DNA from: an uncultured Pseudomonadota bacterium | Lineage (GTDB): Bacteria; Pseudomonadota; Alphaproteobacteria; Rs-D84 | Assembly: GCA_902793435.1 (NCBI GenBank) | Contig: CADBDF010000002.1 | Span: forward strand, 71,623 to 135,622 | DNA: 64,000 nt | Direction of reading: 5' to 3' | Shown here: one piece after another, positions 1 through 64,000 of the stretch | Numbering within the stretch: the first letter of the stretch is position 1 | Layout of the letters: each line of letters starts with the position of its first letter | The notes under the pieces: model-generated | Told to the model about the DNA's origin: nothing | Seen by the model: only the letters and a program-made list of their open reading frames with translations | Database searches by the model: none | Made by a program: the position numbers and the translations under genes

Positions 1-1
1 A

Positions 2-817
2 GATAATATTAAAAATGTTGATGGAACTTCTGCGGTGAAAGAGCGTGTGTTATCAACATTGCAATCAACACAAAATAAAATCAATCAAAAGATTGCTTTG
101 CTGACGTCCGATTCCAAAATTATGATGTGTGTTAATGGGCGCGATATGAAACAAATTCGTGGGCGTGAATCCAAGACAGAAGCACGATTCCCTAATTTGT
201 TGGATTCGTCAATTATGGCAATTATAAATTCTGGGTTAGAAAAGGCTGGAAAGAATTATGCTAAAAAATATGATGAATTGCTTGCCAAGGCAATGGAAGA
301 GCAAGGCGATGAAAAGAAAGCGGCTTTGTGTGCGGCAATGGCAGAAGATAGTTCGTCTGTAAATAAAATTATTAATTTTTCTGGGGTTGTGTCGAAACTG
401 GGGGTTAATGGTGGTGGATATGAGGTTCGGCATGTGATTGATGGTATGACGATGAATCAATTGATGGCACAGCAAAAATCTGGAACAGGTTCGTATATTC
501 AGACTGATAACAATGGAAATATGGTGAGTCAAGTTGTTATGAAGGCGATGTATTCTGCTGAGACTAATACTTGTAAAGTAACTACTACTACTCAAGTGTG
601 TGAAAGTATGAAAGATGTTTATAATACATCGTCCAGTTCTTGCGGTGGTGGTGGAATAAGTCTTTCTACATGGGGTAGAGATGATTGTGGTAATGCTTCT
701 GTATTAGGCTTAAAGATTGGTGGTGGAGGCAAAGTAGAATCTTCAAAAACATTTAGTGGAACGGTGTGTACGAAAATGACGGCACCAGTTACCAAAACCG
801 AAGATATTAAAATGTAA
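2..817 (+). CDS. C-terminal part (5' end lies outside the window) of a cysteine-rich secreted-protein paralog related to the 45748..48219 product
   Basis: The frame is open from base 2. The segment IMMCVNGRDMKQIRGRESKTEARFPNLL parallels IQYCITGRNLDQITGKKGEKTTARFPNLL of the 45748 protein. The C-terminus is Cys-containing and ends in IKM, compared with VKM. A hairpin terminator follows. Confidence 0.6.
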   Translation, partial: DNIKNVDGTSAVKERVLSTLQSTQNKINQKIALLTSDSKIMMCVNGRDMKQIRGRESKTEARFPNLLDSSIMAIINSGLEKAGKNYAKKYDELLAKAMEEQGDEKKAALCAAMAEDSSSVNKIINFSGVVSKLGVNGGGYEVRHVIDGMTMNQLMAQQKSGTGSYIQTDNNGNMVSQVVMKAMYSAETNTCKVTTTTQVCESMKDVYNTSSSSCGGGGISLSTWGRDDCGNASVLGLKIGGGGKVESSKTFSGTVCTKMTAPVTKTEDIKM

Positions 818-820
818 CAA

Positions 821-848
821 AATCCCCCGAAACATTCGGGGGATTTTG
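821..848. terminator. Bidirectional intrinsic terminator between convergent genes
   Basis: The stem atcccccgaa/ttcgggggat is flanked by an A-run and a T-run. Confidence 0.6.
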
Positions 849-1817
849 TTATAAATTACTTAAATCGGTTATAACTGTTATTCCTTTGGATTCCCATTCG
901 GTGTGTTTGCTGTCAAAATTCATAATGTTTTGTTCCAGTAATACCAATACTGGTTTGACATTATGTTGTTCGGCGGCATTTAATAAATCATTAATTGGTG
1001 ATGTGCGTGTCTTGCCCGCGGCAAACCATGTTGGTTCATCCATAATCCAAAATTCAGGGTCGTTGTGTGTGGCGATAACCATATCATTGGTTAATATTAA
1101 ATCGTTATCGATTATATTAAATTCCCGATTCGTTTTTGTTAAATGTTCTGTGACATTATTGTCTATGTTTTCATTGTTTGGTTCGTCGTCATCAAAGAAA
1201 TTTATATCTTGGAATGCAGGAATATTTGTTGGTGTTAATGGCTCTGTGGGACTTGTTGTGCCAAAAGCATCATCAAAATCCGGGGGCAGGGGCATTTCGT
1301 TATTTAACTCTGGTTGTGTTGGTGTTGTGTTTTGGGTTTCTGGGTAAATGTTTGGGGTGACACTGCACACATTACAAATTGGTGTATTTATGCGATTTGG
1401 GTGACTGCGTGCGTGTAAAAATGCACCACGCATTTCGGTAGGAAAATGTTCCGGAATTTCTTCGTCTGTATCGGTTGTGGTGGTGTCTGGTTCTGGTTCA
1501 GTTGTATCTGTGGGTGTGGGTTTTGAAAATAGTTTTTCCATAAAACTGGGCATTGGAATTGAAAATAATGCCTTTTGGTTTTTAAATATAAAACTCATAG
1601 ATGCGATATATAATGGAATCGCAGATAACACAATGACACAAAATGTAAATCCGCCCAATCCATGCAGGCGCGCGCGTGATACACGAACCCAATGGGCAGT
1701 CGTAAATATGTCAAAGTCGAATAAAAACAGCAAAATTCCCCATAATGTCAATGTATAGCCGATTGTCCAAATAATCGGTGTTTTCATTGCTTTGCAAAAA
1801 TCTTTAATCCAAGACAT
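849..1817 (-). CDS. Hypothetical membrane protein (N-terminal TM helices, acidic Thr/Pro-rich linker, C-terminal globular part)
   Basis: This is a 322-aa ORF with hydrophobic helices (IIWTIGYTLTLWGILLFLF, FTFCVIVLSAIPLYIASMSFIF). I recognise no family. Confidence 0.5.
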   Translation of the reverse strand: MSWIKDFCKAMKTPIIWTIGYTLTLWGILLFLFDFDIFTTAHWVRVSRARLHGLGGFTFCVIVLSAIPLYIASMSFIFKNQKALFSIPMPSFMEKLFSKPTPTDTTEPEPDTTTTDTDEEIPEHFPTEMRGAFLHARSHPNRINTPICNVCSVTPNIYPETQNTTPTQPELNNEMPLPPDFDDAFGTTSPTEPLTPTNIPAFQDINFFDDDEPNNENIDNNVTEHLTKTNREFNIIDNDLILTNDMVIATHNDPEFWIMDEPTWFAAGKTRTSPINDLLNAAEQHNVKPVLVLLEQNIMNFDSKHTEWESKGITVITDLSNL

Positions 1818-1911
1818 ACCGAAATTATAGACAATTATTTAATTTTGTCAAATATAAAAACGGAAAATGTATAAAAATATGTAAAAAATATTTTTTTATA
1901 GCCCAGTTTTA

Positions 1912-1920
1912 TGATATAAT
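1912..1920 (+). promoter_or_regulatory. Extended -10 promoter element (TGaTATAAT)
   Basis: The sequence tgatataat lies 24 nt upstream of the ATG at 1944, with RBS gggaga in between. The same motif recurs before other genes in the window. Confidence 0.4.
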
Positions 1921-1943
1921 ACTAAAAAAAGGGAGAATGTTTT

Positions 1944-4163
1944 ATGCAAAAAACGTCTAGATTGTTATACTCTTGTTTGGCGGGATTGTCCGCATTGGTG
2001 TTTGTTGCGCCATCTATGGCGGCGGCACCACGTTCAATGGTTGCGGGCGCAAATGCGACATCGGGTCGTGTGGGAACAACAACTGCGCGTATGCCGACAA
2101 TGCCAACAATGTCGATAAATACAATTGGAACGCATGCTGTGTCGGGTGTGTCTGTGCCGACTGGAAATGGAACAACACCAAACCCAAATCCAGACCCAGA
2201 TCCAAACCCAGAACCAAATCCGGACCCAAACCCGTCGGGCTGTCCTGATGGTGGTGTGCGCAATTCCGATTTTACGGTGGATAACTGTATGCAATCTATT
2301 TTGTCATGCGTGCAAAGTGGCGTTTTGCCAAATGGATTAAATGATTTGTTTAACGAAGATTTGCGTAATTCTATTATCAATGGTATGGGATTATGCGCGT
2401 CCCAGGTGGATAGCTGTGTCCGCAATGTGCGTGTCGATTGTCACCCGGTGTATGATTCGGCCACAGATGTTTGGTTGGATTTCAATTCGCGCATTGTGCA
2501 ACCTGAATATTATAACTTTGTTTTGCGTAAAACAGGTTTAACACCAAACCAGGCGGAAAATGTATGTGGATTGTTGGATAAAAATACATACGGTTCGTCA
2601 TTTACGGCGGTGTCTGCATCCGGTAATGTGACGAGTGAATATAACAATACGGTCAATGCATATAATGGTTTGGGGGCTTCCAAAAACCAGCCGATGGGTC
2701 CAACCGTTAATACAACCGCAAATGGTAATTTGACCGGTGTTGATGGCGAACGCGGACATTATGCGCGTTGGGACGCAACCAATGCGGTATGCAAGATTCG
2801 TGTTGCGGCATATAACAAAGATTCTTTGATTACAAATTCTTGGTTGTTTGGTGCCGTTGGTGACGATAAACCAGCAGAGGTTTGGGAAGATGCCGGTTCC
2901 AGTTTTACCTGCAACAAAGATTTGTTTGACTTTTCTTTGATGAACACAACAAAAACTGTTGCGGCAACGGCTTTGCCAGGTGGCGCGATTGTTGGTGGCG
3001 TGTTGGGTGGAACCGTATTTAGTCATGGTGCACGTGATTTCGACTGCGGAAATGCAGATATGCGTGCAGAATTGCGTAAGCAAATTGTAAATAACAAATT
3101 GGAAAAAGATTTGGCAATGTATGTCCAAGGTAATGTGTTATTTACAGATAGCGCCTTTGATGTGACGGCATGTGAAAACTTGATTGATTTGCGCGGTAAA
3201 TACCTGCGTTTGAAAACCGAGGTTGATTCATGCCAAGATGCACAATATTTGGTGACAGACCAAGGTCAATGTTCGTTGTCTTTGACGGGTGTGACCCAGG
3301 TTTTGGCAAATGGTCAAACAACAACTGTGAATAATGCATCTGTGTCATTGGATTGTGATACTATCAATACATATAACTTGATTGATGGTGGTACTGTTCA
3401 ATTAGGTAAAGACAGTTATAAAGTTAATGCATCTGTGATTGCGGCGGTGAATAGATGTAAAAACGCATGCAATACCAAAGCAACCAGAACAGAAACCGAA
3501 GCATGCTCGTTTAAACAGTTGAAAAACTATTCCAATCCGAATGATGTTTATTGCAAAAATCCAGGCGATACGTCTTGCATGAGTCGTGCAACCGCACAAC
3601 AACAAGTCGCAACATTGGATAAAGTATTTAACAGATTGACAGTGTTAAATGGTCAAGAATCCAATCGTGCCAAGGGTGCTGTGGTTGGTGCGTCTGTTGG
3701 TTTGGGTGCCGGTGGTGTGGCAACTGCGATTACGGCATTTGTTGAACGCAATAATATTTCTTGTCGTGTGGGTGATGGTTTAACAACGGTTGGTTTGGGT
3801 AAATCATACACAATAGAATCTTTGAAAGATTACTATGTGAAATGGAATTTGCGTGTTGCAGATTCTATCAGCCCAACCGCACGGGTCACATCTTGCCAAG
3901 ACTGGATTGATACATGTGGTTTATATACAACGGCCGAAGATTGTGATAATGTGGTCATAAACTATCAAAGACCAAATCGCAATACAACAACCGAAGTTCG
4001 TAGCGCATGCCGCATGTCTGGCAGTGTGTGTATAGAAAATCGTTCTGTGGCGGTGTCTTATGGCGCATGCACCCGCAGTGGAATTGTGCCACCGGTTGGA
4101 CCAATTACACCGGTAAATCCAAACGCAAGTAATCAAGCCGTATTGGATATCATAGAACATTAA
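1944..4163 (+). CDS. Secreted cysteine-rich protein with a (Pro-X)n linker and glycine-zipper helices; lineage-specific
   Basis: The signal peptide is MQKTSRLLYSCLAGLSALVFVAPSMAAAP. It has a PNPNPDPDPNPEPNPDPNP repeat, many Cys residues, and Gly-zipper segments GGAIVGGVLGGTVF and GAVVGASVGLGAGGVATAITAF followed by ISCRVGDG. Confidence 0.75.
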   Translation: MQKTSRLLYSCLAGLSALVFVAPSMAAAPRSMVAGANATSGRVGTTTARMPTMPTMSINTIGTHAVSGVSVPTGNGTTPNPNPDPDPNPEPNPDPNPSGCPDGGVRNSDFTVDNCMQSILSCVQSGVLPNGLNDLFNEDLRNSIINGMGLCASQVDSCVRNVRVDCHPVYDSATDVWLDFNSRIVQPEYYNFVLRKTGLTPNQAENVCGLLDKNTYGSSFTAVSASGNVTSEYNNTVNAYNGLGASKNQPMGPTVNTTANGNLTGVDGERGHYARWDATNAVCKIRVAAYNKDSLITNSWLFGAVGDDKPAEVWEDAGSSFTCNKDLFDFSLMNTTKTVAATALPGGAIVGGVLGGTVFSHGARDFDCGNADMRAELRKQIVNNKLEKDLAMYVQGNVLFTDSAFDVTACENLIDLRGKYLRLKTEVDSCQDAQYLVTDQGQCSLSLTGVTQVLANGQTTTVNNASVSLDCDTINTYNLIDGGTVQLGKDSYKVNASVIAAVNRCKNACNTKATRTETEACSFKQLKNYSNPNDVYCKNPGDTSCMSRATAQQQVATLDKVFNRLTVLNGQESNRAKGAVVGASVGLGAGGVATAITAFVERNNISCRVGDGLTTVGLGKSYTIESLKDYYVKWNLRVADSISPTARVTSCQDWIDTCGLYTTAEDCDNVVINYQRPNRNTTTEVRSACRMSGSVCIENRSVAVSYGACTRSGIVPPVGPITPVNPNASNQAVLDIIEH

Positions 4164-4481
4164 GGCAATTCGAAATCTTGGGGATTTTGAGTATATACAG
4201 GCGGCAAAATTTTGCCGCCTGTGGTATTTTATAAATGCTGGTCGCTTGCGTTTTATTACATCGATATTGTGCAGATGGCGATGGTGCCAAACCGGACACG
4301 ACCGCGATTGCGGGTGTGTCATCATGAGCCAGGGTGCCCACAAAATTTTTCAAATTTTGCGGATGATGCTTGGGGCGGGGGACCATAAAAACGCAACGCG
4401 TTTGAAATGGTGGTGGGGGTAAAATATATTGATTTTTCATATTCGTTTGTTATGTTCTGTTTTGTGTATAAATACAATCAT

Positions 4482-4721
4482 AAACTTGTTAATTTTGCGC
4501 GTGCCAATCGTCGTGCCGGTAATTTGGTCGAGGCTTTGTAAAATAAATTAGTTATTGAAATTGATGGATTTCCGCATGATTTTAAAATAGAATATGGTAT
4601 GGCGCGTGATGATTATATGAAATCATTGGGAATACATGTGTTGAGAATTTATGATATTGATGTAAAACGTGACATGAATACAGTATTATTTTGGATTAAA
4701 TCAATATTGGTGAAATTGTGA
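4482..4721 (+). pseudogene. Degraded DUF559 / Vsr-like endonuclease-domain remnant with a GC-rich tail
   Basis: The translation KLVNFARANRRAGNLVEAL*NKLVIEIDGFPHDFKIEYGMARDDYMKSLGIHVLRIYDIDVKRDMNTVLFWIKSIL resembles the DUF559 core (xxIELDGxxH ... RDxxLxxxGxxVLRxxxxxV). There is an in-frame stop at 4539-4541, and the central part of the domain is missing. Confidence 0.5.
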
Positions 4722-4938
4722 CCCCCGCCATCGTCTTGCGACGGTCCCCCTCCCCAATGGGGCGGAATACCCCCCGCCACCGCTGGCGCTGTGGCTGGCT
4801 GTCCGGTTTGGCAAAAATATGTTTGGGTGTGGTGGATGTTTAAATTTTCCTGACTTTTCATGAGCAACGCGAACAAGACAGGACTGTTGTGATAATGTTT
4901 TTATTGTTGTAAGAAAAATACCGCCATCGGCGGTATTT

Positions 4939-6819
4939 TTATTTACAATCAGCGACAGATATTTTAGGTCCTGTTAATGCATCGTATGTGCCTATTTTGT
5001 TAATACCTTTACAGGTGACACTTTCGTCTTCATTGTTTATGTTGCAACATACTAGATAATATTTTTTCTCGAGTATATCGTTGCAAGAGTAAGCACATGT
5101 TTTAGTTTTTGTATCACAATCGACATCGTGTCCAGTTGATTTATCATATGTACTACAAATGCTTGTCGCTGTTAGCGTAGACACACATTTCAGTTCTGAG
5201 GCACTATTCGCTTTGGATGTTTGTATTGTGATACCGTTACATTTGAATGAGCTGGATTTTGTGTATTGTGGCGGGTCGACAAACCATGAACTGCTGTTTG
5301 ATCCTGACGTATTTGTTGTGTTGCTGGAACTGGTTTGTTTGGTGCATTTGCCATTGATAAGTTTTTGGGTTTCGTCGTCACATTGACATTGGTTCTTTTT
5401 CCATTTTCCACCAGAATCTTTACAATCTTTTTTTGCAATTGCGTCTGGGTCATCGATACATTGTTCGTTTTCATATTTTTTTGTTTCATCTGTACATTTA
5501 CATTGTCCCAATACGTTTAATTTGCCCCCGGCTTTTTCGCATTTGTCTTTCTTTTTCATATCAACACACATATCGCCATTTAATTTCTTGTCGTCTGGGC
5601 ATGTGCAGTTGTTGTTGTTGTATGCACCACCAGATTGAGTGCATTTTTTGTATGGGGTTAATGATTCTTCTTCGTTTTCATATTCTTCGTCTGCGGAATC
5701 TTCGTCTGTGTCATCAGGTTCTTTATCAACGCATTTGCCGTCTTTTAATACTTGACCATTTTCTTTGCAAGCATCTTCCAATGCGTCTTTGGCTTTCTTG
5801 GTGTCGATTGCGCGACTGATTGCCCCAGATGTTAATGCGCCAACCGCGGTACCAACCCCAGACCCCAACATTGCTGCAGATGCCGCACTTTGTGCGCGTG
5901 TTGCGCGATATGCGTTTTCTTTAAATGTTGTGATATCAATTCCAAACCAATCGGGTGTGCAATCAAATAATGAACCTGCATATAATTTTTTCGATGCCAT
6001 TGGGTGTGTTTTGTCGTCGCCTGCAAAAAAGTTCGCGGTAAATACACAGTCCAAAGATCTGTCGTCAAACAGGGCGCCCAATGTACGACATGAATTGCGC
6101 ATTTGGTCACGCAGTGTTTGCAGTTTTTGTTCGTCTGTTTTGATTTGTTTTTCTGCATCAACACGCACTATGCCAAATACATTTCCAACACGACCGCTTA
6201 GGCCAGAATCAGCCTCGGTACAATTTTGTGCGATTGTTTTGCATGCGTTGATTGCTTTGTCGCCCGCAGATTTAGATAAACATTTATTGAACTTTGGACC
6301 ACATTGTTGAATTATGCAATCGTTATAAGAATTTCCGCAATCCAAAACATTGTTGTATAACGCTAAACTGATTGCTTGTTTTTTGTCTTCTTTGATTTCA
6401 TTTGTAAATAATGTGAATTCGTGTGCGCTGCATGTTGTGTTTTTGCGACATGTGTTTAATTTGTCAGAAAAAGTTGTATCGCTGTCTGTTTCACATTTTT
6501 TATAATTTGCGCCACATGTGTTATTTATACATTTGCGTAAGTCGTTGTCGCAGTTATTTTGTGATGCCGATGATTTGACTTGTGCAGTGGCAGTGTTGCG
6601 ATTGTCACGTGCGTCAATCGCGGCGCGTTGTGCGCGAATTTTTTCGGCAATCGCGGAATCATTACTGGTGCTGTCGGTGCGATTGTTTAATTGGGTGCTG
6701 AACGTGGAACTTTTATTTTCAATTATATCGGCGGCATGCAAACGGGACTGGCCCAACATAAATGTTGTGCATGTAATTCCAAATAATATCAAAAGTTTTA
6801 AACTTACCCGTTGTTTCAT
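4939..6819 (-). CDS. Secreted cysteine-rich protein with a glycine-zipper helix and three tandem Cys modules
   Basis: The signal peptide is MKQRVSLKLLILFGITCTTFMLGQSRLHA. The Gly-zipper is AAMLGSGVGTAVGALTSGAI. Three repeats of the pattern C-x-(K/Q)-(S/A)-GG...C-x-C-(T/P/D)-D-(E/D)...(G/E)-x-C are present. Confidence 0.75.
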   Translation of the reverse strand: MKQRVSLKLLILFGITCTTFMLGQSRLHAADIIENKSSTFSTQLNNRTDSTSNDSAIAEKIRAQRAAIDARDNRNTATAQVKSSASQNNCDNDLRKCINNTCGANYKKCETDSDTTFSDKLNTCRKNTTCSAHEFTLFTNEIKEDKKQAISLALYNNVLDCGNSYNDCIIQQCGPKFNKCLSKSAGDKAINACKTIAQNCTEADSGLSGRVGNVFGIVRVDAEKQIKTDEQKLQTLRDQMRNSCRTLGALFDDRSLDCVFTANFFAGDDKTHPMASKKLYAGSLFDCTPDWFGIDITTFKENAYRATRAQSAASAAMLGSGVGTAVGALTSGAISRAIDTKKAKDALEDACKENGQVLKDGKCVDKEPDDTDEDSADEEYENEEESLTPYKKCTQSGGAYNNNNCTCPDDKKLNGDMCVDMKKKDKCEKAGGKLNVLGQCKCTDETKKYENEQCIDDPDAIAKKDCKDSGGKWKKNQCQCDDETQKLINGKCTKQTSSSNTTNTSGSNSSSWFVDPPQYTKSSSFKCNGITIQTSKANSASELKCVSTLTATSICSTYDKSTGHDVDCDTKTKTCAYSCNDILEKKYYLVCCNINNEDESVTCKGINKIGTYDALTGPKISVADCK

Positions 6820-6822
6820 TTT

Positions 6823-7680
6823 TTATTTTACCTTGGTGCATGCAGTTTTATGAAATTCGCATAAACTGTTTGCAATTGTTTTTTCTTGTGATGTTGCACA
6901 ATTATTGTTTGTGTTATTTTTGCAAACCGTTGTGACACAACTGTTGAAATCTGCGTTTGATTTGCAGTTGTTTTTTATAGAAGAAATTTGTTTTTCGCGT
7001 GCGGCCTGGTGCGCGGCAACGATTTTTTCAATGTTTTGTGATGTCGCCGATACAGTCGATTTGCGTGTTTGATTTAATTCGTCGCGGACCGTTGCAATAA
7101 AGTTTGTGCATCCAGTTGCCTTGGCAGAACATGTTGCAAAAAATTTATTAAATGTTTCGTCGTCTGGACATTTTGAATATGTTGCATCGCATTTGTCAGC
7201 GGCTGTTAAACATAATGATATTTCGTCGTTACATGTCGCAGATGTTTTTTTGTTTGTTGCAACCTTGGAAGCCAAACGTGACATGTCGTTTGTTATGCCG
7301 GCGGCGGTGCAAGATTTTTCAATCAATGGGTCATAAGATTCTGTCACATCATCAGCCGTACAATTTTGGACAATATCCAAACATTTTTTTGTTGCCCAAA
7401 CATAACGTTCGCCGGGGTCTTTTGGTGCAGATTTTAATTCTTTGGCGGAAATAGTGTTTTTTGATGTCGCGCCTGCGGAGATATTTTTTAACCCAGATGC
7501 CGGTTCGCCGGCATTTGATGTTCCGCAATATTGACAACGTGCCGCCGGATTTGATGATAAATTGATTGCACATGCAGAATCCAAACATTTTGTTAAATTT
7601 ATGCGCGAACATGGCGCCGCCCATGTTATAGAGGGCAAAACAAGCAAGCCAGCAATAAAAAATGCAAACTTTTTAATCAT
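6823..7680 (-). CDS. Secreted cysteine-rich protein, apparently co-transcribed with 4939..6819
   Basis: The signal peptide is MIKKFAFFIAGLLVLPSITWA. There are more than 25 Cys residues in CxxxC and CxxC-like spacing. Only 3 nt separate it from the downstream gene. Confidence 0.75.
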   Translation of the reverse strand: MIKKFAFFIAGLLVLPSITWAAPCSRINLTKCLDSACAINLSSNPAARCQYCGTSNAGEPASGLKNISAGATSKNTISAKELKSAPKDPGERYVWATKKCLDIVQNCTADDVTESYDPLIEKSCTAAGITNDMSRLASKVATNKKTSATCNDEISLCLTAADKCDATYSKCPDDETFNKFFATCSAKATGCTNFIATVRDELNQTRKSTVSATSQNIEKIVAAHQAAREKQISSIKNNCKSNADFNSCVTTVCKNNTNNNCATSQEKTIANSLCEFHKTACTKVK

Positions 7681-7810
7681 ATTCTCTCTTTGGGGATATT
7701 ATATCAAAAAAGCCATAGATAAAAAAGTAAAAAAATGATTATTTAACTTGACAAAAGGTTAATTTTGTATTATATTCCTTTCGAATACAAGAACCCAAAG
7801 GAGGTTTAGA

Positions 7811-8323
7811 ATGAAAATGGATAAAAAAACTTTGGCTTTATCGGTGGCCGGTATTATATTGTTGGCTTCTTTGGCATTGAATGTCAAAAGTTGCTCGACT
7901 GATAAAAAACAAGATAGAAAAATAAGTGATTTGGAAAATGCGGATAGTGCGTTGTGTCACACAGATTCTGTATTGTTTGATAATGATGATATATTATTCA
8001 GAAATGATTCTATTTTGAATCGTCGTACGCAAGATTTGCGTGCTGATGTTGATTCATTGCAGGCACGGGTTGATTCTTGTTGTGATTGCAATAAACCGGT
8101 TAAACCACGTAACCCAGTTAAGCCACGTAAACCATGTGAACCATGCAGGGATACCGTGTATGTTGTTGCTCCGGGAAATAATGCTGAACAAAAACCAACG
8201 GCCACACAAAGAACAGTTGTTATCGTTAATGGTGATACAATCAGCAACACAACACAAGTGATACGTGAATTAAATGCAGAAGTGAAAACTTGGGTTGAAA
8301 CAACCAGACAAAGAATTCGTTAA
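7811..8323 (+). CDS. Signal-anchored hypothetical protein with a KPxKPR repeat
   Basis: The RBS aaaggagg precedes the ATG. There is an N-terminal hydrophobic helix and the repeat KPVKPRNPVKPRKPCEPC. Confidence 0.6.
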   Translation: MKMDKKTLALSVAGIILLASLALNVKSCSTDKKQDRKISDLENADSALCHTDSVLFDNDDILFRNDSILNRRTQDLRADVDSLQARVDSCCDCNKPVKPRNPVKPRKPCEPCRDTVYVVAPGNNAEQKPTATQRTVVIVNGDTISNTTQVIRELNAEVKTWVETTRQRIR

Positions 8324-8437
8324 AACTCCTTTGTTTAATGGCTAAATCGCTGTGCATGACGCATGGCGATTTTTTTATGGACTTGAAAAAAATATATGTG
8401 CTAGAATTCTATGTGAAATTATTACAAGAGAGAGTGT

Positions 8438-11400
8438 GTGATAAAATTTAATCGTGTTTTTATTGGCTCTGTATTATTTATGCCGGGTGCGTTGTTTGCG
8501 GCGCCGGGGACTGATTTTAATATGGCAGCGGAATTATTGTCGGCGGCGCGCAATGGAAATACTCGTCTGGTTCAAAATTTAATTAACAGTGGTGCCAATG
8601 TAAATTATGTCGATTCGACCGGGGTGTCTGTGGTTTGTACCGCGATTATGAATAATGATATTCGTGCAGTTCAGGTTTTGCAAATGTATGGTGCCGATGC
8701 ATCACAATGCGACAGACAGATAAAAAATTATCGTGCGCGTAATAATCCAACGGCGGATACTGGGTTGTTTTCTGGTTTGTCGTCGTCGCATAAATTGTTG
8801 TTGGCAACTGCTGGGGGGGCGGCGATAATTGGTGGATTGTTGTGGGCAACAGATGCGTTTGAAGATGATAATAGGAACAGTTCTTCGTCCAGTAATTCTG
8901 GTGGTCATACCAGTGGCGGTTCGGGTTCTGGTGGGTCAAATTCTGGTTTGACGGCGGCTTGGACTGTGCCGTATGGACCGGCAATGATGACAACAACCGG
9001 TGCGGTTAGTGATTTATATAATTATGATGAATCACTGGATTTTTACAGCAGTGATGATTTTGCAAATACTTTTAATTTTATGAATGCAAATGGTAATTAT
9101 TTGTTGATGATGCATGGGTATGCACCTTTTGCGCGTGGGTATATGGGGCAAACAACTTTGCGTTATGCGAATAATAATAATTTGCCTGTGCCATCATCGG
9201 TATATGGTGCCATGCAGTTGAGTGATGCAGAGGTGTCTGGTGGAATTCCAATAAATGTCGCATTGATAACCGCAAACGGAATAAATGCGGCGGCAAATAC
9301 TTCGTTGGCAGATAGATTTTTCTTGTGGTCCAAGGTTAATGGAACATCTGTGTTAAATGCGTCAAATACAATGATTTCCAGTAAGTATTTTAATAATACG
9401 GTGACACTTGGTTCAGGCGAGGCCGGTGATACCAAAATCGCAGATGATACGGTCACAGAAATAGGTTCATTTGATTTGTCTGGAAATAATAAGGCAATAC
9501 ATAATACATCTGCGACAGGTGACGATAATTTATTGGCAAAGATTGTTGGCGGTTATACATCTGGTAATTTTGATGGTGATGCAAATAGTGAAACTCCTGG
9601 TGATTTTGTCGGCTTTTTACCAAATGGACAAATGACCATTTACAGAACAGGTGGGGCGACAATGCCTTACTATTACAATTATACAGCATTAAATGACGCG
9701 GCGGCAAGGGCGGTGATAAATTCTTCAACGGATTTGCAAAATGTGTTTGCAGATTATGGTCGCGCCAAGGTTAGTGTGATTGCAAATCTTGATGTTATTG
9801 AACCGTTGTATAATGTTGGTGCCAAAACTGTGGCTGATATTGTTAGTTTGTCATCTGCGGATTATGAAAATAATTTTTATAGTTGGATTGCGGCTGCCTA
9901 TGGAAATGGGGACACAACAACTGTAACCCAGAATTCATTGAAACAAAGTGTGCAATCATTTTTCTCTGGGTTGGGAACGAATTATTTCCCGATAACTGTT
10001 TTTTCGGCGGGTGGTGTTGAAACAGATAGTGTTTATTCTGGACAATCAAAGGTTGCAACGGTTGAAAATGTTGCGCCGTTGATATTTACGGGGGCTAATA
10101 AATTATTTATGTCTGTGGTTGCGGTGAATTTGCCAACAGGTTCAACAGCATCTGCTTCCAGTATTAGTGGCTTTACACCAAATACGACATATAGATTATC
10201 ACAATGGCAATCTGGAACGGTTGCGAATCCTGAATATTATAAGTCGCGTATTTGTGGAATTGCAGGAACAGGAACATCGTCTGTGGATCCATGGTGTTTT
10301 GCCGCCGCAGGAAACAATGATGAACAGGCAACGGCTGCCGCCGCCGGTGCCGCCGGTGCGGTTAAGGCTGCGTTTAGTTATATGGATAATAAAAATATAT
10401 TTACTTTGTTGGCTTTGACCGCTGATGGTGCGTATTTGGGAACCAATCCTGCGGATAATAAGGCATGGGGAACAACCGCGGAATCTGCGACGGCTGCGTT
10501 GGTTTCTTATTTGTCGTCAATGTATTCTTTGCCAACAGATTATCAAACATATGTTGATAATGGAACAATGTCTTACCTAGATGCGTTTAAACAGGTCTTT
10601 GGTTATGGATTGATAAATTTAGACAGGGCGGTGACACCTGGAAAATCGGTGTATTATTATACAAATGGTAAAATTGTGTCTGCGGCGGGAAATGCGTATT
10701 GGCGCGTGGCAACAAATTCAATGGCGCGTATGTCAAGTGCGTTCGGTGCGCGTGCGGCAACTGTGCCTGTATCGTTCTATGATGTTGTGACGGCGGCGGA
10801 TAATTCTGTTTCTGTGCCACGTGTTTGGAATATGGAATTATCTTTGGGAACTGATGTATCGCATGGGTTATATTTGGGTGATACTTTGGCGGAATTAAAA
10901 ACACATGATGTTGATAATACTGTTGCGGTTGGAAATTTCAAATTTGGGTTGGCACGCAGTGAAAAATATTATGACGATAATATGGGTGGAATTGACGATT
11001 TGTCTGTGGAATATAATAATGACCGTTTTGGTTTTGTATCAAATTATCAACATTATTTAACAGATGGTATGGGACGGTTTAGTGGAAATGCTAATCCTGT
11101 ATTATCGTTGGTTTCAAATGCTGTATCAACGGGTGCAGAATTTAAATCTGGACGTTTTGCGATAATGGGGCGTGGGTTCGTTGGTGAAATTACAAATGAT
11201 GATTTGTTGGAAAATGACCCGGTGATATCAAATAATTTTGCGGCGGCAAAATTGGGTGATGTGCTGGGTGCTGAATCAGGTTTGCGCTTTAATGGTGAAA
11301 AGTTAGCATTGGCAACAAATATTGGAAATATGCGTGAATCTGGGACTGTGTTAGGGGGACAGTTCGTTGGATTGTTGGGTGGTGCCGATACAAATTATGT

Positions 11401-11854
11401 TGATGCAACATTGAAATATAATATCGCACCTGATGTGGATTTTGCATTACGTGGAACATTTGCTTGGACCGATACAGATGTTGTGTCAAACGGAATTATA
11501 AACGGAATTAGTGAATTGAAGTCTAATGCGTATGCGGCAAATGTGCGGTTTAAAAATTTTGATTTGACTGTGTCTGCGCCATTGGCATTGATTGATGGGC
11601 GATTGAATTATTCACATGCAGATTTTATTGTTGATGATAATAATAATTTGCAAATTAAAAATGCTGGTGAATATGCAATTGATTTAACACCAGAAAAAAG
11701 AGAATATAGGTTTAACGCGTCATATCGTCATAAGTTTGGTGATTGGACAGATGGTGCGCTGGGATTTATATATCGCGTGCATCCAAATAATACAGATGCG
11801 TTTGGGAATGAATCAATATTTATGATGAAATTGTCACATCGGTTGGGAATATAA
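8438..11854 (+). CDS. Large exported protein: N-terminal ankyrin repeats, a subtilase-like (apparently degenerate) passenger, and a C-terminal beta-barrel (autotransporter-like)
   Basis: It uses a GTG start after RBS agagagag. The signal peptide is FIGSVLFMPGALFAAP. The ankyrin motif is LLSAARNGNTRLVQNLINSGANVNYVDSTG...MYGADAS. The S8-like tail is FGYGLINLDRAV. The last ~280 aa alternate hydrophobic and polar residues. Confidence 0.75.
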   Translation: MIKFNRVFIGSVLFMPGALFAAPGTDFNMAAELLSAARNGNTRLVQNLINSGANVNYVDSTGVSVVCTAIMNNDIRAVQVLQMYGADASQCDRQIKNYRARNNPTADTGLFSGLSSSHKLLLATAGGAAIIGGLLWATDAFEDDNRNSSSSSNSGGHTSGGSGSGGSNSGLTAAWTVPYGPAMMTTTGAVSDLYNYDESLDFYSSDDFANTFNFMNANGNYLLMMHGYAPFARGYMGQTTLRYANNNNLPVPSSVYGAMQLSDAEVSGGIPINVALITANGINAAANTSLADRFFLWSKVNGTSVLNASNTMISSKYFNNTVTLGSGEAGDTKIADDTVTEIGSFDLSGNNKAIHNTSATGDDNLLAKIVGGYTSGNFDGDANSETPGDFVGFLPNGQMTIYRTGGATMPYYYNYTALNDAAARAVINSSTDLQNVFADYGRAKVSVIANLDVIEPLYNVGAKTVADIVSLSSADYENNFYSWIAAAYGNGDTTTVTQNSLKQSVQSFFSGLGTNYFPITVFSAGGVETDSVYSGQSKVATVENVAPLIFTGANKLFMSVVAVNLPTGSTASASSISGFTPNTTYRLSQWQSGTVANPEYYKSRICGIAGTGTSSVDPWCFAAAGNNDEQATAAAAGAAGAVKAAFSYMDNKNIFTLLALTADGAYLGTNPADNKAWGTTAESATAALVSYLSSMYSLPTDYQTYVDNGTMSYLDAFKQVFGYGLINLDRAVTPGKSVYYYTNGKIVSAAGNAYWRVATNSMARMSSAFGARAATVPVSFYDVVTAADNSVSVPRVWNMELSLGTDVSHGLYLGDTLAELKTHDVDNTVAVGNFKFGLARSEKYYDDNMGGIDDLSVEYNNDRFGFVSNYQHYLTDGMGRFSGNANPVLSLVSNAVSTGAEFKSGRFAIMGRGFVGEITNDDLLENDPVISNNFAAAKLGDVLGAESGLRFNGEKLALATNIGNMRESGTVLGGQFVGLLGGADTNYVDATLKYNIAPDVDFALRGTFAWTDTDVVSNGIINGISELKSNAYAANVRFKNFDLTVSAPLALIDGRLNYSHADFIVDDNNNLQIKNAGEYAIDLTPEKREYRFNASYRHKFGDWTDGALGFIYRVHPNNTDAFGNESIFMMKLSHRLGI

Positions 11855-11856
11855 AA

Positions 11857-11881
11857 ACTCGCCAAACGGCGAGTTTTTTTA
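11857..11881 (+). terminator. Intrinsic terminator
   Basis: The stem actcgcc/ggcgagt is followed by a T-run. Confidence 0.7.
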
Positions 11882-11929
11882 TAGCATTTTTTATGTGTAT
11901 GAATATAATTCGTAATAGAGGTTTAGTAA

Positions 11930-12370
11930 ATGAGAGTATTACTTTTGTTATTTTGTATGTTTTTGTATGGTTGTGCTACTCCGCATGCGAGTTTTGAAAC
12001 AGAACAACTTAAAACGAATGAAGTTTTGGGTGCGGGGTATGAAAAATTAGATGGTAAATTATATCGTATATTTTGTGGTGGTAATGGTTATGCTGATTAT
12101 TCGTTTGTAAAAAATACGTGCATGTATAATACAGCTAAATTTGTAGACGAACATGGTTATAAGTATTTTTCAATGTTGGTGAATACTGGTGATACAGATA
12201 AAAGTACGAGTGGGTATGTATCTAATGGTATGTTTATTCCGTATGAAATAGTAAAGCATTCGCAATATTATACGATTTTGTTTTTGACTAAAGAAGAAAC
12301 AAAGAAAGCTTCAAATTTTTATAAAGTGTCTGATTATTATGAAAAAGATGAGATAAACCAAAAGGAGTAA
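11930..12370 (+). CDS. Putative lipoprotein, hypothetical
   Basis: MRVLLLLFCMFLYGC has a lipobox-like LYGC. Confidence 0.55.
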   Translation: MRVLLLLFCMFLYGCATPHASFETEQLKTNEVLGAGYEKLDGKLYRIFCGGNGYADYSFVKNTCMYNTAKFVDEHGYKYFSMLVNTGDTDKSTSGYVSNGMFIPYEIVKHSQYYTILFLTKEETKKASNFYKVSDYYEKDEINQKE

Positions 12371-12372
12371 AA

Positions 12373-12741
12373 ATGAAAAAGTTTTTGGTATTTGTTTTGG
12401 GATTTGTTAGTGGAATTGTTTTTGCATTAGGGTTGTTGTTTATAGTGTCATCTGTTATAGATAAGCACGATGTAAATTTTTTTGAACAACCTGGTGAGTG
12501 CTTGATTAGTAAATCAAGTCTAAAGGTATTTCAGGTTATAGAACCCAATGTTGCATTAGCTGTTATCAATGGTGAATGGGCGTCAGGTGTTTATCTTTTG
12601 GTGAACTCTGAAGGTAAAATGTATTATGATGACCAAATTATTAAATTACCGGCTGGAAAGTGTTTTAAGCAAATTGGTACATATAAGTATCCAACAAAAG
12701 ATGATAGTTTGAAAACAGTTCCTGTTGTGAAAATAATGTAA
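12373..12741 (+). CDS. Signal-anchored hypothetical protein
   Basis: It starts 3 nt after the previous stop and has an N-terminal TM helix, FLVFVLGFVSGIVFALGLLFIV. Confidence 0.55.
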   Translation: MKKFLVFVLGFVSGIVFALGLLFIVSSVIDKHDVNFFEQPGECLISKSSLKVFQVIEPNVALAVINGEWASGVYLLVNSEGKMYYDDQIIKLPAGKCFKQIGTYKYPTKDDSLKTVPVVKIM

Positions 12742-12752
12742 ATTGAATAAAA

Positions 12753-12778
12753 AACTCGCCATCTGGCGAGTTTTATTT
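12753..12778 (+). terminator. Intrinsic terminator
   Basis: The stem actcgcc/ggcgagt is followed by a T-run. Confidence 0.65.
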
Positions 12779-12930
12779 ATTGTGTTCGATTCTGTCATAA
12801 AAATTTTTGTCCGCCTTCGCCGATAAATGTGAAATATGATGCCAGATTACGAACAATGCTACGGCGCGGCACTCAATTTTGTTAAATAAAAAATCGCCAG
12901 ACTGGACGATTTTTTATTTAACAAAATTGG

Positions 12931-13062
12931 TGGTGGCTCTGATCGGATTGTATATTTCCACTCGTTTTACTCGCGGACCCTTTTCGTCTCGTAAGACTCG
13001 AACTGCGTTGGTACTTGTTCTCGTCAACTATCGACTCCGAACCGCATCGGTTCGATTCCGAT
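12931..13062. repeat. tRNA-Leu-derived fragments: a direct copy of the 3' end and an inverted copy of the T-arm
   Basis: The sequence tggtggctctgatcgga (12931-12947) is identical to 13123-13139. The sequence atcggttcgattccgat (13046-13062) is the reverse complement of the tRNA-Leu T-arm. Confidence 0.5.
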
Positions 13063-13084
13063 AAGTAAGGGTGACTTAAGATAT

Positions 13085-13110
13085 AAAAAAATACCATCTT
13101 GCGATGGTAT
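13085..13110 (-). terminator. Intrinsic terminator downstream of tRNA-Leu
   Basis: The stem ataccatc/gatggtat is followed by a T-run on the minus strand. Confidence 0.65.
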
Positions 13111-13122
13111 TTCCTTATATCT

Positions 13123-13207
13123 TGGTGGCTCTGATCGGAATCGAACCGATACTCATTGCTGAACTTGATTTTGAGTCAAGCGCGTCTACCAGTTCCGCCA
13201 CAGAGCC
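13123..13207 (-). tRNA. tRNA-Leu (anticodon CAA), long variable arm, CCA encoded
   Basis: The reverse complement folds as a cloverleaf: acceptor GGCTCTG/CAGAGCC, anticodon loop CTCAAAA, T-arm ATCGG-TTCGATT-CCGAT. Length is 85 nt. Confidence 0.9.
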
Positions 13208-13227
13208 AACTTACCGCAACTGCGTGA

Positions 13228-13596
13228 TTATTTTGCAGTTTTCGCGGAAACTTTTTTAACCAAACGGGCAGAACGATTTGCCTTGCGAACAGGTTTTTTC
13301 GCAGGCGTTGAAGCCTTGCCGTTTTTCTTTTCAATGGCACGTTTAATTGCAGCCATTTCATCGGTTAAACGCGATACAGGTTTTGCCATTACGTATCCGT
13401 CCAAACCGCCATGTTTTGTCAAAGTACGCAAACCAGCGGTTGAAATACGCAATGAAAAATCGCGACCTAAAATATCACTATGAAACTTTAATTTTTGTAA
13501 ATTTGGTAAAAATGTACGTTTGGTCTTGCGTTCCGAATGGGACACATTGTGACCAACAGTTGTTTTTTTACCAGTAACATCACATACACGTGGCAT
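13228..13596 (-). CDS. rpmB: 50S ribosomal protein L28 with a Lys-rich C-terminal extension
   Basis: MPRVCDVTGKKTTVGHNVSHSERKTKRTFLPNLQ matches the L28 signature. Confidence 0.9.
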   Translation of the reverse strand: MPRVCDVTGKKTTVGHNVSHSERKTKRTFLPNLQKLKFHSDILGRDFSLRISTAGLRTLTKHGGLDGYVMAKPVSRLTDEMAAIKRAIEKKNGKASTPAKKPVRKANRSARLVKKVSAKTAK

Positions 13597-13690
13597 AACT
13601 TAAATCCTTTAATTGCAGGGCATAATTTATAACAAAAATATGAATAAGTCAAGTAAAATAAAAAAAATACAAAAACGAATCGGTTTTATG

Positions 13691-13897
13691 TCATTTTCGT
13701 ATCGCGATATACAGACCAATCAGCCAACCAATTCCAGTCCAACCGAATAGCCAACTGTAAATACGAACCCAGCCCATTTGCTGTTTGTCTTTTTTTGTTT
13801 GGCGTGCAATCCATGCCGGTGCCAACGCAATCACCACAATCATTGTGATTGCCAATGTATATTTAGAGTATAATAAAATAATCCCGACCCAGTCCAT
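13691..13897 (-). CDS. Small membrane protein resembling the superinfection-immunity (Imm_superinfect-like) family
   Basis: The motif is LFGWTGIGWLIGLYIAI. The start is placed at ATG 13897 because the upstream part of the listed ORF is the eno terminator hairpin. Confidence 0.5.
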   Translation of the reverse strand: MDWVGIILLYSKYTLAITMIVVIALAPAWIARQTKKDKQQMGWVRIYSWLFGWTGIGWLIGLYIAIRK

Positions 13898-13906
13898 TTT
13901 TTTATC

Positions 13907-13930
13907 AAAAAGGGGGCTTAATTGCCCCCC
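13907..13930 (-). terminator. Intrinsic terminator of eno
   Basis: The minus strand reads ggggggc-aattaa-gccccc followed by ttttt. Confidence 0.65.
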
Positions 13931-13950
13931 ATTACATTTTTTCGTGGTCA

Positions 13951-15267
<1,317 letters not shown>

Positions 15268-15327
15268 TTATCGCATAAATAAAATTTGGTTTCAAGTGTA
15301 TTTTTTATTTTTTTATGTGTTTTTTTA

Positions 15328-15336
15328 TGATATAAT
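15328..15336 (+). promoter_or_regulatory. Extended -10 promoter element (TGaTATAAT)
   Basis: The sequence tgatataat lies upstream of 15373, with RBS aaagggga in between. Confidence 0.4.
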
Positions 15337-15372
15337 ATTTGCGTGAGATAAAACCAAAGGGGAAAGAGAATT

Positions 15373-16215
15373 ATGAAAAAAATTACGTACGTATTCATGG
15401 TTTTTGCGATGTTTGCCGGGGTCGCGGGGGCTGCACCGGAAACTGCACGTCGTTCTATGGTTGCGCAAAATGTGATGCCGGCACCACGTTCGGTGACGAT
15501 AAATGCACCGGCGGTTGTAAAAACATCTGGCGCGGTTGCAACAACAGAACAGGCAAAATCCAGTATAAAGTTTGATTCAACCGAACCTGGCGGTGTTGCG
15601 GCGGCCAAAGATATGCGTGAAAAAGAAAGAACCGCGTGTATGAGCAATAATATCGGTGTTGGAAATACTTTTGTGTGGGCATCACGCAACAGTAATATCA
15701 GCAATTATTCATCTATGGTGGAAGATACAGACAATCCATCAAACAATGTTTGTTTTGTGCGTGTTGAGTTGAAATCAAATGATTCACGTATAAATGTTGC
15801 GGACTTTGGTGGTCGTTATTTTGAAATGGGTCGCAATATAACATGCGGTTCATGGGCAGATGAAGAAAAATTGAAACAACGTATTTTGGATGCAAAGAAA
15901 TCTGCGCGGACATGGGCAACCGTTGGTGGTGCGGTTGGTGGTGCAGCCATTGGTGTTGGTTCAATGGAATTGTTTGGTAATAAATTAATTGGTGGAAAAG
16001 TCCAAGGTCAAAAGAACGAAAAATTGAGTGAAAATGAGTTATTTGAATCACAGTTGTTGGTTTTGAAAAAAGATAATAAATCTTTGTATAACAAAATAAT
16101 AACTGAATTAAAAACAATCAAAGCCGAATGCGAAAAAATTGAATTGGCCAGTGAAAGACCAGATGATTGCAAAAAATATGATTACGACAGATTATTGATG
16201 ACCGAAGGCAAGTAA
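15373..16215 (+). CDS. Secreted protein with a glycine-zipper helix, hypothetical
   Basis: The signal peptide is MKKITYVFMVFAMFAGVAGAAP. The motif AAPETARRSMVAQ resembles AAAPRSMVAG of the 1944 protein. The Gly-zipper is TVGGAVGGAAIGVGSMELFG. Confidence 0.65.
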   Translation: MKKITYVFMVFAMFAGVAGAAPETARRSMVAQNVMPAPRSVTINAPAVVKTSGAVATTEQAKSSIKFDSTEPGGVAAAKDMREKERTACMSNNIGVGNTFVWASRNSNISNYSSMVEDTDNPSNNVCFVRVELKSNDSRINVADFGGRYFEMGRNITCGSWADEEKLKQRILDAKKSARTWATVGGAVGGAAIGVGSMELFGNKLIGGKVQGQKNEKLSENELFESQLLVLKKDNKSLYNKIITELKTIKAECEKIELASERPDDCKKYDYDRLLMTEGK

Positions 16216-16247
16216 TCATAAAAGAGATTAAATAAAGGGAGAATGAA

Positions 16248-17609
16248 ATGCGTTTTTATAAATTGTTATTGATGGTACCAGTTGTGATGATGGGGTTTGC
16301 CACGACAAATGTGATGGCTGCTAAGACTTGTGGGCCAGAAGTGTTGGGATATTCTGGAAATCAAGATCCTGATGATAACGAGTTTTTATATGCCAATAAA
16401 TCACAATTTGATGCGGCAATGGCGGGATATAAAAACACAAATCATACAACTTCTGGTAGCGGTAAAGGTTACGAATGTGATAATGAGCACTGCAGTCATG
16501 CATCCATTGTTGATATGCCTGCGGGGCACGTGTTTAAAGGGAAGGTTATAAATCATAAAGAAACGTATCAATGTCAAGCTAATAAGTGGGATGATTTTGA
16601 CGATTATTGGTATCCTGTTGGTAAAGGAGTGTGTCATGCTGGCAAAACTTATGGGGATATAAGTGTAGGAAAAATGCATAATGGTAGGTTGTCAAAAGAA
16701 GAATGCAGTGGTTTTGAACTTACTGACGACTTAGGGGTTGAATTTGAGTTGATTTGCAGAGAAGGACCAAAATTAGTCTGCAAAGCGATGAAATGTCGTG
16801 ACGGCTTCAAAGCGGATAATGGTAAATGTGTAGCGGATAACAAGGTTGCTCCAACGCCAAATCCAGAACCGCAACCAAAGCCAGATCCAGATCAAAAGAA
16901 AAAAGGCGGTGGTGACGGTTTCAGTTGCTATGCAGATCCACGTCGGACAAATGCGGAATTAAAAGGTTGTTGTGATATAAACCCCAGTGAGGCAATGCCA
17001 AACTGGACAACTGGGAAATGTGTTTGCTCGGATCCGACTAAAAAGTTTGCTTTTGATTCCAAAGGTAAAGGAACATGTGTTGCCAAAGATACTGTGGTCG
17101 AAAAACCAAAGTGTGATTGTTCTACCAAGGTGACGGTTATCACAGCGGCAACTTCTGCATGTGGTAGTAGTAATGCAACTGTGACACAGGCTATTACAAC
17201 AATTAACGCTGAATGCGGTAAATCCAGTGACCAGTGCGATGGAACAACTTATCAACAGGCTGTGACTGTGATTAACGAAATCATCGCCAGTGGTGGATGC
17301 AAAAAACCGGTCGAACCAGAAAAACCACAAATCGATGAAAAACGTTTGGCGGCGGCGGTCGAAGCGATTGATAAATACCGTTCCGGTTTAGATGTGTCTG
17401 TGTGGAAAGACAAAGAGGGTAATTTCAATACTGCACGTTTGGTATCGGATTCTATCGCGGGTGTTGTGTTGGGTACCGCCGGTGGTTTGATAACGTCCAG
17501 TGTTGTTAAAAAGAATCAAGTTAAATCTGGATTCGAAGATGTCGTTTGCACAATCGGTGGTCAAACCGTTGGTAGTTATGGCGACGAAATATCTGTGGGA
17601 ATCCAATAA
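16248..17609 (+). CDS. Secreted cysteine-rich protein with a Pro-X linker and a C-terminal glycine-zipper module
   Basis: The signal peptide is MRFYKLLLMVPVVMMGFATTNVMA. It has PTPNPEPQPKPDPD and IAGVVLGTAGGLITSSVV followed by VVCTIGGQTVGSYG. Confidence 0.7.
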   Translation: MRFYKLLLMVPVVMMGFATTNVMAAKTCGPEVLGYSGNQDPDDNEFLYANKSQFDAAMAGYKNTNHTTSGSGKGYECDNEHCSHASIVDMPAGHVFKGKVINHKETYQCQANKWDDFDDYWYPVGKGVCHAGKTYGDISVGKMHNGRLSKEECSGFELTDDLGVEFELICREGPKLVCKAMKCRDGFKADNGKCVADNKVAPTPNPEPQPKPDPDQKKKGGGDGFSCYADPRRTNAELKGCCDINPSEAMPNWTTGKCVCSDPTKKFAFDSKGKGTCVAKDTVVEKPKCDCSTKVTVITAATSACGSSNATVTQAITTINAECGKSSDQCDGTTYQQAVTVINEIIASGGCKKPVEPEKPQIDEKRLAAAVEAIDKYRSGLDVSVWKDKEGNFNTARLVSDSIAGVVLGTAGGLITSSVVKKNQVKSGFEDVVCTIGGQTVGSYGDEISVGIQ

Positions 17610-17632
17610 GATTTTTGCAAAAAGAAACAAAA

Positions 17633-17655
17633 AAACCGCTTCGGCGGTTTTTTTG
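17633..17655 (+). terminator. Intrinsic terminator
   Basis: The sequence is accgc-ttcg-gcggt followed by a T-run. Confidence 0.7.
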
Positions 17656-17664
17656 TTGTGAAAA

Positions 17665-17690
17665 TTTGATAAATATTTCTTTTCCTATAT
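17665..17690 (+). promoter_or_regulatory. Candidate heat-shock (sigma32-type) promoter of clpB
   Basis: The sequence is tttgat ... cctatat with a ~13-nt spacer. A similar CTTGAAA ... CTATAT arrangement lies upstream of lon. Confidence 0.35.
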
Positions 17691-17749
17691 CTATTGAATT
17701 TTTGTTGGTGTGAATTATATATACCCTTGATAAAAAAAGAGGTGATTTT

Positions 17750-19807
17750 ATGAATCCAGAAGAAATGAACGAAACACCACAACAGGCGATAGAAAAATAT
17801 ACAACCGATTTTACAAAATTGGCAACAGATGGTAAATTGGATCCTGTGATTGGACGCGATGAAGAAATTCGCAGAACTATTCAGGTCTTATCCCGTCGTA
17901 CAAAAAATAACCCTGTGTTGATTGGTAATCCGGGTGTCGGTAAAACCGCTATTGTCGAAGGTTTGGCGGAACGTATCGTGTCGCGCGATATTCCAGAAAA
18001 TTTGCAAGACAAAAAATTATTGTCTTTGGATATGGGGGCATTGATGGCGGGCGCAATGTATCGCGGTCAATTTGAATCGCGATTAAAGGCAATTTTAAAA
18101 GCCGTCAAAGATGCAAATGGAAAAATAATTTTGTTCATTGATGAATTGCACACTATGGTTGGCGCCGGTAAAGGCGAGGGTTCCATGGACGCAGGCAATT
18201 TATTAAAACCTATGTTGGCGCGTGGTGAATTGCATTGTTTGGGTGCAACCACGTTGGACGAATATCGCCAATATATTGAAAAAGATCCGGCTTTGGCACG
18301 ACGCTTTCAACCGGTATATGTCGAAGAACCGACTGTCGAAGATACAATTTCTATATTGCGTGGATTAAAAGAAAAATACGAAGGTCATCATGGTGTGCGT
18401 ATTGCGGATTCGGCTTTGGTGGCGGCGGTAAAATTGTCTAATCGTTATATCACTGACAGATTCTTGCCAGATAAAGCAATCGATTTAATTGACGAGGCTG
18501 CCGCGCGTGTGCGTATTGAAATATCGTCAAAGCCTGATGAGTTGGACGAGGTCGATAGAAAATTACAACAATTAAAAATTGAACAACAGGCATTGAAAAA
18601 AGAAAAAGATGAAGAATCCGCGCGTCGTTTGGTTGAATTGGAATCGTTGATTAAAAAAACAGAAGAAGAATCGAAATCTTTGACTGAAAAATGGCGTGCC
18701 GAACAAGAAAAAATGCATGGGTTGTCTGATGCAATGGCTGCGTTGGATGCTGCCAAGGCCGAGGTTGCAACGGCGGTACGAACCGGTGATTATGAAAAAG
18801 CGTCTGCGTTGCAATATGGCAAGATTCCGGAACTGACCGAAAAAATTAAAAAAATGAATACCGATGCGCGTGAATATAAAACTGTTTTGCCTGAACATAT
18901 TGCGGCAGTGGTCAGTAAATGGACAGGTGTGCCGGCAGACAGATTGTCTATCGAAGAACAATCTAAACTGTTAAATATCGAAGATGAATTAAAAAAGCGT
19001 GTTGTCGGTCAAGACGAGGCTTTAAATGTTATTGCGCGTGCAATTCGTCGCAGTCGTGCGGGACTTTCTGACCCGCGCAAGCCATCGGGCAGTTTCATGT
19101 TTTTGGGACCGACTGGCGTGGGTAAAACCGAGGTTGCCAAGGCTTTGGCGGAATATTTGTTTAATGATGATACCGCCATGACGCGAATAGATATGAGTGA
19201 ATATATGGAACCACACTCGGTTGCGCGTTTGATTGGTGCGCCCCCGGGGTATGTTGGTTATGATGCGGGCGGGGTGCTGACGGAATCTGTGCGTCGTCGT
19301 CCGTACCAGGTGTTATTGTTTGATGAAATTGAAAAGGCACACCCAGATGTGTTTAATGTATTCTTGCAAATTCTGGACGATGGTCGTTTAACAGATGGTC
19401 AAGGTCATGTTGTCAATTTCACCAATACCATTATTATAATGACCAGTAATTTGCCAAGTATGGACGCGGTCAAGACACATTTTCGTCCTGAATTTATAAA
19501 TCGTATTGATGAAATTTTGTTCTTTAATCCATTGGGCAAAGATGTTATGTCGGGCATCGTCAAAATCCAATTGCGCAATTTGAGCAAACGATTGGCAGAA
19601 CGTAATATTACATTGGACGTGACGGAACCTGCAATAAAATGGTTGGCGACCAATGGATATGACGAAGCGTTCGGTGCGCGTCCGTTGAAACGGTTAATTA
19701 CATCGGCGGTCGAAGATAAAATTGCTGATTTAATTTTGTCTGGTGGTATAACCGATGGTGCGACGGTATATGTTGATGTTCATGGAAATGAATTAACTGT
19801 AAAATAA
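17750..19807 (+). CDS. clpB: ClpB disaggregase lacking the N-terminal domain (corresponds to the short ClpB isoform)
   Basis: [46 protein letters not shown] is present, along with two AAA modules, a coiled-coil middle domain and GARPLKR. The protein is 685 aa and begins at the position equivalent to the internal start of E. coli ClpB. Confidence 0.9.
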
Positions 19808-19809
19808 AA

Positions 19810-19832
19810 ATCGGGGTAAAACCCCGGTTTTT
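19810..19832. terminator. Bidirectional intrinsic terminator
   Basis: The sequence cgggg-taaaa-ccccg has flanking A- and T-runs. Confidence 0.6.
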
Positions 19833-20337
19833 ATTTATGTTTTTGTGGAACCTGGATTCCTTTGATTTGGGCGACATATGTGCCCCATTTTTCTAAAGTA
19901 TCTAGATTTTGTGTTGTTTTTCCAGGGTTTTGAATTGTAATATTAAACGTGTCTTCAATTTTTGTCATAAAATTCAATAAACCAAATGCTGTAATATTTG
20001 GATTGTGTGTTGCGTAAATATTTACGTTTTGTTTGATGTGTGGTATGTTGAATTCAGTCTTGAATATCTGGGTGATTTTGGTCTTGATTTTGGTGTATGG
20101 TTTAATGTATTCATGAATAATTTGTGCTAATTCTGTTGCGTTATTTGCAAAATATGGACTGACATCGCCGTATGGAATTTCCACACCAAAAGATTTTACA
20201 GTCCCAGCAACAGCCGTTTGGCGACCAAACCAATTGTGTGGAAATATGGTTTGAAATGATGTTTGTGGTGTTAAATTTAATCCATATTGTTTGTTTAATG
20301 TTGTTGTGCATCGTTTTGTAATTTGTTTTTCGTTCAT
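19831..20337 (-). CDS. Hypothetical protein
   Basis: This is a 168-aa ORF with no competing frame. I recognise no family. Confidence 0.5.
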   Translation of the reverse strand: MNEKQITKRCTTTLNKQYGLNLTPQTSFQTIFPHNWFGRQTAVAGTVKSFGVEIPYGDVSPYFANNATELAQIIHEYIKPYTKIKTKITQIFKTEFNIPHIKQNVNIYATHNPNITAFGLLNFMTKIEDTFNITIQNPGKTTQNLDTLEKWGTYVAQIKGIQVPQKHK

Positions 20338-20431
20338 TATTTTGCCTTTTGTTTATTTAATAGTATATTTTCAATTTTGTTTTGCTTGGATTATATCTGT
20401 TTAGAACGGATAATCAAGTCTGGATATGTTT

Positions 20432-21229
20432 TTATTTTTCGCGCTGTTGTTTTAAAATTTGCACAGGTAAATCAGATAAATCTTTGTTGAAATTATGACC
20501 GCCTTGGACAATTATAGACGATATATGTTCGTTTGCCGCGGGAATAACAAATTTTGAAAATGTGTTGTTTGCAGGTGCGGTTTTATCTGTTTTGCCACTG
20601 ATAAGATATAATGGAAATTTATATTTAGACATCAGTTTTGGTTCAATTAAATTTGTCGCATCAAATAATTTTTGTGTAAAAGGTATAATGTTTTGCAATC
20701 TGGTTGCCATATCATTGTGGTTGGTTTTGATTGACAATTTTATCAGTGTGTTAATGATGTCTGGATTTGTTGGATACGGCGCCAACAGTATTGCCGACCC
20801 CACAGGTGGCTGGTGACCAGATTTAATACAATTGTTAAAGTGTATAGTTAATGGAATTGTTGGTGTGGAATGTGCAATAATGTGCGCTTTGTTGTCTTGG
20901 GTTGCGTATAATAATTCTTTCATACAGGTATCATACAGTTCTTGCAATTCGCTGTATTCATAATTTTGTTCGTTTTTTTGTTCCAATAATTCCAATTTGT
21001 TTATAAATGTTTTGACAACTGCAATACGGCATTTGTGATTTAATCCCCATGCAAAAACATCTGTTAATAACCGGTGTGTTTCGACGGTTTCTGCAAATCC
21101 AGAAAACAAAGCAAGTGTATGCCGCGGTTTTTGTGTTTGTTTGTATATGTCAATCTGGGCATCGCCATGCAATATGTCGATGGATTGATAAGGTGTTATA
21201 TTAATGTTATACGGTTCTGTTAGTATCAT
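20432..21229 (-). CDS. Possible alpha/beta-hydrolase-fold protein
   Basis: It has a nucleophile-elbow-like IIAHSTP, then ISGKTDKTAP and GGHNF, in the order expected for a Ser-Asp-His fold. The support is weak. Confidence 0.45.
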   Translation of the reverse strand: MILTEPYNINITPYQSIDILHGDAQIDIYKQTQKPRHTLALFSGFAETVETHRLLTDVFAWGLNHKCRIAVVKTFINKLELLEQKNEQNYEYSELQELYDTCMKELLYATQDNKAHIIAHSTPTIPLTIHFNNCIKSGHQPPVGSAILLAPYPTNPDIINTLIKLSIKTNHNDMATRLQNIIPFTQKLFDATNLIEPKLMSKYKFPLYLISGKTDKTAPANNTFSKFVIPAANEHISSIIVQGGHNFNKDLSDLPVQILKQQREK

Positions 21230-21366
21230 AATTTACAATTTTTTTGTCGAAAAGATTATATGTCAAAAAAATGGTGTTGTCAATGTTTGTGGGTATTTTT
21301 TATTTGACATATGCAAAATAAATGTATAAAATATGTGGGCTTTCAGTTTGAAAGTCGCAAAGTTCT

Positions 21367-21442
21367 GGGGTCATAGCTCAGTTGGTAGAGCACCTGCTTT
21401 GCAAGCAGGGGGTCGTCAGTTCGAGTCTGATTGGCTCCACCA
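21367..21442 (+). tRNA. tRNA-Ala (anticodon TGC), CCA encoded
   Basis: The cloverleaf has acceptor GGGGTCA/TGGCTCC with a G3:U70 pair, anticodon loop TTTGCAA and T-loop TTCGAGT. Confidence 0.95.
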
Positions 21443-21490
21443 AAAATTTGAACAGGTTAATACAAAATTCGCCAAAGGGGGTGAATATAT

Positions 21491-21697
21491 ATGGTAAAGG
21501 TTTTGGTGCGTGATAATAACGTTGAACAGGCTTTGCGTGTTGCAAAACGCAAATCACAAAAAGAAGGTCTGTATCGTGAAATGAAAGAACGCCAACGTTA
21601 TGAAAAACCAACAACAAAACGCAAACGCAAGGCAGAAGAGGCTGTGCGTAATGAGAAAAAGCGTCAGTCAAAACAACGCATGGTGTTTGGATTTTAA
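21491..21697 (+). CDS. rpsU: 30S ribosomal protein S21
   Basis: [47 protein letters not shown] matches S21. Confidence 0.9.
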
Positions 21698-21776
21698 ATA
21701 AAGTTGCGTTTTGTTTTGAAATTACAGTTTTGCCACCAATGTATTTTGGTGGCTTTTTAAACGAAATGGTATTTAT

Positions 21777-22196
21777 ATGAAAAAAGAATTAAGTATTGAA
21801 CAAATGGCAACTGTATTATTTATGTTGTGTTCAGATGTTCAATTATTAAAAACTCGTGACGGTTGTTTTTATTATTTTCGACCGCGTGTTTTGTCCAATA
21901 TTCAGGCAATTCAATATGTACTGCGTCAAAATGGTGTGGTGGCAAATCGACATCGTTCGCATTACTATAATGCGGAATTTGGTAATACAGATTTAATTGT
22001 GCGTGTGCCAAAATTAAAATTTGATTCATGTGCCAATCCTGAATTTAAGCAGGCATTTGAAAAAATGTATTCTAATCGCACCGAATTTATGTTGGGGTTG
22101 CCAATGCAGTTGGATAATGTTGGTAATATGTTTTGGGCAAAAACAAAGTCTGGCAAGATAAAGGTTTTAACAAATATTGTGGAACGTCACAGATAG
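21777..22196 (+). CDS. Hypothetical protein
   Basis: This is a 139-aa ORF. I recognise no family. Confidence 0.45.
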   Translation: MKKELSIEQMATVLFMLCSDVQLLKTRDGCFYYFRPRVLSNIQAIQYVLRQNGVVANRHRSHYYNAEFGNTDLIVRVPKLKFDSCANPEFKQAFEKMYSNRTEFMLGLPMQLDNVGNMFWAKTKSGKIKVLTNIVERHR

Positions 22197-22219
22197 TGTT
22201 TTTAAAATTGTTTTTTTTG

Positions 22220-22228
22220 TGATATAAT
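22220..22228 (+). promoter_or_regulatory. Extended -10 promoter element (TGaTATAAT)
   Basis: The sequence tgtgatataat overlaps the first listed ATG (22230), which argues for the ATG at 22251 as the start. Confidence 0.4.
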
Positions 22229-22250
22229 TATGGTCATAGAGAGAATTTTT

Positions 22251-24215
22251 ATGACCATTTTTCGTGCAATTTTTTGTGGTGTGTTTTGTGCGGTGGCGTT
22301 TTGCGGTGCATCGTTTGGTACGGAGCAGCCATGTGGGCCATATTTGGCAAGAGATATAGTAACATATAAATCAGGTGATGTTAGTGAATACTTAAAATAC
22401 GACTGTGTGTCTGATAATGCACATTGGATGATATCGGGAACACCATTAGAGTGGGCCGTAGGTGGTTTTGAGAATATTCATGATAACTACGCGGCTGTAA
22501 AGGCTTTTTTAGATGCAAAACCAGATTTGGCGAATTCTGTGGATTGGAATCATGATCATGTCACTATGTTGGCGATTGCTGTTCGTGGGTGTTGTAATGA
22601 TGAAGAGGCGCTTAATAAACCAAAAATAGTTGAAGAATTGCTGAAACATGGTGCGGAAGTTAATAAGGTGTTGGATAATAGAAAACTTGATAATGGTAGT
22701 TGGAGTAGTGTTATAGGTATGGATGACACAAAAAGAAAAGTGACGGCTTTGGATGTTGTTAGGGCATATATGGGCACCGCAGATAGTTGCAAATCATACG
22801 GTAGTAAGCATTGTAAAACAATAGAGTCAATTTTGTTGCAACATGGTGCGAAAACATATGCGGAATTAAATGGCGAAACCACATCGTCAAATCAAGTTGT
22901 TGTGCATCAAGATACCCCAGAGGTTATAAATACAACGGCGAAATCCAGAACAGTAGAAATTGGTGGAATAATTTTAGATTATAAAACTGGAGAACCTGTG
23001 CCGTATGCAAATATTGTGTTAGTAAATCCTGATGGATCAACGATATCAAATGCAGGATGTCAAACAGATAGTGATGGTAAATTTTCTGGAAAATTTAATA
23101 ATATTCCAAAAAATGCTATGATGCGTGTGAGTTTTGTTGGTTATCACACATTGACTTTATCGCCCAGTTCAAATTTACAAATAAAATTGCAACCGACAGC
23201 AACTGCGCCGCAAGAAGTTAGTGTTGTTGATGATAATGATACTGCTTTGGGGGCGACAAGTGAGACATCTGGAAAAGATGCGGAACAAAACTCTGCGCCA
23301 GAAAGTGCGCAATCACAAAATGTAAAACCAACAGATAATTCCAAACAAATTGCGGATGCAGAAAAAGCATACAATGATGCGCGGGAACGTGAAAATTCAT
23401 TAGAAAATCGTATGTTGGGTGGGCTGACTATGGCGGCGACCGGGATTGGCGGTATGCAGTTGGCGCAAGGTTTGGCGGAACAAAATGCAGATAAAAAAGC
23501 CGAGCAAGATATGGCGGCATATTTGGCGACTTTCCAATGCAAAGTTGGTGATAATGGTGGGCGGTCTTATTCGGGTGGTGAAATGGGTATAGAGGTCGCC
23601 GGCACAAATCAATTAACTGGTTTATATCAACAATATGTCGATTTGGCGGCGAGTTTAAAAAAACGCAAAACTGCATTGGGTATGGCGCCGGGTATAGAAT
23701 CCCAAGTCATAATGGACAAGGCAAACATGGGGTTATATGATGCAACCGGTGGCAAAGGTATTGAAAATGGAACATACGCGTCGCTGTATCGTGCATCGCG
23801 TGGAAATGAAACGGATGCAAACAAATTGGCCGACCAACAAAATACATCGGCAACCAGGGTCAAAGGTGGTGCAATCGCCGCGGGTGTGGGTGCCATTGGC
23901 GGCGCGATTGGAAATAGTGCGATAAATGGAAAAATTGCTGATTTAATCAAAGATGCAAAAACTAAAAATGCAAATAACAAAGACAACAAAGCTGCAATAG
24001 AAGAATTTAAAAAAGGTTTAACATCGGCTGGGTTTAAAAATGTTAATAAACTGGATTTTTCATCGTTGGATATTAGTGGTTTAAAAGGCAAATTGTCTGG
24101 TATCGATTGGAGTGGTTTAACCAATAAATTTGCTGGTCAAGATGTGACACAGGTTTTGAATACAACAAACGCATCAAGTTTTTCGAGTTCTTTGACAAGA
24201 TTGTTGGGTCAGTAA
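22251..24215 (+). CDS. Exported multi-domain protein: ankyrin repeats, a CarboxypepD_reg-like beta-sandwich, and a glycine-zipper / Cys-Lys-Val-Gly-Asp module
   Basis: The signal peptide is MTIFRAIFCGVFCAVAFCGASFG. The ankyrin-like segment is IVEELLKHGAEVNKVLD...TALDVV...ILLQHGAKT. IGGIILDYKTGEPVPYANIVLVNPDGS...TDSDGKFSG...VSFVGYHT is typical of the carboxypeptidase-regulatory-like domain. FQCKVGDNGG and GGAIAAGVGAIGGAIG are also present. Confidence 0.7.
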   Translation: MTIFRAIFCGVFCAVAFCGASFGTEQPCGPYLARDIVTYKSGDVSEYLKYDCVSDNAHWMISGTPLEWAVGGFENIHDNYAAVKAFLDAKPDLANSVDWNHDHVTMLAIAVRGCCNDEEALNKPKIVEELLKHGAEVNKVLDNRKLDNGSWSSVIGMDDTKRKVTALDVVRAYMGTADSCKSYGSKHCKTIESILLQHGAKTYAELNGETTSSNQVVVHQDTPEVINTTAKSRTVEIGGIILDYKTGEPVPYANIVLVNPDGSTISNAGCQTDSDGKFSGKFNNIPKNAMMRVSFVGYHTLTLSPSSNLQIKLQPTATAPQEVSVVDDNDTALGATSETSGKDAEQNSAPESAQSQNVKPTDNSKQIADAEKAYNDARERENSLENRMLGGLTMAATGIGGMQLAQGLAEQNADKKAEQDMAAYLATFQCKVGDNGGRSYSGGEMGIEVAGTNQLTGLYQQYVDLAASLKKRKTALGMAPGIESQVIMDKANMGLYDATGGKGIENGTYASLYRASRGNETDANKLADQQNTSATRVKGGAIAAGVGAIGGAIGNSAINGKIADLIKDAKTKNANNKDNKAAIEEFKKGLTSAGFKNVNKLDFSSLDISGLKGKLSGIDWSGLTNKFAGQDVTQVLNTTNASSFSSSLTRLLGQ

Positions 24216-24247
24216 AAAAAACTCCGTCATTTTCGACGGAGTTTTTA
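24215..24247. terminator. Bidirectional intrinsic terminator
   Basis: The stem actccgtc/gacggagt has flanking A- and T-runs. Confidence 0.7.
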
Positions 24248-24258
24248 TTTTTGCTTTT

Positions 24259-25500
24259 TTATTTTGACAATTTGTGGATGACCAAACCACTGCGTAATTT
24301 TGGTTCAAACCATGTTGTCTTTGGTGGCATGATATTGCCTGTGTCTGCAATGTTAATAATTTGATTCATTGTGACCGGATACAGTGCAAATGCCGCAACC
24401 ATTTCACCGGAATCAACGCGTTTTTGTAATTCGCCCAATCCACGAATTCCACCAACAAAATCAATTCTGTTTGATGTACGCAAATCGCCCAAGTTCAAAA
24501 TTTTATCAAATACCAAGTTTGATAAAACCGTCACATCCAAAACACCGATTGGGTCGTTGTCGTTGTATGTGCCAGGTTTCGCCGTCAAAGAATACCAATG
24601 GCCATTTAAATACATACCAAAGTTGTGTAATGCGTTTGGTTTGTAAATGTCGGTGCCCATGTCTTTGACATCAAAAGATTTTTCCAATTCAGCAATGAAT
24701 TGTTCGGGTGTTAAACCGTTTAAATCTTTGACAACGCGGTTGTAATCAATAACATGTAATTGTGACGCTGGGAAAATCACAGCCAAGAAATAATTGTATT
24801 CTTCATTGCCTGTGTGATTTGGATTGTTGTCGCGTTTTTCGGCACCCACGCGTGCAGCGGCGGCTGTTCTGTGGTGACCATCGGCAACATACATTGCAGG
24901 AATGTTTTTGAATATTTCGGTAATGCGTGCATTTGTTGCGTCATCATCAATTTTCCAGAAAGTGTGACCGAAACCGTCCTCTGCCACAAAGTCGTATTCT
25001 GGTGCGTGATTGCGAATCCAATCGGCGACCAATGTATTCATTTCATCGACGTCCGGATATGCAAAGAATACAGGTTCCAAATTCGCGTCTTGGATACGAA
25101 CGTGAATCATACGGTCGTCTTCTTTTTCTTTGCGTGTTAATTCGTGTTTTTTAATTTTGCCAGACATATAATCATCAACATTTGCGGCGGCAACCAATCC
25201 ATATTGTGTGCGACCGTTCATTGTTTGTGCATAGATGTAATACATTTCCTTGTCATCTTGTTTTAACCAACCGCGTGATTGCCACAATTTGAAATTTTCA
25301 ACGGCTTTGTCGTATGTTCTTTGTTCGTGTTCGCCAGCGATAGGGTCAAAATCGATTTCTGGTTTAATAATGTGCAATAAAGATTTTTCACCAGCCTCGG
25401 CCTTGGCTTCGACAGAGTTTAAAACGTCATATGGACGGGAAGCCACTTCGGCTGCCAAATCTTTTGGTGGGCGAACACCTGCAAATGGTTTAATTTTCAT
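24259..25500 (-). CDS. DUF1015 family protein
   Basis: MKIKPFAGVRPPKDLAAEVASRPYDVLNS and VADGHHRTAAA are typical of DUF1015. Confidence 0.75.
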   Translation of the reverse strand: MKIKPFAGVRPPKDLAAEVASRPYDVLNSVEAKAEAGEKSLLHIIKPEIDFDPIAGEHEQRTYDKAVENFKLWQSRGWLKQDDKEMYYIYAQTMNGRTQYGLVAAANVDDYMSGKIKKHELTRKEKEDDRMIHVRIQDANLEPVFFAYPDVDEMNTLVADWIRNHAPEYDFVAEDGFGHTFWKIDDDATNARITEIFKNIPAMYVADGHHRTAAAARVGAEKRDNNPNHTGNEEYNYFLAVIFPASQLHVIDYNRVVKDLNGLTPEQFIAELEKSFDVKDMGTDIYKPNALHNFGMYLNGHWYSLTAKPGTYNDNDPIGVLDVTVLSNLVFDKILNLGDLRTSNRIDFVGGIRGLGELQKRVDSGEMVAAFALYPVTMNQIINIADTGNIMPPKTTWFEPKLRSGLVIHKLSK

Positions 25501-25511
25501 AATTTACTCCT

Positions 25512-26204
25512 TTATTTTTTTCTGGTAAGTGTGTTAGTTAAAACTTGTTTAAATTGTTTTTTTGCGTTTATATATTTTTCTTGGCGCAATTTTTTCTTTT
25601 CATTACGCATATGTTTATTAAATTCTTTTTTTGTTATAATGCCGTCTTTATACAAAACGTATTTTGTTAACAGTTCAATTTTACCGGTTGGCGCCAATGG
25701 ATGTGTATTATATTCATAAGTGCGCGTATCATTTTTATCATAAATATGAAAATTGGTTTCAATTTTTCCATCTTTTTCGGCATCTGTTTTTACACGGAAC
25801 CAATCTTGACGATCACCCAAAGGACCATATTGAGTAAATGTGTATAAATGTTTTTCTGAATCGTGTGTCCATTGCCCCGGATGCAGTGTAAAATGAGGAA
25901 ATCCAATTTCGTCCGTATAATCTTGATCTAATACTGTCCTAAAATGTCCAATCAAGTTTGGGTGCCATTCCTGGATTCCAAACCATAATATTTTGAATCG
26001 TGCATTGAATTTTTGTTGCAGTCCTTTCAGTTGTTTTATATCAATGTATGCCAATATATCACCGCTTTGATTGCATAGTATTTTTGTTAAATTTGGTGTC
26101 AGTGCCACACCAGCCCAGTATTTAATTGTGTATAACAAGTTGTTATCAGGTGTAGTAATTTTTGAAAAGTCAGTTCTAAATGAGTCTGGATATGTTTTCT
26201 TCAT
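25512..26204 (-). CDS. Hypothetical protein
   Basis: The ATG at 26204 is preceded by RBS aaagga. I recognise no family with confidence. Confidence 0.5.
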   Translation of the reverse strand: MKKTYPDSFRTDFSKITTPDNNLLYTIKYWAGVALTPNLTKILCNQSGDILAYIDIKQLKGLQQKFNARFKILWFGIQEWHPNLIGHFRTVLDQDYTDEIGFPHFTLHPGQWTHDSEKHLYTFTQYGPLGDRQDWFRVKTDAEKDGKIETNFHIYDKNDTRTYEYNTHPLAPTGKIELLTKYVLYKDGIITKKEFNKHMRNEKKKLRQEKYINAKKQFKQVLTNTLTRKK

Positions 26205-26216
26205 CAATAAATCCTT

Positions 26217-26378
26217 TTACATTTGTTCGGAATGAACAATTTGTTGAAGACGTTTTTTAAGGTTAGATTTCAAAGATTTAAAAAAATTTAATACAGAACA
26301 ATTTTTATCTGTGCTGGGCACTGGGGCGGCGTTTTCACCAAATGTATCTTCGTGTGTGCAATAATTTCTTACCGTCAT
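26217..26378 (-). CDS. Small ORF (53 aa) coupled to the downstream gene; not in the supplied track
   Basis: The product is MTVRNYCTHEDTFGENAAPVPSTDKNCSVLNFFKSLKSNLKKRLQQIVHSEQM. Its stop lies 10 nt before the next ATG. Confidence 0.3.
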   Translation of the reverse strand: MTVRNYCTHEDTFGENAAPVPSTDKNCSVLNFFKSLKSNLKKRLQQIVHSEQM

Positions 26379-26442
26379 AATAATCTCTTTTGTCTTTCCT
26401 GGGGAAAATTATAGACCCAGAAAAGACAAAAGGCAAATTTAT

Positions 26443-27516
26443 TTATTGTCCAATTTGGACAGGAATAATCGTCTCTGTTTTGACATCATCCAGGGGACTA
26501 AATTGGAAAGGAACAGTTGCAAAATCTATGGTATTCATATCGATTTTGCGGATTGTGCGGTTATACATTGTGTGGTAATAAATAACCTTGTTTTTCAAAT
26601 CGCTGGCGATTGTCCATTGGGTTGCAGACGGCATTTTAACTGGTTCTTTGCCAGGTGCAAATGCGGTGCCAAATGGTACGTCAAAATTGTTTAATATATG
26701 AAATGCTTGGGATATAGTGTTTGGACCGTCGGGTTGTTCAATTGTCATATTGCTGAAAAATGCGGCGCGAACAAAACGGGACGGCGATGAAAAATCGCCA
26801 GGCAATCCCAATAATCCTGTGCCACCACTGAAAGATTTTAATGTGTCTGGGCCTAATTTCCATGAATCTGCGGTGCCGGATTTCAAGTTTACGTAATTGT
26901 TCAGGTTTGTGTGTTGCCAATCAAAAGATGGTGAATTTGCAATCGCGCCGATTTCGTCGTTATGGAATGTTGGAATGCCATTTATGATTTCTAATACTGC
27001 GACACGACCGTTGGGTTCGGTAATGCGCCAATGTGTTGTTGAGGCACCTGGTTCAACACCTACAATGCGGACGTTGTTTATGTTTTCTTGGATTTCATCG
27101 ATACTGGAAAAAGTTCCCAATATCCATGATACAACCTGCATATCTGACAATGTGATGTCGCGCATGGCTTCGTCATATTTTTGATATTCACCATAATCGG
27201 GGAAATAAAATAATCCGATGTTTAATCCGGTTTCGTTTGTTCCGTCAATTGCGAATTCTGGACGTTCGGCACCCAATGCAACGTATCCGTATTTGGTTGT
27301 GAATTTAATCCCGTTTTGTGTGCCGTCTGGTAGTAAAGATTGCATTTCGTATCCGCGTGGAACAACAATATAAATATTGTTTGTTTCTGCACGTGCCCAA
27401 TCGATTGTGCGACCGGTAATTGTTGCACCATCGCGTGAATGTAAAACGATTCCGGTACAGGCAAATGTTTGATTTGATATTGTGGCAATACATAATGCAA
27501 ATAATAATTTTTTCAT
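26443..27516 (-). CDS. Exported Ntn-hydrolase of the choloylglycine hydrolase / penicillin V acylase family
   Basis: The signal peptide ends ...NQTFA, followed by the nucleophile CTGIVL. The overall length and motifs are family-like. Confidence 0.8.
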   Translation of the reverse strand: MKKLLFALCIATISNQTFACTGIVLHSRDGATITGRTIDWARAETNNIYIVVPRGYEMQSLLPDGTQNGIKFTTKYGYVALGAERPEFAIDGTNETGLNIGLFYFPDYGEYQKYDEAMRDITLSDMQVVSWILGTFSSIDEIQENINNVRIVGVEPGASTTHWRITEPNGRVAVLEIINGIPTFHNDEIGAIANSPSFDWQHTNLNNYVNLKSGTADSWKLGPDTLKSFSGGTGLLGLPGDFSSPSRFVRAAFFSNMTIEQPDGPNTISQAFHILNNFDVPFGTAFAPGKEPVKMPSATQWTIASDLKNKVIYYHTMYNRTIRKIDMNTIDFATVPFQFSPLDDVKTETIIPVQIGQ

Positions 27517-27583
27517 TAAAAAACTCCTTTGATTTATATTATGTCAAATCGCAGGAGTTTTTTTGATAGGTATGATTGCAAAA

Positions 27584-27859
27584 TTAAAAAGTTTTCTGGA
27601 CAAAGCCAAAGAACTTTTTCATCTCTGTCCAAGAATCAAAGAAAAAATTATCTATGAAATTTTTTGCGGGTGCATTATATCCGCGATATCCGCAGTATGT
27701 CGCAAAACATAAAAATAACAGTCCAACCAACACGCGCAACACAATCGATGTATCATTTGCAACACCAAATATAAAACAGCGAATTGCAATGTATAAAAAC
27801 ACAACTGCGAATATATACATTAGAATAGACGAATTTAAAATCATTGATAATGCTTCCAT
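27584..27859 (-). CDS. Small membrane protein, hypothetical
   Basis: The start is set at MEALSMILNSS because the longer listed ORF runs into tRNA-Gln. Two TM helices are present. Confidence 0.4.
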   Translation of the reverse strand: MEALSMILNSSILMYIFAVVFLYIAIRCFIFGVANDTSIVLRVLVGLLFLCFATYCGYRGYNAPAKNFIDNFFFDSWTEMKKFFGFVQKTF

Positions 27860-27981
27860 GGTTTGACCTTTGTTGTTATTGATAATATATGTTATCACGA
27901 AAAAAGGATAAAGACAAAAAGTTTTTGAATTTAAAAAAATATTTGCAAAACGCGCATTATAAATTATAATAGGGCGCATAT

Positions 27982-28055
27982 TGGGGCATAGTTTAATGGT
28001 AGAACATCGGACTCTGACTCCGCTAGTGTTGGTTCGAATCCAGCTGCCCCAACCA
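27982..28055 (+). tRNA. tRNA-Gln (anticodon CTG), CCA encoded
   Basis: The acceptor TGGGGCA/TGCCCCA has a U1:A72 pair, the anticodon loop is CTCTGAC, and the T-loop is TTCGAAT. Length is 74 nt. Confidence 0.9.
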
Positions 28056-28062
28056 AAAATTC

Positions 28063-28090
28063 AACCGCCCAAAGTGGCGGTTTAATTTTT
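28063..28090 (+). terminator. Intrinsic terminator after tRNA-Gln
   Basis: The sequence is accgcc-caaagt-ggcggt followed by tttaattttt. Confidence 0.6.
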
Positions 28091-28263
28091 GGTTCTGTGG
28101 CGATGGGCGGTACCATAGGCAAATGTAAATTTGCCCGGTTCGAAAACAAGTAGATTTCAAAAGCACCGCGCATTGAAATCGTTACGGTTTCCCCGCAGGG
28201 CGAAAGCCCGATGGAAAGTTTGGTTTTGGAAAATTGTAAATTTCTAGTATTTTTGAACTTTTG

Positions 28264-28272
28264 TGGTATAAT
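28264..28272 (+). promoter_or_regulatory. Extended -10 promoter element (TGgTATAAT)
   Basis: The sequence tgtggtataat lies upstream of 28299, with RBS gggagaaaag. Confidence 0.4.
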
Positions 28273-28298
28273 ATGTTAAATGGGCAGGGAGAAAAGTA

Positions 28299-29195
28299 AT
28301 GTTTCGTTTTATTAAATCGTTATTTGTTAAACCAAAGAAACGCAAAAATGGTGTTTCTGTGAAAGATTTTTACAATGAATCTGCAGAAAAAGAATTCACA
28401 CGAACGACAAAAAATGCGGCGCATATGTTGGAATTTCAAACTACAGAGTTTTTTTATAAAAAATATCTTAAAAAAGGCATGAAGATTTTGGATGCCGGTG
28501 GTGGGCCTGGGCGATATACAGTCGATTTGGCGAAACAAGGATATCATATGACTTTGTTAGACATTTCGGATAAAGAATTAGAAGTCGCCAAACGAAAAAT
28601 TAAACAACATCGTGTTGGTAATTTTGTCGATTCTGTAGATTTGGGTTCCATTACAGATTTGCCATATAAAGACAATTCGTTTGATATGGTTTTATGCATT
28701 GGCGGACCATTATCACATTTGCGTACAGAAGATGAACGCAAAAAAGCAATCAGAGAATTGGTTCGCGTTGCTAAACCTGGGGCAACCATATTTATATCTG
28801 TGATGGCACGACCAGCGGTATTGAATTTATGTGTCAAAGATTTTAAAGAATATTTAAAATCATATGGATATAAAAGCGAAAAAGATTTTTGGAACGAAAC
28901 AAACATACTGACACAGACAGGTGATGATAATTGGTTTGTGGGGTGTTCCTATGCACATTTTTATTGGCCAAGTGAACTGAAAGACTTGGTATTAAAAACC
29001 GCTAAAAACACAAAATTGTTGCATCAGGTTGCTCTTGAATGGCCGAACCAAAATACACATAAAGAATTTAATGAAATCGCAAAAAATAAAAAACAATATA
29101 AGAAATGGTTAGATTTACATTTTTCAATTTGTGACCATCCAGATATGCTGTCTTTAAGTGCACATATAATGATTGTTATTCAAAAGAAAAAATAA
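28299..29195 (+). CDS. Class I SAM-dependent methyltransferase
   Basis: Motif I is KILDAGGGPGRYTVDLA. LLDIS and a post-I acidic residue are present. Confidence 0.8.
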   Translation: MFRFIKSLFVKPKKRKNGVSVKDFYNESAEKEFTRTTKNAAHMLEFQTTEFFYKKYLKKGMKILDAGGGPGRYTVDLAKQGYHMTLLDISDKELEVAKRKIKQHRVGNFVDSVDLGSITDLPYKDNSFDMVLCIGGPLSHLRTEDERKKAIRELVRVAKPGATIFISVMARPAVLNLCVKDFKEYLKSYGYKSEKDFWNETNILTQTGDDNWFVGCSYAHFYWPSELKDLVLKTAKNTKLLHQVALEWPNQNTHKEFNEIAKNKKQYKKWLDLHFSICDHPDMLSLSAHIMIVIQKKK

Positions 29196-29242
29196 GATTA
29201 TCGATGTAAATTATGTAATCTTAATTTCTCTTTCGCATTATC

Positions 29243-29337
29243 AATCTCTCGCCCGATTTCCAATAATTTGGCTCGCGAACTGCACAGATAGCCCAACCAA
29301 GATAGACAAACTCGCCGATAAAGGCGGGTTTTATTTT
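29243..29337 (+). repeat. Copy 1 of a ~60-nt conserved element fused to an intrinsic terminator (candidate sRNA or 3' UTR element)
   Basis: The core aatctctcgcc...aatttggctcgcgaactgcacaga.agc.caacca is shared with 29760-29847 and ends in a hairpin plus T-run. Confidence 0.4.
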
Positions 29338-29411
29338 GTTTCGTAATACTTTTATAGGGTTCGAATGTTAAAATAAAAAATGTCAAAAAATTGGTGTTTT
29401 CGAACTTTTTG

Positions 29412-29420
29412 TGATATAAT
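29412..29420 (+). promoter_or_regulatory. Extended -10 promoter element (TGaTATAAT)
   Basis: The sequence gtgatataat lies inside the 5' part of the listed ORF, which supports the GTG start at 29440. Confidence 0.4.
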
Positions 29421-29439
29421 TCTCATAAAAAGGATTTTT

Positions 29440-29733
29440 GTGAAAGAAACGATTGCCATAGGGCTGTTATCCGTTTATACCATTTTAGAATTTGTGGCTT
29501 ATATACCACAGATAGTAAAAATATTAAAAACAAAACATGCAGACGATTTAAGTTTGTTGTCTTGGTTCGTTTGGATTACCACAGATTTGTCTTATTTGGG
29601 GTATGTGCTGTTGGAAACACCGCAATTTGGTGTTGTATTTATTGCTTTGTTGGATTTGTTTTTTATTATAAGTGTGTTTGTATTAACCATGTATTATCAA
29701 AAACATAATAAACGTAAGAAAGTTCGTCGTTAA
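29440..29733 (+). CDS. SemiSWEET / PQ-loop family small transporter
   Basis: The PQ motif FVAYIPQIVKILKTK is present with three TM helices in ~97 aa. The GTG start follows RBS aaaagga. Confidence 0.7.
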   Translation: MKETIAIGLLSVYTILEFVAYIPQIVKILKTKHADDLSLLSWFVWITTDLSYLGYVLLETPQFGVVFIALLDLFFIISVFVLTMYYQKHNKRKKVRR

Positions 29734-29759
29734 CACAAATATACTAACTTTAACTTATT

Positions 29760-29847
29760 AATCTCTCGCCAAATCTCAACCAATTTGGCTCGCGAACTGC
29801 ACAGACAGCACAACCATAGTTTCCAATCGCCCAAAGTGGCGTTTTTT
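29760..29847 (+). repeat. Copy 2 of the conserved element fused to an intrinsic terminator
   Basis: It has the same core as 29243-29337. It contains the hairpin gccaaat/atttggc and the terminator cgcc-caaagt-ggcg followed by tttttt. Confidence 0.4.
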
Positions 29848-30946
29848 ATGCGGCTTTTTTGATACCAGATTTTACATCGCGAATATATTTTCTTAAATCA
29901 TTAATTGGAACCAATGTGCCATCACGTTTCTGTGCCGACCAATAATCCCAACCGTTAAAACTGACACTGTGTTGCATTTTTGCCGCCATTACATGAATAG
30001 ATGCCTTGCCATACAGAGTGTGTGCTAATTGCGCGTCGTGTGTAATCATGACGCGTTCGCCACGCGGACTGACCAATGTTTGTCCAACGTATAATAATCC
30101 CGCATCGATAAGTTCGCGGAAAGCAACACGAATTTCTTCGCGTTTTGGTTTTGTGACCTCTATATCCGTTAAATCAATTGGTGTGACATCTGCCACGCGT
30201 TTTCGTGCCGCATTGACGTATGTTTCTTCGCGGTCAATGCCGATAAATTGACGTCCCAATTCTTTGGCTGCGGCGGCGGTTGTGCCAGACCCCACAAATG
30301 GGTCCAAAATAATGTCGCCTGGTTTTGTCGAAGATAAAATTACACGATGCAACAAAGATAATGGTTTTTGTGTGTTATGCAAACTTTTTCCATTTTCATC
30401 TTTGATACGTTCGTGGCCCAAACAGATGTCCAGGTTCCAATCAGAACGCATTTGTTTGCCACCGTTTAATTTCTTCATCGTTTCATAGTTAAATGTGTAT
30501 TTTCCTGTTTTGGTTGGTGTTGCCCAAATCAATGTTTCGTGCGCATTTGTAAAACGTGTGCCACGAAAGTTTGGCATTGGGTTTGTTTTTACCCACACAA
30601 TATCGTTCAAAATCCAAAAACCCAGTTCTTGCATAATTGCACCGATTTGAAAAATATTGTGGTATGAACCAATCGCCCACATTGCACCGGTTGGTTTTAA
30701 AATTCTTTTACATTCACGCAACCAGTCCCGACAAAAATCGTTGTATGCAGCGGGACTTTCAAAAGAATCCCATTCGTCACGCACCGCGCGTGCGGCGGTT
30801 TGGTCTTCGGGGCGATATAATGTTTTTTCACCCAATTGCAAGTTGTATGGGGAATCTGCAAAAATCGCATCCACAGACGCGTCGGGCATTTTGCGCATTA
30901 TTTCAATACAATCGCCAGATAAAATTTGATTTAAAAATTTATCCAT
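29846..30946 (-). CDS. ccrM: CcrM-type N6-adenine DNA methyltransferase (GANTC specificity inferred by family)
   Basis: It is collinear with Caulobacter CcrM: DSPYNLQL (motif IV), WAIGSYHNIFQIGAIMQELGFWILNDIVWVKTNPMPNFRGTRFTNAHETLIWA, ILDPFVGSGTTAAAAKELGRQFIGIDRE, and a CcrM-like C-terminal domain. Confidence 0.9.
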   Translation of the reverse strand: MDKFLNQILSGDCIEIMRKMPDASVDAIFADSPYNLQLGEKTLYRPEDQTAARAVRDEWDSFESPAAYNDFCRDWLRECKRILKPTGAMWAIGSYHNIFQIGAIMQELGFWILNDIVWVKTNPMPNFRGTRFTNAHETLIWATPTKTGKYTFNYETMKKLNGGKQMRSDWNLDICLGHERIKDENGKSLHNTQKPLSLLHRVILSSTKPGDIILDPFVGSGTTAAAAKELGRQFIGIDREETYVNAARKRVADVTPIDLTDIEVTKPKREEIRVAFRELIDAGLLYVGQTLVSPRGERVMITHDAQLAHTLYGKASIHVMAAKMQHSVSFNGWDYWSAQKRDGTLVPINDLRKYIRDVKSGIKKAA

Positions 30947-31124
30947 CTCTCTCTATGGTCGTACTTGTTGAATATATTTTATCATATTTTTGGGTAAAAT
31001 TTTTTGTGGTTTTCGAAAAAAAATAAATAAAAAGTCTTGATTTTTTTAGAAAAAGCATTTTTTCCAAAATTTATGCAAAAAATTATTCTTTACACCCGTC
31101 CTTTTCATTGCTAAATTTACGTGT

Positions 31125-31625
31125 ATGAGATGCCCATATTGTAGTTCTACGGATAGTCGTGTGTTGGATTCGCGCCCTGATATCGAAGACGCGATAATTC
31201 GTCGTCGTCGTGTTTGTAATCAGTGTGGCGCGCGATTTACAACGGTTGAACGCGTCCAAATGCGTGATTTGATGGTGAAAAAAAATAGTGGTAAATTGGA
31301 ACCTTTTGACAGGGAAAAATTAGCGCGCAGTATTAAGTTGGCATGTCGTAATCGTGATGTGGGTGATGATCAAATTGAAAAATTGGTGACATCTATTCAT
31401 CGTCGATTGGAAACAGAAAATGCTGATGAAACGGTGACATCGGCGGCGGTTGGACAAATGGTTTCTGATTCTTTGTTGAATTTGGACCCAATCGCGTTTG
31501 TGCGGTTTGTGTCGGTATATCGTAAATTTTCAAAAATTGCAGATTTTAAAAAAATTATTGACCAGATTCCCGAAGATGATGATAATGCCGTTGTTTGTAA
31601 ATTACCAAAGACTTCGTTGTTTTAA
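31125..31625 (+). CDS. nrdR: Transcriptional repressor NrdR
   Basis: MRCPYCSSTDSRVLDSR...RRRRVCNQCGARFTTVE is the zinc ribbon, and an ATP-cone follows. Confidence 0.9.
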   Translation: MRCPYCSSTDSRVLDSRPDIEDAIIRRRRVCNQCGARFTTVERVQMRDLMVKKNSGKLEPFDREKLARSIKLACRNRDVGDDQIEKLVTSIHRRLETENADETVTSAAVGQMVSDSLLNLDPIAFVRFVSVYRKFSKIADFKKIIDQIPEDDDNAVVCKLPKTSLF

Positions 31626-31627
31626 TC

Positions 31628-33352
31628 ATGAAAAAAATATTTGCAATTTTTATAGGTTTGTTTTTTACCAGTGCTGTGTGGGCTGCGCCGGTGTTGGATA
31701 TTTTGACCGATGCAGATGTGCAAACATATCAACAAATTTTTATGTTGCAAGATAAAGAAAAAATTGATTCTGCAAAAAAGTTAGAGGCAAAAATTAAAGA
31801 TAAGATCTTGATGAACGAGGTTTTATACCAACGTTTCTTTTCGCGGACATATCGCACACGTGCGTTGGAAATGACGAATTGGATGAATAAATATTATGAT
31901 ATGCCGGGTGCGGAACGTGTTGCCAAAATGGCAAAAATTAAGAAAGTTAGTGTAAAAAAGCCTGTTGTATATGCGTCTGTGACGGCAAAAACAAATGGCG
32001 AAACCGCCCAGAGTGAAACATGGACAACAAAAACATATTCTAAAAATATTGATAAAAAGATTACCGCATTTCGTCGTGCAATTCGCAGTGGTTCGACAAA
32101 ACGCGCACGTAATATATTGGAAGATAAAAGTTTTAAAAAGGCTTTGACATCGGTTGATTATGGACGGCTTGCTGGACGGTTGTCTTATATTTATTACACA
32201 AATGGCGAATTAGAATTGGCAAAAAAATGGGGCTTTGTTGCCGCCGATGCAAACAGCGAGTATGGTTTATGGACCATGGGGTTGCTGTATTATAAAGAGG
32301 CCAAATACGCAGAATCTGAAAAATATTTCAGTAAAATTTTAGATTTAAAACAAATTAATGATGCCCGTAAAATAGAGGCTGCATTTTGGGCGGGTCGTGC
32401 GGCGGACGCAAATGATGATATGGACGGTGCAAAAAAGTATTGGGAAATTGGGGCGCAACACCCAATGGCTTTTTATGGCGCGTTGTCTGCAACTATGTTA
32501 GGGCGGACACCAGAATACGAATTTTTTGAACAAGATTGCACCGATGAAGATATTGCGACTTTGCGTGAATCAAAATTGGGACGGGTTGCGCTGGCTTTGA
32601 TTCAGGTGGGACAAAAACAACGTGCAGAACAATATTTAAAATCTATGATTACATCGCGTGCAAATGATAAAACTTTGCATGCGATAAATGCTGTGGCAAC
32701 AGCATATGGTTTGCCACGTATTGCAATTCAAATTTCTGGTGTTGTTCGTGACAGGGGAATATTGGAAATTGATGATGATATTATTTATTCTGCACAATAT
32801 CCATTGCCAGATTGGGAACCAATGGGTGGTTGGTCGATTGACAGGGCTTTGTTATTCGCAATTACCAAACAAGAAAGCGGTTTTCGTACGACTGCAAAGT
32901 CGGGTGTTGGTGCAAATGGTGTTATGCAGTTAATGCCAGGAACGGCAAAATTGGTGGCGCATAAAAATAATGTGAAATGGTCGAATATTGATATGTCTAA
33001 ACCGGAACATAATATGTTCTTGGGGCAGCAATATATTGTAGATTTGTTGCAACAGCCAATTATTGATAACAGTATTATAAAAATGCTGGCGGCATATAAT
33101 GCGGGGATTGGTAATGTGCAAAAATTTGAAAAGACATTTAATACGTATGACCCATTGTTGTATATCGAAAGTTTCCCGGCATATGAAACGCGCGGCTATA
33201 TTAAACGTGTGTTATCGAATTTATGGTTATATCGTGCGCGTTTAAATCAACCATTAACATCTATGCAGGAATTGGCAAATGGTCAATGGCCGTTGTACAC
33301 AAATGAAGATGAATATGTGCAGCAGCAAATTGAAAATCGTATGTCGATTTAA
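31628..33352 (+). CDS. Soluble lytic murein transglycosylase (SLT domain)
   Basis: A signal peptide is present. The superhelical N-terminal region is followed by ITKQESGFRTTAKSGVGANGVMQLMPGTA...AAYNAG. Confidence 0.8.
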   Translation: MKKIFAIFIGLFFTSAVWAAPVLDILTDADVQTYQQIFMLQDKEKIDSAKKLEAKIKDKILMNEVLYQRFFSRTYRTRALEMTNWMNKYYDMPGAERVAKMAKIKKVSVKKPVVYASVTAKTNGETAQSETWTTKTYSKNIDKKITAFRRAIRSGSTKRARNILEDKSFKKALTSVDYGRLAGRLSYIYYTNGELELAKKWGFVAADANSEYGLWTMGLLYYKEAKYAESEKYFSKILDLKQINDARKIEAAFWAGRAADANDDMDGAKKYWEIGAQHPMAFYGALSATMLGRTPEYEFFEQDCTDEDIATLRESKLGRVALALIQVGQKQRAEQYLKSMITSRANDKTLHAINAVATAYGLPRIAIQISGVVRDRGILEIDDDIIYSAQYPLPDWEPMGGWSIDRALLFAITKQESGFRTTAKSGVGANGVMQLMPGTAKLVAHKNNVKWSNIDMSKPEHNMFLGQQYIVDLLQQPIIDNSIIKMLAAYNAGIGNVQKFEKTFNTYDPLLYIESFPAYETRGYIKRVLSNLWLYRARLNQPLTSMQELANGQWPLYTNEDEYVQQQIENRMSI

Positions 33353-33850
33353 CTATCTTTGATATTTCATCAAAATATGATGAATCGTTTTTTTAATTGT
33401 TTCGGGGGTTGGTTCGGTTTCTGTTCCTTTTGGAATTTCGTTGCGAAATGTTGTTGCAATGTTATGCAATGTATTGGGCGTTGATTTGTTAATCAAATTT
33501 TTTAATTCATTATATTGTTGTATTTGATTTTGATATTCTGTTTTGTATTCTTGGGCAATTTTGCCGTCTTTGAATCCCAAATGTGCAAATAATAATATAA
33601 ATGGCAAATATAAAATTGCGGTCGTTTTGTTGTTGTGGTGTTGCATTTGGTGAATTGCAGACAAAGAGTCATATATTGCGCATGCATGAAACCACCATTG
33701 CAAAAATGTATATAAATTTTTGTGGCGTTTTATATCTTTAATCAATGCTAATTCGTATGCGAGCAGTTCAACAATGTCATCTTTATCTTGGGACAGGTGT
33801 TGGACAGACTTACATAAATCAAATATTTCTTTATGAAGATTAAAGCGCAT
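33353..33850 (-). CDS. Hypothetical protein
   Basis: This is a 165-aa ORF with no recognised family. Confidence 0.45.
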   Translation of the reverse strand: MRFNLHKEIFDLCKSVQHLSQDKDDIVELLAYELALIKDIKRHKNLYTFLQWWFHACAIYDSLSAIHQMQHHNNKTTAILYLPFILLFAHLGFKDGKIAQEYKTEYQNQIQQYNELKNLINKSTPNTLHNIATTFRNEIPKGTETEPTPETIKKTIHHILMKYQR

Positions 33851-33876
33851 TTTTTACATTCCTGGATTATTGCGAG

Positions 33877-34296
33877 TTATTTTTGTTTATAATTTTGATT
33901 ACGAACAATTTCGGCGATTTCATGTAATTGTTCAGGTAATGCACAATTGACCGCGTTTTCAATATTTTGAATTTCTGTGTTTATTTGTTGTTCTGTGTTG
34001 GCGTATGATTTGGCTGAATTTGCTGCGTTAAAAGCTAATAATGCGCCAATGGTTAATAAACCTGTGTTGAATCCAGACATAATATATCTTTGGTTGTATG
34101 CATCGATTATTGCCATTACACCAAAGGTTATGCCAACGGCATGTTCAAATCCAGATAATAAGTACCAAGCGTTTTTATGACGTTTGGCAGATTTTTTTTG
34201 TTTTTTTAATGGTGTTAATAACATTGTATTAATATCATATATGTCGCGTTGCGCCATTTGTAATGTTTCGGGAAAAGGTAAATTGTTAATGTACAT
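33877..34296 (-). CDS. Hypothetical membrane protein
   Basis: The start is placed at ATG 34296 (MYINNLPF...). The listed longer form begins at a TTG and overlaps an RBS-preceded small ORF. Confidence 0.4.
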   Translation of the reverse strand: MYINNLPFPETLQMAQRDIYDINTMLLTPLKKQKKSAKRHKNAWYLLSGFEHAVGITFGVMAIIDAYNQRYIMSGFNTGLLTIGALLAFNAANSAKSYANTEQQINTEIQNIENAVNCALPEQLHEIAEIVRNQNYKQK

Positions 34297-34315
34297 AGTT
34301 ATTTTTTTATTTAAA

Positions 34316-34477
34316 TTAAAACCCCAAAGAACCGCGCATTGTTTCCAGTTGTCTGGCATGTATAATTTGTTCCATTTGTTTTGCAAAATTAATAATAGCA
34401 GTTTTTGGGTTGTTGGTTGCCTGTTGTACTTGTTTTGTTGTTGCGATGGCTTGTTGAATGTGTTGATTTTCTGGCAT
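34316..34477 (-). CDS. Small ORF (53 aa), translationally coupled; not in the supplied track
   Basis: The product is MPENQHIQQAIATTKQVQQATNNPKTAIINFAKQMEQIIHARQLETMRGSLGF. The RBS aaggaa overlaps the stop of the upstream 66-aa gene. Confidence 0.35.
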   Translation of the reverse strand: MPENQHIQQAIATTKQVQQATNNPKTAIINFAKQMEQIIHARQLETMRGSLGF

Positions 34478-34478
34478 T

Positions 34479-34679
34479 TTATTTTCCTTTGGTTAATTTG
34501 TAATAATGAATTGCGCGTTGTGCGGTTAATGCAACAATTGCGCCATTTATTATGATGTCGCTAAATGCGTTATATCCGTTTTGTGTTGTTATAATTGCAT
34601 TGATTGTACGGCCAGCGAACATGCCGTTTAGCAGGATATAACCCAATAATAAAATTTTTTCTATGTTTTCTTTGTTCAT
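34479..34679 (-). CDS. Small membrane protein, hypothetical
   Basis: This is a 66-aa ORF with two hydrophobic helices. Confidence 0.4.
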   Translation of the reverse strand: MNKENIEKILLLGYILLNGMFAGRTINAIITTQNGYNAFSDIIINGAIVALTAQRAIHYYKLTKGK

Positions 34680-34759
34680 AAGAGTTATTTTTGCACAAGA
34701 ATTTGGTTTGTCAAGTGTAAAATGTTTTGATTTTACGGAAAAAATGCTATGATAATGTT

Positions 34760-35392
34760 ATGAAAACGAACCCAAATTTTGATTTTGAATATGAAACTGG
34801 TGGTATTGTTGCCGGTGTTGATGAGGCAGGTCGGGGACCATTATGTGGTCCGGTGGTTGCGGGCGCGGTGATTTTTGTGGATAAAAATATTGAAATTCCG
34901 GTGGTTATACGTGATTCTAAACAAATGACTGCAGCTCAGCGTGATTTGGCATACGATTGGATAACGAATAATACAATTTGGGCGGTGGGTATGTGTAGCC
35001 CGGCGGAAATAGACGAATTAAATATATTGTGGGCATCAATGCGGGCGATGGAAAGGGCAGTGGATGCCTTGGCGTTGCAACCAAATTTTTGCCTGATTGA
35101 TGGAAATAGGGTTCCAAAAAACCTGAACGGGCGTGCGGTGGTCAAAGGTGACGCAAAATCATTATCTATTGCGGCGGCGTCCATTATCGCAAAGGTGACG
35201 CGTGACCGTTTAATGCATGATTTGGCGCAAAAATATCCCGAATACGGATGGGAAAAAAACGCCGGTTATCCAACGCCGGAACACTTGCGTGCGATAGAAA
35301 AATATGGTATAAATGAACATTATAGAAAGTCTTTTGGACCGGTAAAAAAGATTTTGGAAAGGGGTAATGATAATGAAACTTCGTGTGGTTGA
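34760..35392 (+). CDS. rnhB: Ribonuclease HII
   Basis: VAGVDEAGRGPLCGPVVAGAV and DSKQMT...ASIIAKVTRD are RNase HII motifs. The start is taken at the first ATG because the listed start is a TTG. Confidence 0.85.
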   Translation: MKTNPNFDFEYETGGIVAGVDEAGRGPLCGPVVAGAVIFVDKNIEIPVVIRDSKQMTAAQRDLAYDWITNNTIWAVGMCSPAEIDELNILWASMRAMERAVDALALQPNFCLIDGNRVPKNLNGRAVVKGDAKSLSIAAASIIAKVTRDRLMHDLAQKYPEYGWEKNAGYPTPEHLRAIEKYGINEHYRKSFGPVKKILERGNDNETSCG

Positions 35393-36539
35393 TTATGGTG
35401 AGTTAAGCGGTAAAAATGTTTTGCTGCGGGTGGATTTTAATGTCCAGATTGAAAATGGAAAAATATTAGATGCTTTCCGGATTGAGCAAACCTTGCCAAC
35501 CATAAAAAAACTGCGCGATGCGGGTGCGCGTGTTGCGATTTGTGCGCATTTGGGTCGTCCAAAGGGCAAGGTTGATCTTGCTTTGTCTTTGCGGCCGATT
35601 GCGGAATACATGAAAATTCCATTTATTGACGATTGCTTAAATCGTGAATTTTTGGCAAAAATGCATGATGGCGACGTTGTGTTATTGGAAAATGTTCGGT
35701 TCTATGCGGGTGAAGAAGAAAATAATTTGGACTTCGCGGCACATTTGGCGGATGGGTTCGATATATTTATCAATGATGCCTTTGCGGTGGCACACAGGGC
35801 AGCGGCATCGACAGTTGGTGTGACAAGATTTTTGCCGGCATATGCGGGCGATTTATTGGTGCATGAGGTTGATAATATCTCGCAATTTTTGAATGAACCC
35901 AAACGTCCTATGCTGGCGATTGTTGGTGGTGCAAAAGTATCCTCTAAAATTGGCGTGTTGAAAACTTTGTGCAAATTGGCGGATACAGTTATTGTTGGTG
36001 GTGCGATTGGTACGACGTTTAACTATGCATGTGGGAATCCCGTTGGAAATTCTTTGTATGAACCTGATATGGCGGCGACCGCCCGTGAAATTATGGATAT
36101 TGCGGCAAAATCAGGGTGTAAATTTTTGATGCCGTTGGATAAAGGTGTCGGACCGAAATTTGAACGGTCGGCCCCACGCACTAATAAGTTTATTGATGAA
36201 ATTGCAGATACAGATGTGATTATCGATGACGGGCTGGACACAACGGCACGTAATGTGTTGGAGATTGACGATGCGGCGACTGTTTTATGGAATGGAACGG
36301 TTGGTATGGCAGAGTGGGGCGATGTATGGGGGTATTCTTCGTTTGCCATTGCGCGTGAGATTGCAAAACGGACACATGCCGGTAAATTGATTAGCGTTGT
36401 CGGTGGTGGTGAAACGGTTGCGTGTTTGGATTCTGTGGGGGTGCGTGATGATATAACCTATGTTTCGACCGGTGGTGGTGCATTTTTGGAATTTATTGAA
36501 AGAAAAACACTTCCTGCGATTGAAGTTTTAGTCGCCTAA
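35367..36539 (+). CDS. pgk: Phosphoglycerate kinase
   Basis: LLRVDFNVQ, HLGRPKG and VSTGGGAFLEF are PGK motifs. It overlaps the rnhB 3' end by 26 nt. Confidence 0.9.
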   Translation: MIMKLRVVDYGELSGKNVLLRVDFNVQIENGKILDAFRIEQTLPTIKKLRDAGARVAICAHLGRPKGKVDLALSLRPIAEYMKIPFIDDCLNREFLAKMHDGDVVLLENVRFYAGEEENNLDFAAHLADGFDIFINDAFAVAHRAAASTVGVTRFLPAYAGDLLVHEVDNISQFLNEPKRPMLAIVGGAKVSSKIGVLKTLCKLADTVIVGGAIGTTFNYACGNPVGNSLYEPDMAATAREIMDIAAKSGCKFLMPLDKGVGPKFERSAPRTNKFIDEIADTDVIIDDGLDTTARNVLEIDDAATVLWNGTVGMAEWGDVWGYSSFAIAREIAKRTHAGKLISVVGGGETVACLDSVGVRDDITYVSTGGGAFLEFIERKTLPAIEVLVA

Positions 36540-36585
36540 ACTATATAAAAAAAGTGCCGGAAAATTTGCGAACTGCTTTTTTTTG

Positions 36586-36594
36586 TGCTATAAT
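36586..36594 (+). promoter_or_regulatory. Extended -10 promoter element (TGcTATAAT)
   Basis: The sequence tgtgctataat lies upstream of clpP. Confidence 0.4.
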
Positions 36595-36631
36595 TAAGTG
36601 AATTTAACGATTTTTACAAAAGGGTTATATT

Positions 36632-37213
36632 ATGTCTTTGATACCTATGGTTATAGAAGAATCGCCACGTGGTGAGCGGTCTTTTGATATTTATTCACGT
36701 TTATTGCGTGACAGAATTATTATGGTGACGGGCGAAATAGAAACAAATATGGCAAATATTATTGTTGCCCAGTTGTTGTTGTTGGAATCCGAAAATCCAA
36801 ATGCTGATATTTCGATGTATATTAATTCACCTGGGGGTGATGTGTCTGCAGGAGAAGCTATTTTGGATACTATGCAATATATCAAGGCGCCAGTTTCGAC
36901 AATTGGTATGGGGTTGGTTGCATCTATGGCGTCTGTATTATTGGCGGCAGGTGAAAAAGGTAAACGTTTTTCTTTGCCGAATACCAGTATTATGATTCAT
37001 CAGCCAATGGCCGGTACCCAAGGACAAGTAACGGATATGGAAATTCATGTTGCAAAATTTAAAAAGACAAAAGAAAAGTTGATTAAACAAATGGCTGAAT
37101 TTACAGGACGTAAAGAAAAGGAACTATTTACTGCGATGGAACGTGATAATTGGATGGATCCAAATGCTGCCAAAGATTTCGGTTTGATTGACGGTGTGTT
37201 GGTTCGTAAATAA
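36632..37213 (+). CDS. clpP: ATP-dependent Clp protease proteolytic subunit
   Basis: [22 protein letters not shown], the active-site region [11 protein letters not shown] and IMIHQP are ClpP motifs. Confidence 0.95.
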
Positions 37214-37237
37214 TTTTTTAATGGGGATTAAAGAGAT

Positions 37238-38506
37238 ATGAGCGACAAAAATATGAATTCATCAGAAGATAAAAAGAATAACCAGTTTTGCAGTTTCTGT
37301 GGCAAAGCGGTGTACGAGGTTAAAAAGTTAGTCAGTGGTCGTAACGTTTGTATTTGTGATGAATGTATCGCGTTGTGCAATGATATTATGGCGGACGATT
37401 TACGCAATGATGTTGTGAAAAATGGTGCAACAAAATTGCCGACCCCACATCAAATATGTGACTTTTTAAATGAATATATTATCGGTCAGACGGAAGCGAA
37501 ACGTACATTGTCGGTCGCTGTGTATAATCATTATAAACGGCATACTGTTGCAACGAATACAGATGTTGAGATTCAAAAATCTAATGTGTTGTTGATTGGT
37601 TCGACTGGGACTGGTAAGACTTTATTTGCGCAAACTTTGGCGCGCATATTGGATGTTCCTTTTGCGATTGCTGATGCAACGACGCTTACCGAGGCTGGGT
37701 ATGTCGGTGATGATGTTGAAAGTGTTTTGACGCGTTTGTTGCAAAATGCGAATTTTGATGTTGAACGTGCAAGTCGCGGAATTATCTATATCGATGAAAT
37801 TGATAAAATTGCACGTAAATCTGAAAATCCATCATTAACACGTGATGTTTCCGGCGAAGGTGTGCAACAGGCTTTGTTGAAATTAATAGAAGGTACCGTT
37901 GCAAATGTCCCAGCGGGTGGTGCAGGGCGCAAACACCCGGGCGAGGCCACTGTTCAATTGGATACATCAAAAATATTATTCATCTGTGGTGGTGCATTTG
38001 ATGGATTAAATAAAATTATAGGTGCGCGTAAAAGTGTTCGTGCCGGTATCGGTTTTGGCGCAGAGGTGTCGTCCAAACAAGAACGCGAGGGTAAAAATAA
38101 TTTGGCTGATGTTGAACCCCAAGATTTGGTAAAGTTTGGAATTATTCCTGAATTGGTGGGACGTTTGCCGATTATCACAACTTTGCAAGAGTTAGATGAA
38201 TCTGCATTGGTAAAGATTTTGACAGAACCGAAAAATGCGATAGTAAAACAATATGCGGCTATGTTGGATTTGGACGGTGTGAAACTGACTGTGACACCGG
38301 ACGGATTGCGTGAAATTGCGAAATTGGCGGTGAAACGCAAAACAGGTGCGCGTGGATTGCGTAGCATTTTGGAAAAAATATTGTTGGAACCAATGTTCGA
38401 GGCACCCGACAGAAAAGATTTGACTGAAATAGTAATTGATAAAGATGTGGTGTTGGATAAAAAGAAACCAGTTGAAATTTTTGCGGAAACAAAGAAAGCC
38501 GCATAA
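37238..38506 (+). CDS. clpX: ATP-dependent Clp protease ATP-binding subunit ClpX
   Basis: The zinc-binding region is CSFCGK...CICDECI, Walker A is GSTGTGKT, and IYIDEIDK and GARGLRS are present. Confidence 0.95.
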
Positions 38507-38514
38507 AAAATGAA

Positions 38515-38550
38515 TAAAAAAACACCCCGATTTTTTCGGGGTGTCATTTA
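38515..38550. terminator. Bidirectional intrinsic terminator between clpX and the convergent tail-fibre-like gene
   Basis: The stem is acaccccga/tcggggtgt, with an A-run upstream. Confidence 0.6.
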
Positions 38551-38614
38551 TTTGGAACCAAGCCTTTTAAAGTTTAATGGGAGTTGAATTCGGGGCCAAT
38601 TCCAAATAAAACTG

Positions 38615-39985
38615 TCAATCTGCACTTTCTATAATCTCGTACCAGTGCGGAACAATAACACCGTTTTCTTCGGTTTCGACCAGCAGGCACTTTTTGCCGG
38701 CGGGGCAGTTTTCGTCTGGACGGGTTTGTTTGGTTGCCTGCAAATCTGCAATCGCCTTGGTTTGATTTATTGTGTTTGTGACGACATCACGTATGGTCGC
38801 AATCGTGCTGTTTAAATCATTTACGACCGGACTAAAACGCGCACTGTTATACGCAGTCGTCGCAATTTTGATTGCGTTGGTGGCGATTGTTGTGACAACA
38901 CTGGCCCCCGATGACAACAGGGTTGTAATGGTCATACCAGTCACACCGCCAGTACGATTATTAACCGGTGCGGTGGTCATGGTTTGTCCCGCGACAGATT
39001 CCGTTGTTGCTGTTGCTAACGGATATACGATTATAACAGGTGTTCCCGCGTTGTATTGTGCAGCAAGCCAAGCCTTAAATGCTGTTACATCATTATTTGC
39101 CGTATCATACCTAATTTGTAGCCAAGCCGACTCAGTCGCACGATAAATAGAGTTATCTGTTGTTAAATTGCCTGTAAATGCAAAATGCGAACACGCCATA
39201 ACGTTGCTTTCAGACACAGGAACCAAGCCTTGAACCCTAAATCTATTATTGTTTAATCCCCAAATCTCCGTTCCATCAAGCACCTTGACCCCGACATTGC
39301 GGGTGATTGCGCCAGTGTTGATATTTTGTGTGTCACGATAATCGCCCACACCCAACAAAGTCGCCACCGTCGCCGTATGATTTGCACTGTCCGCAATCGT
39401 TTCAACCTCGCCATCGGTGTAGATTTGTCCGTATGGCATATACGGTGTTGCAGTTGAGCCGCGTTCTAATTGTAAAATATCGTCACATTTATAAACGTCA
39501 TTTACACCAACCGTAAGATATAAATACTTTGCTGATGTTGCTGTCGTAATTGTTATATCTACACCCTCCGTTCCACCACCATTTTGTGCGGTTTGTAGCA
39601 CTTTGTCACTACTATCTACAACAACCCAATACGGTGTGTTGGCTTTTATTTTTCCAAAAGTATAAGTCGTATTTGGCTGAACTTCAATACGATAAACATT
39701 ATATCTGTTATTTGGTGTGGTAGAAAACCCTGTTTGACCAACGGTTGCAGAACTTATATAATTCCTACTTTGGTATGGTGTTTGGTCTTTATCAAACAAA
39801 TTCTTACTTACTTTCAACACCCCATTATTGCTCACAATGTCCATTGGTGTATTTGGGGTTGGTGTGCCGTTTTGTGTGACCAAACCCGCCACAGTCACCG
39901 ATGATATTGGACCCGAATTTGTTTCTGCTGACCAACCAGAAATCGTTACCAACAGTCCCAGCAACCCAAACAACAGTTTTTTCAT
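38615..39985 (-). CDS. Exported tail-fibre-like mosaic protein A (paralog of 49383..51428)
   Basis: The signal peptide is MKKLLFGLLGLLVTISGWSA. LQLERGSTATPYMPYGQIYTDGE resembles phage fibre or receptor-binding module junctions. Three blocks are shared with gene B. Confidence 0.75.
   Translation of the reverse strand: MKKLLFGLLGLLVTISGWSAETNSGPISSVTVAGLVTQNGTPTPNTPMDIVSNNGVLKVSKNLFDKDQTPYQSRNYISSATVGQTGFSTTPNNRYNVYRIEVQPNTTYTFGKIKANTPYWVVVDSSDKVLQTAQNGGGTEGVDITITTATSAKYLYLTVGVNDVYKCDDILQLERGSTATPYMPYGQIYTDGEVETIADSANHTATVATLLGVGDYRDTQNINTGAITRNVGVKVLDGTEIWGLNNNRFRVQGLVPVSESNVMACSHFAFTGNLTTDNSIYRATESAWLQIRYDTANNDVTAFKAWLAAQYNAGTPVIIVYPLATATTESVAGQTMTTAPVNNRTGGVTGMTITTLLSSGASVVTTIATNAIKIATTAYNSARFSPVVNDLNSTIATIRDVVTNTINQTKAIADLQATKQTRPDENCPAGKKCLLVETEENGVIVPHWYEIIESAD
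38630..39004 (-). repeat. Inverted homology block 3 (C-terminal module), partner 51036-51410
   Basis: The nucleotide sequence is largely identical in reverse complement and encodes TESVAGQTMTTAPV.NRTGGVTGMTITTLLSSGASVVTTIA...CPAGKKCLLVETEENGVIVPHW. Confidence 0.8.
39266..39472 (-). repeat. Inverted homology block 2, partner 50538-50744
   Basis: Only scattered substitutions occur over ~200 nt. It encodes GSTATPY.PYGQIYTDGEVETIADSANHTA.VATLLG.GDYRDTQNINTGAITRNVGVKVLDGTE. Confidence 0.85.
39791..39922 (-). repeat. Inverted homology block 1, partner 50091-50222
   Basis: It encodes TNSG.ISSVTVAGLV.QNGTPTPNTP......NNGV.KVSKNLFD. Confidence 0.75.
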
Positions 39986-40159
39986 CTTTCTCCCCTTTGT
40001 GTTTTTTGCATCGCAAAAATAAAAACACCGCTAACGGAGTTGAGCGGTCGGGGTGCTAGAAAAATCAAGAATGGTAATGATCCCGCGCATATCGCTAAGC
40101 GCAGACACCCCGCCAAAAAACGCAGGGTTAAAATCATTGGGGAAATATAAAATCGCGCC

Positions 40160-40202
40160 AAAAAAAATTTTGCACCGTCGATTTTATATAGTGACGGTGC
40201 AA
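40160..40202 (-). terminator. Intrinsic terminator of the 40440..43028 gene
   Basis: The 10-bp stem ttgcaccgtc/gacggtgcaa is followed by an 8-nt T-run on the minus strand. Confidence 0.65.
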
Positions 40203-40439
40203 AACACAGAATAGTTATCGCGTGGTCACAAAGACCAAATCGACCTTTTTTAGGTTTCTTTGGGATAACGATACAGGTCATGCACCGACCATTCTTAAGG
40301 CTTTTCTAGGGCCCCGAATACAACCCCCGTTGTATTCTGTTTTTTAGTATATAAAATTTGTTTTTGTATTCGCAACAAAAAATTATGTTGATTGTTTTTT
40401 TGTGTTCGCAAACCGCCGGTTTGCATGTGGAATATGTTG

Positions 40440-43028
40440 TTAGCTGCCCGAGGAGTTATCTTCCCAGTGTGCAGACAATGTTGTATTTGATTTAATGTCC
40501 CATTTGTTTGCAGATGTACCGTCTGCGTTGTAATATTTTTTGTCATTGGCATCATAAAATCCTGCAAATGTAGAATTTGTTTTTGTGGGAAGTGTGCTTA
40601 GTGTAGGCATGTTCATACCGTATGATGCAATGACAGGTGTTGGACCATTTTGCCCACCATTAAGGTTAAATGTTACGGTATATGTGCAAAATGCATACAA
40701 TGTTGTATTTGATGTAATGTCCCATGCACGCGTTGCGTTTCCATTTGCATCAAAATATTGTGTGCCGCCACCGTTCGGTTCTGTGTAATATCCTTTAAAA
40801 CTGCTGCTTGTATCTGTTGGTGGGGTAATGGTGATTTTTGTGCCTTGTTTTATTTCAGCAGTATAATTGTTGTTGCTGTCGTTTTGTAAATCAAATGTTA
40901 TTGTATATGTTGCAGGTGTTATTATTGGTGATTTGCAATAACCCCAACTTTTATTTGCACCTGTTTCAGTATAGAATTGTTCCAATAATTCAACCGATGT
41001 ATCTGATGTGCTGTTATATGCGTTTGATACCCATATTCCACCCAGACGTTCGCATTCGCGCGATAATTCTGTGCCCATTGCAATACGCATTTTGTCCATA
41101 ACTATATTGATGTCTTGTAATACAGCGGTTGGAACATTGTTTGCCAATGTTTCATATTCAGATGGACGAATACAAACCTGCATCGCATAATTTACAAAAC
41201 GTTGATATAAACTGTTTGCATAATCAACACCACAGGTTTGTGTGTCTATTGATGATGTGTCGTTGCATTTCGCAATCGTGGCATATCGTTGGTCCCCAGG
41301 TGAATATACGCGACATGTGTATGGATATGTATGTAATGTATCCGTTGATTGAACCGCGCATAAATTATTTCCAAAATCTTGCAACAGATTTTGACATTCG
41401 GCGACAATTCTTTGACTGACAATGTCGTGCATTGCATTTACCAATGCCGTCAATCCATTTGGTCCGCCACCGTAAAGGTTGCTGCATGTGTCTAATTTTT
41501 CACGACATAAATCTTCGACGGTTTCCATGTTTAAACCCAATAATGTTTTGTCGCCTATATTACTGAAATCTTTTAATTGATTTGTTTGTGTGTCATAACA
41601 ATCATTTACAACACCCAAACATTCTGTGCGAACAGTACGAATTTTTTCTTGCTGTTTTTGATGGATTTCTATAATCGCCTGGCGCATGAATTCGTCCCAA
41701 ATGTCGCCAGATAAATCACGACATTTATCCAAAGATTTTTCTGCAAAAATTTTTTTTGTGTTTAATGTATTTACAATCATGTGGTTTGTTTGATTGTTTA
41801 ATATATTCCCAGATAATGATATTTGATTCGCCAGGTTATAAAAGTTTGGACTGTATATCGGTTCCCCAGAATCAATGTTTAAATATAATCCTGTGATGTC
41901 CAAACAATGCACAAAGTCAGGTCCGCATGCCGTATTCGCCGTCAGGTCTTGACGGACAGATGCGATACAATCGTTAATTGATAATGAATTGTGTGCATCG
42001 TAATTTTCCAGGCGTGCAACGCCCATTTCGCGACCTGTTTCACGAATTGTGCTGTTTGTTGCATTTTTTTGTTTATCTAAATTTGTCGCCAGATTAGAAC
42101 AATCGTTTTCTATATACATTCCGTATGCAGATATTATCATATTTAAACTGGATTCAGGACATTTTTCAGCCACCATGTTTGAACATTGTGCATTTACCGC
42201 GTTATACAATGTTTCGCCTGTCAGGTTTGCAATGTTTGCGCCCGATGCCAAATCTGTGGTCGTCCATATTGATTTTATGTCGCCACCGGCATCCAATGTC
42301 CCGGCGGTTGATAATGATTTATTTTTTGCCTGGGTTAAAACATCACTGATTGTATTTAATGTTTGTGCGGATTGTGAATTGTCGTGTGATGCCGCCACCG
42401 TTTGTTCGCCAACCGTTGCAGATGTCATTGCGGCAACTTCGCCCGCTGATTTTTTTATTATGTCCATATTTAAATCGTGAAATGCGGTTAATGAATCTGT
42501 GCTTTGCGATAGGGCAGATTGTTTTTGTTTGATTTCGTTTAATCTGGATGAACAAATACAACGGCGGTATGTGTCGTCCATTGATGCACAAAACTGGTCC
42601 ATACAGGTAAAGTATGCGTCGCGGCACGTTGTGTAATCTGCGCCAAATGCGGCCTCGTTATTTGTTGCAGAATTTGTCGGTAAAATTGATGCCGCGCGAC
42701 CAACAATACTTTTGTTTTTTATTGGGGTGTATAATAATCCAGAACGCGATGATATGACTGTGCGTTGTGGTGTGCGTGTTGCTATGTTTTTTGTGCTGCG
42801 TGCATTTGTTGTTTGTGGGCGTGATATGGATATTGCAGAACGTTGTGCGTTGCGCGGTTGTGATGATGTGTCACGTGTGCGCACAGATACAGTCGAACGT
42901 GAAACAGATTGGGTTTTTGTGTTTGTTGATGTGCGTGTTGGTGACGATGCAGACCGTTCAGCCGCATTGGCAACACCAATGCACAAACAGCATGATAAAA
43001 CAAGATATAAAAAACCCTTCCTATTCAT
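40440..43028 (-). CDS. Giant secreted cysteine-rich protein (family with the N-terminal C-x2-AY-x2-CMD-x-FC motif) with two C-terminal Listeria-Bacteroides (Flg_new) repeats
   Basis: The signal peptide is MNRKGFLYLVLSCCLCIGVANA, followed by a Ser/Thr/Arg-rich spacer and CRDAYFTCMDQFCASMDDTYRRCICS. The C-terminus has YTITFDLQND...FKGYYTEPNGGGTQYFDANG...TLYAF and YTVTFNLNGG...FAGFYDANDKKYYNADG...TLSAHW. Confidence 0.8.
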   Translation of the reverse strand: MNRKGFLYLVLSCCLCIGVANAAERSASSPTRTSTNTKTQSVSRSTVSVRTRDTSSQPRNAQRSAISISRPQTTNARSTKNIATRTPQRTVISSRSGLLYTPIKNKSIVGRAASILPTNSATNNEAAFGADYTTCRDAYFTCMDQFCASMDDTYRRCICSSRLNEIKQKQSALSQSTDSLTAFHDLNMDIIKKSAGEVAAMTSATVGEQTVAASHDNSQSAQTLNTISDVLTQAKNKSLSTAGTLDAGGDIKSIWTTTDLASGANIANLTGETLYNAVNAQCSNMVAEKCPESSLNMIISAYGMYIENDCSNLATNLDKQKNATNSTIRETGREMGVARLENYDAHNSLSINDCIASVRQDLTANTACGPDFVHCLDITGLYLNIDSGEPIYSPNFYNLANQISLSGNILNNQTNHMIVNTLNTKKIFAEKSLDKCRDLSGDIWDEFMRQAIIEIHQKQQEKIRTVRTECLGVVNDCYDTQTNQLKDFSNIGDKTLLGLNMETVEDLCREKLDTCSNLYGGGPNGLTALVNAMHDIVSQRIVAECQNLLQDFGNNLCAVQSTDTLHTYPYTCRVYSPGDQRYATIAKCNDTSSIDTQTCGVDYANSLYQRFVNYAMQVCIRPSEYETLANNVPTAVLQDINIVMDKMRIAMGTELSRECERLGGIWVSNAYNSTSDTSVELLEQFYTETGANKSWGYCKSPIITPATYTITFDLQNDSNNNYTAEIKQGTKITITPPTDTSSSFKGYYTEPNGGGTQYFDANGNATRAWDITSNTTLYAFCTYTVTFNLNGGQNGPTPVIASYGMNMPTLSTLPTKTNSTFAGFYDANDKKYYNADGTSANKWDIKSNTTLSAHWEDNSSGS

Positions 43029-43069
43029 ATTTAACAATAATGATACCAAAAAATGCGTATAAAAGGAAA

Positions 43070-43093
43070 TAAAAAATGCACCGTATGGTGCAT
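43070..43093 (-). terminator. Intrinsic terminator of infA
   Basis: The sequence atgcacc-gtat-ggtgcat has a T-run on the minus strand. Confidence 0.65.
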
Positions 43094-43115
43094 TGAATAA
43101 CAGAATAAATTTGCG

Positions 43116-43364
43116 TTATGCGTTTGGTGTGTCAGGTGTCGCACTGTTGCGTTCAATAAATGTGATGCGACCTTTGTCTAAATCATATGGGGTCATTTCA
43201 ACGCGGACCTTTTTTCCAACATTGACCCAAATGCGATTTTTACGCATTTTCCCGCAAACAGTTGCAATGATTTCATGGCCGTTGTCCAACATAACACGAA
43301 ACATTGTGTTCGGTAATTTGTCGGTGACTGTGCCAGTGAAAACGATAACGTCGTCTTTTGCCAT
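43116..43364 (-). CDS. infA: Translation initiation factor IF-1
   Basis: [69 protein letters not shown] matches IF-1. Confidence 0.9.
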
Positions 43365-43500
43365 AAAATAAATCCTTTTGTTTTGTTGCGGTAATAATAA
43401 AGCCAGAACACTAAAATATCAAGATTTTTTTTACTATCGCTTGAAACGATATGTTTTTTTTGATAAAATTATACTTGATTATAGTTATGCGGAGAGAGAT

Positions 43501-45726
43501 ATGAAAATAAAAAATCTTGCACTGGTTTTATGTTTTTTGCCGATTGCGGCGTGGGCTGCAACCGGTGAAAATAGCGCGCGTGTCGGTATGACGCGTTCGA
43601 ATTCTGCATCGGGGGTGCGTATGTCGTCGGTTAGTAATATCGTGACCAAAAAAGTTGCGGCTGCGCCGGTCGTGGAACAACGTAGCGGGGCAAGTGTTGC
43701 ATCAAATTCATCAGCCACAAATGATACAGATGTTGTCGAAGAAGACGAAGTTGTTGTGGCAACTGAAACAAAAAAAGCAACTGTGTCGGCGGAAAATTGT
43801 CGTGATGCGTATAGAGAATGTATGGACGATTTTTGTTTGCTGGACGAAACCGAGGGTTCGCGTTGTGCGTGCAGTGATAATATTGAACGGTCTAAAAGTT
43901 TAATTCAACAAATTCAAAAAATTCAAGGTGAGGCAGATGATTTATATACAACCGGTGTTGAACGCGAAAAATTAGGTGCCAAGGCAAAGTTGGTTTTTGG
44001 TTCGTCTGATGCGGCAAAAAAAAGTTCTTTGAAATCAGGATTGGATTTTTCAGCCTGGTTGAATAGTGGGACAGATGACGACACAGCAGATGTTGGCGAA
44101 GATATGGATATTGGTCAAAATCTGTATGCAATGGCGGCAGATGCGTGCAAAGCTGAATTGGCGGCGTGTGGTTCCAAGGCCAAGGCCGAAGAAACTTTAT
44201 ACAGTCGTATGATTGTTAATGATTGCAAGGCATTTGGAACATATTTAAATGACCAAAAACGCGAAGCAGAAATGAATAAAAAGACGGCCGAGGCGGCGGT
44301 TCGTTCTGCGCGTTTGGAAATGTTAAATACTACAAATAAATATAACCGCGGTGAATGTTTGTTGGTGTTTCGTTCTTGTATCGCTGACAAGGGTGGTTGT
44401 GGTGTGAATTTTGAAAATTGTTTGGACGAAGGTTTGCTGACCCGTCGTTCGCACGCATGCGAAGATGTGTTGGATCAATGTATGGCGGTGCGTGATGATG
44501 TTTTAAAAGATTGGCAAGAAGAATCTGTTGCGGTGTTAAAAGATGCGGCAAAGTATGCTGATAAAAATGAACGCGCAACATGTTTGGCAAAAATCCAAAA
44601 CTGTTTGGAAGAAGGTTGTTCAACATCTACGAATTCTGCGTGTTTGACAGATGTTAATGTTGCCGCAGGAATTTGCCCAATTATCACAGAATGCAATGAC
44701 AAAATACCAGGACTGCAAACAGTTATAAATGATAAATTGGGATATTTGCAAACAAAATTCTGTGAAAACGATTTAGATGCTTGTTTGAAAGATAAATGTG
44801 GAACAGATTTTACAAAACCGGAATGTGTTGGTAGAAATCCAACAGAAATTGCGAAATTGTGTCCTCAATCAATGTTTCCATCTTGCAAAGGCGCAACACA
44901 ATATGATGTGTTGGTGTCGTCTGCGATGTTGCATATGGATTATCAGTTGTTGACAGGTTGTATCAATCAATTTGCGGAAAAATTAACCGCTGTTTGCGGA
45001 ACAGATATGGCATGTATCCCGGTGTCTAAACTGTTGCCGGTGGTTGATAAATGGGTTGATTTGAATTCGGCTGATGGTAAAAAAATATTGGCAAATGCGG
45101 AAAGTGCGGCCAATACGGCGGTTGATGAATTCTTTGCAGATTTTAGTAAAGATTTGACTTTGTCTGCATGCCAAGATGTTTATGGAAAAAATCCAAAGAA
45201 AGTTAAAGATAAAACAGGTATGCAAGACAGTATTAATATGACTGCTAAAATGATTGCATATACCAATGCACGCGCACGCGCGGATCGTGAATTGGCATCG
45301 GTTATGAACGAATTGAAAATCAAAGAAGAAACAGATAGAAATCGTAAATATTGTATGAAAAAGTTCCAACAAGAACAAGAACCTGACAAGGAAGGTAGTT
45401 ATAGTTATATCCGCAGTGCAACATACGAACCAAGTTTGCAAAGTTGTCATGTGTGTCGTATGCAACGCGTTTGTGAAAAAGGTGGTGAAAAGAAATCTAC
45501 ATCTGCATTGAAATCTGCGGCGGGTGGTTTGGCGGCGGGTGCGTCGGCTGGAACAATGGTCAGTCCTGGTTGGGGAACGGCGATTGGTGCGCTTGTTGGT
45601 GGTATTGGTGCCGGTGTGATGGGTGCAATGTCTGGGGGCGAAGAAGAATTCTGCCAAGAATTAGAATCGTGCGAAGATATTAATATCGCCGGTGTGACCC
45701 AAGAAGAATTAGACGAATTACAATAA
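43501..45726 (+). CDS. Giant secreted cysteine-rich protein (same family) with a C-terminal glycine-zipper helix
   Basis: The RBS ggagagag precedes ATG 43501. The signal peptide is MKIKNLALVLCFLPIAAWA. CRDAYRECMDDFCLLDETEGSRCACSD and AAGGLAAGASAGTMVSPGWGTAIGALVGGIGAGVMGAMSGG are present. Confidence 0.8.
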   Translation: MKIKNLALVLCFLPIAAWAATGENSARVGMTRSNSASGVRMSSVSNIVTKKVAAAPVVEQRSGASVASNSSATNDTDVVEEDEVVVATETKKATVSAENCRDAYRECMDDFCLLDETEGSRCACSDNIERSKSLIQQIQKIQGEADDLYTTGVEREKLGAKAKLVFGSSDAAKKSSLKSGLDFSAWLNSGTDDDTADVGEDMDIGQNLYAMAADACKAELAACGSKAKAEETLYSRMIVNDCKAFGTYLNDQKREAEMNKKTAEAAVRSARLEMLNTTNKYNRGECLLVFRSCIADKGGCGVNFENCLDEGLLTRRSHACEDVLDQCMAVRDDVLKDWQEESVAVLKDAAKYADKNERATCLAKIQNCLEEGCSTSTNSACLTDVNVAAGICPIITECNDKIPGLQTVINDKLGYLQTKFCENDLDACLKDKCGTDFTKPECVGRNPTEIAKLCPQSMFPSCKGATQYDVLVSSAMLHMDYQLLTGCINQFAEKLTAVCGTDMACIPVSKLLPVVDKWVDLNSADGKKILANAESAANTAVDEFFADFSKDLTLSACQDVYGKNPKKVKDKTGMQDSINMTAKMIAYTNARARADRELASVMNELKIKEETDRNRKYCMKKFQQEQEPDKEGSYSYIRSATYEPSLQSCHVCRMQRVCEKGGEKKSTSALKSAAGGLAAGASAGTMVSPGWGTAIGALVGGIGAGVMGAMSGGEEEFCQELESCEDINIAGVTQEELDELQ

Positions 45727-45747
45727 TTTTCATAGATGGAGAGAGAT

Positions 45748-48219
45748 ATGAAAACAAAAATATTTTTGCGTTTTGGATTGTTAATTGCGATATGTACTGT
45801 GGCGATGCCTGGGTATTGTGCAACACAATCGTCGGGAAAACAATCTGCAATTCAACAAGGAACCAAAGTGCGCGCAAAAACAACCGCTGCGGGTTTATAT
45901 AACCAAGAATGTTATGATGCGTATTATGGGTGTATGGATCAATTCTGTATTTTGGATAACGAAGATGGTGGGTCGTGCGCATGCAGTGATAAAAATGCTG
46001 GATACGAGGCGCGTTTAGAAAAAATCAAAGATACTTTGACCGAAGCCGACAGATTGCAAACCGAAGAAGTTGAACGTGTTCAGGCGGGTGCAAATGCAGA
46101 TATTATTTTCAATGGCACACGCACATACGATAAAAAAACTGGCGATGTTGCAAAAAACACAAAATCTGCGGCGGAAAAACGTAAATCTTTGTTGGCAATG
46201 TGGGACGATACATTGGACGACGATGAAGATTTCGATATGGAATCGATTGCTGATAAAACAGGTGATGCTTTGTTTGCGGCGGCTGACGAATTATGTCGTT
46301 CACAGATTGATATGGATACATGTTCCAAAGATGTTAAATTATTAAAACAAATGTATTCGCGTCAAATCGTGTCTGATTGTAAAGGATTTGAAAACAGTAT
46401 TGTAAAAAAAGAGGCCGAGGCAAAAACGGCTATGAATTCTGCAAATGCGGCGGTCCGTAGCGCATTAAAAGAATCCTTGGATTCGGCGAATAAATACGAT
46501 CGTGGCGAATGTATGGTTGAATATAAAAAATGTATGCAAGGTCCAGATGCATGTGGCAAAGATTGGGAAAATTGTGTATTTACGGTCGCAGGGGAAAATA
46601 TGCAAAATAATGCGGCGGTCAGCACAGCCAAAACAACAGTAAAAAAAACAGTCACGTATGATATAACCGATTCTACGATGGAAATTTTGGAATCCAAACG
46701 TTATATTTGTGAACGCGTGTTGGACCAATGTGTCGCGGTGCGTGATAATGTTTGGAACGATTTCTTGAGAGAGGCCGCACCAACAATTAAATTGGCAGAA
46801 AGCAAAATAGAATCTAAAAAACGTCAATCTTGCCTGACTGATATTTCTAATTGTATTCAAAAGGCATGTAAAGATGATATTGTTGGCAAAGGCAAGGATA
46901 CAATGGACGCATGTTTGGCGCGTCCTGATATGGCACGCAGTTTCTGCAAGGTTGAAATTGACCCATGCGAACGTATGGAACCCCAGATTTGGGCTTATGT
47001 CAAAGATAAATTGGCGGCTATGCGTGTTGATGCATGTACCGAAGAGGTTAAAGATTGCTTTACCGATGAAAATCGTTGCGGCGAAAATTTCCAAAATTGT
47101 ATAGGTATGGATTACGCATATATTCATGATATTTGCCCAATCGATAAATTGGTCGTTTGCAAACAGGCAAATCCAAAATTCTCGATGAGTGATTTGGATT
47201 CTATGTTGATGGGATTGTATTTGAATATTGATAATGCAGCGCTGGAAACATGTCAAAACTTGGTGACCGAAAAAATGACCGAGGTTTGTGGTTCCACCAC
47301 AGATTGCAATAAATTTGCGGCGGACGAGGTTATTGGAACTGGCTCGTTGCGTTCGCAAAAAGATGGAGATGTTTATCGTGTGACTGGTATGATTTCATTC
47401 GGTTCGATTAAAATGGGTGACGCATCTGGTAATACAAAAGATGGTGAAGATAAATTGGGACCGGGTGAAATTGGTGTTGCAGATTATATCGCGCGTGTGA
47501 ATGAAAAGTTTTCAAACGAACCTGATGCAGATGCGATTATCCCAACAATTGAAGAAGAATTGAATAATATTGCGGGGACAATCAATCGCACAATTGAAAT
47601 GATTGAACAAGACCCCAAGATTCAATATTGCATCACTGGGCGTAATCTGGATCAAATTACGGGTAAAAAAGGCGAAAAAACAACAGCGCGTTTCCCGAAT
47701 TTATTGAATCAGGTTAAAATGCAAATTGCTATTTCGGCTTTACGTCAAGCCCAAGATAATTATAACAAAAAATTTACCGCGGCTGTGGCTGAGGCAACCA
47801 AAGACGCGTCTTTGGATGTAGCGCAATATATGTGTCAAAAGGTTGCACAACCAAAATTGCCGTCGATATTTAAAAAACTAGCCAAATCAGGTGAAGGTGT
47901 TTCTACGCCGGGGGTTGATGCTGAATTAACACCACCATACGCAATCAGTTATGATGTTAGCACAGGTTTGAAAAATGTTGATTTGACCAAGAATGGTGCG
48001 GCGTCTAACAGTTATGGCTTTACAAACAGCAACGGCAGTGGGGGAAGTACCACAACCGAAGTTACCGCTACGTTCAGTCGTGACACCAGAAATTGTCATA
48101 TTTGTCGTACGGTTTCAACACAAAGTTGTTCGACCAAAGGTGGAAATTGGTTCAGAAAAGCGAATACTTCTTGTTCGACATCTGCCAAGGATCCTGTTTG
48201 CGAAGATGTTAAAATGTAG
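45748..48219 (+). CDS. Giant secreted cysteine-rich protein (same family)
   Basis: The identical RBS context ggagagagatATG is used. The signal peptide is MKTKIFLRFGLLIAICTVAMPGYCA. CYDAYYGCMDQFCILDNEDGGSCACSD is present. It is collinear with the 43501 protein (NKYNRGECLLVF vs NKYDRGECMVEY; CEDVLDQCMAVRDDV vs CERVLDQCVAVRDNV). Confidence 0.8.
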   Translation: MKTKIFLRFGLLIAICTVAMPGYCATQSSGKQSAIQQGTKVRAKTTAAGLYNQECYDAYYGCMDQFCILDNEDGGSCACSDKNAGYEARLEKIKDTLTEADRLQTEEVERVQAGANADIIFNGTRTYDKKTGDVAKNTKSAAEKRKSLLAMWDDTLDDDEDFDMESIADKTGDALFAAADELCRSQIDMDTCSKDVKLLKQMYSRQIVSDCKGFENSIVKKEAEAKTAMNSANAAVRSALKESLDSANKYDRGECMVEYKKCMQGPDACGKDWENCVFTVAGENMQNNAAVSTAKTTVKKTVTYDITDSTMEILESKRYICERVLDQCVAVRDNVWNDFLREAAPTIKLAESKIESKKRQSCLTDISNCIQKACKDDIVGKGKDTMDACLARPDMARSFCKVEIDPCERMEPQIWAYVKDKLAAMRVDACTEEVKDCFTDENRCGENFQNCIGMDYAYIHDICPIDKLVVCKQANPKFSMSDLDSMLMGLYLNIDNAALETCQNLVTEKMTEVCGSTTDCNKFAADEVIGTGSLRSQKDGDVYRVTGMISFGSIKMGDASGNTKDGEDKLGPGEIGVADYIARVNEKFSNEPDADAIIPTIEEELNNIAGTINRTIEMIEQDPKIQYCITGRNLDQITGKKGEKTTARFPNLLNQVKMQIAISALRQAQDNYNKKFTAAVAEATKDASLDVAQYMCQKVAQPKLPSIFKKLAKSGEGVSTPGVDAELTPPYAISYDVSTGLKNVDLTKNGAASNSYGFTNSNGSGGSTTTEVTATFSRDTRNCHICRTVSTQSCSTKGGNWFRKANTSCSTSAKDPVCEDVKM

Positions 48220-48231
48220 GGGGTATTCGAT

Positions 48232-49140
48232 ATGGATAATATGAACGAAGTTGTCACCGCAAATATTCAAAATGATTTGCAACATGTGGCAGAAGTACAA
48301 CAAACTTTGACTGAACCCAAGACCGCGGAACAATGGCATGATTTAATCAATGGATTATTGGGTGGTGCGGTGGATTTTTGTCTGCGTTTGATTGCGGCGG
48401 TTGCAATTTTGTGGGTTGGTATGTGGATTGCAAAACGTGTAACCCGTTCTGTTAAATTTGCAATGGAACGGCGTGAATTAGAACCGTCGTTGATTTCATT
48501 TACATCATCATTTGTGAATATATTGGCGCGTATTTTTGTTATTATCATAGTCCTGACAACGGTTGGTGTGCAAATGACATCAATTGTGGCGGTGTTGGGT
48601 GCCGGTGCATTGGCGGTCGGTATGGCATTGTCTGGGACTTTCCAGAATTTTGCCGGTGGTATAATTATTTTGTTTTTAAAACCGTTCAAAGTCGGTGATG
48701 TGATTCAAACGGCATCTGGTCGAACTGGCACAGTTAAAAAAATTATGATTTTTACAACTGAATTACATACATTTGATAACCAGGCCGTATTTATTCCAAA
48801 TGGGCCGTTGGCAAATGGTGAAATTATAAATTTGTCAGACAGAAAAAATCGTCGCGCAGAAATCAAAATCGGTATTTCATATGGCGACAGTGTTGATGCG
48901 GCACGCAAAGTGATATTGGATACATTGGCGGCGGATTCACGCATATTAAAAACCCCAGAACCGTCTGTGTTTGTCAGTGACCTGGGTGACAGTGCGGTTG
49001 TTTTGACGGTATGGTATTGGACAAAGTATGCAGATAATTTTGCGACCATGGGTGATATACGCGAAGCATTGTATAAGGCATTGCCGAAAAAGAAGGTTAA
49101 TTTTCCATTTCCGCAAGTTGATGTCCATGTTAAAAAATAA
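48232..49140 (+). CDS. Mechanosensitive ion channel (MscS family)
   Basis: TM helices are followed by GAGALAVGMALSGTFQNFAGGIIILFLKPFKVGDVI, which is typical of the MscS pore helix and beta domain. Confidence 0.85.
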   Translation: MDNMNEVVTANIQNDLQHVAEVQQTLTEPKTAEQWHDLINGLLGGAVDFCLRLIAAVAILWVGMWIAKRVTRSVKFAMERRELEPSLISFTSSFVNILARIFVIIIVLTTVGVQMTSIVAVLGAGALAVGMALSGTFQNFAGGIIILFLKPFKVGDVIQTASGRTGTVKKIMIFTTELHTFDNQAVFIPNGPLANGEIINLSDRKNRRAEIKIGISYGDSVDAARKVILDTLAADSRILKTPEPSVFVSDLGDSAVVLTVWYWTKYADNFATMGDIREALYKALPKKKVNFPFPQVDVHVKK

Positions 49141-49144
49141 AAGA

Positions 49145-49172
49145 AACCCCTACAAATGTGGGGATTTTTTTT
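49145..49172 (+). terminator. Intrinsic terminator
   Basis: A cccc/gggg hairpin is followed by a T-run. Confidence 0.55.
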
Positions 49173-49182
49173 AATACAACCG

Positions 49183-49203
49183 GTCTAAAAAAAACCTAGG
49201 TTT
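49183..49203. promoter_or_regulatory. Operator-like site, copy 1 (contains the perfect palindrome AAACCTAGGTTT)
   Basis: The sequence gtctaaaaaaaacctaggttt is identical to 49292-49312. Confidence 0.4.
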
Positions 49204-49291
49204 AAAAGCAACAACTTTTTTCAAAAAAATGAAAATTTACTTTTATCGTAAAATCAATAATTTATCAAAAATCGCAATTCGCCGTTTGGGT

Positions 49292-49312
49292 GTCTAAAAA
49301 AAACCTAGGTTT
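49292..49312. promoter_or_regulatory. Operator-like site, copy 2, abutting the -10 element of gene B
   Basis: This identical 21-mer lies 109 bp downstream of copy 1 and ends 4 nt before tgtataat. Confidence 0.4.
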
Positions 49313-49314
49313 TT

Positions 49315-49322
49315 TGTATAAT
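49315..49322 (+). promoter_or_regulatory. -10 promoter element (TGTATAAT)
   Basis: The sequence tgtataat lies ~60 nt upstream of ATG 49383. Confidence 0.4.
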
Positions 49323-49382
49323 CACAATATAGTAAAAAACCGCGGATTTCCGCCAGTTTATAAAATCGAGAGAGTTGCGAAA

Positions 49383-51428
49383 ATGTCTGCAAAATGTGCA
49401 TTTTTTGGTGTTTTACAAAAAATAGTGGTGATTTGCTGTGCCATATTTTTTGGATTTGCCAACGCATTTGCCGCAAATTTACCCGCCGGATATACGGAAT
49501 TGGAATATATCGAATCCACCGGCACACAGTACATTGATACGGGATATAAACCAAAAACAGGTGATAAAATCAGAATTGTTTATCAGTATAACTCGTTAAC
49601 TGGTGGTGGTAGTGGGTATGATGCTGTAGCGATATTTGGTTGTACGGATGAGGCTTCGGCTACGGATGCTGGCAATGGTGTTGCGCGAGTAATTCAATGG
49701 GAAAACGCTATCAACCGTATAGCGTGGGGGAGCGGAACAAATTCCGTAGTAGGCAATCTTACATACAATAGCGCAACAGGTGTATGGTATGACTTGGTAT
49801 GCGATAATGGCGTATTCACTATTAACGACACACAACTTGGCACGACAAGTGCAAATTCATTTTCTGCTAATTTTTCAATGTATTTGTTTGCAAGAAATAC
49901 AGGTGGAACAGCAGGACTTATAACAAAAGGTAAAATACAAATTGCGCAAATATGGGACAATGGCACTCTTGTTCGAAATATGGTCCCTGCGAAAAATTCG
50001 TCTGGTGTGGTTGGTATGTATGATACGGTTAACGATGTATTTTATCAAAATGCCGGCACCGGGACATTTACCGCGGGGCCGGTGGTGGTGACAAATTCTG
50101 GGGCGATATCGTCGGTGACTGTGGCGGGTTTGGTTGCACAAAACGGCACCCCAACACCAAACACACCTGTTGCAATCAACACAAACAATGGGGTGGTGAA
50201 GGTAAGTAAGAATTTGTTTGATGTTAATAATGTGGAAATACAAGCGAACACTTCTATTGCCACAGACGGTTCATTAGTAACTAATGCTTTAACAAAAGTT
50301 TGTATGACATACTTACCAGTTAAACCAAATACTACATATACAATAAGTGGTGATGTTTTAGGGGGCGATTCAGGTGCAGGCAATGCGGTATATTTTCGAC
50401 TGGTAGAATATACCTCATCTAAGCAATTCATTACCCGCGGTGCGGGAGTTCTCGGTTCATCTTATACATTCACAACTGGTGCAGACACATATTTTGTAAG
50501 ATTTCATTGTTTAACCAGAGCAGACCTAAACACATATCAACTCGAACAAGGTTCAACTGCAACACCTTATCATCCTTACGGTCAAATCTACACCGATGGC
50601 GAGGTTGAAACGATTGCGGACAGTGCGAATCATACGGCGAATGTGGCGACTTTGTTGGGTATTGGCGATTACCGTGACACACAAAATATCAACACTGGCG
50701 CAATCACCCGCAATGTTGGGGTAAAGGTGCTGGATGGAACGGAGAGTTTTGTTACAAATGTTATAACGGGCTGTTATGCTTTAAAGCCTTACATTGGTGC
50801 AGGGAATTTTGGTGATAAAACTGTGTATAGTTCTCATCTAAAAAGCACAGCAGCGATACCTGCTTTTGGTTCAAGGGATGGTTATGCGTTTATCGTAAAT
50901 GCTGGTGATGACTATACATTAGCTTTTGGAGGAACGGGCACATGGTCTTCTCTTTCTGCATTCAAACAATTCCTTGCCGAACAATATGCCGCAGGCACAC
51001 CTGTAATCGTTGTCTATCCACTTAAAACACCGACAACGGAATCTGTTGCGGGACAGACCATGACCACCGCCCCTGTCGATAATCGCACAGGCGGTGTGAC
51101 CGGTATGACCATTACAACCCTGTTGTCGTCGGGCGCCAGTGTTGTCACAACAATCGCCGCCAATGCAATCAAAATTGCCACAACTGCGTATAACACTGCG
51201 CGGTTTAGTCCGGTTGTAAATGATTTAAATACCACGATTGCGACCATACGCGATATCGTGACGAATACGATAAATCAAACCGCCGCAATCGCAAGTTTGC
51301 AAGCGGACAAGCAGACCCGCCCGGACGAACAATGCCCCGCCGGCAAAAAATGTTTATTGGTTGAAACCGAAGAAAACGGTGTTATTGTTCCGCATTGGTT
51401 CCCAATAATAGAAGTCCCCGAAGATTAA
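49383..51428 (+). CDS. Exported tail-fibre-like mosaic protein B (paralog of 38615..39985) with an extra N-terminal domain
   Basis: The RBS gagagag precedes ATG 49383, and the listed GTG 49290 lies inside the operator. The signal peptide ends FANAFA. The N-terminal domain is LPAGYTELEYIESTGTQYIDTG...GMYDTVNDVFYQNAGTGTFTAGP, followed by blocks 1-3 shared with gene A. Confidence 0.75.
   Translation: MSAKCAFFGVLQKIVVICCAIFFGFANAFAANLPAGYTELEYIESTGTQYIDTGYKPKTGDKIRIVYQYNSLTGGGSGYDAVAIFGCTDEASATDAGNGVARVIQWENAINRIAWGSGTNSVVGNLTYNSATGVWYDLVCDNGVFTINDTQLGTTSANSFSANFSMYLFARNTGGTAGLITKGKIQIAQIWDNGTLVRNMVPAKNSSGVVGMYDTVNDVFYQNAGTGTFTAGPVVVTNSGAISSVTVAGLVAQNGTPTPNTPVAINTNNGVVKVSKNLFDVNNVEIQANTSIATDGSLVTNALTKVCMTYLPVKPNTTYTISGDVLGGDSGAGNAVYFRLVEYTSSKQFITRGAGVLGSSYTFTTGADTYFVRFHCLTRADLNTYQLEQGSTATPYHPYGQIYTDGEVETIADSANHTANVATLLGIGDYRDTQNINTGAITRNVGVKVLDGTESFVTNVITGCYALKPYIGAGNFGDKTVYSSHLKSTAAIPAFGSRDGYAFIVNAGDDYTLAFGGTGTWSSLSAFKQFLAEQYAAGTPVIVVYPLKTPTTESVAGQTMTTAPVDNRTGGVTGMTITTLLSSGASVVTTIAANAIKIATTAYNTARFSPVVNDLNTTIATIRDIVTNTINQTAAIASLQADKQTRPDEQCPAGKKCLLVETEENGVIVPHWFPIIEVPED
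50091..50222 (+). repeat. Inverted homology block 1, partner 39791-39922
   Basis: See the partner entry. Confidence 0.75.
50538..50744 (+). repeat. Inverted homology block 2, partner 39266-39472
   Basis: See the partner entry. Confidence 0.85.
51036..51410 (+). repeat. Inverted homology block 3, partner 38630-39004
   Basis: See the partner entry. Confidence 0.8.
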
Positions 51429-51579
51429 AAAATGCCCGATTGGGTGTTTTTTTTTATTTTCAAACTGCAATAGATGATACATTTTTGTTGCCAATCAATC
51501 CTATATGTTTTGTTGGGGTGGGGCGGTATAATTGTGTTGTGTAAATGATATAAACTTTTAACCAATGGAGAGAAAACAC

Positions 51580-51990
51580 ATGAAAAAAATTTGCACTTTT
51601 GCGGTGTTGTCTGTGTTTGCGTCTGGTGCTGCGTTTGCGGGTGCCGGGATGCATGCGGATAATCATAATATGAATAATAATGGAACAAATACTATGACAA
51701 TGACAACGGTTGTCGAACCGGTGGTTGATACCATTGTGACTGTTGAACAAATACCAAATATGATGGATAATCAAAATGTCGTTATGACAGGTTATTTGAT
51801 TGAAAACCTGGGCGATGAAATGTATGTGTTCCAAGATTCAACCGGAACAATCCATGTTGAAATTGAACCTGTGGTGTTGGGTGAATTGGTTATCATGCCG
51901 GAAACAAAAATGAAAATCAAAGGTGAAATAGACAAAGGTGATAATGGCGAACCTGATGTTATAGAGGTCGATTATATTACAACTATGTAA
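51580..51990 (+). CDS. YgiW/YdeI-family periplasmic OB-fold (BOF) stress protein
   Basis: A signal peptide is present. VTVEQIPNMMDNQNVVMTGYLIENLGDEMYVFQDSTGTIHVEIE...KIKGEIDK matches the YgiW pattern. The RBS ggagag precedes ATG 51580. Confidence 0.7.
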   Translation: MKKICTFAVLSVFASGAAFAGAGMHADNHNMNNNGTNTMTMTTVVEPVVDTIVTVEQIPNMMDNQNVVMTGYLIENLGDEMYVFQDSTGTIHVEIEPVVLGELVIMPETKMKIKGEIDKGDNGEPDVIEVDYITTM

Positions 51991-52027
51991 TTTTTTTACT
52001 TTGTTTTTTTGCGATTGTTATGTTTTT

Positions 52028-52057
52028 CCACCCATATTATCTTATGGGTGGTTTTTT
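52028..52057 (+). terminator. Intrinsic terminator
   Basis: The stem ccaccca/tgggtgg is followed by a T-run. Confidence 0.65.
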
Positions 52058-52340
52058 GCTATAAAATTGTCTTGATATTCTTTTAATTTCTTTGATAAAA
52101 TGGATTTGAACTTAATGGGAATTGGGTTCGGGGCTTTGATAGGCTTTTGGTATGTTCGGCATATAACGCGACATCGTGTTCGGGTTTGCGGTGTCGCGTG
52201 TATGTCGTTATTTTTTCCAATAAATTACCCCATGATTTTTTGCAAGATTGGGGGGCCGTTAATGTATAAAATACTGATTCGTTCGGGAAGATTAACGGAG
52301 TCAAAGCATACTGATTTATCAACCCCCCGACCACATATTT

Positions 52341-52369
52341 AAAAAAAAACGCCATTTGGCGTTTTTTTT
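52341..52369. terminator. Bidirectional intrinsic terminator
   Basis: The sequence acgcca-ttt-ggcgt is flanked by a 9-nt A-run and an 8-nt T-run. Confidence 0.65.
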
Positions 52370-52385
52370 GTGTGTGGGAATTCCT

Positions 52386-53564
52386 TTATCGGTTTGTTAA
52401 TTGTAATTCTATACGACGATTTTTCTGTAATGCCGCCGGTGTTTTGCCCAATTCAATCGGGTGTAAATCACCAAACCCAGATGGCACCAAACGACGACGC
52501 GATACACCGTTTTTCGCCAATTCATCAACAACCGCACTGGCGCGCAACATTGATAATTGTAAATTGTCGCGATATCCATGTGTGCCGGCAACCACAGGTT
52601 TGTTGTCGGTGTGACCATCAACACGAATTATCCATTTTACGTTCGGTGAAATCTTGTTTTCAAAATCTTTGATTACATTTGCAATCGCACCCAGTTGTTT
52701 TTTTCCATCAGGCGACAAATTATATTTGCCCGATGGAAATAAAATGTCACTGGAAATTATAAATCTGTCGCCATCAGGACGCATAATTGTTCGGTCGCCA
52801 ATTGCGTCTTTGATTGCGCGATAAAATTCCGATTGGTATTGTGCCATTTCATTTAATTCGGCAACTTTGTCAGCCAATGCGCGATTTAAATGGTTCGACA
52901 TGTTGATATATTCTGCCTGGACCGCGGCAACATCGGCGCGTGCGCGTGATAATTCAAATTGCAATTTTTCCATTTCTGCGTTTGATACAGCAACCTGGAC
53001 ATCGGCCTGGGCATCTAATTTTTTCTGTAAATCGTCAATTTGTGCGATTAATGTTGCACGTTCGTTTTTCTGGCGATTAACCTGTTTTTCCAATTCTGCA
53101 ATTTGTTCTTCGTATTGAGTTGTTAAATTGCGGTTGGATTGTAATTCGGTCACCTGGGCCTGTAAAGATGCGGTTTGTGATTCCAATGCCTGTAATTTTT
53201 GTTCGTATGCATTACTTAAATCGACAACACTGGCAGATTGCGCAGCCATGGTGGCCTCGTTAGAATTGATTTCTTCGCGTGCCATTAACAGCAGACGTTT
53301 TGCTTCTTGTTCTTCGTTTTCCATTTGTTGAATCAACGCAGCCTGTTCAGCGTTTGTTTGGCGCAATTCGGTCACAGTACGAATGCCACTGTTTTTATTA
53401 AATACCGATGTGGTCGTCCATAAAAACACAAATACTATTAATAAAAATATCAAAATGATTACCAGGTTCGAAAATAAATCAACAAACCCAGGCCATGCAT
53501 TTGTTTTTTCTTTATATCTTATGTTTAACATTGCTCTCTCCGTTGTTATTGTTTGGAACGTCAC
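52386..53564 (-). CDS. MotB/OmpA-like peptidoglycan-binding stator subunit with a long internal coiled coil
   Basis: The N-terminal TM region has a conserved Asp (WPGFVDLFSNLVIILIFLL). About 200 aa of heptad-like Gln/Glu/Ala-rich sequence follow. The C-terminal OmpA-like domain is IRVDGHTDNKPV...NLQLSMLRASAVVDEL...NRRIELQL. The start is uncertain (53564 or 53531). Confidence 0.7.
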   Translation of the reverse strand: MTFQTITTERAMLNIRYKEKTNAWPGFVDLFSNLVIILIFLLIVFVFLWTTTSVFNKNSGIRTVTELRQTNAEQAALIQQMENEEQEAKRLLLMAREEINSNEATMAAQSASVVDLSNAYEQKLQALESQTASLQAQVTELQSNRNLTTQYEEQIAELEKQVNRQKNERATLIAQIDDLQKKLDAQADVQVAVSNAEMEKLQFELSRARADVAAVQAEYINMSNHLNRALADKVAELNEMAQYQSEFYRAIKDAIGDRTIMRPDGDRFIISSDILFPSGKYNLSPDGKKQLGAIANVIKDFENKISPNVKWIIRVDGHTDNKPVVAGTHGYRDNLQLSMLRASAVVDELAKNGVSRRRLVPSGFGDLHPIELGKTPAALQKNRRIELQLTNR

Positions 53565-54240
53565 ATTTTACATTATGTGTATGTGCCGCCATATAATCAC
53601 CAATTTCTGTGTATATCGCACTGTGCGCGCGACCCACCATGTGTGATAAGAAACCCATAATCAAACTGGCCCCCAGTCCCAAAAGTGATGATGTAAATGC
53701 CGTTGCCATGCCAGCCAATGGCCCAGATAATCCGTTTTGAATCGATGTCATTACATCTGCATCATTTATGTTTAATCCCGCAATTAATTCGTGAAATCCA
53801 CCCAATGTCGTGACCAAACCCCAAAACGTTCCCAATAACCCAAGAAATATCAAAGTGTTTGTTATGTATCGAATCGATTCCAATGTGTCGTCAAAACGAA
53901 CAGCCACCATTTCCATCATGCCGGATAATGTATCGGTATAAATTCTGCATGGGCGTTTTTGTAATACCAATGCGATTTGTCGTAAAATGTATGGTGGTAA
54001 ATTTATATTGCGGCGACCATGTGTGTATGCGTTCAACCATTTGTATTCAGGCAACAGGCGAAACATTTCATAAAAACACAGTCCAATTCCAAATAATCCA
54101 ACACCAATAATGATGCCGTTGATTATGTAATTTGTCGATGCCATCTGCAAGAAAGCGTCATGAAAAATTCCAAACAAAATCGCCAATATCACTATGAAAA
54201 GTGACATGTAATTCAAAATGCGATGAAATTGGTTTGTCAT
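53512..54240 (-). CDS. MotA/TolQ/ExbB-family proton channel subunit
   Basis: FLGLLGTFWGLVTTLGGF and LAGMATAFTSSLLGLGASLIMGF are family motifs. The RBS agaggga precedes ATG 54240. Confidence 0.75.
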   Translation of the reverse strand: MTNQFHRILNYMSLFIVILAILFGIFHDAFLQMASTNYIINGIIIGVGLFGIGLCFYEMFRLLPEYKWLNAYTHGRRNINLPPYILRQIALVLQKRPCRIYTDTLSGMMEMVAVRFDDTLESIRYITNTLIFLGLLGTFWGLVTTLGGFHELIAGLNINDADVMTSIQNGLSGPLAGMATAFTSSLLGLGASLIMGFLSHMVGRAHSAIYTEIGDYMAAHTHNVKCDVPNNNNGESNVKHKI

Positions 54241-54375
54241 GGAATCCCTCTTATTATTATTAAATGTTAGAAAATTTTTTATAGGCACGTCAATAGTTTT
54301 GCATGTCCGCATAAAAAACTTGTTTTAATCATAAAAAATGGTAGAATATAAGGTATATAAAACTAGGAGAAAAAT

Positions 54376-54885
54376 ATGGTTGTAAGAAAAGAAAAATCTG
54401 TTAAAAGCGTATCTGAACGTCGTGCGGCGCCAAAGGAAAAAATGGTTTCTTTTGGACGTGCGGTGGCGAATTTCTTTAAAAAATATTTCAAATTTGGTGG
54501 TGTTGCAACACGTGCAGAATATTGGTGGGCAACATTGTTTGTGTTTTTGGTTTTGTTGGTGGTTATGATATTGGCTGTTTTGGTTCAGCCGTATAATATG
54601 CTGTTGGCGGCGGTAATCGCGTTGTTTTGGATATTGTTTTGTGTGATTATTATTGTACCTATGTGGTCGGTCGCATCACGCAGATTACATGATGCGGGAT
54701 TTTCTGCAAAAATATTGTTGATAAGTTTGTTCTTCTTTATTTATGCAATGTTGGTACCAAAATATGTTGTGCCAGGTGCATGGGTTATTTGGGCAATCGA
54801 TTGGTTGAGTTTCATTTGGAGTGTAATTATGATAATCTTGTTCGTAATGCCGTCCAAGAAACAAGATAATCCATATCGCGATTAA
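54376..54885 (+). CDS. DUF805 family inner-membrane protein
   Basis: RATRAEYWWATLFVFLV and ASRRLHDAGFS are DUF805 motifs. Confidence 0.75.
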   Translation: MVVRKEKSVKSVSERRAAPKEKMVSFGRAVANFFKKYFKFGGVATRAEYWWATLFVFLVLLVVMILAVLVQPYNMLLAAVIALFWILFCVIIIVPMWSVASRRLHDAGFSAKILLISLFFFIYAMLVPKYVVPGAWVIWAIDWLSFIWSVIMIILFVMPSKKQDNPYRD

Positions 54886-54902
54886 GAGTTGTAGTTTTAA
54901 GA

Positions 54903-54931
54903 AAAACGCTGATGTTGTCAGCGTTTTTTTC
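54903..54931 (+). terminator. Intrinsic terminator
   Basis: The stem aacgctga/tcagcgtt is followed by a T-run. Confidence 0.7.
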
Positions 54932-55030
54932 TTGATTTTTCGAAAAAAATGTCCATAATTGGTGTGTTCCTGCCGATTGTAATGGTGCAACCGGCCGATA
55001 TAAACAAGTATTAAGACCAAAGGAAATAAA

Positions 55031-55375
55031 ATGGCTTACTATGAAAGTGTCTTGGTTTTCCGCCAGGACTTGACCGAGGCGCAGGTTAAAGAAAAAGCGT
55101 CTAAATTTACAGATATTATCAAAGAATTGGGTGGCGATGTTAAATCCACAGAATTCTGGGGGTTGAAAAATTTGGCATATGTCATTCGTAAAAACCGCAA
55201 GGCTCACTATGTTTTGTTAAACATTGAATTGCCAGGCAACCAGGTGACTGAATTGGAACGTCGCAGCCGTATTGATGAAGACGTTATTCGTTTCTTGAAC
55301 GTTCGCGTTGAAGAATTGGCGACAACTCCATCCGTCATGATGAAAAAGAACACAGATACCGAGGAGGCAGAATAA
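55031..55375 (+). CDS. rpsF: 30S ribosomal protein S6
   Basis: [19 protein letters not shown]...[24 protein letters not shown] matches S6. Confidence 0.9.
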
Positions 55376-55602
55376 TGGCAGTTCGTGCAGCAATTTATCG
55401 TAAAAAATCTAACCCTTTAAAGGGCAAGGTTATTGACTATAAAGATATTAAAACTTTGTCACATTATATCACAGAACGTGGTAAAATTGTGCCAAGTCGC
55501 ATTAGTGGTGTTTCCCAGAAAGATCAACGTGCGTTGGCAACGGCCATCAAACGTGCGCGCCATTTGGGTTTGTTGCCATTTGTTCGCAACAATTTGGGGT
55601 AA
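55375..55602 (+). CDS. rpsR: 30S ribosomal protein S18
   Basis: [50 protein letters not shown] matches S18. Its ATG overlaps the rpsF stop. Confidence 0.9.
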
Positions 55603-55770
55603 TAAATCAATCCTAATGGCACATCTGCTGGTTATTTGCTCGCTCATGTAGCATTTGTACACTACGCTCGCAAATAACTTCGCATCTGCACCATTATTAT
55701 TGATTTGAAAAAGTGGAATAATTAGACATTTGGGTTGAGAAACCCTAACTTGAAATAAAGGACAGATAAA

Positions 55771-56364
55771 ATGAAAGTTATTTTAACAGAAAAAATTACA
55801 AAATTGGGTAATATCGGCGATACTGTCGAGGTTAAAACAGGATTCGCCCGCAACTATTTGTTGCCAAATAACAAAGCAATGCGTTGGACACGTGAAAATG
55901 TTGCTTTGTTCGAAGCGAAAAAGGCAGAATTGGTTGCCCGTCAGGAAAAAGCAAAAGCACAGGCGGAATCTTATGTGGATGCTGTGAAAAATGCAAAATT
56001 CTATATGATTCGCCAGGCAGGTGATACCGGTCAATTGTATGGTTCTGTGTCATCACGTGATATCGCACGCACATTGAAAGAAGTTGCAAATGTGTCTATT
56101 GAATCTGCACAAGTTTTGTTGGGTTCCCCAATTAAAACAATTGGTGCGTTTGATACAAAAATCGCTTTGCATGCCGATGTGATTGTGCCGGTTAAAATCT
56201 ATGTTGCACAAACACAAGAAGAAATTGATGCTTTGGTTGCCGGTAAAAAATTGACATTTGGTACAAAAAAGGTTGAAGAAGAACCAGCCGAAGAAGCAGA
56301 AGAAGTTAAAGCAGAAGAAAAACCAGCAGAAGTCGCGGAAGAAAAAGCCGCCGATGCTGAATAA
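55771..56364 (+). CDS. rplI: 50S ribosomal protein L9 with an acidic/Lys-rich C-terminal tail
   Basis: MKVILTEKITKLGNIGDTVEVKTGFARNYLLPNNKAMRWT matches L9. Confidence 0.9.
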   Translation: MKVILTEKITKLGNIGDTVEVKTGFARNYLLPNNKAMRWTRENVALFEAKKAELVARQEKAKAQAESYVDAVKNAKFYMIRQAGDTGQLYGSVSSRDIARTLKEVANVSIESAQVLLGSPIKTIGAFDTKIALHADVIVPVKIYVAQTQEEIDALVAGKKLTFGTKKVEEEPAEEAEEVKAEEKPAEVAEEKAADAE

Positions 56365-56383
56365 TTTTCTGGGTATTAAAAAA

Positions 56384-56411
56384 ACACCCGGGGATTCCGG
56401 GTGTTTTTTTA
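56384..56411 (+). terminator. Intrinsic terminator of rplI
   Basis: The stem acacccgg/ccgggtgt is followed by a T-run. Confidence 0.7.
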
Positions 56412-56575
56412 TTTTTTTGCTCAAGTGTAAAGAATGTATCTTTATATATTTTCTTTATTATTTTAATAAGCTTTACAAAACCCTAACTTTTATCAGTGCA
56501 ATTGTAAGCTCCTGGATGTAAGTCCAAGGGTGCTTTTTACTAAGTTAATTAGGTTTTAAAAATATAATATTTAAA

Positions 56576-56722
56576 TTAGGGGCGTACTTCTCGTATAGTA
56601 AAATGTTCTTGATTTTTACCAGATTCACGCTGCACTTGTTTTCGAAAAGCGTCTGCTTCTGTATAATATTGAAAAGTTTGCCAACCTACTTGTTGACCGT
56701 CCATAAATACAGCATAAGCCAT
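56576..56722 (-). CDS. Small ORF (48 aa) with a strong RBS; not in the supplied track
   Basis: The product is MAYAVFMDGQQVGWQTFQYYTEADAFRKQVQRESGKNQEHFTIREVRP. The RBS aaaggag lies 7 nt upstream of the ATG. Confidence 0.45.
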   Translation of the reverse strand: MAYAVFMDGQQVGWQTFQYYTEADAFRKQVQRESGKNQEHFTIREVRP

Positions 56723-56784
56723 TTTTTACTCCTTTTTATTTAGTGTTATAACCACCAAGATAATTTCTATCTAGGTGGTTTGGC

Positions 56785-56906
56785 GCTTCTAACAATATCT
56801 ACGAGATTGCTGTGTTTATTCAATATATTCGCACAACTCCAAACCATAATAGGCTTGGAGATAATTATCGTCTTATCCCAGACGCGTAGATTGAGAGGTT
56901 AGAAGC
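56785..56906. other. Nested-helix structured element (candidate ncRNA or leader), strand unknown
   Basis: The pairs are gcttctaac (56785-93) with gttagaagc (56898-906), and atctacg (56797-803) with cgtagat (56885-91). Inner hairpins are ctccaa/ttggag (56837-60) and cgtct/agacg (56869-84). Confidence 0.3.
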
Positions 56907-57086
56907 ATCAACGACTTTTTATTGCCGTCTTGGGTCTTATATCACATTAATTAAATAAAATCAATAGCATTTGCACATTAATATGATAATAATGTGTATT
57001 ATGAATGGCACTAATAAAAGATTTTCAACAAGTGATATTGACGATTGCTTTTTTGTGTATAATGTATAGTAAAAATGGGGGCAAAA

Positions 57087-57650
57087 ATGACAAATATACC
57101 GGATACAGAATATATTACGGTTAAACGCGATGTCAAAGGTCAGGGTGGTATTTTTGTTGGTGGAAAACCCACAACAACATATCGTGGTAAGGGAATATAT
57201 AATACAGATTTGGTGAAAAGGGTTTTCGTATGGATGCAGGAACACAATCCAAACATTGCTGAATTTCATATTGGTGCATTTGTGGCACTGGGGGAAGATG
57301 CAAAACTGGGCAATCCAGATGGGGCATTTGGTTCAAAAGCATGGTGTCGTGTGAAATATAAAAATGGTATTTTGGGTGCGTGGGTCTCACCCAACGCGTA
57401 CGGTTCGTCCGCCGATTGTGCGCGCGACTGTGCGTACTACTGCGCGTTCTACGTCCGCGCCGACTCCGCCTTTCGCGCGGCGGTGTTTGGTGCGACGATT
57501 GAAAAACAAAATGTTAATCCAATGGCAAAGTCAAAAAATCCGGAATTGAAAAAGTTAGAGCAGGTTGATTTTTCTAAATTGCCAAAATCCCCGATTGAAT
57601 TAAACGGATATAGAATTTTGGTTGAAAAAATTTCGACACGCACAAAATAA
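57087..57650 (+). CDS. Small protein paralog 1 carrying a hypervariable block (DGR-target-like)
   Basis: The start is taken at MTNIPDTEYITVKRD, which aligns with paralog 2 (MTEIPNDRYITVKRD). Shared motifs are WMQE.NP.I.EFHIGAF and GNP.G.FG..AWCRVK. Confidence 0.7.
   Translation: MTNIPDTEYITVKRDVKGQGGIFVGGKPTTTYRGKGIYNTDLVKRVFVWMQEHNPNIAEFHIGAFVALGEDAKLGNPDGAFGSKAWCRVKYKNGILGAWVSPNAYGSSADCARDCAYYCAFYVRADSAFRAAVFGATIEKQNVNPMAKSKNPELKKLEQVDFSKLPKSPIELNGYRILVEKISTRTK
57381..57494 (+). other. Variable-region-like block VR1 (A-poor, GC-rich)
   Basis: The block is 114 nt with 10 A residues. It is collinear with 58037-58150, with differences concentrated at codon positions 1-2. Confidence 0.6.
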
Positions 57651-57661
57651 AGTATGGATAA

Positions 57662-57690
57662 ATCCCGCCGGTATGGCGGGTGTTTTTTTA
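57662..57690 (+). terminator. Intrinsic terminator
   Basis: The sequence is cccgcc-ggtat-ggcggg followed by a T-run. Confidence 0.65.
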
Positions 57691-57742
57691 TTGATTGTTG
57701 TGTTATTTGTGTTAAATATATTTTTATATAAAAGGATAAAAA

Positions 57743-58285
57743 ATGACAGAAATTCCAAATGATAGATATATAACCGTAAAACGTGATGAAAAGGGCGAGA
57801 TTGTCGTGTTGGTTGGTGATAAACTTGCAAAAACATATCATGGTGAAAAAATATGGTATATAGAATATGTCGAAGAAATATTTGCATGGATGCAGGAACA
57901 AAATCCAGAGATAGAGGAATTTCATATTGGTGCATTTGCAACCCGTGGTAAATATGCCGAGGTTGGCAATCCAAGTGGAGAATTTGGACCAAATGCATGG
58001 TGTCGTGTAAAGAAAAAGGGTTCGTCCTGGGCCCCGTGGGTCTTCTACCGCACGTACGGTTCGGCTGTCTATTGTGCGGGCCGCTGTGCGTCCAACTGCG
58101 CGAACAGCGTCCGCGACAACGCGTCGTTTCGTTCGGCGGTGTTGGGTTCGGCGATTGATAAAGGTAATACGAAAAATGATAATGCGCAGTCTGTTTCAAA
58201 AAAGCCAAAAACACCCAAGAAACCATTGGTTATTAATTTACCGTGGCATATTATTACGATTGAAAAACGTAAAAGAACAATGTAA
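57743..58285 (+). CDS. Small protein paralog 2 carrying a hypervariable block (DGR-target-like)
   Basis: The RBS aaagga precedes the ATG. It is a paralog of 57087..57650. Confidence 0.7.
   Translation: MTEIPNDRYITVKRDEKGEIVVLVGDKLAKTYHGEKIWYIEYVEEIFAWMQEQNPEIEEFHIGAFATRGKYAEVGNPSGEFGPNAWCRVKKKGSSWAPWVFYRTYGSAVYCAGRCASNCANSVRDNASFRSAVLGSAIDKGNTKNDNAQSVSKKPKTPKKPLVINLPWHIITIEKRKRTM
58037..58150 (+). other. Variable-region-like block VR2 (A-poor, GC-rich)
   Basis: The block is 114 nt with 12 A residues. See VR1. Confidence 0.6.
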
Positions 58286-58287
58286 AA

Positions 58288-58320
58288 AAATCCCCGGACA
58301 AATGTTCGGGGATTTTTTTA
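58288..58320 (+). terminator. Intrinsic terminator
   Basis: The stem atccccg/cggggat is followed by a T-run. Confidence 0.65.
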
Positions 58321-58356
58321 TTGGCTTATAAATTTTCCGTATGTCATAATGCCGGT

Positions 58357-58995
58357 ATGAAATTAGAATCAAATGGTATTATTATCAGTATGCGGCCGTT
58401 TGGCGAACGGGATGCGGTTGCGCATATTTTTACATCGGGGCATGGTATATTGTCTGGAATGTTGCGCGGGGCGGTGGTTGCCAAAAATAAACCTATGGTG
58501 GGTCAGGTCGGTGCGGTTATATGGAACGCGCGTTTGGAATCTCAATTAGGTGTTTTTCATTTCGAGGCACAAAAAAATTTAGCACTTGTTGCGATGATGG
58601 ATTCGTCAAAATTGGCGTATATGAATTCTATGTTTGCGTTGATTGAAACATTGTTGCCAGAGCGCGAAGCATATCCTGATTTATATAATGCAACAATAAA
58701 AACTTTGGCGGATATAACCCCGGCATCTTATTTGCAATGGGAATTGGAATTGTTGCGTGATTTGGGTTATGCGCTGGATTTGTCACATTGTTCTGGATGT
58801 GGTTGTGATGACAATTTAATTTATTTGTCCCCGAAAACTGGGCGTGCGGTATGTGGGACATGTGGTGCGCCATACGATGACAAATTATTCAAATTGCCTA
58901 TAAATTTAAATATAACATTAAGATTTCTGGAAAGCGCATGTCGTGGGTTGGATGTCGATGTTCCAAAATTTAGACTTTTTTTACAAAATCGATAA
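58357..58995 (+). CDS. recO: DNA repair protein RecO
   Basis: GIIISMRPFGERDAVAHIFTSGHGILSGMLRG...LPEREAYPDLY...WELELLRDLGYALDLSHCSGCG...YLSPKTGRAVC matches RecO. The first ATG is used because the listed start is a TTG. Confidence 0.85.
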   Translation: MKLESNGIIISMRPFGERDAVAHIFTSGHGILSGMLRGAVVAKNKPMVGQVGAVIWNARLESQLGVFHFEAQKNLALVAMMDSSKLAYMNSMFALIETLLPEREAYPDLYNATIKTLADITPASYLQWELELLRDLGYALDLSHCSGCGCDDNLIYLSPKTGRAVCGTCGAPYDDKLFKLPINLNITLRFLESACRGLDVDVPKFRLFLQNR

Positions 58996-59060
58996 TTTTT
59001 TATTTGCGTTTTTTATAAATTGTTCTATGGTTATACCGTTCAACAGAAAAGGAGAAAACT

Positions 59061-59873
59061 ATGATTTGGACAATTTTAATCTTAGTTATCGCAATTGCTA
59101 TGTTCTTGTTCGGTGCAAAAGTACTGGGCGGTAATGGTAAAGGCGAAACATTAACACAAAAATGCATTAACTTATTGGCGATTGTTTTGATTGCTGGTTG
59201 TATGGTACGTTTGGTGACACCATATTATTTGACATCTGTAAATCCTATGATTTTACAAGAAATGGCAAATGGCTATCAAGAACAACAAGCTGCTGAAAAA
59301 AATAAAGCGATTCGCAAGGCTGTTAAGTCTGGTGCGGAATCCATGATGGCAGATGCCCCAATTTTGGGTAATGCAGATGCGAAAAACACAATCTTTATTT
59401 GGACAGATTTTTCATGCCCATATTGCCGCCGCGTTCATGGCGAATTGTCAAAGGTCTTGAAAGAACGTGATGATGTTCGCGTTGTTGTTAAAAACTTTTC
59501 TATCCATGGTGATTTGTCTGATGCACCTGCACGTGCGGTTATTGCTGCAAAAATCCAGGATAATGCCAAAGCAGCTGCGTTGGTTGAAAGTTTGATGACA
59601 AACGAATATTATTCCCAGGCTGATATGAAAGACAGAGCCAAATTGGGCGAAAAAGTCAAAGCTAATGTTTTGAAATTCGCAAAAGAAGCTGGCTTGGATG
59701 TCAAACAATTGGAAGCTGATATGCAAGGCGAAGTCGTCACACGTGAATTGGCGAACGTTCGTGGCATGGCCCAGGAATTCGAAATCAACGGAACACCTTT
59801 CTTGATTATCAATGAAAAGGCTTTCCCAGGCGCAATTCCATACAAATCAATTATTGAAGCGTTGGAAAAATAA
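59061..59873 (+). CDS. Membrane-anchored DsbA-family thiol:disulfide oxidoreductase
   Basis: An N-terminal TM helix is present. The thioredoxin-fold CxxC motif is FSCPYCRRVH, and GTPFLIIN lies near the C-terminus. Confidence 0.8.
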   Translation: MIWTILILVIAIAMFLFGAKVLGGNGKGETLTQKCINLLAIVLIAGCMVRLVTPYYLTSVNPMILQEMANGYQEQQAAEKNKAIRKAVKSGAESMMADAPILGNADAKNTIFIWTDFSCPYCRRVHGELSKVLKERDDVRVVVKNFSIHGDLSDAPARAVIAAKIQDNAKAAALVESLMTNEYYSQADMKDRAKLGEKVKANVLKFAKEAGLDVKQLEADMQGEVVTRELANVRGMAQEFEINGTPFLIINEKAFPGAIPYKSIIEALEK

Positions 59874-59890
59874 TTTGTTGATTGACAATT

Positions 59891-59923
59891 AAAAACACCC
59901 AGAAAATTCTGGGTGTTTTTTTA
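59891..59923. terminator. Bidirectional intrinsic terminator
   Basis: The stem acaccca/tgggtgt has flanking A- and T-runs. Confidence 0.65.
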
Positions 59924-59935
59924 TAAAAAATAAAA

Positions 59936-60250
59936 TTATCTGGTTTTGTTAAATACGGTTATGTTATATTCGCCGGTTGGAATTTGAAATTCACGCACAG
60001 GACGCAATATAACGCGTTTGTTTTCAATTAAAAATTTGTCGCCATGTTTGAATTTTAATACATCATTATAATATTCGTCGGCGGTTGTTATTAATGTTAT
60101 ATTGGTTTTGCCGGCAACGCGTTGGCGACGAATATATTTATCCCAATCTTTGATTGTATTTTTGGGGCATGGTGTCACATATTCCAATATGATAAATCCT
60201 TTATCATTTGGTGTTATAGTCAGGCACATAGCATCGTATATTTTTGACAT
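59936..60250 (-). CDS. Hypothetical protein
   Basis: This is a 104-aa ORF that ends the tsaB-rimI operon. I recognise no family. Confidence 0.45.
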   Translation of the reverse strand: MSKIYDAMCLTITPNDKGFIILEYVTPCPKNTIKDWDKYIRRQRVAGKTNITLITTADEYYNDVLKFKHGDKFLIENKRVILRPVREFQIPTGEYNITVFNKTR

Positions 60251-60252
60251 GT

Positions 60253-60648
60253 TTATATATCCTTGCTCATAATAATTGCGTTGTTGCCATTGTCATAATA
60301 ATGTGGGCGCGTGCCAATATTATTAAATCCGCATTTGCTGTATAATGCGATGGCTGGGAAATTTGCCTCATCGACCTCTAAAAAAATTGTTTTGGCACCA
60401 TTTTTTTTAGCATCATTTTCCATTAATTGCATCAATGCGCTGGCGGTGCCGGTACGACGGGCGTCTGGTAAAACACCAATACTGATTATTTCAGCCTCGG
60501 GGCCAGTGACGCGCCATACGATAAAACTGTTTTGACTGGCGATGATGTCACAGCCAGAATTTTTTAAATCATGAAAATCATTTGCGTTCCATGGGCGTTT
60601 TTTTTCTGGGAAACATGCAGCATAAATTTCAGCAATTTGATTATACAT
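60253..60648 (-). CDS. rimI: GNAT acetyltransferase, RimI-like (ribosomal-protein-alanine N-acetyltransferase)
   Basis: ISIGVLPDARRTGTASALMQ...IFLEVDEANFPAIALYSKCGF is a GNAT motif, and the gene sits directly downstream of tsaB, as in many bacteria. Confidence 0.75.
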   Translation of the reverse strand: MYNQIAEIYAACFPEKKRPWNANDFHDLKNSGCDIIASQNSFIVWRVTGPEAEIISIGVLPDARRTGTASALMQLMENDAKKNGAKTIFLEVDEANFPAIALYSKCGFNNIGTRPHYYDNGNNAIIMSKDI

Positions 60649-60650
60649 TT

Positions 60651-61193
60651 TTATTTTGCCTTTGGTTCTTCGGCATAACTGGGGCGCAAATACATTGGTA
60701 TCGCCGGTTCGATTTTGCCAGATTTTATTTTTTCGGCGACAATATTTGTTGCCAATTTCAAATCAAAAGGTTTATGCCCAACGGTTTGTGACCAATCCAT
60801 TTGGCGTGTTTCGACATCTTCGATTTCCATTGTGCATGGATTTAAATTTTTTGCCGCAACAAAGAAATCGCCACGCCCAGATTCAATTGCCACAAATGCA
60901 TCTGGGGTTGCAGCCAAGTATAATTCAAATGCATTAACAGGAACAACAGGTATATTTAACCCAATCGCCAAACCCTTGGCATAGGCAATGCCTAAACGAA
61001 TACCGGTAAAACTGCCGGGACCAACAATCACACCAATGGCGGAAATATTGTCCCAGGATACACGATTGGTTTTTAAAAAATCTTCCACCGCATTTGGCAG
61101 GGTAATTGCCTGTTTTTCGGCGTCTATATGCACAAAATTATCATTTAATACCAAATCTATGCCGTTGCCAGATGTGTTTATAATTAAAATCAT
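60651..61193 (-). CDS. tsaB: tRNA N6-threonylcarbamoyladenosine biosynthesis protein TsaB
   Basis: IGVIVGPGSFTGIRLGIAYAKGLAIGLNIPVVPVNAFE matches TsaB. Confidence 0.85.
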   Translation of the reverse strand: MILIINTSGNGIDLVLNDNFVHIDAEKQAITLPNAVEDFLKTNRVSWDNISAIGVIVGPGSFTGIRLGIAYAKGLAIGLNIPVVPVNAFELYLAATPDAFVAIESGRGDFFVAAKNLNPCTMEIEDVETRQMDWSQTVGHKPFDLKLATNIVAEKIKSGKIEPAIPMYLRPSYAEEPKAK

Positions 61194-61528
61194 TTTTGCT
61201 TTTCCTGTTTTTTATATTTTTTTGCACATGCGTTGAAAATTATTGGTGCAAATAATACATCAAATAATTTTCTGTGTTTTGGATATGCCATCAGTTTTGA
61301 TTCCCTGTGCAGAACAAAACGATATCGGGTTTCACCAACCAACAATGTTTCATATTTTATAACCTCGAAGTATAAATCGGGGGATTTTAATGTGAATGCA
61401 TCGTTTATTTTTATGGTACCAGAATAAATCCAAGTTTCAAATTCTAAATTATCGCCATGTTTTTTTAAATGACGAACTATGTTTTTGCAATTTGAAATAT
61501 ATTCTGTCAGTTCGTAAAATATTGTCAT
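61190..61528 (-). CDS. Hypothetical protein
   Basis: The start is set at MTIFYELTEY, just after the lon stop. It has no similarity to a Lon protease domain. Confidence 0.4.
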   Translation of the reverse strand: MTIFYELTEYISNCKNIVRHLKKHGDNLEFETWIYSGTIKINDAFTLKSPDLYFEVIKYETLLVGETRYRFVLHRESKLMAYPKHRKLFDVLFAPIIFNACAKKYKKQEKQK

Positions 61529-61533
61529 ATTTA

Positions 61534-63294
61534 TTACTGTGCGCGCATTCCAAACCCGATTTTGTGTGTTGTGCCACATGTGTCGCGTATCGATAGTAAA
61601 TCATCAATCATTGGAATTGTGAATTCTGTTTTGATATCCATACCGTTGTTTGCCAATAATTGCCGGCGCAATAAAGTTGCCAATTCGCGTTGCAAACCAC
61701 GAACACCTTGTTCAGATGTATAATTGCGGACAATGTGACGTATTGCATCATCACTGATGATTATATTATTTACGTCCCAACCGTTGTCGTCAGCCACACG
61801 TTTAATTAAATGTTCGCGTGCGATTTGGACTTTGTCATCTTCGCTGTATCCTGGAATATTTATGATTTCCATGCGGTCGCGCAATGCAGACGACATGTTT
61901 AACGAGTTTGCAGTTGCGATAAATAAAACATTAGACAGGTCAAAATCAACCTCTAAGTAATGGTCGCGGAAAGTTTTGTTCTGTTCGGGATCCAAAATTT
62001 CCAATAATGCAGATTCTGGGTCACCGCGCCAATCGCGTCCCATTTTATCGATTTCGTCCAATACAATAACTGGGTTATTTGTTTTGCAGCGTTTTAGTGC
62101 ATCCATTATACGACCAGTTTGTGCGCCGATATATGTTTTTCTGTGTCCGCGAAAATGTGATTCATCGGAAATACCCCCCAAAGAAATTCTTTGGTATTTA
62201 CGCCCCAATGCGTTTGCGATTGATTTGCAAAGTGATGTTTTGCCAACACCGGGCGCACCGACAAAGCACAGAATACTGCCACGTGGGGCACCGGTTTTTT
62301 TCATAACCGCGATATGTTCCAAAATGCGTTCTTTGACAGGGCGCATACCAGAATGTTCGGCATCCAAGATTTCGCGTGCGGTTTTTAAATCAATTGGTGC
62401 CTGGATAGATTTTCCCCATGGCATAGATAATAATTCGTCCAAATAATTTTTTATTAAACCGCCTTCTTGGGACATTGGTGACAAAGAACGCATACGTTTC
62501 CATTCCATTTTTGCCTTGTCCATAACGTCTGGGGGTAATGCCGCATTTTCGATTTTTTTACGCATATTTGCGGTATCTGCTTCTTCGTTATCTTCGCCCA
62601 TTTCATGCTGAATTGCGCGTAATTTTTCTTGCAAAATGGCATCCCTGCGCCCATTTTCCATTTGTTGATGAATACGACGGTTGATGTCATCTTCGATTTT
62701 TGCAGTTTCGTTAAATAAATTGACCTGTTCTAATAACATAATCAATTTTTCGCGCCAACAGTTTGCGGCCAAGATTTTAATTGCCGTTTCTGTTTCCAGA
62801 TTTAGACTTTGTATTACACTGTCGATAAATGCGGGCAGGGGGTAATTACGAACCACATTGTATAATTTATCCATTTTTATTTTTTTTGCCCCAGCCAAAT
62901 TCCGCAGGTTTTCAGTAATTTTATCACGCAAAGCAATTGTTTGTTCGAATTGGCTGTCGTCTAAAATTTCAATTTTTTGTGTGTCAGCCATAAAAACGCC
63001 ATCGACTAATTTAACATCGCTTATTTTTACGGCATCTGTCGTTTGAACAATTGCATGAACCGAACCGTCAGGCAGGTTTAACACCTGGACGATATTGCCA
63101 ATTGTGCCAACATCATACAAATCATCTGGGTCGATCGGGTATCCCCAAGAACGTTGTGGGGTCAATACAATTTGTTGTCCAAAATTGGATGCGGTTTTCA
63201 ATGCATCCACAGAGGTAGGATTGTCCAGATAAATTGGCATCGTCAATCCCGGATGCACAACCAAATCACGAAGAGGTAAAATATAATTTTTCAT
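61534..63294 (-). CDS. lon: Lon-family ATPase lacking the C-terminal Ser-Lys protease domain
   Basis: The Lon N-terminal domain is LPLRDLVVHPGLTMPIYL. The AAA+ module has GAPGVGKTS, VIVLDEIDK, and sensor GVRGLQRE. The ORF stops at ...THKIGFGMRAQ, the position where the proteolytic domain begins in canonical Lon. Confidence 0.85.
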   Translation of the reverse strand: MKNYILPLRDLVVHPGLTMPIYLDNPTSVDALKTASNFGQQIVLTPQRSWGYPIDPDDLYDVGTIGNIVQVLNLPDGSVHAIVQTTDAVKISDVKLVDGVFMADTQKIEILDDSQFEQTIALRDKITENLRNLAGAKKIKMDKLYNVVRNYPLPAFIDSVIQSLNLETETAIKILAANCWREKLIMLLEQVNLFNETAKIEDDINRRIHQQMENGRRDAILQEKLRAIQHEMGEDNEEADTANMRKKIENAALPPDVMDKAKMEWKRMRSLSPMSQEGGLIKNYLDELLSMPWGKSIQAPIDLKTAREILDAEHSGMRPVKERILEHIAVMKKTGAPRGSILCFVGAPGVGKTSLCKSIANALGRKYQRISLGGISDESHFRGHRKTYIGAQTGRIMDALKRCKTNNPVIVLDEIDKMGRDWRGDPESALLEILDPEQNKTFRDHYLEVDFDLSNVLFIATANSLNMSSALRDRMEIINIPGYSEDDKVQIAREHLIKRVADDNGWDVNNIIISDDAIRHIVRNYTSEQGVRGLQRELATLLRRQLLANNGMDIKTEFTIPMIDDLLSIRDTCGTTHKIGFGMRAQ

Positions 63295-63303
63295 AGCATG
63301 TCT

Positions 63304-63332
63304 AATATAGATTCTTTTTGCGTTTTTTCAAG
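63304..63332 (-). promoter_or_regulatory. Candidate heat-shock (sigma32-type) promoter of lon
   Basis: The minus strand reads CTTGAAA, a 13-15 nt spacer, then CTATATT, ending 9 nt before the ATG. No Shine-Dalgarno sequence is visible. Confidence 0.35.
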
Positions 63333-63335
63333 ATA

Positions 63336-63368
63336 AAAACCCCAATATTTTTTATTGGGGGTTTTATT
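63336..63368. terminator. Bidirectional intrinsic terminator
   Basis: The stem aaccccaat/attggggtt has flanking A- and T-runs. Confidence 0.65.
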
Positions 63369-63388
63369 TTTAATGTTGCATGTGCAAA

Positions 63389-63622
63389 TTAACGACGACG
63401 AAATCCGTTGCCAGAAAAAGATGCACTGTTTGATGCAGAACGTTTTGACAAATAGCGAGCCGCAATCAAAACCAACCATTCCACAGATAATGCCGCCAAT
63501 GCCATCAATGTTTTTTCACAATCGTCCATGCCAAATAATGCGTACGCAATTTGCGCCACAAAAGAAATGTACAAAATGCCGAACATACCTGTAAAAAATA
63601 ATTTTTTAATTTTTCCAACCAT
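63389..63622 (-). CDS. Small membrane protein, hypothetical
   Basis: The RBS aaggaa precedes the ATG. Two hydrophobic helices and a basic tail are present. Confidence 0.45.
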   Translation of the reverse strand: MVGKIKKLFFTGMFGILYISFVAQIAYALFGMDDCEKTLMALAALSVEWLVLIAARYLSKRSASNSASFSGNGFRRR

Positions 63623-63659
63623 TTTTTATTCCTTTGTTTTTTTATTAATAATTTAAAAA

Positions 63660-63990
63660 AAGTGCCAGGTTTCTGGTGCCAGGTACCCGGCGGACCCCGC
63701 AATAACTAAAACGATATAATCAACAATTGCCAATTATATCAATGCTATATTAAGCAGCCATTGCAAGGCGAACATTGTCGTTCGCAGCGATTCTATCGCC
63801 ATTCAGTTTTTTGTTTAGTGTTTAACGACGACCATGTCGAATTCAGCCATCGGCCTTTACTGCGTCTGTCGAAACTATGTCAGCCCCATAAAGATAAATA
63901 TGGTGGAGCTGTGGGGTACCGCCCCCCAGTCCAAAACGACTATTCCGCTGTGGGTTCAGAATCATCACTGCATCGCAGCCCACAAATTAT
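63660..63990 (-). ncRNA. ssrA: Two-piece (circularly permuted) tmRNA: acceptor piece upstream, coding piece downstream
   Basis: On the minus strand the acceptor piece ends ...TGGGG-GGCGGTA-CCCCA-CAGCTCC-A-CCA at 63901. After a 13-nt spacer the coding piece begins GGGGCTGACATAGTTTCGAC at 63887. GGGGCTG pairs with CAGCTCC and includes G3:U70. The tag ORF GCG AAC GAC AAT GTT CGC CTT GCA ATG GCT GCT TAA (63785-63750) encodes ANDNVRLAMAA. The 5' and 3' limits are approximate. Confidence 0.8.
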
Positions 63991-64000
63991 AAATCTTTGT

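Follow-up and report, generated by a model that had tools for sequence, protein, structure and literature searches.

Two genes, A and B, whose mosaic products appear exported, diverge around 9.4 kb in the window, that is, the whole stretch of 64,000 nucleotides analysed here. They share three inverted, collinear pairs of homology blocks (Table 1), which a repeat search finds far beyond chance and which are in frame in both proteins; the layout and coordinates given in an earlier note on this DNA are right. Between A and B lie genes for three Cys-rich (3.2-5.0% Cys) secreted paralogues together with infA and mscS, and the neighbours of A and B are housekeeping genes, with no phage gene found in the window by a Pfam scan. 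The earlier note missed a third paralogue, 2.8 kb past the window end, and the presence of the same blocks in hundreds of proteins.

Table 1. Coordinates of the features in and around genes A and B
Feature	Position	Strand	Remarks
Gene A	38615..39985	minus	456 aa; ORF and translation
Gene B	49383..51428	plus	681 aa; ORF, translation, homologue P0001
Bracketed segment	40440..49140		five genes
big869	40440-43049	minus	in bracketed segment
infA	43116-43364	minus	in bracketed segment
big782	43501-45726	plus	in bracketed segment
big827	45736-48219	plus	in bracketed segment
mscS	48232-49140	plus	in bracketed segment
Block 1 in A	39791..39922		partner 50091-50222; repeat search
Block 1 in B	50091..50222		repeat search
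Block 2 in A	39262..39481		partner 50529-50748
Block 2 in B	50529..50748		partner of block 2 in A
Block 3 in A	38627..39082		partner 50958-51413; repeat search
Block 3 in B	50958..51413		repeat search
A-type leader	40260..40340	minus	position of a three-hairpin structured RNA motif within the leader, ~275 nt upstream of gene A start
B-type leader	49184..49312	plus	two direct TCTAAAAAAAACCTAGGTTT copies
Bidirectional terminator hairpin	38521..38545		between clpX and gene A 3' end
Terminator after mscS	49148..49163	plus	sequence
Terminator after gene B	51427..51452	plus	sequence

Both proteins begin with Sec-type signal peptides, as judged by eye (MKKLLFGLLGLLVTISGWSA followed by E in A, MSAKCAFFGVLQKIVVICCAIFFGFANAFA followed by A in B). 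In protein A these residues are followed by a block 1 linker, a variable CBM-like beta-sandwich with the C-terminal end LERGSTATPYMPYG, block 2, a variable insert and block 3, the last of which comprises the end of the mid-domain, a low-confidence stretch, a helix of ~40 aa and a small C-terminal hairpin knob. Protein B follows the same plan with one addition: its signal peptide is followed by an N-terminal lectin domain of LamG/pentraxin-like type (residues 31-236, motif LPAGYTELEYIESTGTQYIDTG). A GTG at 49290 is a possible alternative start in the same ORF, but homologue P0001 and the ribosome-binding site favour ATG 49383. The modules between the blocks are unrelated in A and B, as had been stated, with only about 20-23% protein identity. 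AlphaFold monomer models are of moderate confidence (pLDDT 62 for A and 77 for B). Structure prediction had been proposed as a check, and the B model gave 61 matches at E<=1e-3 in BFVD, to predicted phage fibre and receptor-binding proteins, in addition to domain matches to laminin-G and pentraxin folds in the PDB; structural matches in the PDB also include lectin and LamG folds. Pfam and PHROG searches of A gave no match. A protein identical to A (P0006) occurs on 3 contigs.

Both genes belong to a large and rapidly changing family of secreted proteins that are built from phage tail-fibre parts. Homologue searches gave >1236 matches to B and 477 to A at E<=1e-30, and in the sampled parts of the closest genome, RUG14746, at least 21 copies lie on both strands. 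Every member combines lectin-like modules with a signal peptide and a coiled coil specific to the lineage, and some have lectin domains at both ends of the coil. The coiled coil and knob that define the family lie within block 3 (residues 373-456 of A). They are present in 313 cluster representatives, one per protein, and were seen only in signal-peptide-bearing proteins from Alphaproteobacteria/Rs-D84-like MAGs; they were found in 0 of 45 proteins with a phage-type C-terminal motif, and bacterial-type (coil motif) and phage-type C-terminal motifs never co-occurred among 220 proteins. The description of A and B as tail-fibre-like is borne out by close homologues in phage tail modules as well as by the BFVD matches. 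Modules common to the family and genuine phage fibres are 55-82% identical, for example the A variable insert and P0127 (82%), encoded in a phage contig with an Hc3 connector match (E=9e-56), and B var1 and the phage-type protein P0019 (74.5%), while the tail module that holds P0038 is myovirus-like, with matches to Phage_spike, Sheath_initiator and lysozyme. Moreover, a fibre gene of phage L076 contains stretches of 56-95 nt that are 87-95% identical to blocks 1 and 3.

The blocks themselves had been called largely identical at the nucleotide level, which is overstated. Between A and B, block 1 (132 nt) is 82% identical in nucleotides and 84% in amino acids with dS 0.61, block 2 (~211-220 nt) 88-90% and 90% with dS 0.33, and block 3 (456 nt) 82% and 87% with dS 0.72; the repeat search delimits block 2 as 39262-39472 / 50538-50748 (211 nt, 90% identical). 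The longest exact runs are 44+44 nt in block 2 and 23 and 32 nt in the other two, dN is 0.08-0.11 and dN/dS ~0.13-0.24. Orthologous neighbour genes compared with RUG14746 have a dS of only 0.10-0.16 (clpX, 0.45), and the A-B block identity is the same as that of A or B with paralogues in other genomes (84-91%). Because block dS is high and paralogues are equally similar, neither the suggested ongoing gene conversion nor any special tie between A and B is indicated. The similarity of the blocks is probably kept mainly by purifying selection on the protein, not by homogenisation, and this combination of purifying selection with diverged synonymous sites, which the earlier note had named as counting against its own proposal, is largely what is found. 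The coiled coil of P0011, for instance, has 98.8% protein identity to that of A within a block-3 alignment of ~89% nucleotide identity.

Comparison of related genomes locates the variation at the positions of A and B. The bracketed segment is 95.5% identical to RUG14746 in nucleotides, and flanks and centre together 88-95.5%, but homology is broken at 38530-40042 and 49407-51438, stopping on the left side at 38529 and restarting on the right at 51439; the RUG14746 genes inside the two breaks have module sets different from those of A and B. Close relatives carry wholly different family members at both positions, the alternative module sets that the earlier note had proposed to look for, and allele turnover is very fast, at an orthologue dS of ~0.1. 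Seven more distant contigs keep the clpX-big869...mscS-BOF order without a family gene at either end. The bracketed segment is ancestral, with one orientation kept in all relatives whose contigs span a junction. Exchange of a module at a conserved block edge, another of the earlier proposals, is seen in one strain pair: L077 and RUG14746 are 95% identical across signal peptide, jelly-roll and coiled coil, homology ends directly after the knob, and the C-terminal lectin domain is swapped for one that matches paralogue P0150.

Part of the A-type leader is overlapped by a mechanical ORF (orf99, 39982-40281) not called as a gene in L001. Upstream of B, TCTAAAAAAAACCTAGGTTT occurs at 49184-49203 and 49293-49312, the second copy within a perfect palindrome, AAAAAACCTAGGTTTTTT, that adjoins GTATAAT and forms a promoter/operator-like element common to B-type paralogues. 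Because a terminator follows mscS, B is likely transcribed from its own promoter. Dedicated family leaders and promoters are kept across genera, and A and B are best explained as putative self-contained cassettes, each with its own leader/promoter, gene and terminator.

The reading we prefer, with a probability of roughly 0.65, is that A and B are cassettes of a variable surface adhesin family that is diversified by whole-gene and module swaps and not by inversion between A and B. The family would be lineage-specific, Sec-exported and modular, belonging to gut Alphaproteobacteria with reduced genomes, relatives of Candidatus Enterousia / order Rs-D84, and its members would string phage-fibre-type lectin/CBM-like beta-sandwich modules onto conserved scaffold segments, which is what the three shared blocks would be, with one family-specific coiled coil and knob per member, presumably a trimerisation or anchoring element. 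On this view A and B would have been acquired by an older pair of divergent operons, one at each end, and whole genes or single modules would be replaced through homologous recombination, with other alleles, other paralogues and phage tail-fibre genes as partners, the replacement alleles coming perhaps from other strains, paralogues or phage; reciprocal A-B inversion would play no part.

It is unlikely that the exported proteins, which would carry the same receptor-binding modules as the bacterium's own phages, are anti-phage devices that prevent phage adsorption, either by occupying receptors on the cell itself or by serving as decoys, with turnover of the repertoire driven by an arms race. 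The module identities with genuine phage fibres, the sharing of block nucleotides with a phage fibre gene and the very fast allele turnover would fit, as would the Rs-D84-like tetranucleotide usage of phage L096 (r=0.79-0.86). That usage points to at least one phage with shared modules being adapted to Rs-D84-like hosts, in which case the modules may have the bacterium's own surface as their target and not, as the preferred reading has it, that of a partner. However, phage hosts are inferred from composition only and L076 is ambiguous, the Pfam-identified neighbours are housekeeping genes, a bridging adhesin would better account for members whose coiled coil has a lectin domain at either end, and we know of no precedent for secreted fibre-like receptor masks.

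The mechanism proposed in the earlier note, taken here as RecA-dependent recombination between the inverted blocks that periodically inverts the 9.4-kb segment, swaps the downstream modules reciprocally and yields chimeric fibres within a clonal population, is very improbable. It is geometrically possible, given inverted, collinear blocks in the same frame; with exact runs of 44, 44 and 32 nt the blocks surpass the minimal length typically needed for pairing, the window encodes RecO, and module exchange at a block edge does happen in the family. Nevertheless, 82-90% block identity strongly disfavours homologous exchange, and the block dS is older than the split from RUG14746. Both orientations were sought, but every related contig spanning a junction has the central segment in the same orientation relative to clpX and BOF, with or without A/B-type genes. 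No A/B chimera was found in homology searches among 5.8 billion proteins, the best non-self matches being <=61% identical to A and <=58% over <=67% of B (42% at full coverage). In addition, close strains differ by whole-gene replacement and not by reciprocal exchange, and where at least 21 copies are scattered over a genome, chance alone makes inverted pairs of neighbours common. The Campylobacter fetus sap S-layer system, in which opposed paralogous surface-protein genes with conserved regions bracket several kilobases, undergoes observed RecA-dependent inversion, and there a single promoter on the invertible element drives one of several promoterless homologues; A and B likewise bracket several kilobases holding other genes, but with a separate leader and terminator for each gene and no sign of inversion.

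Still less credible is a shufflon-like or Gin/Hin-like serine recombinase that rearranges promoters or 5' ends among paralogues, with hix-like palindromes upstream of family genes (A-tract-ACC TA GGT-T-tract) as crossover sites. Two copies of the core AAACCTAGGTTT precede B, and 1.38 Mb of sequence, in which a few loci are duplicated or overlap, contains 29; several of these sites adjoin GTATAAT and neighbour the starts of B-type genes, their architecture recalls hix/gix half-sites, and in L006 family member P0003 has a Resolvase+HTH_7 gene of 200 aa at a distance of 9 kb. But neither the window nor any locus examined other than L006 contains a resolvase homologue, nor was there an integrase or resolvase domain in the window ORFs >=150 aa scanned or the Pfam annotations of L001 and L003; the motif is confined within the window to the two direct copies that precede B and is absent from the vicinity of A; the strain homology break at 49406 is in signal-peptide codons, ~95 nt past the palindrome; and the adjoining -10-like GTATAAT fits an operator better. 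In Mu G/Gin, P1 C/Cin, e14 Pin, Min and the R64 pilV shufflon, the systems to which the earlier proposal of inversion-driven shuffling is analogous, DNA inversion yields alternative receptor-binding C-termini through an adjacent dedicated recombinase and short specific crossover sites, with one expressed constant part and promoterless alternative cassettes. A and B, in contrast, have no recombinase among the ORFs scanned and are complete with their own promoters and terminators, and their repeats are long diverged coding homology with no orientation polymorphism seen.

That A and B are decaying prophage tail-fibre remnants without a cellular function of their own can scarcely be entertained and is already disfavoured: they resemble phage fibres in sequence and structure and match no Pfam family, but both reading frames are intact, the blocks have a dN/dS well below 1, signal peptides and the coiled coil with knob stand in place of the phage attachment N-terminus and C-terminus, leaders and promoters are conserved across genera, and the genes lie among housekeeping genes without phage genes in the window.

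The mosaic fibres and receptor-binding proteins of tailed phages share with A and B the junction motifs NLFD...QLExGSTATPYxPY, IYTDGxVET...VLDGTE and QYAAGTPVxxVYPL, the types of module and their exchange at conserved linkers; they differ in that A and B carry Sec signal peptides, not baseplate-attachment N-termini. The closest cellular counterpart is the mosaic adhesive trimer (MAT) fibre superfamily of Bdellovibrio bacteriovorus, with 21 signal-peptide-bearing, phage-tail-fibre-like surface members in a bacterium that depends on other bacteria, mosaic and swappable binding domains, and one member that was shown to bind glycans (Caulton et al. 2024, PMC10769870). The A/B family is similarly multi-copy, signal-peptide-bearing, fibre-like and mosaic, with a predicted surface localisation and predicted binding. 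However, while in all MATs the signal peptide is followed by a conserved N-terminal domain of ~130 aa and variation lies at the C-terminal tip (PMC10769870), the sole universal element of the A/B family is the internal or C-terminal coiled coil and knob, with variable lectin modules N-terminal to it and often also C-terminal, and neither A nor B matched any Pfam family, Peptidase_S74 among them.

Rs-D84/Enterousia genomes are <1 Mb, lack biosynthetic pathways and have been proposed to belong to obligate symbionts or parasites of other cells (PMC12306168). If A and B are adhesin cassettes as we prefer, their products would, judging from sequences and models, be surface-exposed, probably trimeric and glycan-binding, and a partner-dependent bacterium could use such a variable repertoire, under diversifying selection, to attach to other cells.

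Genes A and B are divergent, exported and fibre-like, and each is a complete open reading frame with its own start codon, signal peptide, leader and terminator (their features are compiled in the table below). The layout described in the earlier note is confirmed: the two genes share three inverted pairs of homology blocks at essentially the positions reported there, the blocks are collinear and in frame, and the modules between them are unrelated, with a protein identity of only 20-23%. The centre was also correctly described, since it encodes infA, mscS and three secreted paralogues rich in Cys (big869, big782 and big827, of 869, 741/782 and 827 aa, respectively; 3.2-5.0% Cys). Likewise, the name tail-fibre-like exported mosaic is supported by the Sec-type signal peptides seen by sequence inspection at the N-termini of A and B, by module matches to phage fibres and by the variable modules between the blocks. 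However, to call the blocks largely identical was an overstatement; they are 82-90% identical at the nucleotide level, with dS of 0.61, 0.33 and 0.72 and dN of 0.08-0.11 (Nei-Gojobori), and the longest exact runs in the three pairs are 23, 44 + 44 and 32 nt.

Coordinates of genes A and B, their homology blocks and associated elements (window positions unless a contig is named)
Feature	Position	Strand	Remarks
Gene A	38615-39985	minus	456 aa, intact ORF
Gene B	49383-51428	plus	681 aa, intact ORF; longest possible ORF begins at GTG 49290
Block 1 inverted pair	39791-39922 / 50091-50222		132 nt, 82% identical (repeat search)
Block 2 inverted pair	39262-39472 / 50538-50748		211 nt, 90% identical (repeat search)
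Block 3 inverted pair	38627-39082 / 50958-51413		456 nt, 82% identical (repeat search)
Three-hairpin RNA motif	40260-40340	minus	
Three-hairpin RNA motif	52105-52216	plus	
Three-hairpin RNA motif	contig L003, 9679-9759	plus	
TCTAAAAAAAACCTAGGTTT, two direct copies upstream of gene B	49184-49203, 49293-49312	plus	
mscS terminator	49148-49163		
Gene B terminator	51427-51452		B also has a conserved leader
Bidirectional terminator, common to clpX and gene A	38521-45		A also has a conserved leader of roughly 400 nt

It had been proposed that recombination between the blocks inverts the 9.4-kb centre and shuffles the modules. This mechanism is not supported: no recombinase domain, only one orientation and no A/B chimera were found. 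Resolvase and Phage_integrase Pfam domains were not detected in the scanned window ORFs of at least 150 aa or in the precomputed annotations of two fetched contigs, L001 and L003. The syntenic locus of the closest genome, RUG14746 (L017/L032), is collinear with the window and in the same orientation, nucleotide identity being highest over the central 9.4 kb (95.5%), followed by the right flank (94%) and the left flank (88%). When metagenomes were scanned with the central protein big782, 18 loci were obtained, and every junction-spanning contig has the window orientation, that is, clpX(+)-big869(-)-infA(-)-big782(+)-big827(+)-mscS(+)-BOF(+); the alternative orientation of the centre was found neither in RUG14746 nor in the third strain (L077) nor in seven more distant contigs, all examined as assembled contigs. 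No chimera of A and B occurs among the top 220 homologues or in two database-wide searches, and variable modules of A and of B are combined in 0 of the 220 fetched homologues. The best non-self match to A is no more than 61% identical, and those to B reach 58% at most, with no more than 67% of the query covered, or 42% when the whole query is covered. As a crossover site, the hix-like palindrome was rejected as the main explanation, because the strain breakpoints lie elsewhere and no copy is near A. Separately, a related contig, L006, encodes a 200-aa Resolvase plus HTH_7 protein (421-1023, minus strand); this gene is invertase-sized, adjoins one for a YadA_anchor protein and is 9 kb away from that of the family member P0003. 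With this resolvase, tblastn gave no hit, neither in the window nor in the other fetched loci.

The earlier note further suggested ongoing gene conversion, and synonymous divergence speaks against it: block dS between A and B (0.33-0.72) is well above that of orthologues in the window and RUG14746 (0.10-0.16 for infA, big782, mscS and BOF; clpX, 0.45), so the blocks have escaped homogenisation since long before these two genomes split. Homogenisation specific to A and B is rejected too, because their blocks (82-90% nucleotide identity) are no more alike than either is to paralogues of other genomes (84-91%); identity to a third paralogue on the same contig is 83-96%. Since block dN/dS is 0.13-0.24, and since the coiled coil of the family member P0011 is 98.8% identical to that of A in protein while the enclosing block-3 alignment is about 89% identical in nucleotides, block conservation is explained by purifying selection on the protein. 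On contigs and dS, therefore, what was found is largely what had been named as weakening the inversion idea, namely a single orientation, and selected blocks with diverged synonymous sites.

The region also differs from the known switches. The Gin/Cin/Min systems and the shufflon have a dedicated serine or tyrosine recombinase at or beside the segment, which was not found for A/B; they have short inverted crossover sites at the constant/variable junction, whereas A and B share coding blocks of 132-456 nt that are 82-90% identical; they combine one expressed constant 5' part with promoterless 3' cassettes, whereas A and B are both complete genes; and they occur in both orientations in populations or strains, whereas the A/B segment has a single one in RUG14746, L077 and the seven distant contigs. 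The hix-like motif of the A/B region lies upstream of B only and in two direct copies, unlike the inverted sites of those systems. In the sap system of C. fetus, near-identical regions serve frequent RecA-dependent exchange and chimeric or reassorted partner products arise, whereas A and B have the lower identity and higher dS described, exact runs of at most 44 nt and no such products in the searches above.

The A/B pair is not special; it is an unremarkable outcome of a high-copy family. The third paralogue, P0017 (751 aa), is encoded 2.8 kb past the window end (L003 10001-12256, plus strand; window-equivalent about 66819-69074); it matches A at 94-96% nucleotide identity in signal peptide and block 1 and at 89-90% in blocks 2 and 3, and behind the coiled coil it adds a Cys-rich C-terminal extension to this A-like start. 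Database searches gave more than 1236 relatives for B and 477 for A at E <= 1e-30, none of which carries a Pfam domain; rumen or gut metagenomes are the source of nearly all of them, and those with a name are MAGs entitled 'Alphaproteobacteria bacterium'. The sampled regions of RUG14746 contain at least 21 family copies on both strands, an estimated 3% or so of a genome of roughly 1 Mb, and owing to this number several inverted neighbouring pairs bracketing 4-11 kb are present. The coiled coil with its knob (A residues 373-456) is the sole universal and thus family-defining element, with 313 cluster representatives in 1.84 billion proteins and one copy per protein, and when one genome per species was scanned, the coiled-coil block turned up only in MAGs that bear the label proteobacterium, Alphaproteobacteria or Candidatus Enterousia. 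Scanned against Pfam and PHROG as whole proteins and module by module, A and B gave nothing usable even at E <= 1; a PDB sequence search and tblastn with B against GenBank phage gave no match. The family is undescribed, with no matching Pfam family or PHROG and no literature found.

The history of the locus is one of gain and replacement. In the seven more distant contigs (L080, L081, L082, L083, L084, L085 and L091), whose clpX products are 88-92% identical in protein to that of the window, both positions lack a family gene: clpX is followed by the 3' end of big869 after 32-620 bp, and in those contigs reaching that far (L081, L082, L084 and L091) the spacing from mscS to the BOF promoter is 100-580 bp. 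Because of these empty positions, A and B seem to have been added at either end of a divergent operon pair that is older than they are; repeated loss from both positions would yield the same pattern and is less parsimonious. A and B are self-contained cassettes, and homology to RUG14746 breaks at their edges (38530-40042 and 49407-51438). At the A position RUG14746 has a different member, with signal peptide, one jelly-roll, coiled coil and a C-terminal lectin domain, and at the B position another one, with signal peptide, lectin domain, jelly-roll and coiled coil. In addition, the left flank (29842-38529; 88% nucleotide identity, clpX dS 0.45) is markedly more diverged from RUG14746 than the centre (40043-49406; 95.5%, dS about 0.1), so a tract of at least 8.7 kb beside A looks as if it had been imported by recombination, arriving with the gene A allele. 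L077 is 95% identical in nucleotides to the RUG14746-type allele through signal peptide, jelly-roll and coiled coil; this homology stops directly after the PHWYEI knob, and the new C-terminal lectin domain matches that of the family member P0150. Both whole-gene replacement and a module swap at a block edge are thus documented by the RUG14746 alleles and L077; exchange between A and B is not. A 1.6-kb contig from another sample, L095, begins with a fragment (1-74) that matches the leader and start of the B type (window 49361-49434) at 89% identity. Some 120 nt downstream of it follows the complete gene for P0011, which has its own, different signal peptide; the fragment may be the scar of an earlier cassette replacement. 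P0011 could not be placed as an allele at the A position, since the 3' sequence in common lies inside the cassette and the contig reaches no further.

AlphaFold monomer models (pLDDT 62 for A and 77 for B) predict, in order, a signal-peptide helix, a beta-sandwich in B only (31-236), a second beta-sandwich ending in QLExGSTATPYxPY, a mid domain, a low-confidence stretch, a helix of about 40 residues and two C-terminal hairpins. The mid domain appears mixed, variable module 2 being modelled as an insert flanked by conserved edges, and the helix of roughly 40 aa suggests a coiled coil. From this predicted order, the blocks are scaffold and linkers, and the variable parts are whole modules or inserts. 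Fold matches in the PDB are at the domain level only: laminin-G, pentraxin and neurexin for the N-terminal domain of B, and CBM- or lectin-like folds for the jelly-rolls, the A model giving only weak CBM-like matches (E >= 2e-3). Such folds are only suggestive of glycan binding.

The modules are shared with phages. BFVD gave 61 matches at E <= 1e-3, mostly uncharacterised proteins of uncultured tailed phages, some of them with an annotation as tail fibre, distal tail or receptor-binding protein. Those sequence homologues that lack a signal peptide are encoded in phage genomes and end in a different C-terminal motif, ...EITQASxxxLELEx.Y; the coil motif occurs in 93 of 220 proteins, the phage-type motif in 45 and both together in none. 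P0038 adjoins Phage_spike, Sheath_initiator, Mtd_N and lysozyme genes, and the contig of P0127 encodes an Hc3 connector, a fibre-like protein and lysozyme; these two proteins are encoded within tail gene modules, as phage tail fibres and receptor-binding proteins are, unlike A and B, which lie outside any virion tail module among clpX, infA, mscS, BOF and OmpA. Nevertheless, A and B share module folds and sequences with the phage proteins, at 55-82% amino acid identity (A insert with P0127, 82%; A jelly-roll with P0124, 65%; B jelly-roll with P0019, 74.5%; B lectin domain with P0015/P0038, about 55%), and a phage fibre gene on locus L076 contains stretches of 56-95 nt that are 87-95% identical to blocks 1 and 3. 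Firmicutes matches to the QYAAGTPV module reach an identity of only about 30-40%. Tetranucleotide usage, from which host assignment is weak, is clearly Rs-D84-like for the phage contig L096 (r = 0.79-0.86 versus 0.28-0.69 with Firmicutes loci) and ambiguous for L076 and L039. The last (CAMVAB010000009.1), binned in a 'proteobacterium' MAG, encodes a T7-like head-tail connector, a holin and a 1036-aa fibre with family modules; being itself a phage contig, it is uninformative on the host, and it illustrates that MAG binning can mix module-sharing phages with their putative hosts.

The family genes also carry common upstream elements. A-type genes, among them A and the third paralogue, have upstream of them an RNA motif of three hairpins, with a promoter-like site (TTGCAA-17-TATAcT) ahead of it. 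In related loci totalling about 1.1 Mb, the covariance model of the motif found 29-32 copies, with 97% of cells paired and compensatory changes in 14 of 21 pairs, as against 28-50% paired in slid controls; no family of Rfam 15 matches, and the motif is undescribed. The second window copy is an orphan in the spacer from BOF to OmpA, with a terminator behind it; this spacer is 396 bp in the window versus 47 bp in the relative L081. The reading frame 'orf99' (39982-40281), absent from the source annotation and odd in composition, was rejected as a partner gene; its conservation is due to the underlying leader RNA and promoter. At gene B, the second copy of TCTAAAAAAAACCTAGGTTT extends to a perfect 18-bp palindrome, AAAAAACCTAGGTTTTTT, abutting GTATAAT. 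In 1.38 Mb of fetched sequence, in which some loci are duplicate or overlapping, the palindrome core was counted 29 times, against a chance expectation of 0.03-0.18 per window, and several core sites abut GTATAAT beside B-type gene starts in different genomes. AAAAAACCTAGGTTTTTT, which superficially resembles hix/gix sites, is likely an operator of a family-wide regulator.

As for the rest of the window, the three Cys-rich paralogues (40440-48219; 28-38 Cys, 24-30% mutual identity) are kept with infA and mscS at the locus in most related contigs, and weaker homologues are found close to family genes elsewhere (L004/5, L014 and L015). The C-terminal end of big869 consists of Listeria-Bacteroides (Flg_new) repeats, and its 3' end has a 34-nt direct repeat, 222 nt apart (40470-40725); the repeat-unit copy number differs between strains, because homology to RUG14746 has a gap at 40504-40691. 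Nine of ten scanned long ORFs at 35-17609 have no Pfam match, enolase being the exception; a 1138-aa protein (8438-11854) has only a sub-threshold ankyrin-repeat match, and a choloylglycine hydrolase (26443-27516) and a DUF1015 protein are encoded elsewhere in the window. Gene content of this kind is usual for a reduced genome that is host-associated and poorly characterised.

MAGs bearing the family are labelled Alphaproteobacteria or Candidatus Enterousia; the Rs-D84/Enterousia bacteria are uncultured. Enterousia and the order Rs-D84 have genomes below 1 Mb from which most biosynthetic pathways are missing, and they have been proposed to be obligate symbionts or parasites obtaining metabolites from other cells (PMC12306168). 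We infer that an exported, lectin-module, probably trimeric and strain-variable set of this kind would be a surface adhesin repertoire. By analogy, its closest functional counterpart would be the MAT fibre family of Bdellovibrio (PMC10769870), in which a conserved N-terminal anchor domain carries variable C-terminal tips (PMC10769870). Both have an N-terminal signal peptide (by sequence inspection in A and B), and the two families are parallel yet architecturally different. The beta-rich N-terminal domain of about 130 aa conserved in all MAT members is absent from the A/B family, where block 1 directly follows the signal peptide in A, and B has a LamG-like domain that many members lack. MAT proteins form a trimeric intertwined beta-helix/prism fibre, with an S74 chaperone-protease in a subset, whereas A and B are known from monomer models only, and Peptidase_S74, like every other Pfam family, has no match to either. 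Finally, MAT proteins have surface localisation and glycan or prey binding, whereas the A/B family shows only predicted lectin/CBM-like folds.

The reading that we put forward tentatively, with a probability of about 0.3, is that gut Alphaproteobacteria of the Rs-D84/Enterousia kind, which have reduced genomes and depend on partners, use an estimated 3% of about 1 Mb of genome for at least 20 exported receptor-binding proteins, drawn from the module pool of co-occurring phage tail fibres; that modules and whole genes flow between phage and chromosome, with alleles turning over between strains at dS of about 0.1; that the proteins serve as an attachment repertoire for partner or host cells, or as secreted masks of the bacterium's own phage receptors; and that they are co-regulated by the structured leader RNA and the palindromic operator. 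Receptor masking (a decoy function) and kin adhesion thus stay alive as alternatives to attachment to partners. If the module-sharing phages infect Rs-D84, the modules may recognise the bacterium's own surface, and the Rs-D84-like tetranucleotide usage of the phage L096 points to this possibility.

Whichever of these roles applies, the tempting reading of the locus as a chromosomal shufflon is removed, as the inversion switch does not hold up. What stands in its place is a large, uncharacterised, strain-variable family without a Pfam domain, whose members are concrete candidates for attachment or phage-interaction factors, and whose leader RNA and palindromic promoter element are handles for finding the regulon and its regulator. 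The family exemplifies, in nature, the passage of modules between phage fibres and the surface proteins of cells, and it is biologically interesting as a variant of the idea of a phage-fibre-derived adhesin repertoire.

Follow-up and report, generated by a model that had tools for sequence, protein, structure and literature searches.

A New Family of Exported, Cysteine-rich Proteins Encoded around infA in Gut Alphaproteobacteria of the Candidatus Enterousia / Rs-D84 Type

Three paralogous genes grouped around infA in a rumen alphaproteobacterium, and a fourth one elsewhere in the same stretch of DNA, encode large, exported, cysteine-rich proteins (A, B, C and D) of a new, uncharacterised protein family, for which profile and Foldseek searches were negative. 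The family is known so far only from Candidatus Enterousia / Rs-D84-type Alphaproteobacteria of the gut. Paralogy, export signals, conservation, synteny, the Cys pattern, the variable tails and the lack of known relatives are direct observations. From these we infer disulfide bonding, membrane anchoring, surface exposure and function, and tentatively propose, at somewhat less than an even chance, that A-D are structural envelope or cell-surface proteins with stalks that resist proteases, tips that face outward and can be exchanged, and an anchor on one member.

Organism and family membership

The window (the whole 64-kb stretch of DNA that was analysed) is part of a Candidatus Enterousia MAG from cattle rumen (Alphaproteobacteria, order Rs-D84), a group with genomes smaller than 1 Mb that is widespread in the guts of ruminants, horses, chickens, termites and humans (PMC12306168). 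Members of this lineage have no standard transporters and are thought to be reliant on other cells; Enterousia lacks respiratory chains, is strictly fermentative, carries peptidoglycan genes, and is described as a partner-dependent fermenter with numerous hypothetical membrane proteins (PMC12306168).

Paralogue A (40440-43028, minus strand, 862 aa), paralogue B (43501-45726, plus strand, 741 aa) and paralogue C (45748-48219, plus strand, 823 aa) share a common build of Sec signal peptide, spacer, Cys motif and helical, Cys-studded core. A has a basic Ser/Thr/Arg spacer and a variable C-terminal module, and B ends in a beta sheet with a glycine-zipper insertion. By BLASTP, B and C are 30% identical over 482 aa (E=4e-59), with internal matches such as NKYNRGEC.../NKYDRGEC... 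and CEDVLDQC.../CERVLDQC...; A and C are 20% identical over 431 aa (E=4e-16), and A matches B with E=1e-12. A sequence-only reading of this DNA had described a multi-copy cluster of giant paralogues with a shared architecture. The cluster and the architecture stand, with E values from 4e-59 to 1e-12 among the three ORFs, and the proteins are better called large (741-862 aa) than giant. The same reading took a partial ORF at 2-817 (plus strand) for a further paralogue of the C-terminal region of C, which is correct: this ORF, paralogue D, is cut by the window start, and its remaining C-terminal 271 aa match C with E=3e-19. The full-length orthologue of D in locus L081 (4072-6816, 914 aa) has a signal peptide, a spacer, the motif CKEKYYGCMDSFC...CLCS and 36 mature Cys, and D is therefore a fourth full-length paralogue.

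The family comprises at least 1033 clusters at 50% identity, with hundreds of homologues for each of A, B and C (837 for A). A scan of species genomes was evaluated for the best 80 of at least 589 confirmed hits; all of these 80 loci belong to Ca. Enterousia, Alphaproteobacteria or 'Rickettsiales' gut MAGs, as expected of the lineage-specific family that had been suggested. Orthologues are approximately 60-65% identical for C, 55% for B and 50% for A, comparable to the neighbouring mscS (approximately 62%), which points to purifying selection.

No characterised family could be assigned, as the sequence-only reading had stated for the motif. Searches of A, B, C and D against Pfam, NCBIfam and PHROGs yielded only Flg_new in A and sub-threshold glycine-zipper matches in B; a MafB match in A (E=0.13, 12.2 bits against a cut-off of 25) is noise. 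When fused domains were sought with Pfam, the 50 longest family representatives gave only a sub-threshold DUF7631 match in one protein (21.9 bits against 27), and 49 A orthologues gave only Flg_new, in 6 of them. A sequence-profile search of the PDB gave no match at E≤10, and no account of these proteins was found in the literature on Enterousia and Rs-D84.

Locus and gene neighbourhood

In all of the best 80 species-level loci (of at least 589) with a sufficiently long contig, the arrangement A(-)-infA(-)-B(+)-C(+) is preserved intact. The gene infA, for translation initiation factor IF-1 (43116-43364, minus strand; Pfam eIF-1a, 4.2e-24), is embedded between A and B, as originally noted, and keeps this position in all loci of sufficient length. 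A consensus scan placed a terminator-like hairpin (43075-43094, minus strand) in the interval between infA and the start of A. Since the synteny is conserved and the hairpin separates infA from A, the presence of infA in the cluster is not evidence of a functional tie. Other housekeeping neighbours are clpX and mscS, the latter starting 13 nt past C. Both plus-strand genes have the identical ribosome-binding context GGAGAGAGATATG that had been pointed out, including a strong and conserved Shine-Dalgarno sequence GGAGAGAG, read at 43491-43498 before B and at 45738-45745 before C, 21 nt past the B stop codon; sites of the GGAGAGAG type are kept upstream of C orthologues. No secretion-system genes were found adjoining the cluster. 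The cluster is flanked by variable, inversely oriented paralogues (38615-39985 and 49290-51428).

These flanking paralogues would suit the notion that there is no functional system here at all, the ORFs being duplicates in decay, part of a mobile or phage-derived island, or reading frames that arose by chance. We regard this as extremely improbable in view of the intact genes in the same order in the best 80 loci, the hundreds of homologues per paralogue, the invariant Cys positions, the housekeeping neighbours and the absence of PHROG matches. We reject a phage or mobile origin because of the synteny and the lack of PHROG matches, and the suspicion that the paralogues might be pseudogenes is not borne out, the genes being intact and syntenic in every sufficiently long locus.

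Export signals, spacers and N-terminal motif

All three orthologue sets have conserved type I signal peptides with A-x-A sites, in line with the export signals reported from sequence. The signal peptide of A, by direct reading, covers aa 1-22 (42963-43028, minus strand) and ends ...GVANA before AE. A lipobox at the cleavage site was sought in the orthologues and none was found; the sites are of the type I A-x-A kind with no conserved Cys at +1, and a reading of these proteins as bacterial lipoproteins was rejected on this ground. The spacer of A (aa 23-134; 42627-42962, minus strand) has 112 residues, including 17 R/K, 4 D/E and 39 S/T, and is poorly conserved (18-20% pairwise identity among orthologues). 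A Ser/Thr/Arg-rich spacer had been ascribed to each protein; of the three spacers only that of A is strongly so, that of B containing an acidic patch and that of C being 30 aa long.

The N-terminal motif C-x2-AY-x2-CMD-x-FC...C-x-C-S is common to A, B and C, as first described. It takes the form CRDAYFTCMDQFC...CICS in A (42549-42626, minus strand), CRDAYRECMDDFC...CACS in B (43798-43875, plus strand) and CYDAYYGCMDQFC...CACS in C (45910-45987, plus strand); the motif Cys columns are invariant in 129 sequences. In loosened form the motif has 4 matches in the window, against 0.1 expected from codon shuffles. The fourth lies in ORF G (6823-7680, minus strand; 285 aa, 20 Cys), which has a signal peptide and CSRINLTKCLDSAC...CQYC. 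The family aligned to a 6-sequence G alignment with the Cys in register (hhalign, E=3.2e-4, probability 39%), and G is probably a compact remote relative. ORF F (4939-6819, minus strand; 626 aa, 40 Cys, signal peptide), with two copies of the module C-x6-C-x4-CG-x2-[FY]-x-KC, is a possible remote relative (hhalign, E=3.4e-3, probability 9.5%). Orthologues of F and G are found 4-8 kb from the cluster in loci L019, L038, L049, L053 and L061. A, B and C, together with what the window contains of D, account for approximately 8 kb of it; with the possible relatives F and G, this rises to approximately 11 kb (17%). Directly after the signal peptide region, A, B, D, E and J and the F orthologues share a motif of the form A-V-V-x-R ... 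S-R-M-P-T.

Cysteine pattern and disulfides

B and C are only about 30% identical, yet share 36 Cys columns that show 100% conservation in each of the two families. Mature Cys counts are even (36 each in B, C and D; 24 conserved in the helical core of A). Partner cysteines are lost together, 786 with 818 (phi 0.92) and 794 with 809 (phi 0.83), and Cys 262, 321, 374 and 389 are jointly missing from A-type proteins. C contains two copies of a Cys module, C-x6-C-x6-CG-x2-W-x2-C (46510-46575, plus strand) and C-x6-C-x6-CG-x2-F-x2-C (47035-47100, plus strand), and the N-terminal and C-terminal halves of the core align with each other (hhalign, E=1.6e-4). On the helices the Cys are spaced i/i+7. The invariant positions, the even counts and the loss in pairs argue for 12-18 intramolecular disulfides, which would number approximately 18 each in B, C and D and approximately 12 in A.

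The plus strand encodes, at 59061-59873, a DsbA-like protein of the thioredoxin fold that has a CPYC site and N-terminal hydrophobic segments (Pfam Thioredoxin_4, 9.9e-22; DSBA, 2.9e-18), which confirms the gene first spotted at 59061. It is a candidate disulfide catalyst, encoded 11 kb from the cluster, and may or may not act on the family. The suggested dependence on disulfide formation has indirect support from the invariant Cys, the even counts, the pairwise co-loss and the presence of this gene.

Alternatively, the conserved Cys could ligate Zn, Fe or Fe-S, which would suit an anaerobe with no respiratory chain to drive DsbB. The joint loss of Cys 262, 321, 374 and 389 is as compatible with a tetrahedral site as with two disulfides, the lifestyle is strictly fermentative, and neither DsbB nor VKOR was seen within the 64-kb window. 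Metal or cofactor binding nevertheless appears very unlikely. The proteins are exported by Sec and hence cross the membrane unfolded; two clear pairwise co-losses (786/818 and 794/809) and even Cys totals are found, the latter in all four paralogues; CxxCH and ferredoxin-type spacings are absent; the i/i+7 spacing is what helix stapling would give; and a DsbA-like gene is present.

Structure models and C-terminal regions

AlphaFold gave confident, helical models of C (pLDDT 79.1) and B (pLDDT 74.9), with a pTM of just 0.47-0.48; their helices are 35-59 residues long, and the C-terminal beta sheet has 3-6 strands. Foldseek gave nothing at E≤0.001 for the B and C models against the PDB or for C against BFVD, and the best matches were generic, namely coiled coils (MukB, alpha-actinin, MscK) and small sheets (CapZ, Q-beta coat).

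The glycine-zipper helix described earlier for one C-terminus is present in B (aa 665-712, ...AGGLAAGASAGTMVSPGWGTAIGALVGGIGAGVMGAMSG; 45493-45636, plus strand). An uncharged 40-mer (≥25% Gly, ≤1 charged residue) with repeated GxxxG/GxxxA-type spacing occurs in 120 of the 120 listed B orthologues, and its identity tracks that of the core. The model puts this segment, itself of low confidence, between the two final beta strands (648-660 and 716-728). None of the glycine-zipper profiles PF13441, PF13488 and PF05433 matched B above the gathering score; sub-threshold matches were Gly-zipper_YMGG (11.5 bits against 28.9) and Bacteriocin_IIc (15.5 against 27.1) in Pfam and YiaD_Gzip_OmpA (12.9 against 175) in NCBIfam. 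The B orthologue P0161 carries a precomputed PF13488 match. Glycine-zipper domains of SlyB and YfgH are placed in the outer membrane by two preprints (bioRxiv 10.64898/2025.12.22.696046, 10.64898/2026.06.08.730324).

This zipper also enters into an unlikely alternative, in which the proteins are periplasmic struts, i.e. rigid spacers or tethers from peptidoglycan to outer membrane, with the basic spacer and the post-signal motif binding the wall and the B zipper in the inner leaflet of the outer membrane. It would agree with the Sec signal as the only visible export device, no route across the outer membrane being apparent; with the likeness of the conserved B zipper to the outer-membrane glycine-zipper lipoproteins SlyB and YfgH; with the shared motif after the signal peptide (A, B, D, E, J and F orthologues); with the long rigid helices of the models; and with the peptidoglycan genes of the lineage (PMC12306168). 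Such struts hardly account for the strain-level tail swaps in A and C and the Flg_new repeats described next, the anchor-like segment is found in B only, and the N-terminal motif has no known wall-binding role.

The C-terminal module of A (40464-40907, minus strand) contains the two Listeria-Bacteroides repeats that had been read from the sequence, in two stretches matching Flg_new (PF09479) above the gathering score (40.6 bits against 27, E=2.7e-10). Flg_new repeats are typical of surface proteins. Few A orthologues have the repeats, as given above. The tail varies between species and strains, and its identity does not follow that of the core (P0243: core 96%, tail 38%). In a nucleotide alignment, locus L001 shows 61-86% gap against the window at 40450-40750, consistent with one A repeat fewer; the difference of the A tail there is thus mainly a gap of roughly one repeat and not substitution. 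The C-terminal tail of C (aa 701-823; 47848-48216, plus strand) is a beta-sheet domain with strands at 734-822 in the model, and is swapped between near-identical strains: P0004 and P0005 are 98% identical in the core and 44-48% in the tail, and L001 has a nucleotide identity of 56-79% at 47350-48400 against a 94-100% backbone. Tail variability might have causes besides surface exposure. Divergent C-termini had been read from the sequence; those of B and C are in fact homologous and not simply divergent, with five Cys columns in common (783, 786, 794, 809 and 818 in C numbering).

Variable C-terminal modules would also be compatible with released effectors or toxins acting on a host or partner cell, e.g. 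as a multi-component membrane-active complex whose target specificity is set by the C-termini. Several helical paralogues are encoded together, one with a hydrophobic, Gly-rich segment, an arrangement that recalls the tripartite alpha-pore-forming toxins; the lifestyle is partner-dependent, and an ankyrin-repeat protein encoded in the window hints at a eukaryotic partner. We consider this reading improbable, as Foldseek produced no ClyA, Hbl or Ahl-type match, no immunity-like gene lies past C, PHROG matches are absent, and the family is a universal syntenic core feature with housekeeping-like evolutionary rates in the best 80 of at least 589 loci. Two specific forms were rejected: tripartite toxins (Hbl, Nhe, Ahl), for want of a ClyA-like fold against the PDB (best AhlB, E=7.7, probability 0.05; none for C), and polymorphic toxins, since mscS begins 13 nt after the variable C-terminus and no small immunity gene follows it.

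Comparison with known systems

Like A-D, chlamydial OmcB and OmcA are exported, Cys-rich (approximately 4-5%) proteins of a small-genome, host-dependent Gram-negative bacterium. OmcB is beta-rich, whereas the Enterousia proteins are modelled as helical rods, and the even Cys counts and paired losses in A-D would favour intramolecular bonds over the intermolecular lattice of OmcB. No developmental cycle is known for Enterousia. No OmcB-type Pfam match was found in A-D, 50 diverse family members or 49 A orthologues. The chlamydial envelope depends on a Dsb system (PMC6752827) and OmcB doubles as an adhesin (PMC2229832).

The Helicobacter cysteine-rich proteins (Hcp, Sel1-like) resemble A-D in being lineage-restricted, multi-paralogue and secreted. 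In Hcp proteins helix pairs are bridged by disulfides. The Enterousia proteins are 3-4 times larger, with helices of 35-59 residues instead of short repeats, and add variable C-terminal modules and a glycine zipper; the Sel1 repeat profile had no Pfam match in A-D or 50 family members. B shares with SlyB, YfgH and the Rickettsia 17 kDa antigen a conserved, uncharged, GxxxG-rich segment of approximately 40 aa, but it has no lipobox and is not a lipoprotein, its Pfam scores are below cut-off, and its zipper is an insertion in the C-terminal beta sheet of a 741-aa protein. Trimeric autotransporters and InlB-repeat adhesins offer a further parallel in their conserved stalk and decoupled C-terminal module, and in the Flg_new repeats of A. 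The stalk of the present family would differ as a disulfide-stapled helical fold, for which no structural match was found, and Pfam and NCBIfam detected none of the recognised anchor or export domains, such as an autotransporter barrel, a sortase signal or a lipobox. An autotransporter reading was rejected, since there is no Pfam match and the C-terminal sheet has 3-6 strands and ends ...CED[IV]xM, which is not aromatic.

Proposed function and significance

In the envelope and cell-surface role proposed here, the Sec signal peptide would take A-D out of the cytoplasm, and each may fold into an elongated, mainly alpha-helical body with helix-helix contacts stapled by intramolecular disulfides, presumably made by the membrane-anchored DsbA-like enzyme. 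The invariant glycine-zipper hairpin of B most likely enters a membrane and would serve as an anchor. A and C (and D) would present the same conserved stalk with end modules that are replaced between close strains, namely Listeria-Bacteroides repeats in A of the window and a small beta-sheet domain in C; an outer-membrane translocation route or anchor was not found for A, C and D. In an organism thought to subsist on other cells, the proteins may mediate contact with its surroundings or with a partner cell. A more elaborate version, which we hold to be unlikely, would have A-D build one hetero-oligomeric, disulfide-hardened envelope organelle peculiar to Rs-D84, with B as anchor and A, C and D as stalks with swappable recognition tips, for partner-cell attachment and metabolite uptake or, alternatively, as a redox-hardened coat with which cells survive outside the gut; A-V-V-x-R ... 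S-R-M-P-T would then be a sorting tag for these and other Cys-rich proteins.

The family poses the question of periplasmic disulfide formation without a respiratory chain, at up to 18 predicted bonds per chain in a strictly fermentative anaerobe, and of how DsbA would be re-oxidised when neither DsbB nor VKOR was seen in the window. Since it has neither a Pfam model nor a structural relative, defining it would fill an annotation gap for thousands of gut metagenome proteins. Its conservation, its cost and its unusual chemistry make the family a prime candidate for the envelope or contact machinery that underlies the Enterousia lifestyle.

Gene cluster and protein architecture

The genes for the paralogous proteins A, B and C lie at 40440-43028 (minus strand, 862 aa), 43501-45726 (plus strand, 741 aa) and 45748-48219 (plus strand, 823 aa), with infA (43116-43364, minus strand; Pfam eIF-1a, 4.2e-24) located between A and B. 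The open reading frames, BLASTP and a common motif bear out the sequence-only reading of three paralogous, exported, Cys-rich proteins with infA among them. B and C match each other at E=4e-59 (30% identity across 482 aa), A and C at E=4e-16, and A and B at E=1e-12. All three have an N-terminal type I signal peptide, with an A-x-A cleavage site that orthologues retain, followed by a spacer, the motif C-x2-AY-x2-CMD-x-FC and then C-x-C-S. The spacer had been described as Ser/Thr/Arg-rich throughout; it is strongly basic and Ser/Thr-rich in A (112 aa), but carries an acidic patch in B (80 aa) and is only 30 aa long in C. B and C are separated by 21 nt and have the identical ribosome-binding context claimed for them, GGAGAGAGATATG being found directly upstream of both; sites of the GGAGAGAG type are repeatedly found ahead of C orthologues. 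Consensus scans alone place a terminator-like hairpin in the gap that separates infA from A, and a promoter-like site upstream of B.

The partial ORF D (2-817, plus strand) resembles the C-terminal part of C (E=3e-19), as expected of the further paralogue it had been taken for. Its full-length orthologue on a metagenome contig (L081, 4072-6816, 914 aa) shares 38% identity with C across 709 aa. Since this orthologue has the signal peptide, spacer, motif and the whole of the conserved helical, Cys-studded core, the family comprises four full paralogues, A-D. The N-terminal and C-terminal halves of the family core align weakly with each other (hhalign E=1.6e-4, probability 51%, 95 columns), which hints at an ancient internal duplication; in C the corresponding stretches are residues 175-276 and 395-451, and a Cys module occurs at both 46510-46575 and 47035-47100 (plus strand).

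Distribution and conservation

Enterousia, a member of the order Rs-D84, has genomes below 1 Mb, lives by fermentation only, without a respiratory chain or flagella, and retains rod-shape and peptidoglycan genes (PMC12306168). A 164-kb cattle-rumen scaffold encodes a protein that matches C at 100% identity. A motif-pattern scan of one genome per GTDB species gave at least 599 stretches, 589 of them confirmed. The best 80 of the at least 589 confirmed loci are all from MAGs of gut or rumen origin that bear the label Candidatus Enterousia, Alphaproteobacteria or 'Rickettsiales', in agreement with the proposal of a lineage-specific family; some of these 80 are labelled only proteobacterium, one is mislabelled Muribaculaceae, and one is a closed chromosome of 958,618 bp. 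The gene order A(-), infA(-), B(+), C(+) is found in every sufficiently long locus among the best 80, often with clpX upstream and mscS downstream. Cross-species identity is about 60-65% for C, 55% for B and 50% for A, and about 62% for the neighbouring mscS and 80% for clpX and infA. In view of this synteny and these identities, A, B and C are regarded as intact genes under purifying selection. The pseudogene alternative raised earlier therefore falls away and the multi-copy reading stands; the chance that the genes are non-functional or of mobile origin is virtually negligible. When 1.84 billion representative proteins were searched with a family profile, at least 1033 clusters emerged at E<=1e-3 (566 at E<=1e-30). 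The best 149 of these comprise 65 of type D, 41 of type A, 28 of type C and 15 of type B.

Cysteine content and predicted disulfides

Cys makes up 3.2% of A, 5.0% of B and 4.6% of C, compared with a background of 1.63% in 38 other ORFs of the window. In an alignment of 129 sequences, the B and C families both keep 36 Cys columns at 100% conservation despite a mutual identity of about 30%, and A conserves 22 of these columns (94-100%). Mature Cys counts are all even: 36 in B, C and the D orthologue; in A, 24 are conserved. Across 149 diverse representatives, Cys 786 (C numbering) is lost together with 818 (phi 0.92; 49 double and 4 single losses) and Cys 794 with 809 (phi 0.83), while Cys 262, 321, 374 and 389 are always lost as one set. 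Many Cys are spaced seven residues apart in the predicted helices, and the window contains five copies of the module C-x6-C-x4-6-CG-x2-[FWY]-x2-C (0.0 expected). On the strength of this enrichment, invariance, even number, loss in partner sets, seven-residue spacing and repeated module, the favoured interpretation is that 12-18 intramolecular disulfides staple the helical fold, with 786-818, 794-809, 262-321 and 374-389 among the predicted pairs; a role of these Cys-rich proteins in metal binding is very improbable. The gene at 59061-59873 codes for a DsbA-like protein that has a CPYC site and hydrophobic N-terminal segments, and no DsbB or VKOR was seen among the window ORFs. Of the disulfide-dependent envelope or surface system originally suggested, the disulfide dependence is thus probable from the Cys pattern and the DsbA-like gene, and the envelope or surface role is the more conjectural part.

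Relationship to known proteins and predicted structure

The only above-threshold match in Pfam and NCBIfam is at the C-terminus of A, which has two Flg_new (Listeria-Bacteroides) repeats; the glycine-zipper matches of B are all sub-threshold. Among 49 A orthologues the domain scan found only Flg_new, in six, and the 50 longest and most diverse family members gave no further significant domain and one sub-threshold DUF7631 match. PHROGs returned nothing meaningful for the family, and a profile of 129 members found no PDB chain at E<=10. AlphaFold2 models built on the 129-member alignment are locally confident for C (mean pLDDT 79.1, pTM 0.47) and B (74.9, 0.48), and predict the same succession of long helices, the longest having 59 residues, with a small antiparallel sheet at the C-terminus. 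With Foldseek, neither B and C against the PDB nor C against BFVD had a match at E<=0.001, and the similarities are of generic coiled-coil or small-sheet type only. Searches of the literature on Enterousia and Rs-D84 turned up no account of the A-D proteins. In line with the earlier remark that the motif could not be placed in a characterised family, A-D are a new, uncharacterised protein family, of the general kind of exported Cys-rich envelope or surface proteins of host-associated bacteria. The nearest functional analogies are chlamydial Cys-rich envelope proteins (PMC6752827, PMC2229832), Helicobacter Cys-rich Sel1-repeat proteins, glycine-zipper outer-membrane proteins and stalk-and-tip adhesins. 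Where membership could be tested, it was not supported for any of these groups, apart from the Flg_new repeats of A and the glycine-zipper composition of B.

C-terminal modules

An uncharged, Gly-rich 40-mer (AGGLAAGASAGTMVSPGWGTAIG...) is present in 120 of 120 B orthologues among those listed, compared with 0/120 for A and 2/120 for C; in the B model it sits between the last two beta strands. Cys columns 783, 786, 794, 809 and 818 near the C-terminus are common to B and C. Tail identity tracks core identity in B and is decoupled from it in C and A. For example, core identity is 98% in the C homologues P0004 and P0005, and identity in residues 701-823 is only 44-48%, compared with 88% and 91% in the homologue P0003, and the A homologue P0243 is 96% identical in the core and 38% in the tail. 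The closest genome (L001) shows 94-100% nucleotide identity throughout the cluster except at 47350-48400 (C tail), where identity drops to 56-79%, and at 40450-40750 (A), where a gap of about one Flg_new repeat occurs. The last ~160 residues of A are essentially unalignable family-wide (0-8% pairwise identity). In A and C the pattern is that of a conserved stalk bearing a tip that can be exchanged; in B the element is constant and anchor-like. Released effectors or toxins, the reading in which these exported proteins with changing tails leave the cell, are distinctly unlikely.

Other genes in the window

Further ORFs with a signal peptide, no Pfam match and a Cys content above the 1.63% background are E (1944-4163, plus strand; 27 Cys in 739 aa), F (4939-6819, minus; 40 in 626 aa), G (6823-7680, minus; 20 in 285 aa), H (7811-8323, plus; 7 in 170 aa) and I (16248-17609, plus; 23 in 453 aa). 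F has two copies of the family's C-x6-C-x4-CG module. G aligns with the family core (hhalign E=3.2e-4) with Cys in register, has exactly 20 Cys in 6/6 orthologues, and looks like a compact version of that core. In five other genomes, orthologues of F and G lie at a distance of 4-8 kb from the A-infA-B-C cluster. Short, uncharged, Gly-rich segments, which recall the B glycine zipper, occur in the exported Cys-rich or spacer-bearing proteins E (3000-3060 and 3640-3700, GAVVGASVGLGAGGVATAITAF), J (16000-16060, TVGGAVGGAAIGVGS), I (17480-17540, IAGVVLGTAGGLITSSVV) and F (5830-5900, MLGSGVGTAVGALTSGAIS). Exported proteins that are otherwise unrelated have a common motif after the signal peptide, for example A (42900-42965; AAVRD..SR in orthologues), B (43558-43640; ARVGV.R...RMPxLS), D (L081, 4135-4200; GAVRAGGTSVARGRTPV), E (2020-2120; GRVGTTTARMPTMPTMSIN), J (15440-15520; ARRSMVAQNVMPAPRSV) and F orthologues in L019, L038, L049, L053 and L061 (AAVVSRAGNRTSVASRMPTV). 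This motif may act as a tag, specific to the lineage, for sorting or anchoring.

The genes at 38615-39985 (minus strand) and 49290-51428 (plus strand) flank the cluster in inverted orientation and encode a secreted, family-less pair (58% identity over 464 aligned columns, E=2e-158) whose products end alike in ...CPAGKKCLLVETEENGVIVPHW; neither has a Pfam or PHROG match. Against the closest genome, identity is only about 55% in the region of the 38615 gene, compared with a backbone of 94-100%. The overlapping genes at 52386-53564 and 53512-54312 (both minus strand) encode a MotA/TolQ/ExbB-like protein (weak, E=6.4e-4), then a protein of 392 aa that ends in an OmpA domain (2e-17) and has weak Pfam matches of coiled-coil type; the pair is stator-like or Tol-like, and the lineage is reported to lack flagella (PMC12306168). 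The product of 26443-27516 (minus strand) belongs to the choloylglycine hydrolase family (CBAH, 3.4e-60), which includes bile-salt hydrolases and fits a gut habitat. Near the N-terminus of the 1138-aa product of 8438-11854 (plus strand) there are weak matches to ankyrin repeats (Ank_2 E=7.4e-5, under the gathering score) which, if real, would hint at interaction with a eukaryotic partner.

Proposed role

The earlier description of the family is confirmed, and to it are added a fourth full paralogue, the universal synteny, the pairwise behaviour of Cys and the exchange of tails. A-D are tentatively interpreted as envelope or surface stalk proteins, a reading in which export signals, paralogy, conservation, Cys behaviour and tail exchange are observed, and disulfides, anchoring, exposure and function are inferred. 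Sec would export the proteins out of the cytoplasm, and the DsbA-like enzyme would oxidise them to protease-resistant helical rods. The glycine zipper of B would fix it in a membrane, on the model of the outer-membrane proteins SlyB and YfgH, which are held in the membrane by glycine-zipper domains according to two preprints (bioRxiv 10.64898/2025.12.22.696046; 10.64898/2026.06.08.730324); A, C and D would display variable modules outward. No outer-membrane export route is visible, which is a main weakness of the envelope or surface stalk reading. Periplasmic struts joining wall and outer membrane are unlikely. The lifestyle proposed for Enterousia is that of an obligate symbiont or parasite drawing metabolites from other cells (PMC12306168), and an envelope or surface stalk role for A-D would suit such an organism, which must contact other cells.

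Follow-up and report, generated by a model that had tools for sequence, protein, structure and literature searches.

Diversity-generating retroelements (DGRs), which randomize selected codons by reverse transcription, are known to reach beyond the cassette that encodes them. The Treponema denticola DGR has remote TvpA-type targets, and targets of non-phage DGRs have been found >100 kb from the reverse transcriptase (RT) (Wu et al. 2018, PMC5758913), while large surveys look for variable regions (VRs) adjoining the RT and state that remote targets are missed (PMC8144416). In cyanobacteria, the only VRs reported lie close to the 3′ end of multidomain regulatory genes that encode a CLec domain (PMC7517822). 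Here we describe two tandem genes in a 64-kb stretch of DNA from a rumen alphaproteobacterium (the window, to which all coordinates refer), each with an internal 38-codon block that is very likely a DGR VR, the genes themselves being remote, that is, non-adjacent, targets.

The arrangement resembles that of T. denticola and the non-phage DGRs in that one cassette would serve extra targets away from the RT, the targets are known by their similarity to a template repeat (TR) with adenine-only differences, and the setting is cellular and not phage-borne. In those systems, however, a remote target is paralogous to the cassette protein and ends in a CLec VR, whereas here the two have nothing but the templated block in common, and the VR lies inside the protein and has no CLec match. 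With the Bordetella phage BPP-1 prototype (mtd-avd-TR-brt), it has in common an AAC-rich TR whose A-to-N changes fall on the first two codon positions, transfer with a variable 5′ end and a 3′ end that is fixed and GC-rich, and an [I/L/V]GxxxSQ motif in the RT. Unlike BPP-1, the cassette accessory protein has no significant match in Pfam or NCBIfam, including none to Avd, the window targets are without a GC-rich inverted repeat and the VR is not C-terminal. As in cyanobacterial DGRs, whose variable proteins are mostly cytosolic (PMC7517822), the remote targets are predicted to be intracellular, but they are single-domain proteins of 180 aa, encoded at a conserved site beside recO (with rplI on the other side wherever both flanks were readable), with a tail of 45-52 codons after the VR. 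Finally, like the unclassified VR types UVR1-6 (Wu et al. 2018), the VR cannot be assigned to a CLec or Ig fold. Remote DGR targets are already known; what is new here is the target family, whose CAxxCAxxCAxx VR may be one of UVR1-6.

Two tandem paralogs carry internal hypervariable blocks

The two genes and the hairpins that follow them are:

57087..57650, + strand: paralog 1, an ORF of 187 aa plus stop, of an unannotated small-protein family, without signal peptide
57664..57690, + strand: intrinsic terminator of paralog 1, CCCGCCGGTATGGCGGG, then a T run
57743..58285, + strand: paralog 2, a further member of this family (window copy P0083), 180 aa plus stop
58292..58319, + strand: terminator-like hairpin of paralog 2, CCCCGGAC-AAAT-GTTCGGGG, then seven T

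The proteins are 44% identical. An upstream ATG at 57075 was rejected as the start of paralog 1 in favour of the ATG at 57087, as M1 is kept in 110 of 112 homologues. The hairpin after paralog 2 was read directly from the sequence and is absent from the terminator scan. Searches of Pfam, PHROG and NCBIfam with paralog 1 gave no match. The family comprises at least 131 homologues, and all those with a named source are gut or rumen Alphaproteobacteria/Proteobacteria MAGs. The order rplI-[family gene(s)]-recO seen at paralog 2 recurs in three other loci (L021, L023 and L024); in L022, a DUF559 gene separates recO from the family genes upstream of it, and the contig stops short of rplI. Synonymous divergence (dS) of the paralog-2-type gene is 3-10 times below that of the adjoining ribosomal and repair genes, suggesting either that the homing machinery constrains the sequence at the nucleotide level or that the gene has repeatedly been replaced by horizontal transfer.

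The hypervariable blocks are:

57381..57494, + strand: VR1, in paralog 1, GC 67%, variable codons NNC/NNT, TR similarity from ~57378
58021..58146, + strand: VR2, in paralog 2, the full span similar to the RUG14746 (L016) TR, ending at GTGTTGGG

The TR-similar span of VR2 begins 16 nt upstream of the block first delimited at 58037-58150. Recounting the alignment of 57381-57494 with 58037-58150 reproduced the figures of the first-pass annotation: 114 nt each without indels, 30 mismatches distributed 15/9/6 over codon positions 1/2/3 (24 of the 30 at positions 1-2), 17 of 38 codons identical and a single synonymous change (CGC/CGT). Adenine occupies 4 of the 84 identical positions, and the blocks contain only 10 and 12 A. 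Their mid-protein location was likewise confirmed, with 52 (paralog 1) and 45 (paralog 2) codons between block and stop, so that the target gene continues well past its VR; this tail shows 96-99% nucleotide identity among orthologues.

The blocks also stand apart in composition, with GC of about 67% and 63% against 43% for each gene and 39% for the window. Alanine is encoded by GCG/GCC inside the blocks and mostly by GCA outside. The view that this is not the pattern of ordinary paralogs holds up beyond chance: of the conserved amino acids with degenerate codons, 16 of 17 inside the block are encoded identically in both genes versus 40 of 64 outside (Fisher p=0.016), and GC3 is 0.79 inside versus 0.27 outside.

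A predicted template lies beside RTs in related genomes

On the logic that variable codons would be AAC in the template, we predicted from the blocks a template with TGYGCG-AAYAAY repeated three times, and scanned 596 Gb for TGYGCGAAYAAY x three. There were 13 exact matches, where ~1e-7 would be expected by chance (our own estimate), all in Alphaproteobacteria/Proteobacteria MAGs from animal-associated samples, several of them rumen or reticulum. The kind of template envisaged in the first-pass annotation, with AAC-type codons, is thus present in 13 related genomes. Within 114 nt, these TRs contain 25-33 A, and all their variable codons are AAC. The TR of the mechanism proposed below is read as WVF-NN-T-N-S-SAA-N-CA-NN-CA-NN-CA-NN-VR-DN-ASFRSAV. 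A phage origin was considered and rejected, the TR pattern having zero matches in IMG/VR.

At 11 of the 13 loci, an RT-like ORF of 333-343 aa lies downstream of the TR or is cut by the locus end; L016 is cut before the RT, and no RT-like ORF was seen in L010 and L019. Where the upstream flank is present, the cassette includes a target gene with a C-terminal VR, encoding a secreted variable protein (its structural model, at pLDDT 52, was too poor for a fold search), and six loci show a conserved accessory ORF of ~110 aa between TR and RT; that of L062/L016 is 108 aa long. RVT_1 scored above the gathering threshold in both cassette RTs scanned (2/2), and all cassette RTs examined (5/5) contain IGNLTSQ and YCDD, in agreement with the [I/L/V]GxxxSQ and YxDD motifs. 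The cassette loci assessed for such DGR features were L008-L020 and L062.

Comparison of cassette VRs with their own TRs revealed 14 mismatches at adenine sites and 1 elsewhere in L020, and 18 and 0, respectively, in L016. The TR of L062, which comes from another sample, equals that of L016 over 150/150 positions, and the two VRs differ at A sites only. Judging from these sequences, the L016/L062 element, found within the same rumen study, is active.

The lack of an RT, Avd or TR near the window genes was also borne out. With the cassette RT and accessory protein as queries, tblastn found neither over 68.5 kb of the 164-kb contig, made up of the window and a further 4.5 kb, and blastn with both blocks recovered only the blocks themselves, with no third copy or TR in the 64-kb window. 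Around family members, tblastn likewise detected no RT or accessory gene in the window, L001 and L021-L023, and there was none in 34 JGI metagenome loci with family genes, giving about 315 kb in total around family genes without an RT. Cluster look-ups for the window’s own DGR returned only an alternative-start version of paralog 1.

VR2 departs from the nearest template mainly at adenines

The closest TR belongs to a different lineage and different samples from the window (RUG14746-lineage samples SAMEA5384028, SAMEA5383854 and SAMEA5383884, found by cassette-protein homologues, versus SAMEA5383953). Over 126 nt, VR2 is changed at 13 of 25 adenines of the L016 TR versus 3 of 101 other bases (Fisher p=1e-8). 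The three non-adenine mismatches are at -9, +32 and +93, and the 5′ boundary of VR2 (-16) is that of L016’s own VR/TR pair. For VR1, 16 of 25 adenines and 23 of 101 other bases are changed between -16 and +110. Adenine sites thus make up 81% of the mismatches for VR2 and 41% for VR1, measured against this other-lineage TR; a DGR target would be expected to exceed about 80%, as the cognate pairs of L016, L020 and L062 do.

VR1 is much farther than VR2 from every TR found. Its 3′ scaffold, TCCGCCTTTCGCGCGGCGGTGTTTGGT, also occurs in L028, which points to another TR variant for VR1. In P0002 and P0362, its closest relatives, the VRs are identical despite four changes elsewhere. Block 1 looks older, or templated by a different TR variant. 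The proposal of a single template for both blocks was rejected: of the 30 differences between them, 17 are at TR adenines and 13 at non-adenine sites, and the 3′ constant scaffolds are unlike (S.FRAAVFG in block 1, A.FRSAVLG in block 2).

The wider family behaves as expected of templated diversity. Across 113 homologues, variability follows the adenines of the L016 TR: at AAC sites, 96-100% of residues fall within the 15-residue set accessible by A-to-N changes, and at the ACG codon of the TR 89% of residues are T/A/S/P. Changes thus concentrate at positions 1-2 of AAC-type codons and create no stops, in line with the 24 of 30 counted between the window blocks. In an alignment of 37 VR DNAs, the columns where the TR has A show an entropy of 1.65, versus 0.72 elsewhere (p=7e-12). 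Divergence within the VR is saturated: pairs of paralog-2-type orthologues are 94-98% identical outside the VR and about 60% inside, with VR dN of 0.22-0.29 (about 0.26) in the three genomes compared; VR dS is 0.03-0.06 against L021 and L023, and 0.46 against L022, where the VR is of another scaffold type. Variation is therefore confined to the VR in paralog-2-type genes, while paralog-1-type relatives have a stable VR. One close orthologue of paralog 2 (L022_b) carries an L009-type scaffold, which indicates that a gene can change from one TR type of scaffold to another. Homology of the small family to the cassette proteins is restricted to the templated block (hhalign probability 99%, 47 columns).

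Proposed mechanism and possible loss of templating

Taken together, the TRs in 13 related genomes, the adenine-specific differences of VR2 and the variation of the family at TR adenines support the earlier reading of the blocks as DGR VRs in targets remote from RT and TR. A cassette elsewhere in the genome would comprise the secreted variable protein, the TR, the ~110-aa accessory protein and the RT; this genome probably carries one. The TR would be transcribed from the cassette, and the RT would make cDNA with random bases opposite template adenines. The cDNA would then replace the homologous block in the target gene, with a fixed 3′ start, made up of ATTGATA and the GC-rich stretch without A, and extending 5′-ward over a variable distance. 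With AAC codons in the TR, randomization falls on their first two positions, and the Cys-Ala scaffold would stay fixed at the nucleotide level. On this scheme the cDNA would home in trans into both genes and not arrive by recombination; VR2 would be currently active, and VR1 would be older or served by another TR variant.

Alternatively, the blocks may have been written by an ancestral DGR whose cassette has since been lost, leaving frozen sequences to drift. The empty 68.5 kb searched for an RT or TR would fit such relics, as would the many non-adenine differences between VR1 and every TR found and the unchanged VRs of the closest relatives of paralog 1. Decayed copies do exist in other genomes (for example, L045, L052, L053 and L050): as non-adenine mismatches rise, their GC falls from 0.61-0.66 to 0.41-0.52 and a similar motif becomes encoded by AT-rich codons, and they show what templating maintains, namely GC-rich codons. 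Both window blocks, however, keep the GC-rich TR codons (GC 0.63-0.66, GC3 0.79) in a 39% GC genome, unlike the decayed copies at 0.41-0.52. Moreover, outside adenine sites VR2 departs from the TR of another lineage at only 2-3 positions, and among close orthologues of paralog 2 the variable residues differ completely while synonymous divergence is low. We therefore regard orphan relics as unlikely.

Target-side sequences distinguish the VRs from the template

The 3′ ends of both VRs contain sequences that could direct homing:

57464..57502, + strand: VR1 3′ end, candidate IMH-like element, A-free and GC-rich, then ATTGA at 57498-57502, inside the coding sequence
58120..58160, + strand: VR2 3′ end, candidate IMH-like element, A-free GC-rich GCGTCGTTTCGTTCGGCGGTGTTGGG, TTCGGCG, then ATTGATA at 58154-58160

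In VR2, the element reads ...G-S-A-I-D-K. Directly after the repeat, [AT]TGATA is found in the cassette VRs of L016, L062, L020 and L011 and in most small-family genes, and all TRs have GGCTCC in its place. By sequence, the targets thus have an A-free GC-rich end of 27 nt and a motif that distinguishes target from template, and we propose the ATTGATAAA motif plus the 27-nt end as a candidate IMH. No GC-rich inverted repeat was detected downstream of the window VRs (-5.9 and -6.3 kcal/mol, z about +0.9 versus shuffled sequence), compared with downstream hairpins of -25 and -27 kcal/mol at the cassette VRs; a repeat of this kind is reported in no more than 34% of DGRs (PMC5758913). As the VRs are internal, the cis elements would have to lie in the coding sequence, a situation that Roux et al. 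considered unusual (PMC8144416).

The same features bear on whether homing is direct. The DGR might write only its own cassette protein, and the small genes might gain diversity by gene conversion with VR or TR DNA. The block is the only segment common to the small genes and the cassette proteins, its identical GC-rich flanks could support recombination, and the window VRs are without a downstream hairpin. Gene order and chimaeras vary between genomes; in L021_b, the front is paralog-2-like and the tail paralog-1-like, and these differences indicate that recombination does occur at the locus. Nonetheless, the small genes keep the target-side [AT]TGATA, as the cassette VRs do, and never have GGCTCC, and the TR-similar span ends at one 3′ point in copies with a TR-like scaffold. 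In L021_b itself, 9 of 25 adenines are changed and many AAC codons are unmutated, so that it resembles a recent copy of the TR itself, with few mutations. Given, in addition, that trans-acting DGRs on remote targets are documented (PMC5758913), we consider such second-hand diversification improbable, and more so than a lost cassette; direct homing into the small genes is preferred.

Predicted structure and significance of the target family

In an AlphaFold model of the target protein (pLDDT 83), the VR falls in helices 108-125 and 127-134, with the randomized residues predicted to line one helix face. The earlier suggestion of a C-type-lectin-like surface found no support in this prediction, the VR being helical and without a CLec match. 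Pfam gave no match to FGE-sulfatase, DUF1566 or any other family, Foldseek of the model against PDB and BFVD returned nothing at E<=0.001, and HMM searches of solved structures with the target protein gave no sequence match.

A broader reading, which we put forward as a tentative possibility, is that a cellular DGR acts in trans to diversify a single-domain protein inside the cell, whose gene occupies a conserved core-genome site beside recO (rplI-recO where both flanks could be read), with an internal VR on a helical, non-CLec scaffold, homing signals in the coding sequence and no cruciform, the same block being grafted onto two unrelated frameworks and the recipient gene being almost identical across species. 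If so, the protein could be an intracellular variable receptor, such as a sensor of phage or mobile-element proteins. The family suggests that a poorly known group of uncultured gut Alphaproteobacteria (Ca. Enterousia and relatives) has a hypervariable protein inside the cell. At least 131 members without library annotation are recognizable by VR signature alone, and template prediction ties them to the element. If an internal VR homed without a downstream hairpin, DGR cis-elements need not be intergenic, and the intergenic-cis-element rule used to explain C-terminal VRs would relax. If a short helical VR of CAxx repeats functions in two unrelated proteins, it would also be of interest for DGR directed-evolution tools.

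A second variable patch outside the block

Both genes vary at a further site:

57192..57224, + strand: second variable patch of paralog 1, codons 36-46, with ordinary AT-rich codon substitutions
57848..57880, + strand: second variable patch of paralog 2, codons 36-46

These codons were rejected as a second VR: their composition is AT-rich, changes occur at each of the three codon positions and no nucleotide scaffold is held constant. Their variation by ordinary substitutions indicates that conventional diversifying selection acts on the protein, and might suggest that no retroelement is involved at all, the block being a Cys-Ala repeat under protein-level selection with diversifying exposed residues and a local codon bias; this is hardly credible for the block itself, given that the scaffold codons agree even at synonymous sites, the template that was predicted is found next to RTs, the differences are adenine-specific and decayed members encode a similar motif with AT-rich codons. 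In paralog 1, residues 36, 38-42, 45 and 46 have column entropies of 2.4-3.2 bits. Among near-identical orthologues of paralog 2, codons 39 and 42 switch between TAT/AAT/CTT and TAT/TGT/GTT/AGT, respectively.

Tandem paralogues carry GC-rich variable blocks

The window belongs to scaffold_152 (164 kb) of an assembly from cattle rumen. The two genes lie between rpsF-rpsR-rplI on one side and recO-dsbA on the other (Pfam labels, same contig) and share 44% protein identity. Their features are as follows.

57087-57650 (+): paralogue 1, 187 aa, with its own hairpin and T-run terminator
57743-58285 (+): paralogue 2, 180 aa, with its own hairpin and T-run terminator
57381-57494 and 58037-58150: variable regions VR1 (paralogue 1) and VR2 (paralogue 2)
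57192-57224 and 57848-57880: second variable patch, codons 36-46, in paralogues 1 and 2, respectively

The AT-rich spacer between rplI and paralogue 1 also holds a 48-aa ORF (56576-56722, minus strand) that the public assembly annotates as a gene.

The first-pass annotation had likened the two blocks to the variable regions of a diversity-generating retroelement (DGR), and its counts were all reproduced: 30 mismatches in 114 nt without indels, 17 identical codons, A at 4 of the 84 identical positions, and 10 and 12 A per block. The mismatches are distributed 15/9/6 over codon positions 1/2/3. The blocks are compositional islands, with 67% (VR1) and 63% (VR2) GC against 39% for the window, and GC3 is 0.79 within them versus 0.27 in the remainder of both genes. 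Alanine is encoded by GCG or GCC in the blocks and chiefly by GCA outside, while the two genes share the codon for 16 of 17 conserved amino acids in the blocks and for 40 of 64 outside.

Templates matching the prediction occur in related genomes

Because NNC variable codons would arise from AAC in the template, we predicted a template repeat (TR) reading TGYGCG-AAYAAY three times in a row and scanned IMG/VR and the GTDB genome collection for this 36-nt pattern. IMG/VR contained zero matches. In the GTDB collection, where we estimate a chance expectation of ~1e-7, there were 13 exact matches, so that the template with adenines at the variable codons foreseen at first pass does exist in related genomes. 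All 13 come from MAGs of animal-associated origin, several of them from rumen or reticulum, that are labelled Alphaproteobacteria, Proteobacteria, Rickettsiales or Ca. Enterousia. These TRs contain 25-33 A per 114 nt, and every variable codon is AAC or AAT.

Every one of these TRs is located in a standard DGR cassette, ordered as a 320-375-aa protein, the TR, a conserved ~110-aa accessory ORF and a ~340-aa reverse transcriptase (RT), a layout seen in full only where the locus reaches (RT-like ORF in 11 of 13 loci, accessory ORF in six). The cassette protein, which is the DGR's own target, has a signal-like N-terminal helix and its VR at the extreme C-terminus. Both RTs scanned passed the Pfam RVT_1 threshold, and all five examined carry YCDD and IGNLTSQ, the motif [I/L/V]GxxxSQ being a DGR hallmark. 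Cognate TR/VR pairs differ at 14 A sites versus 1 other site in cassette locus L020, and at 18 versus 0 in L016 (RUG14746). Locus L062 is the L016 element in another animal sample (TR 150/150 identical, flanks 99.7%); its VR is unlike that of L016, with mismatches to the common TR at A sites exclusively. Hence, rumen populations harbour active DGRs of this type.

The accessory gene lies in two frames in L016 (102-507, minus strand) and is intact in L062 (3018-3344, 108 aa), the split likely being an assembly error in the RUG14746 MAG. P0364 (915 aa; JGI/ENA, 36-kb contig), which falls in the 90%-identity cluster of cassette protein P0121, may be an extended, fused version of the DGR target. 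Residues 33-148 of the L016 cassette protein are 47-55% identical to the C-terminal ~110-130 aa of two window ORFs, 38615-39985 (minus strand) and 49290-51428 (plus strand). This common module (IRIATTAYNSARFNPV...) has many paralogues per genome and presumably anchors surface proteins or serves as their stalk; no VR is present in either window ORF.

VR2 fits the L016 template more closely than VR1

The L016 TR aligns with paralogue 2 across 58021-58146, with the same 5' boundary as in L016's own VR (-16, TTCGTCCYGGGCCCCG). Within this alignment, 13 of 25 template adenines are changed in VR2 versus 3 of 101 other bases (Fisher p=1e-8). In VR1, 16 of 25 adenines are changed, as are 23 of 101 other bases, and similarity to the TR begins only ~3 nt ahead of TGGGTC. 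The 3' scaffold of VR1 (TCC GCC TTT CGC GCG GCG GTG TTT GGT) is in none of the TRs found and recurs in family member L028 of a different genome and in four family proteins; this recurrence suggests a further TR variant besides those found. Of the 30 sites at which VR1 and VR2 disagree, 17 coincide with one of the 25 TR adenines and 13 fall among the other 89 positions (p=6e-7). Of the initial proposal that both blocks arose by adenine-directed mutagenesis from one template, the adenine bias is real, while the 13 differences at non-adenine sites mean that one template does not explain both blocks. The closest TR, that of L016, belongs to a lineage sampled in other animals than the window's.

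The nearest relatives of paralogue 1, P0002 and P0362, have identical VRs and four substitutions elsewhere. P0001 and P0002 have the 5' half of the VR in common (SPNAYG..D..YY), whereas their 3' halves are different. These patterns fit rare, 3'-anchored partial replacement, or VR1 could be near-inactive.

Probable templating across a family of small proteins

Neither paralogue matched Pfam, PHROGs or NCBIfam. A large protein collection contained 131 homologues, and the few named by source are all from Alphaproteobacteria or Proteobacteria MAGs. An alignment of 113 members has the constant residues W-V-F-xx-T-xx-S-A-A-x-C-A-xx-C-A-xx-C-A-xx-V-R-xx-A-x-F-R-S-A-V, with entropies of ~2.4-3.6 bits and a Y/N/D/S/G/R/F/H spectrum at the x positions. 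For each L016 TR codon, we compared the residues accessible through A-to-N changes alone with those observed. At AAC/AAT sites the accessible set covers 96-100% of observed residues; the ACG codon gives T/A/S/P in 89% and AGT gives S/G/R/C in 79%. Nucleotide variability in 37 distinct VR DNAs of the family is higher at TR adenines (column entropy 1.65) than elsewhere (0.72; Mann-Whitney p=7e-12).

Pairs that are 94-98.5% identical outside the VR are just ~55-80% identical within it, and mean VR identity is ~0.6 irrespective of flank divergence. Against three syntenic orthologues (loci L021-L023), VR2 has a dN of 0.26-0.29, with a dS of 0.03-0.06 for L021 and L023 and 0.46 for L022. The flanks of the L022 gene (L022_b) have 95-97% nucleotide identity to paralogue 2, yet its scaffold is V-L-H-D-A-D-F-R-R, of the type in cassette locus L009 rather than L016. 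The block therefore follows the template and not the history of the gene itself. Moreover, GC is 0.61-0.66 in VRs that depart from the TR at few non-adenine sites, whereas it falls to 0.41-0.55 in VRs with 23-46 such mismatches, which encode a similar motif in AT-rich codons. This decay series indicates that the GC-rich scaffold is kept by templating and not by protein-level selection; the window blocks (0.63 and 0.66) lie at its templated end.

Outside the VR, paralogue 2 has a dS of 0.05-0.11 against L021, L022 and L023, compared with 0.15-0.92 for rplI, rpsF, rpsR, recO and dsbA in the same genome pairs, and a dN/dS of 0.35-0.55 versus 0.02-0.22 for those five neighbours. The low dS reflects either horizontal exchange between lineages or nucleotide-level constraint. 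In the second patch, near-identical paralogue-2 orthologues have TAT/AAT/CTT at codon 39 and TAT/TGT/GTT/AGT at codon 42. Being AT-rich and lacking a fixed nucleotide scaffold, this patch is not DGR-like; it may form a surface co-evolving with the VR.

The probable targets are remote and atypical in anatomy

As reported at first pass, the window holds no RT, accessory gene or TR, and none was present in the 4.5 kb that follow, at four further syntenic loci or at 34 metagenome loci (~315 kb altogether). Of the best 120 of 2231 RT homologues, none lay on a contig matching the window's in length. When profiles of the small family and the cassette proteins were compared, 47 columns aligned, corresponding to the templated block and nothing beyond. 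The mid-protein position of the blocks also holds, as a conserved tail of 45-52 codons follows each VR. By contrast, VRs in surveyed DGRs are described as C-terminal, which is attributed to cis-elements needing non-coding space (PMC8144416; PMC7517822). The GC-rich inverted repeat downstream of cassette VRs is absent after the window VRs; such repeats are reported in only 34% of DGRs (PMC5758913).

Directly 3' of the repeat, the cassette VRs of L016, L062, L020 and L011 have [AT]TGATA overlapping the stop codon, and most small-family genes have the same motif, read as I/N/V-D-K. GGCTCC lies ~10-25 nt past the repeat in 9 of the 11 TRs listed (L019 has GGCTTC and L015 is without it) and in no VR. 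On these sequence patterns, [AT]TGATA versus GGCTCC is a candidate target/template discriminator, and GGCTCC may be the start of a TR-RNA element for priming.

An AlphaFold model (pLDDT 83) has a beta-beta-alpha-beta-beta arrangement followed by helices at 108-125 and 127-134 with the CAxx repeats, whose 4-residue period would place Cys/Ala towards the core and the xx pairs towards solvent. The C-type-lectin-like surface raised as one possibility at first pass is not supported, as there is no CLec Pfam match and the CAxx repeats are predicted to be helical. No structure in PDB or BFVD matched the model at E<=0.001; VRs of unassigned fold are already listed in the literature.

Wu et al. described 29 targets >100 kb from the RT, seven belonging to a Treponema element, and cite plasmid-borne avd, TR and brt that still support homing in trans (PMC5758913); in cyanobacteria, most remote targets are cytosolic (PMC7517822). 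Remote DGR targets are therefore established and the mechanism here is a known one. What is new is an unannotated target family with atypical anatomy, and its remoteness, block-only homology, internal VR, missing hairpin, target-side motif and fold are the part deserving follow-up.

Genomic arrangement of family members

One ORF in L007 (1826-2734; P0020, 302 aa) contains two VR-bearing units, and a contig in L031 has three VR blocks in a row, at 1828, 2401 and 2947, the 2401 copy being decayed. In L021 (6187-7380), the gene order is reversed relative to window 57087-58285, and the second gene is a chimaera with a paralogue-2-like N-terminus and VR and a paralogue-1-like tail; many AAC codons in its VR are still unmutated. 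P0119 (L002, 10001-10474; 320-kb contig, bovine metagenome) is a single-copy member in another context, so the family is not always positioned between rplI and recO. A phage-type integrase gene lies ~4 kb from P0119, and genes for an OLD-family nuclease, DUF2130 and an SLFN-like helicase lie 5-10 kb away on the other side.
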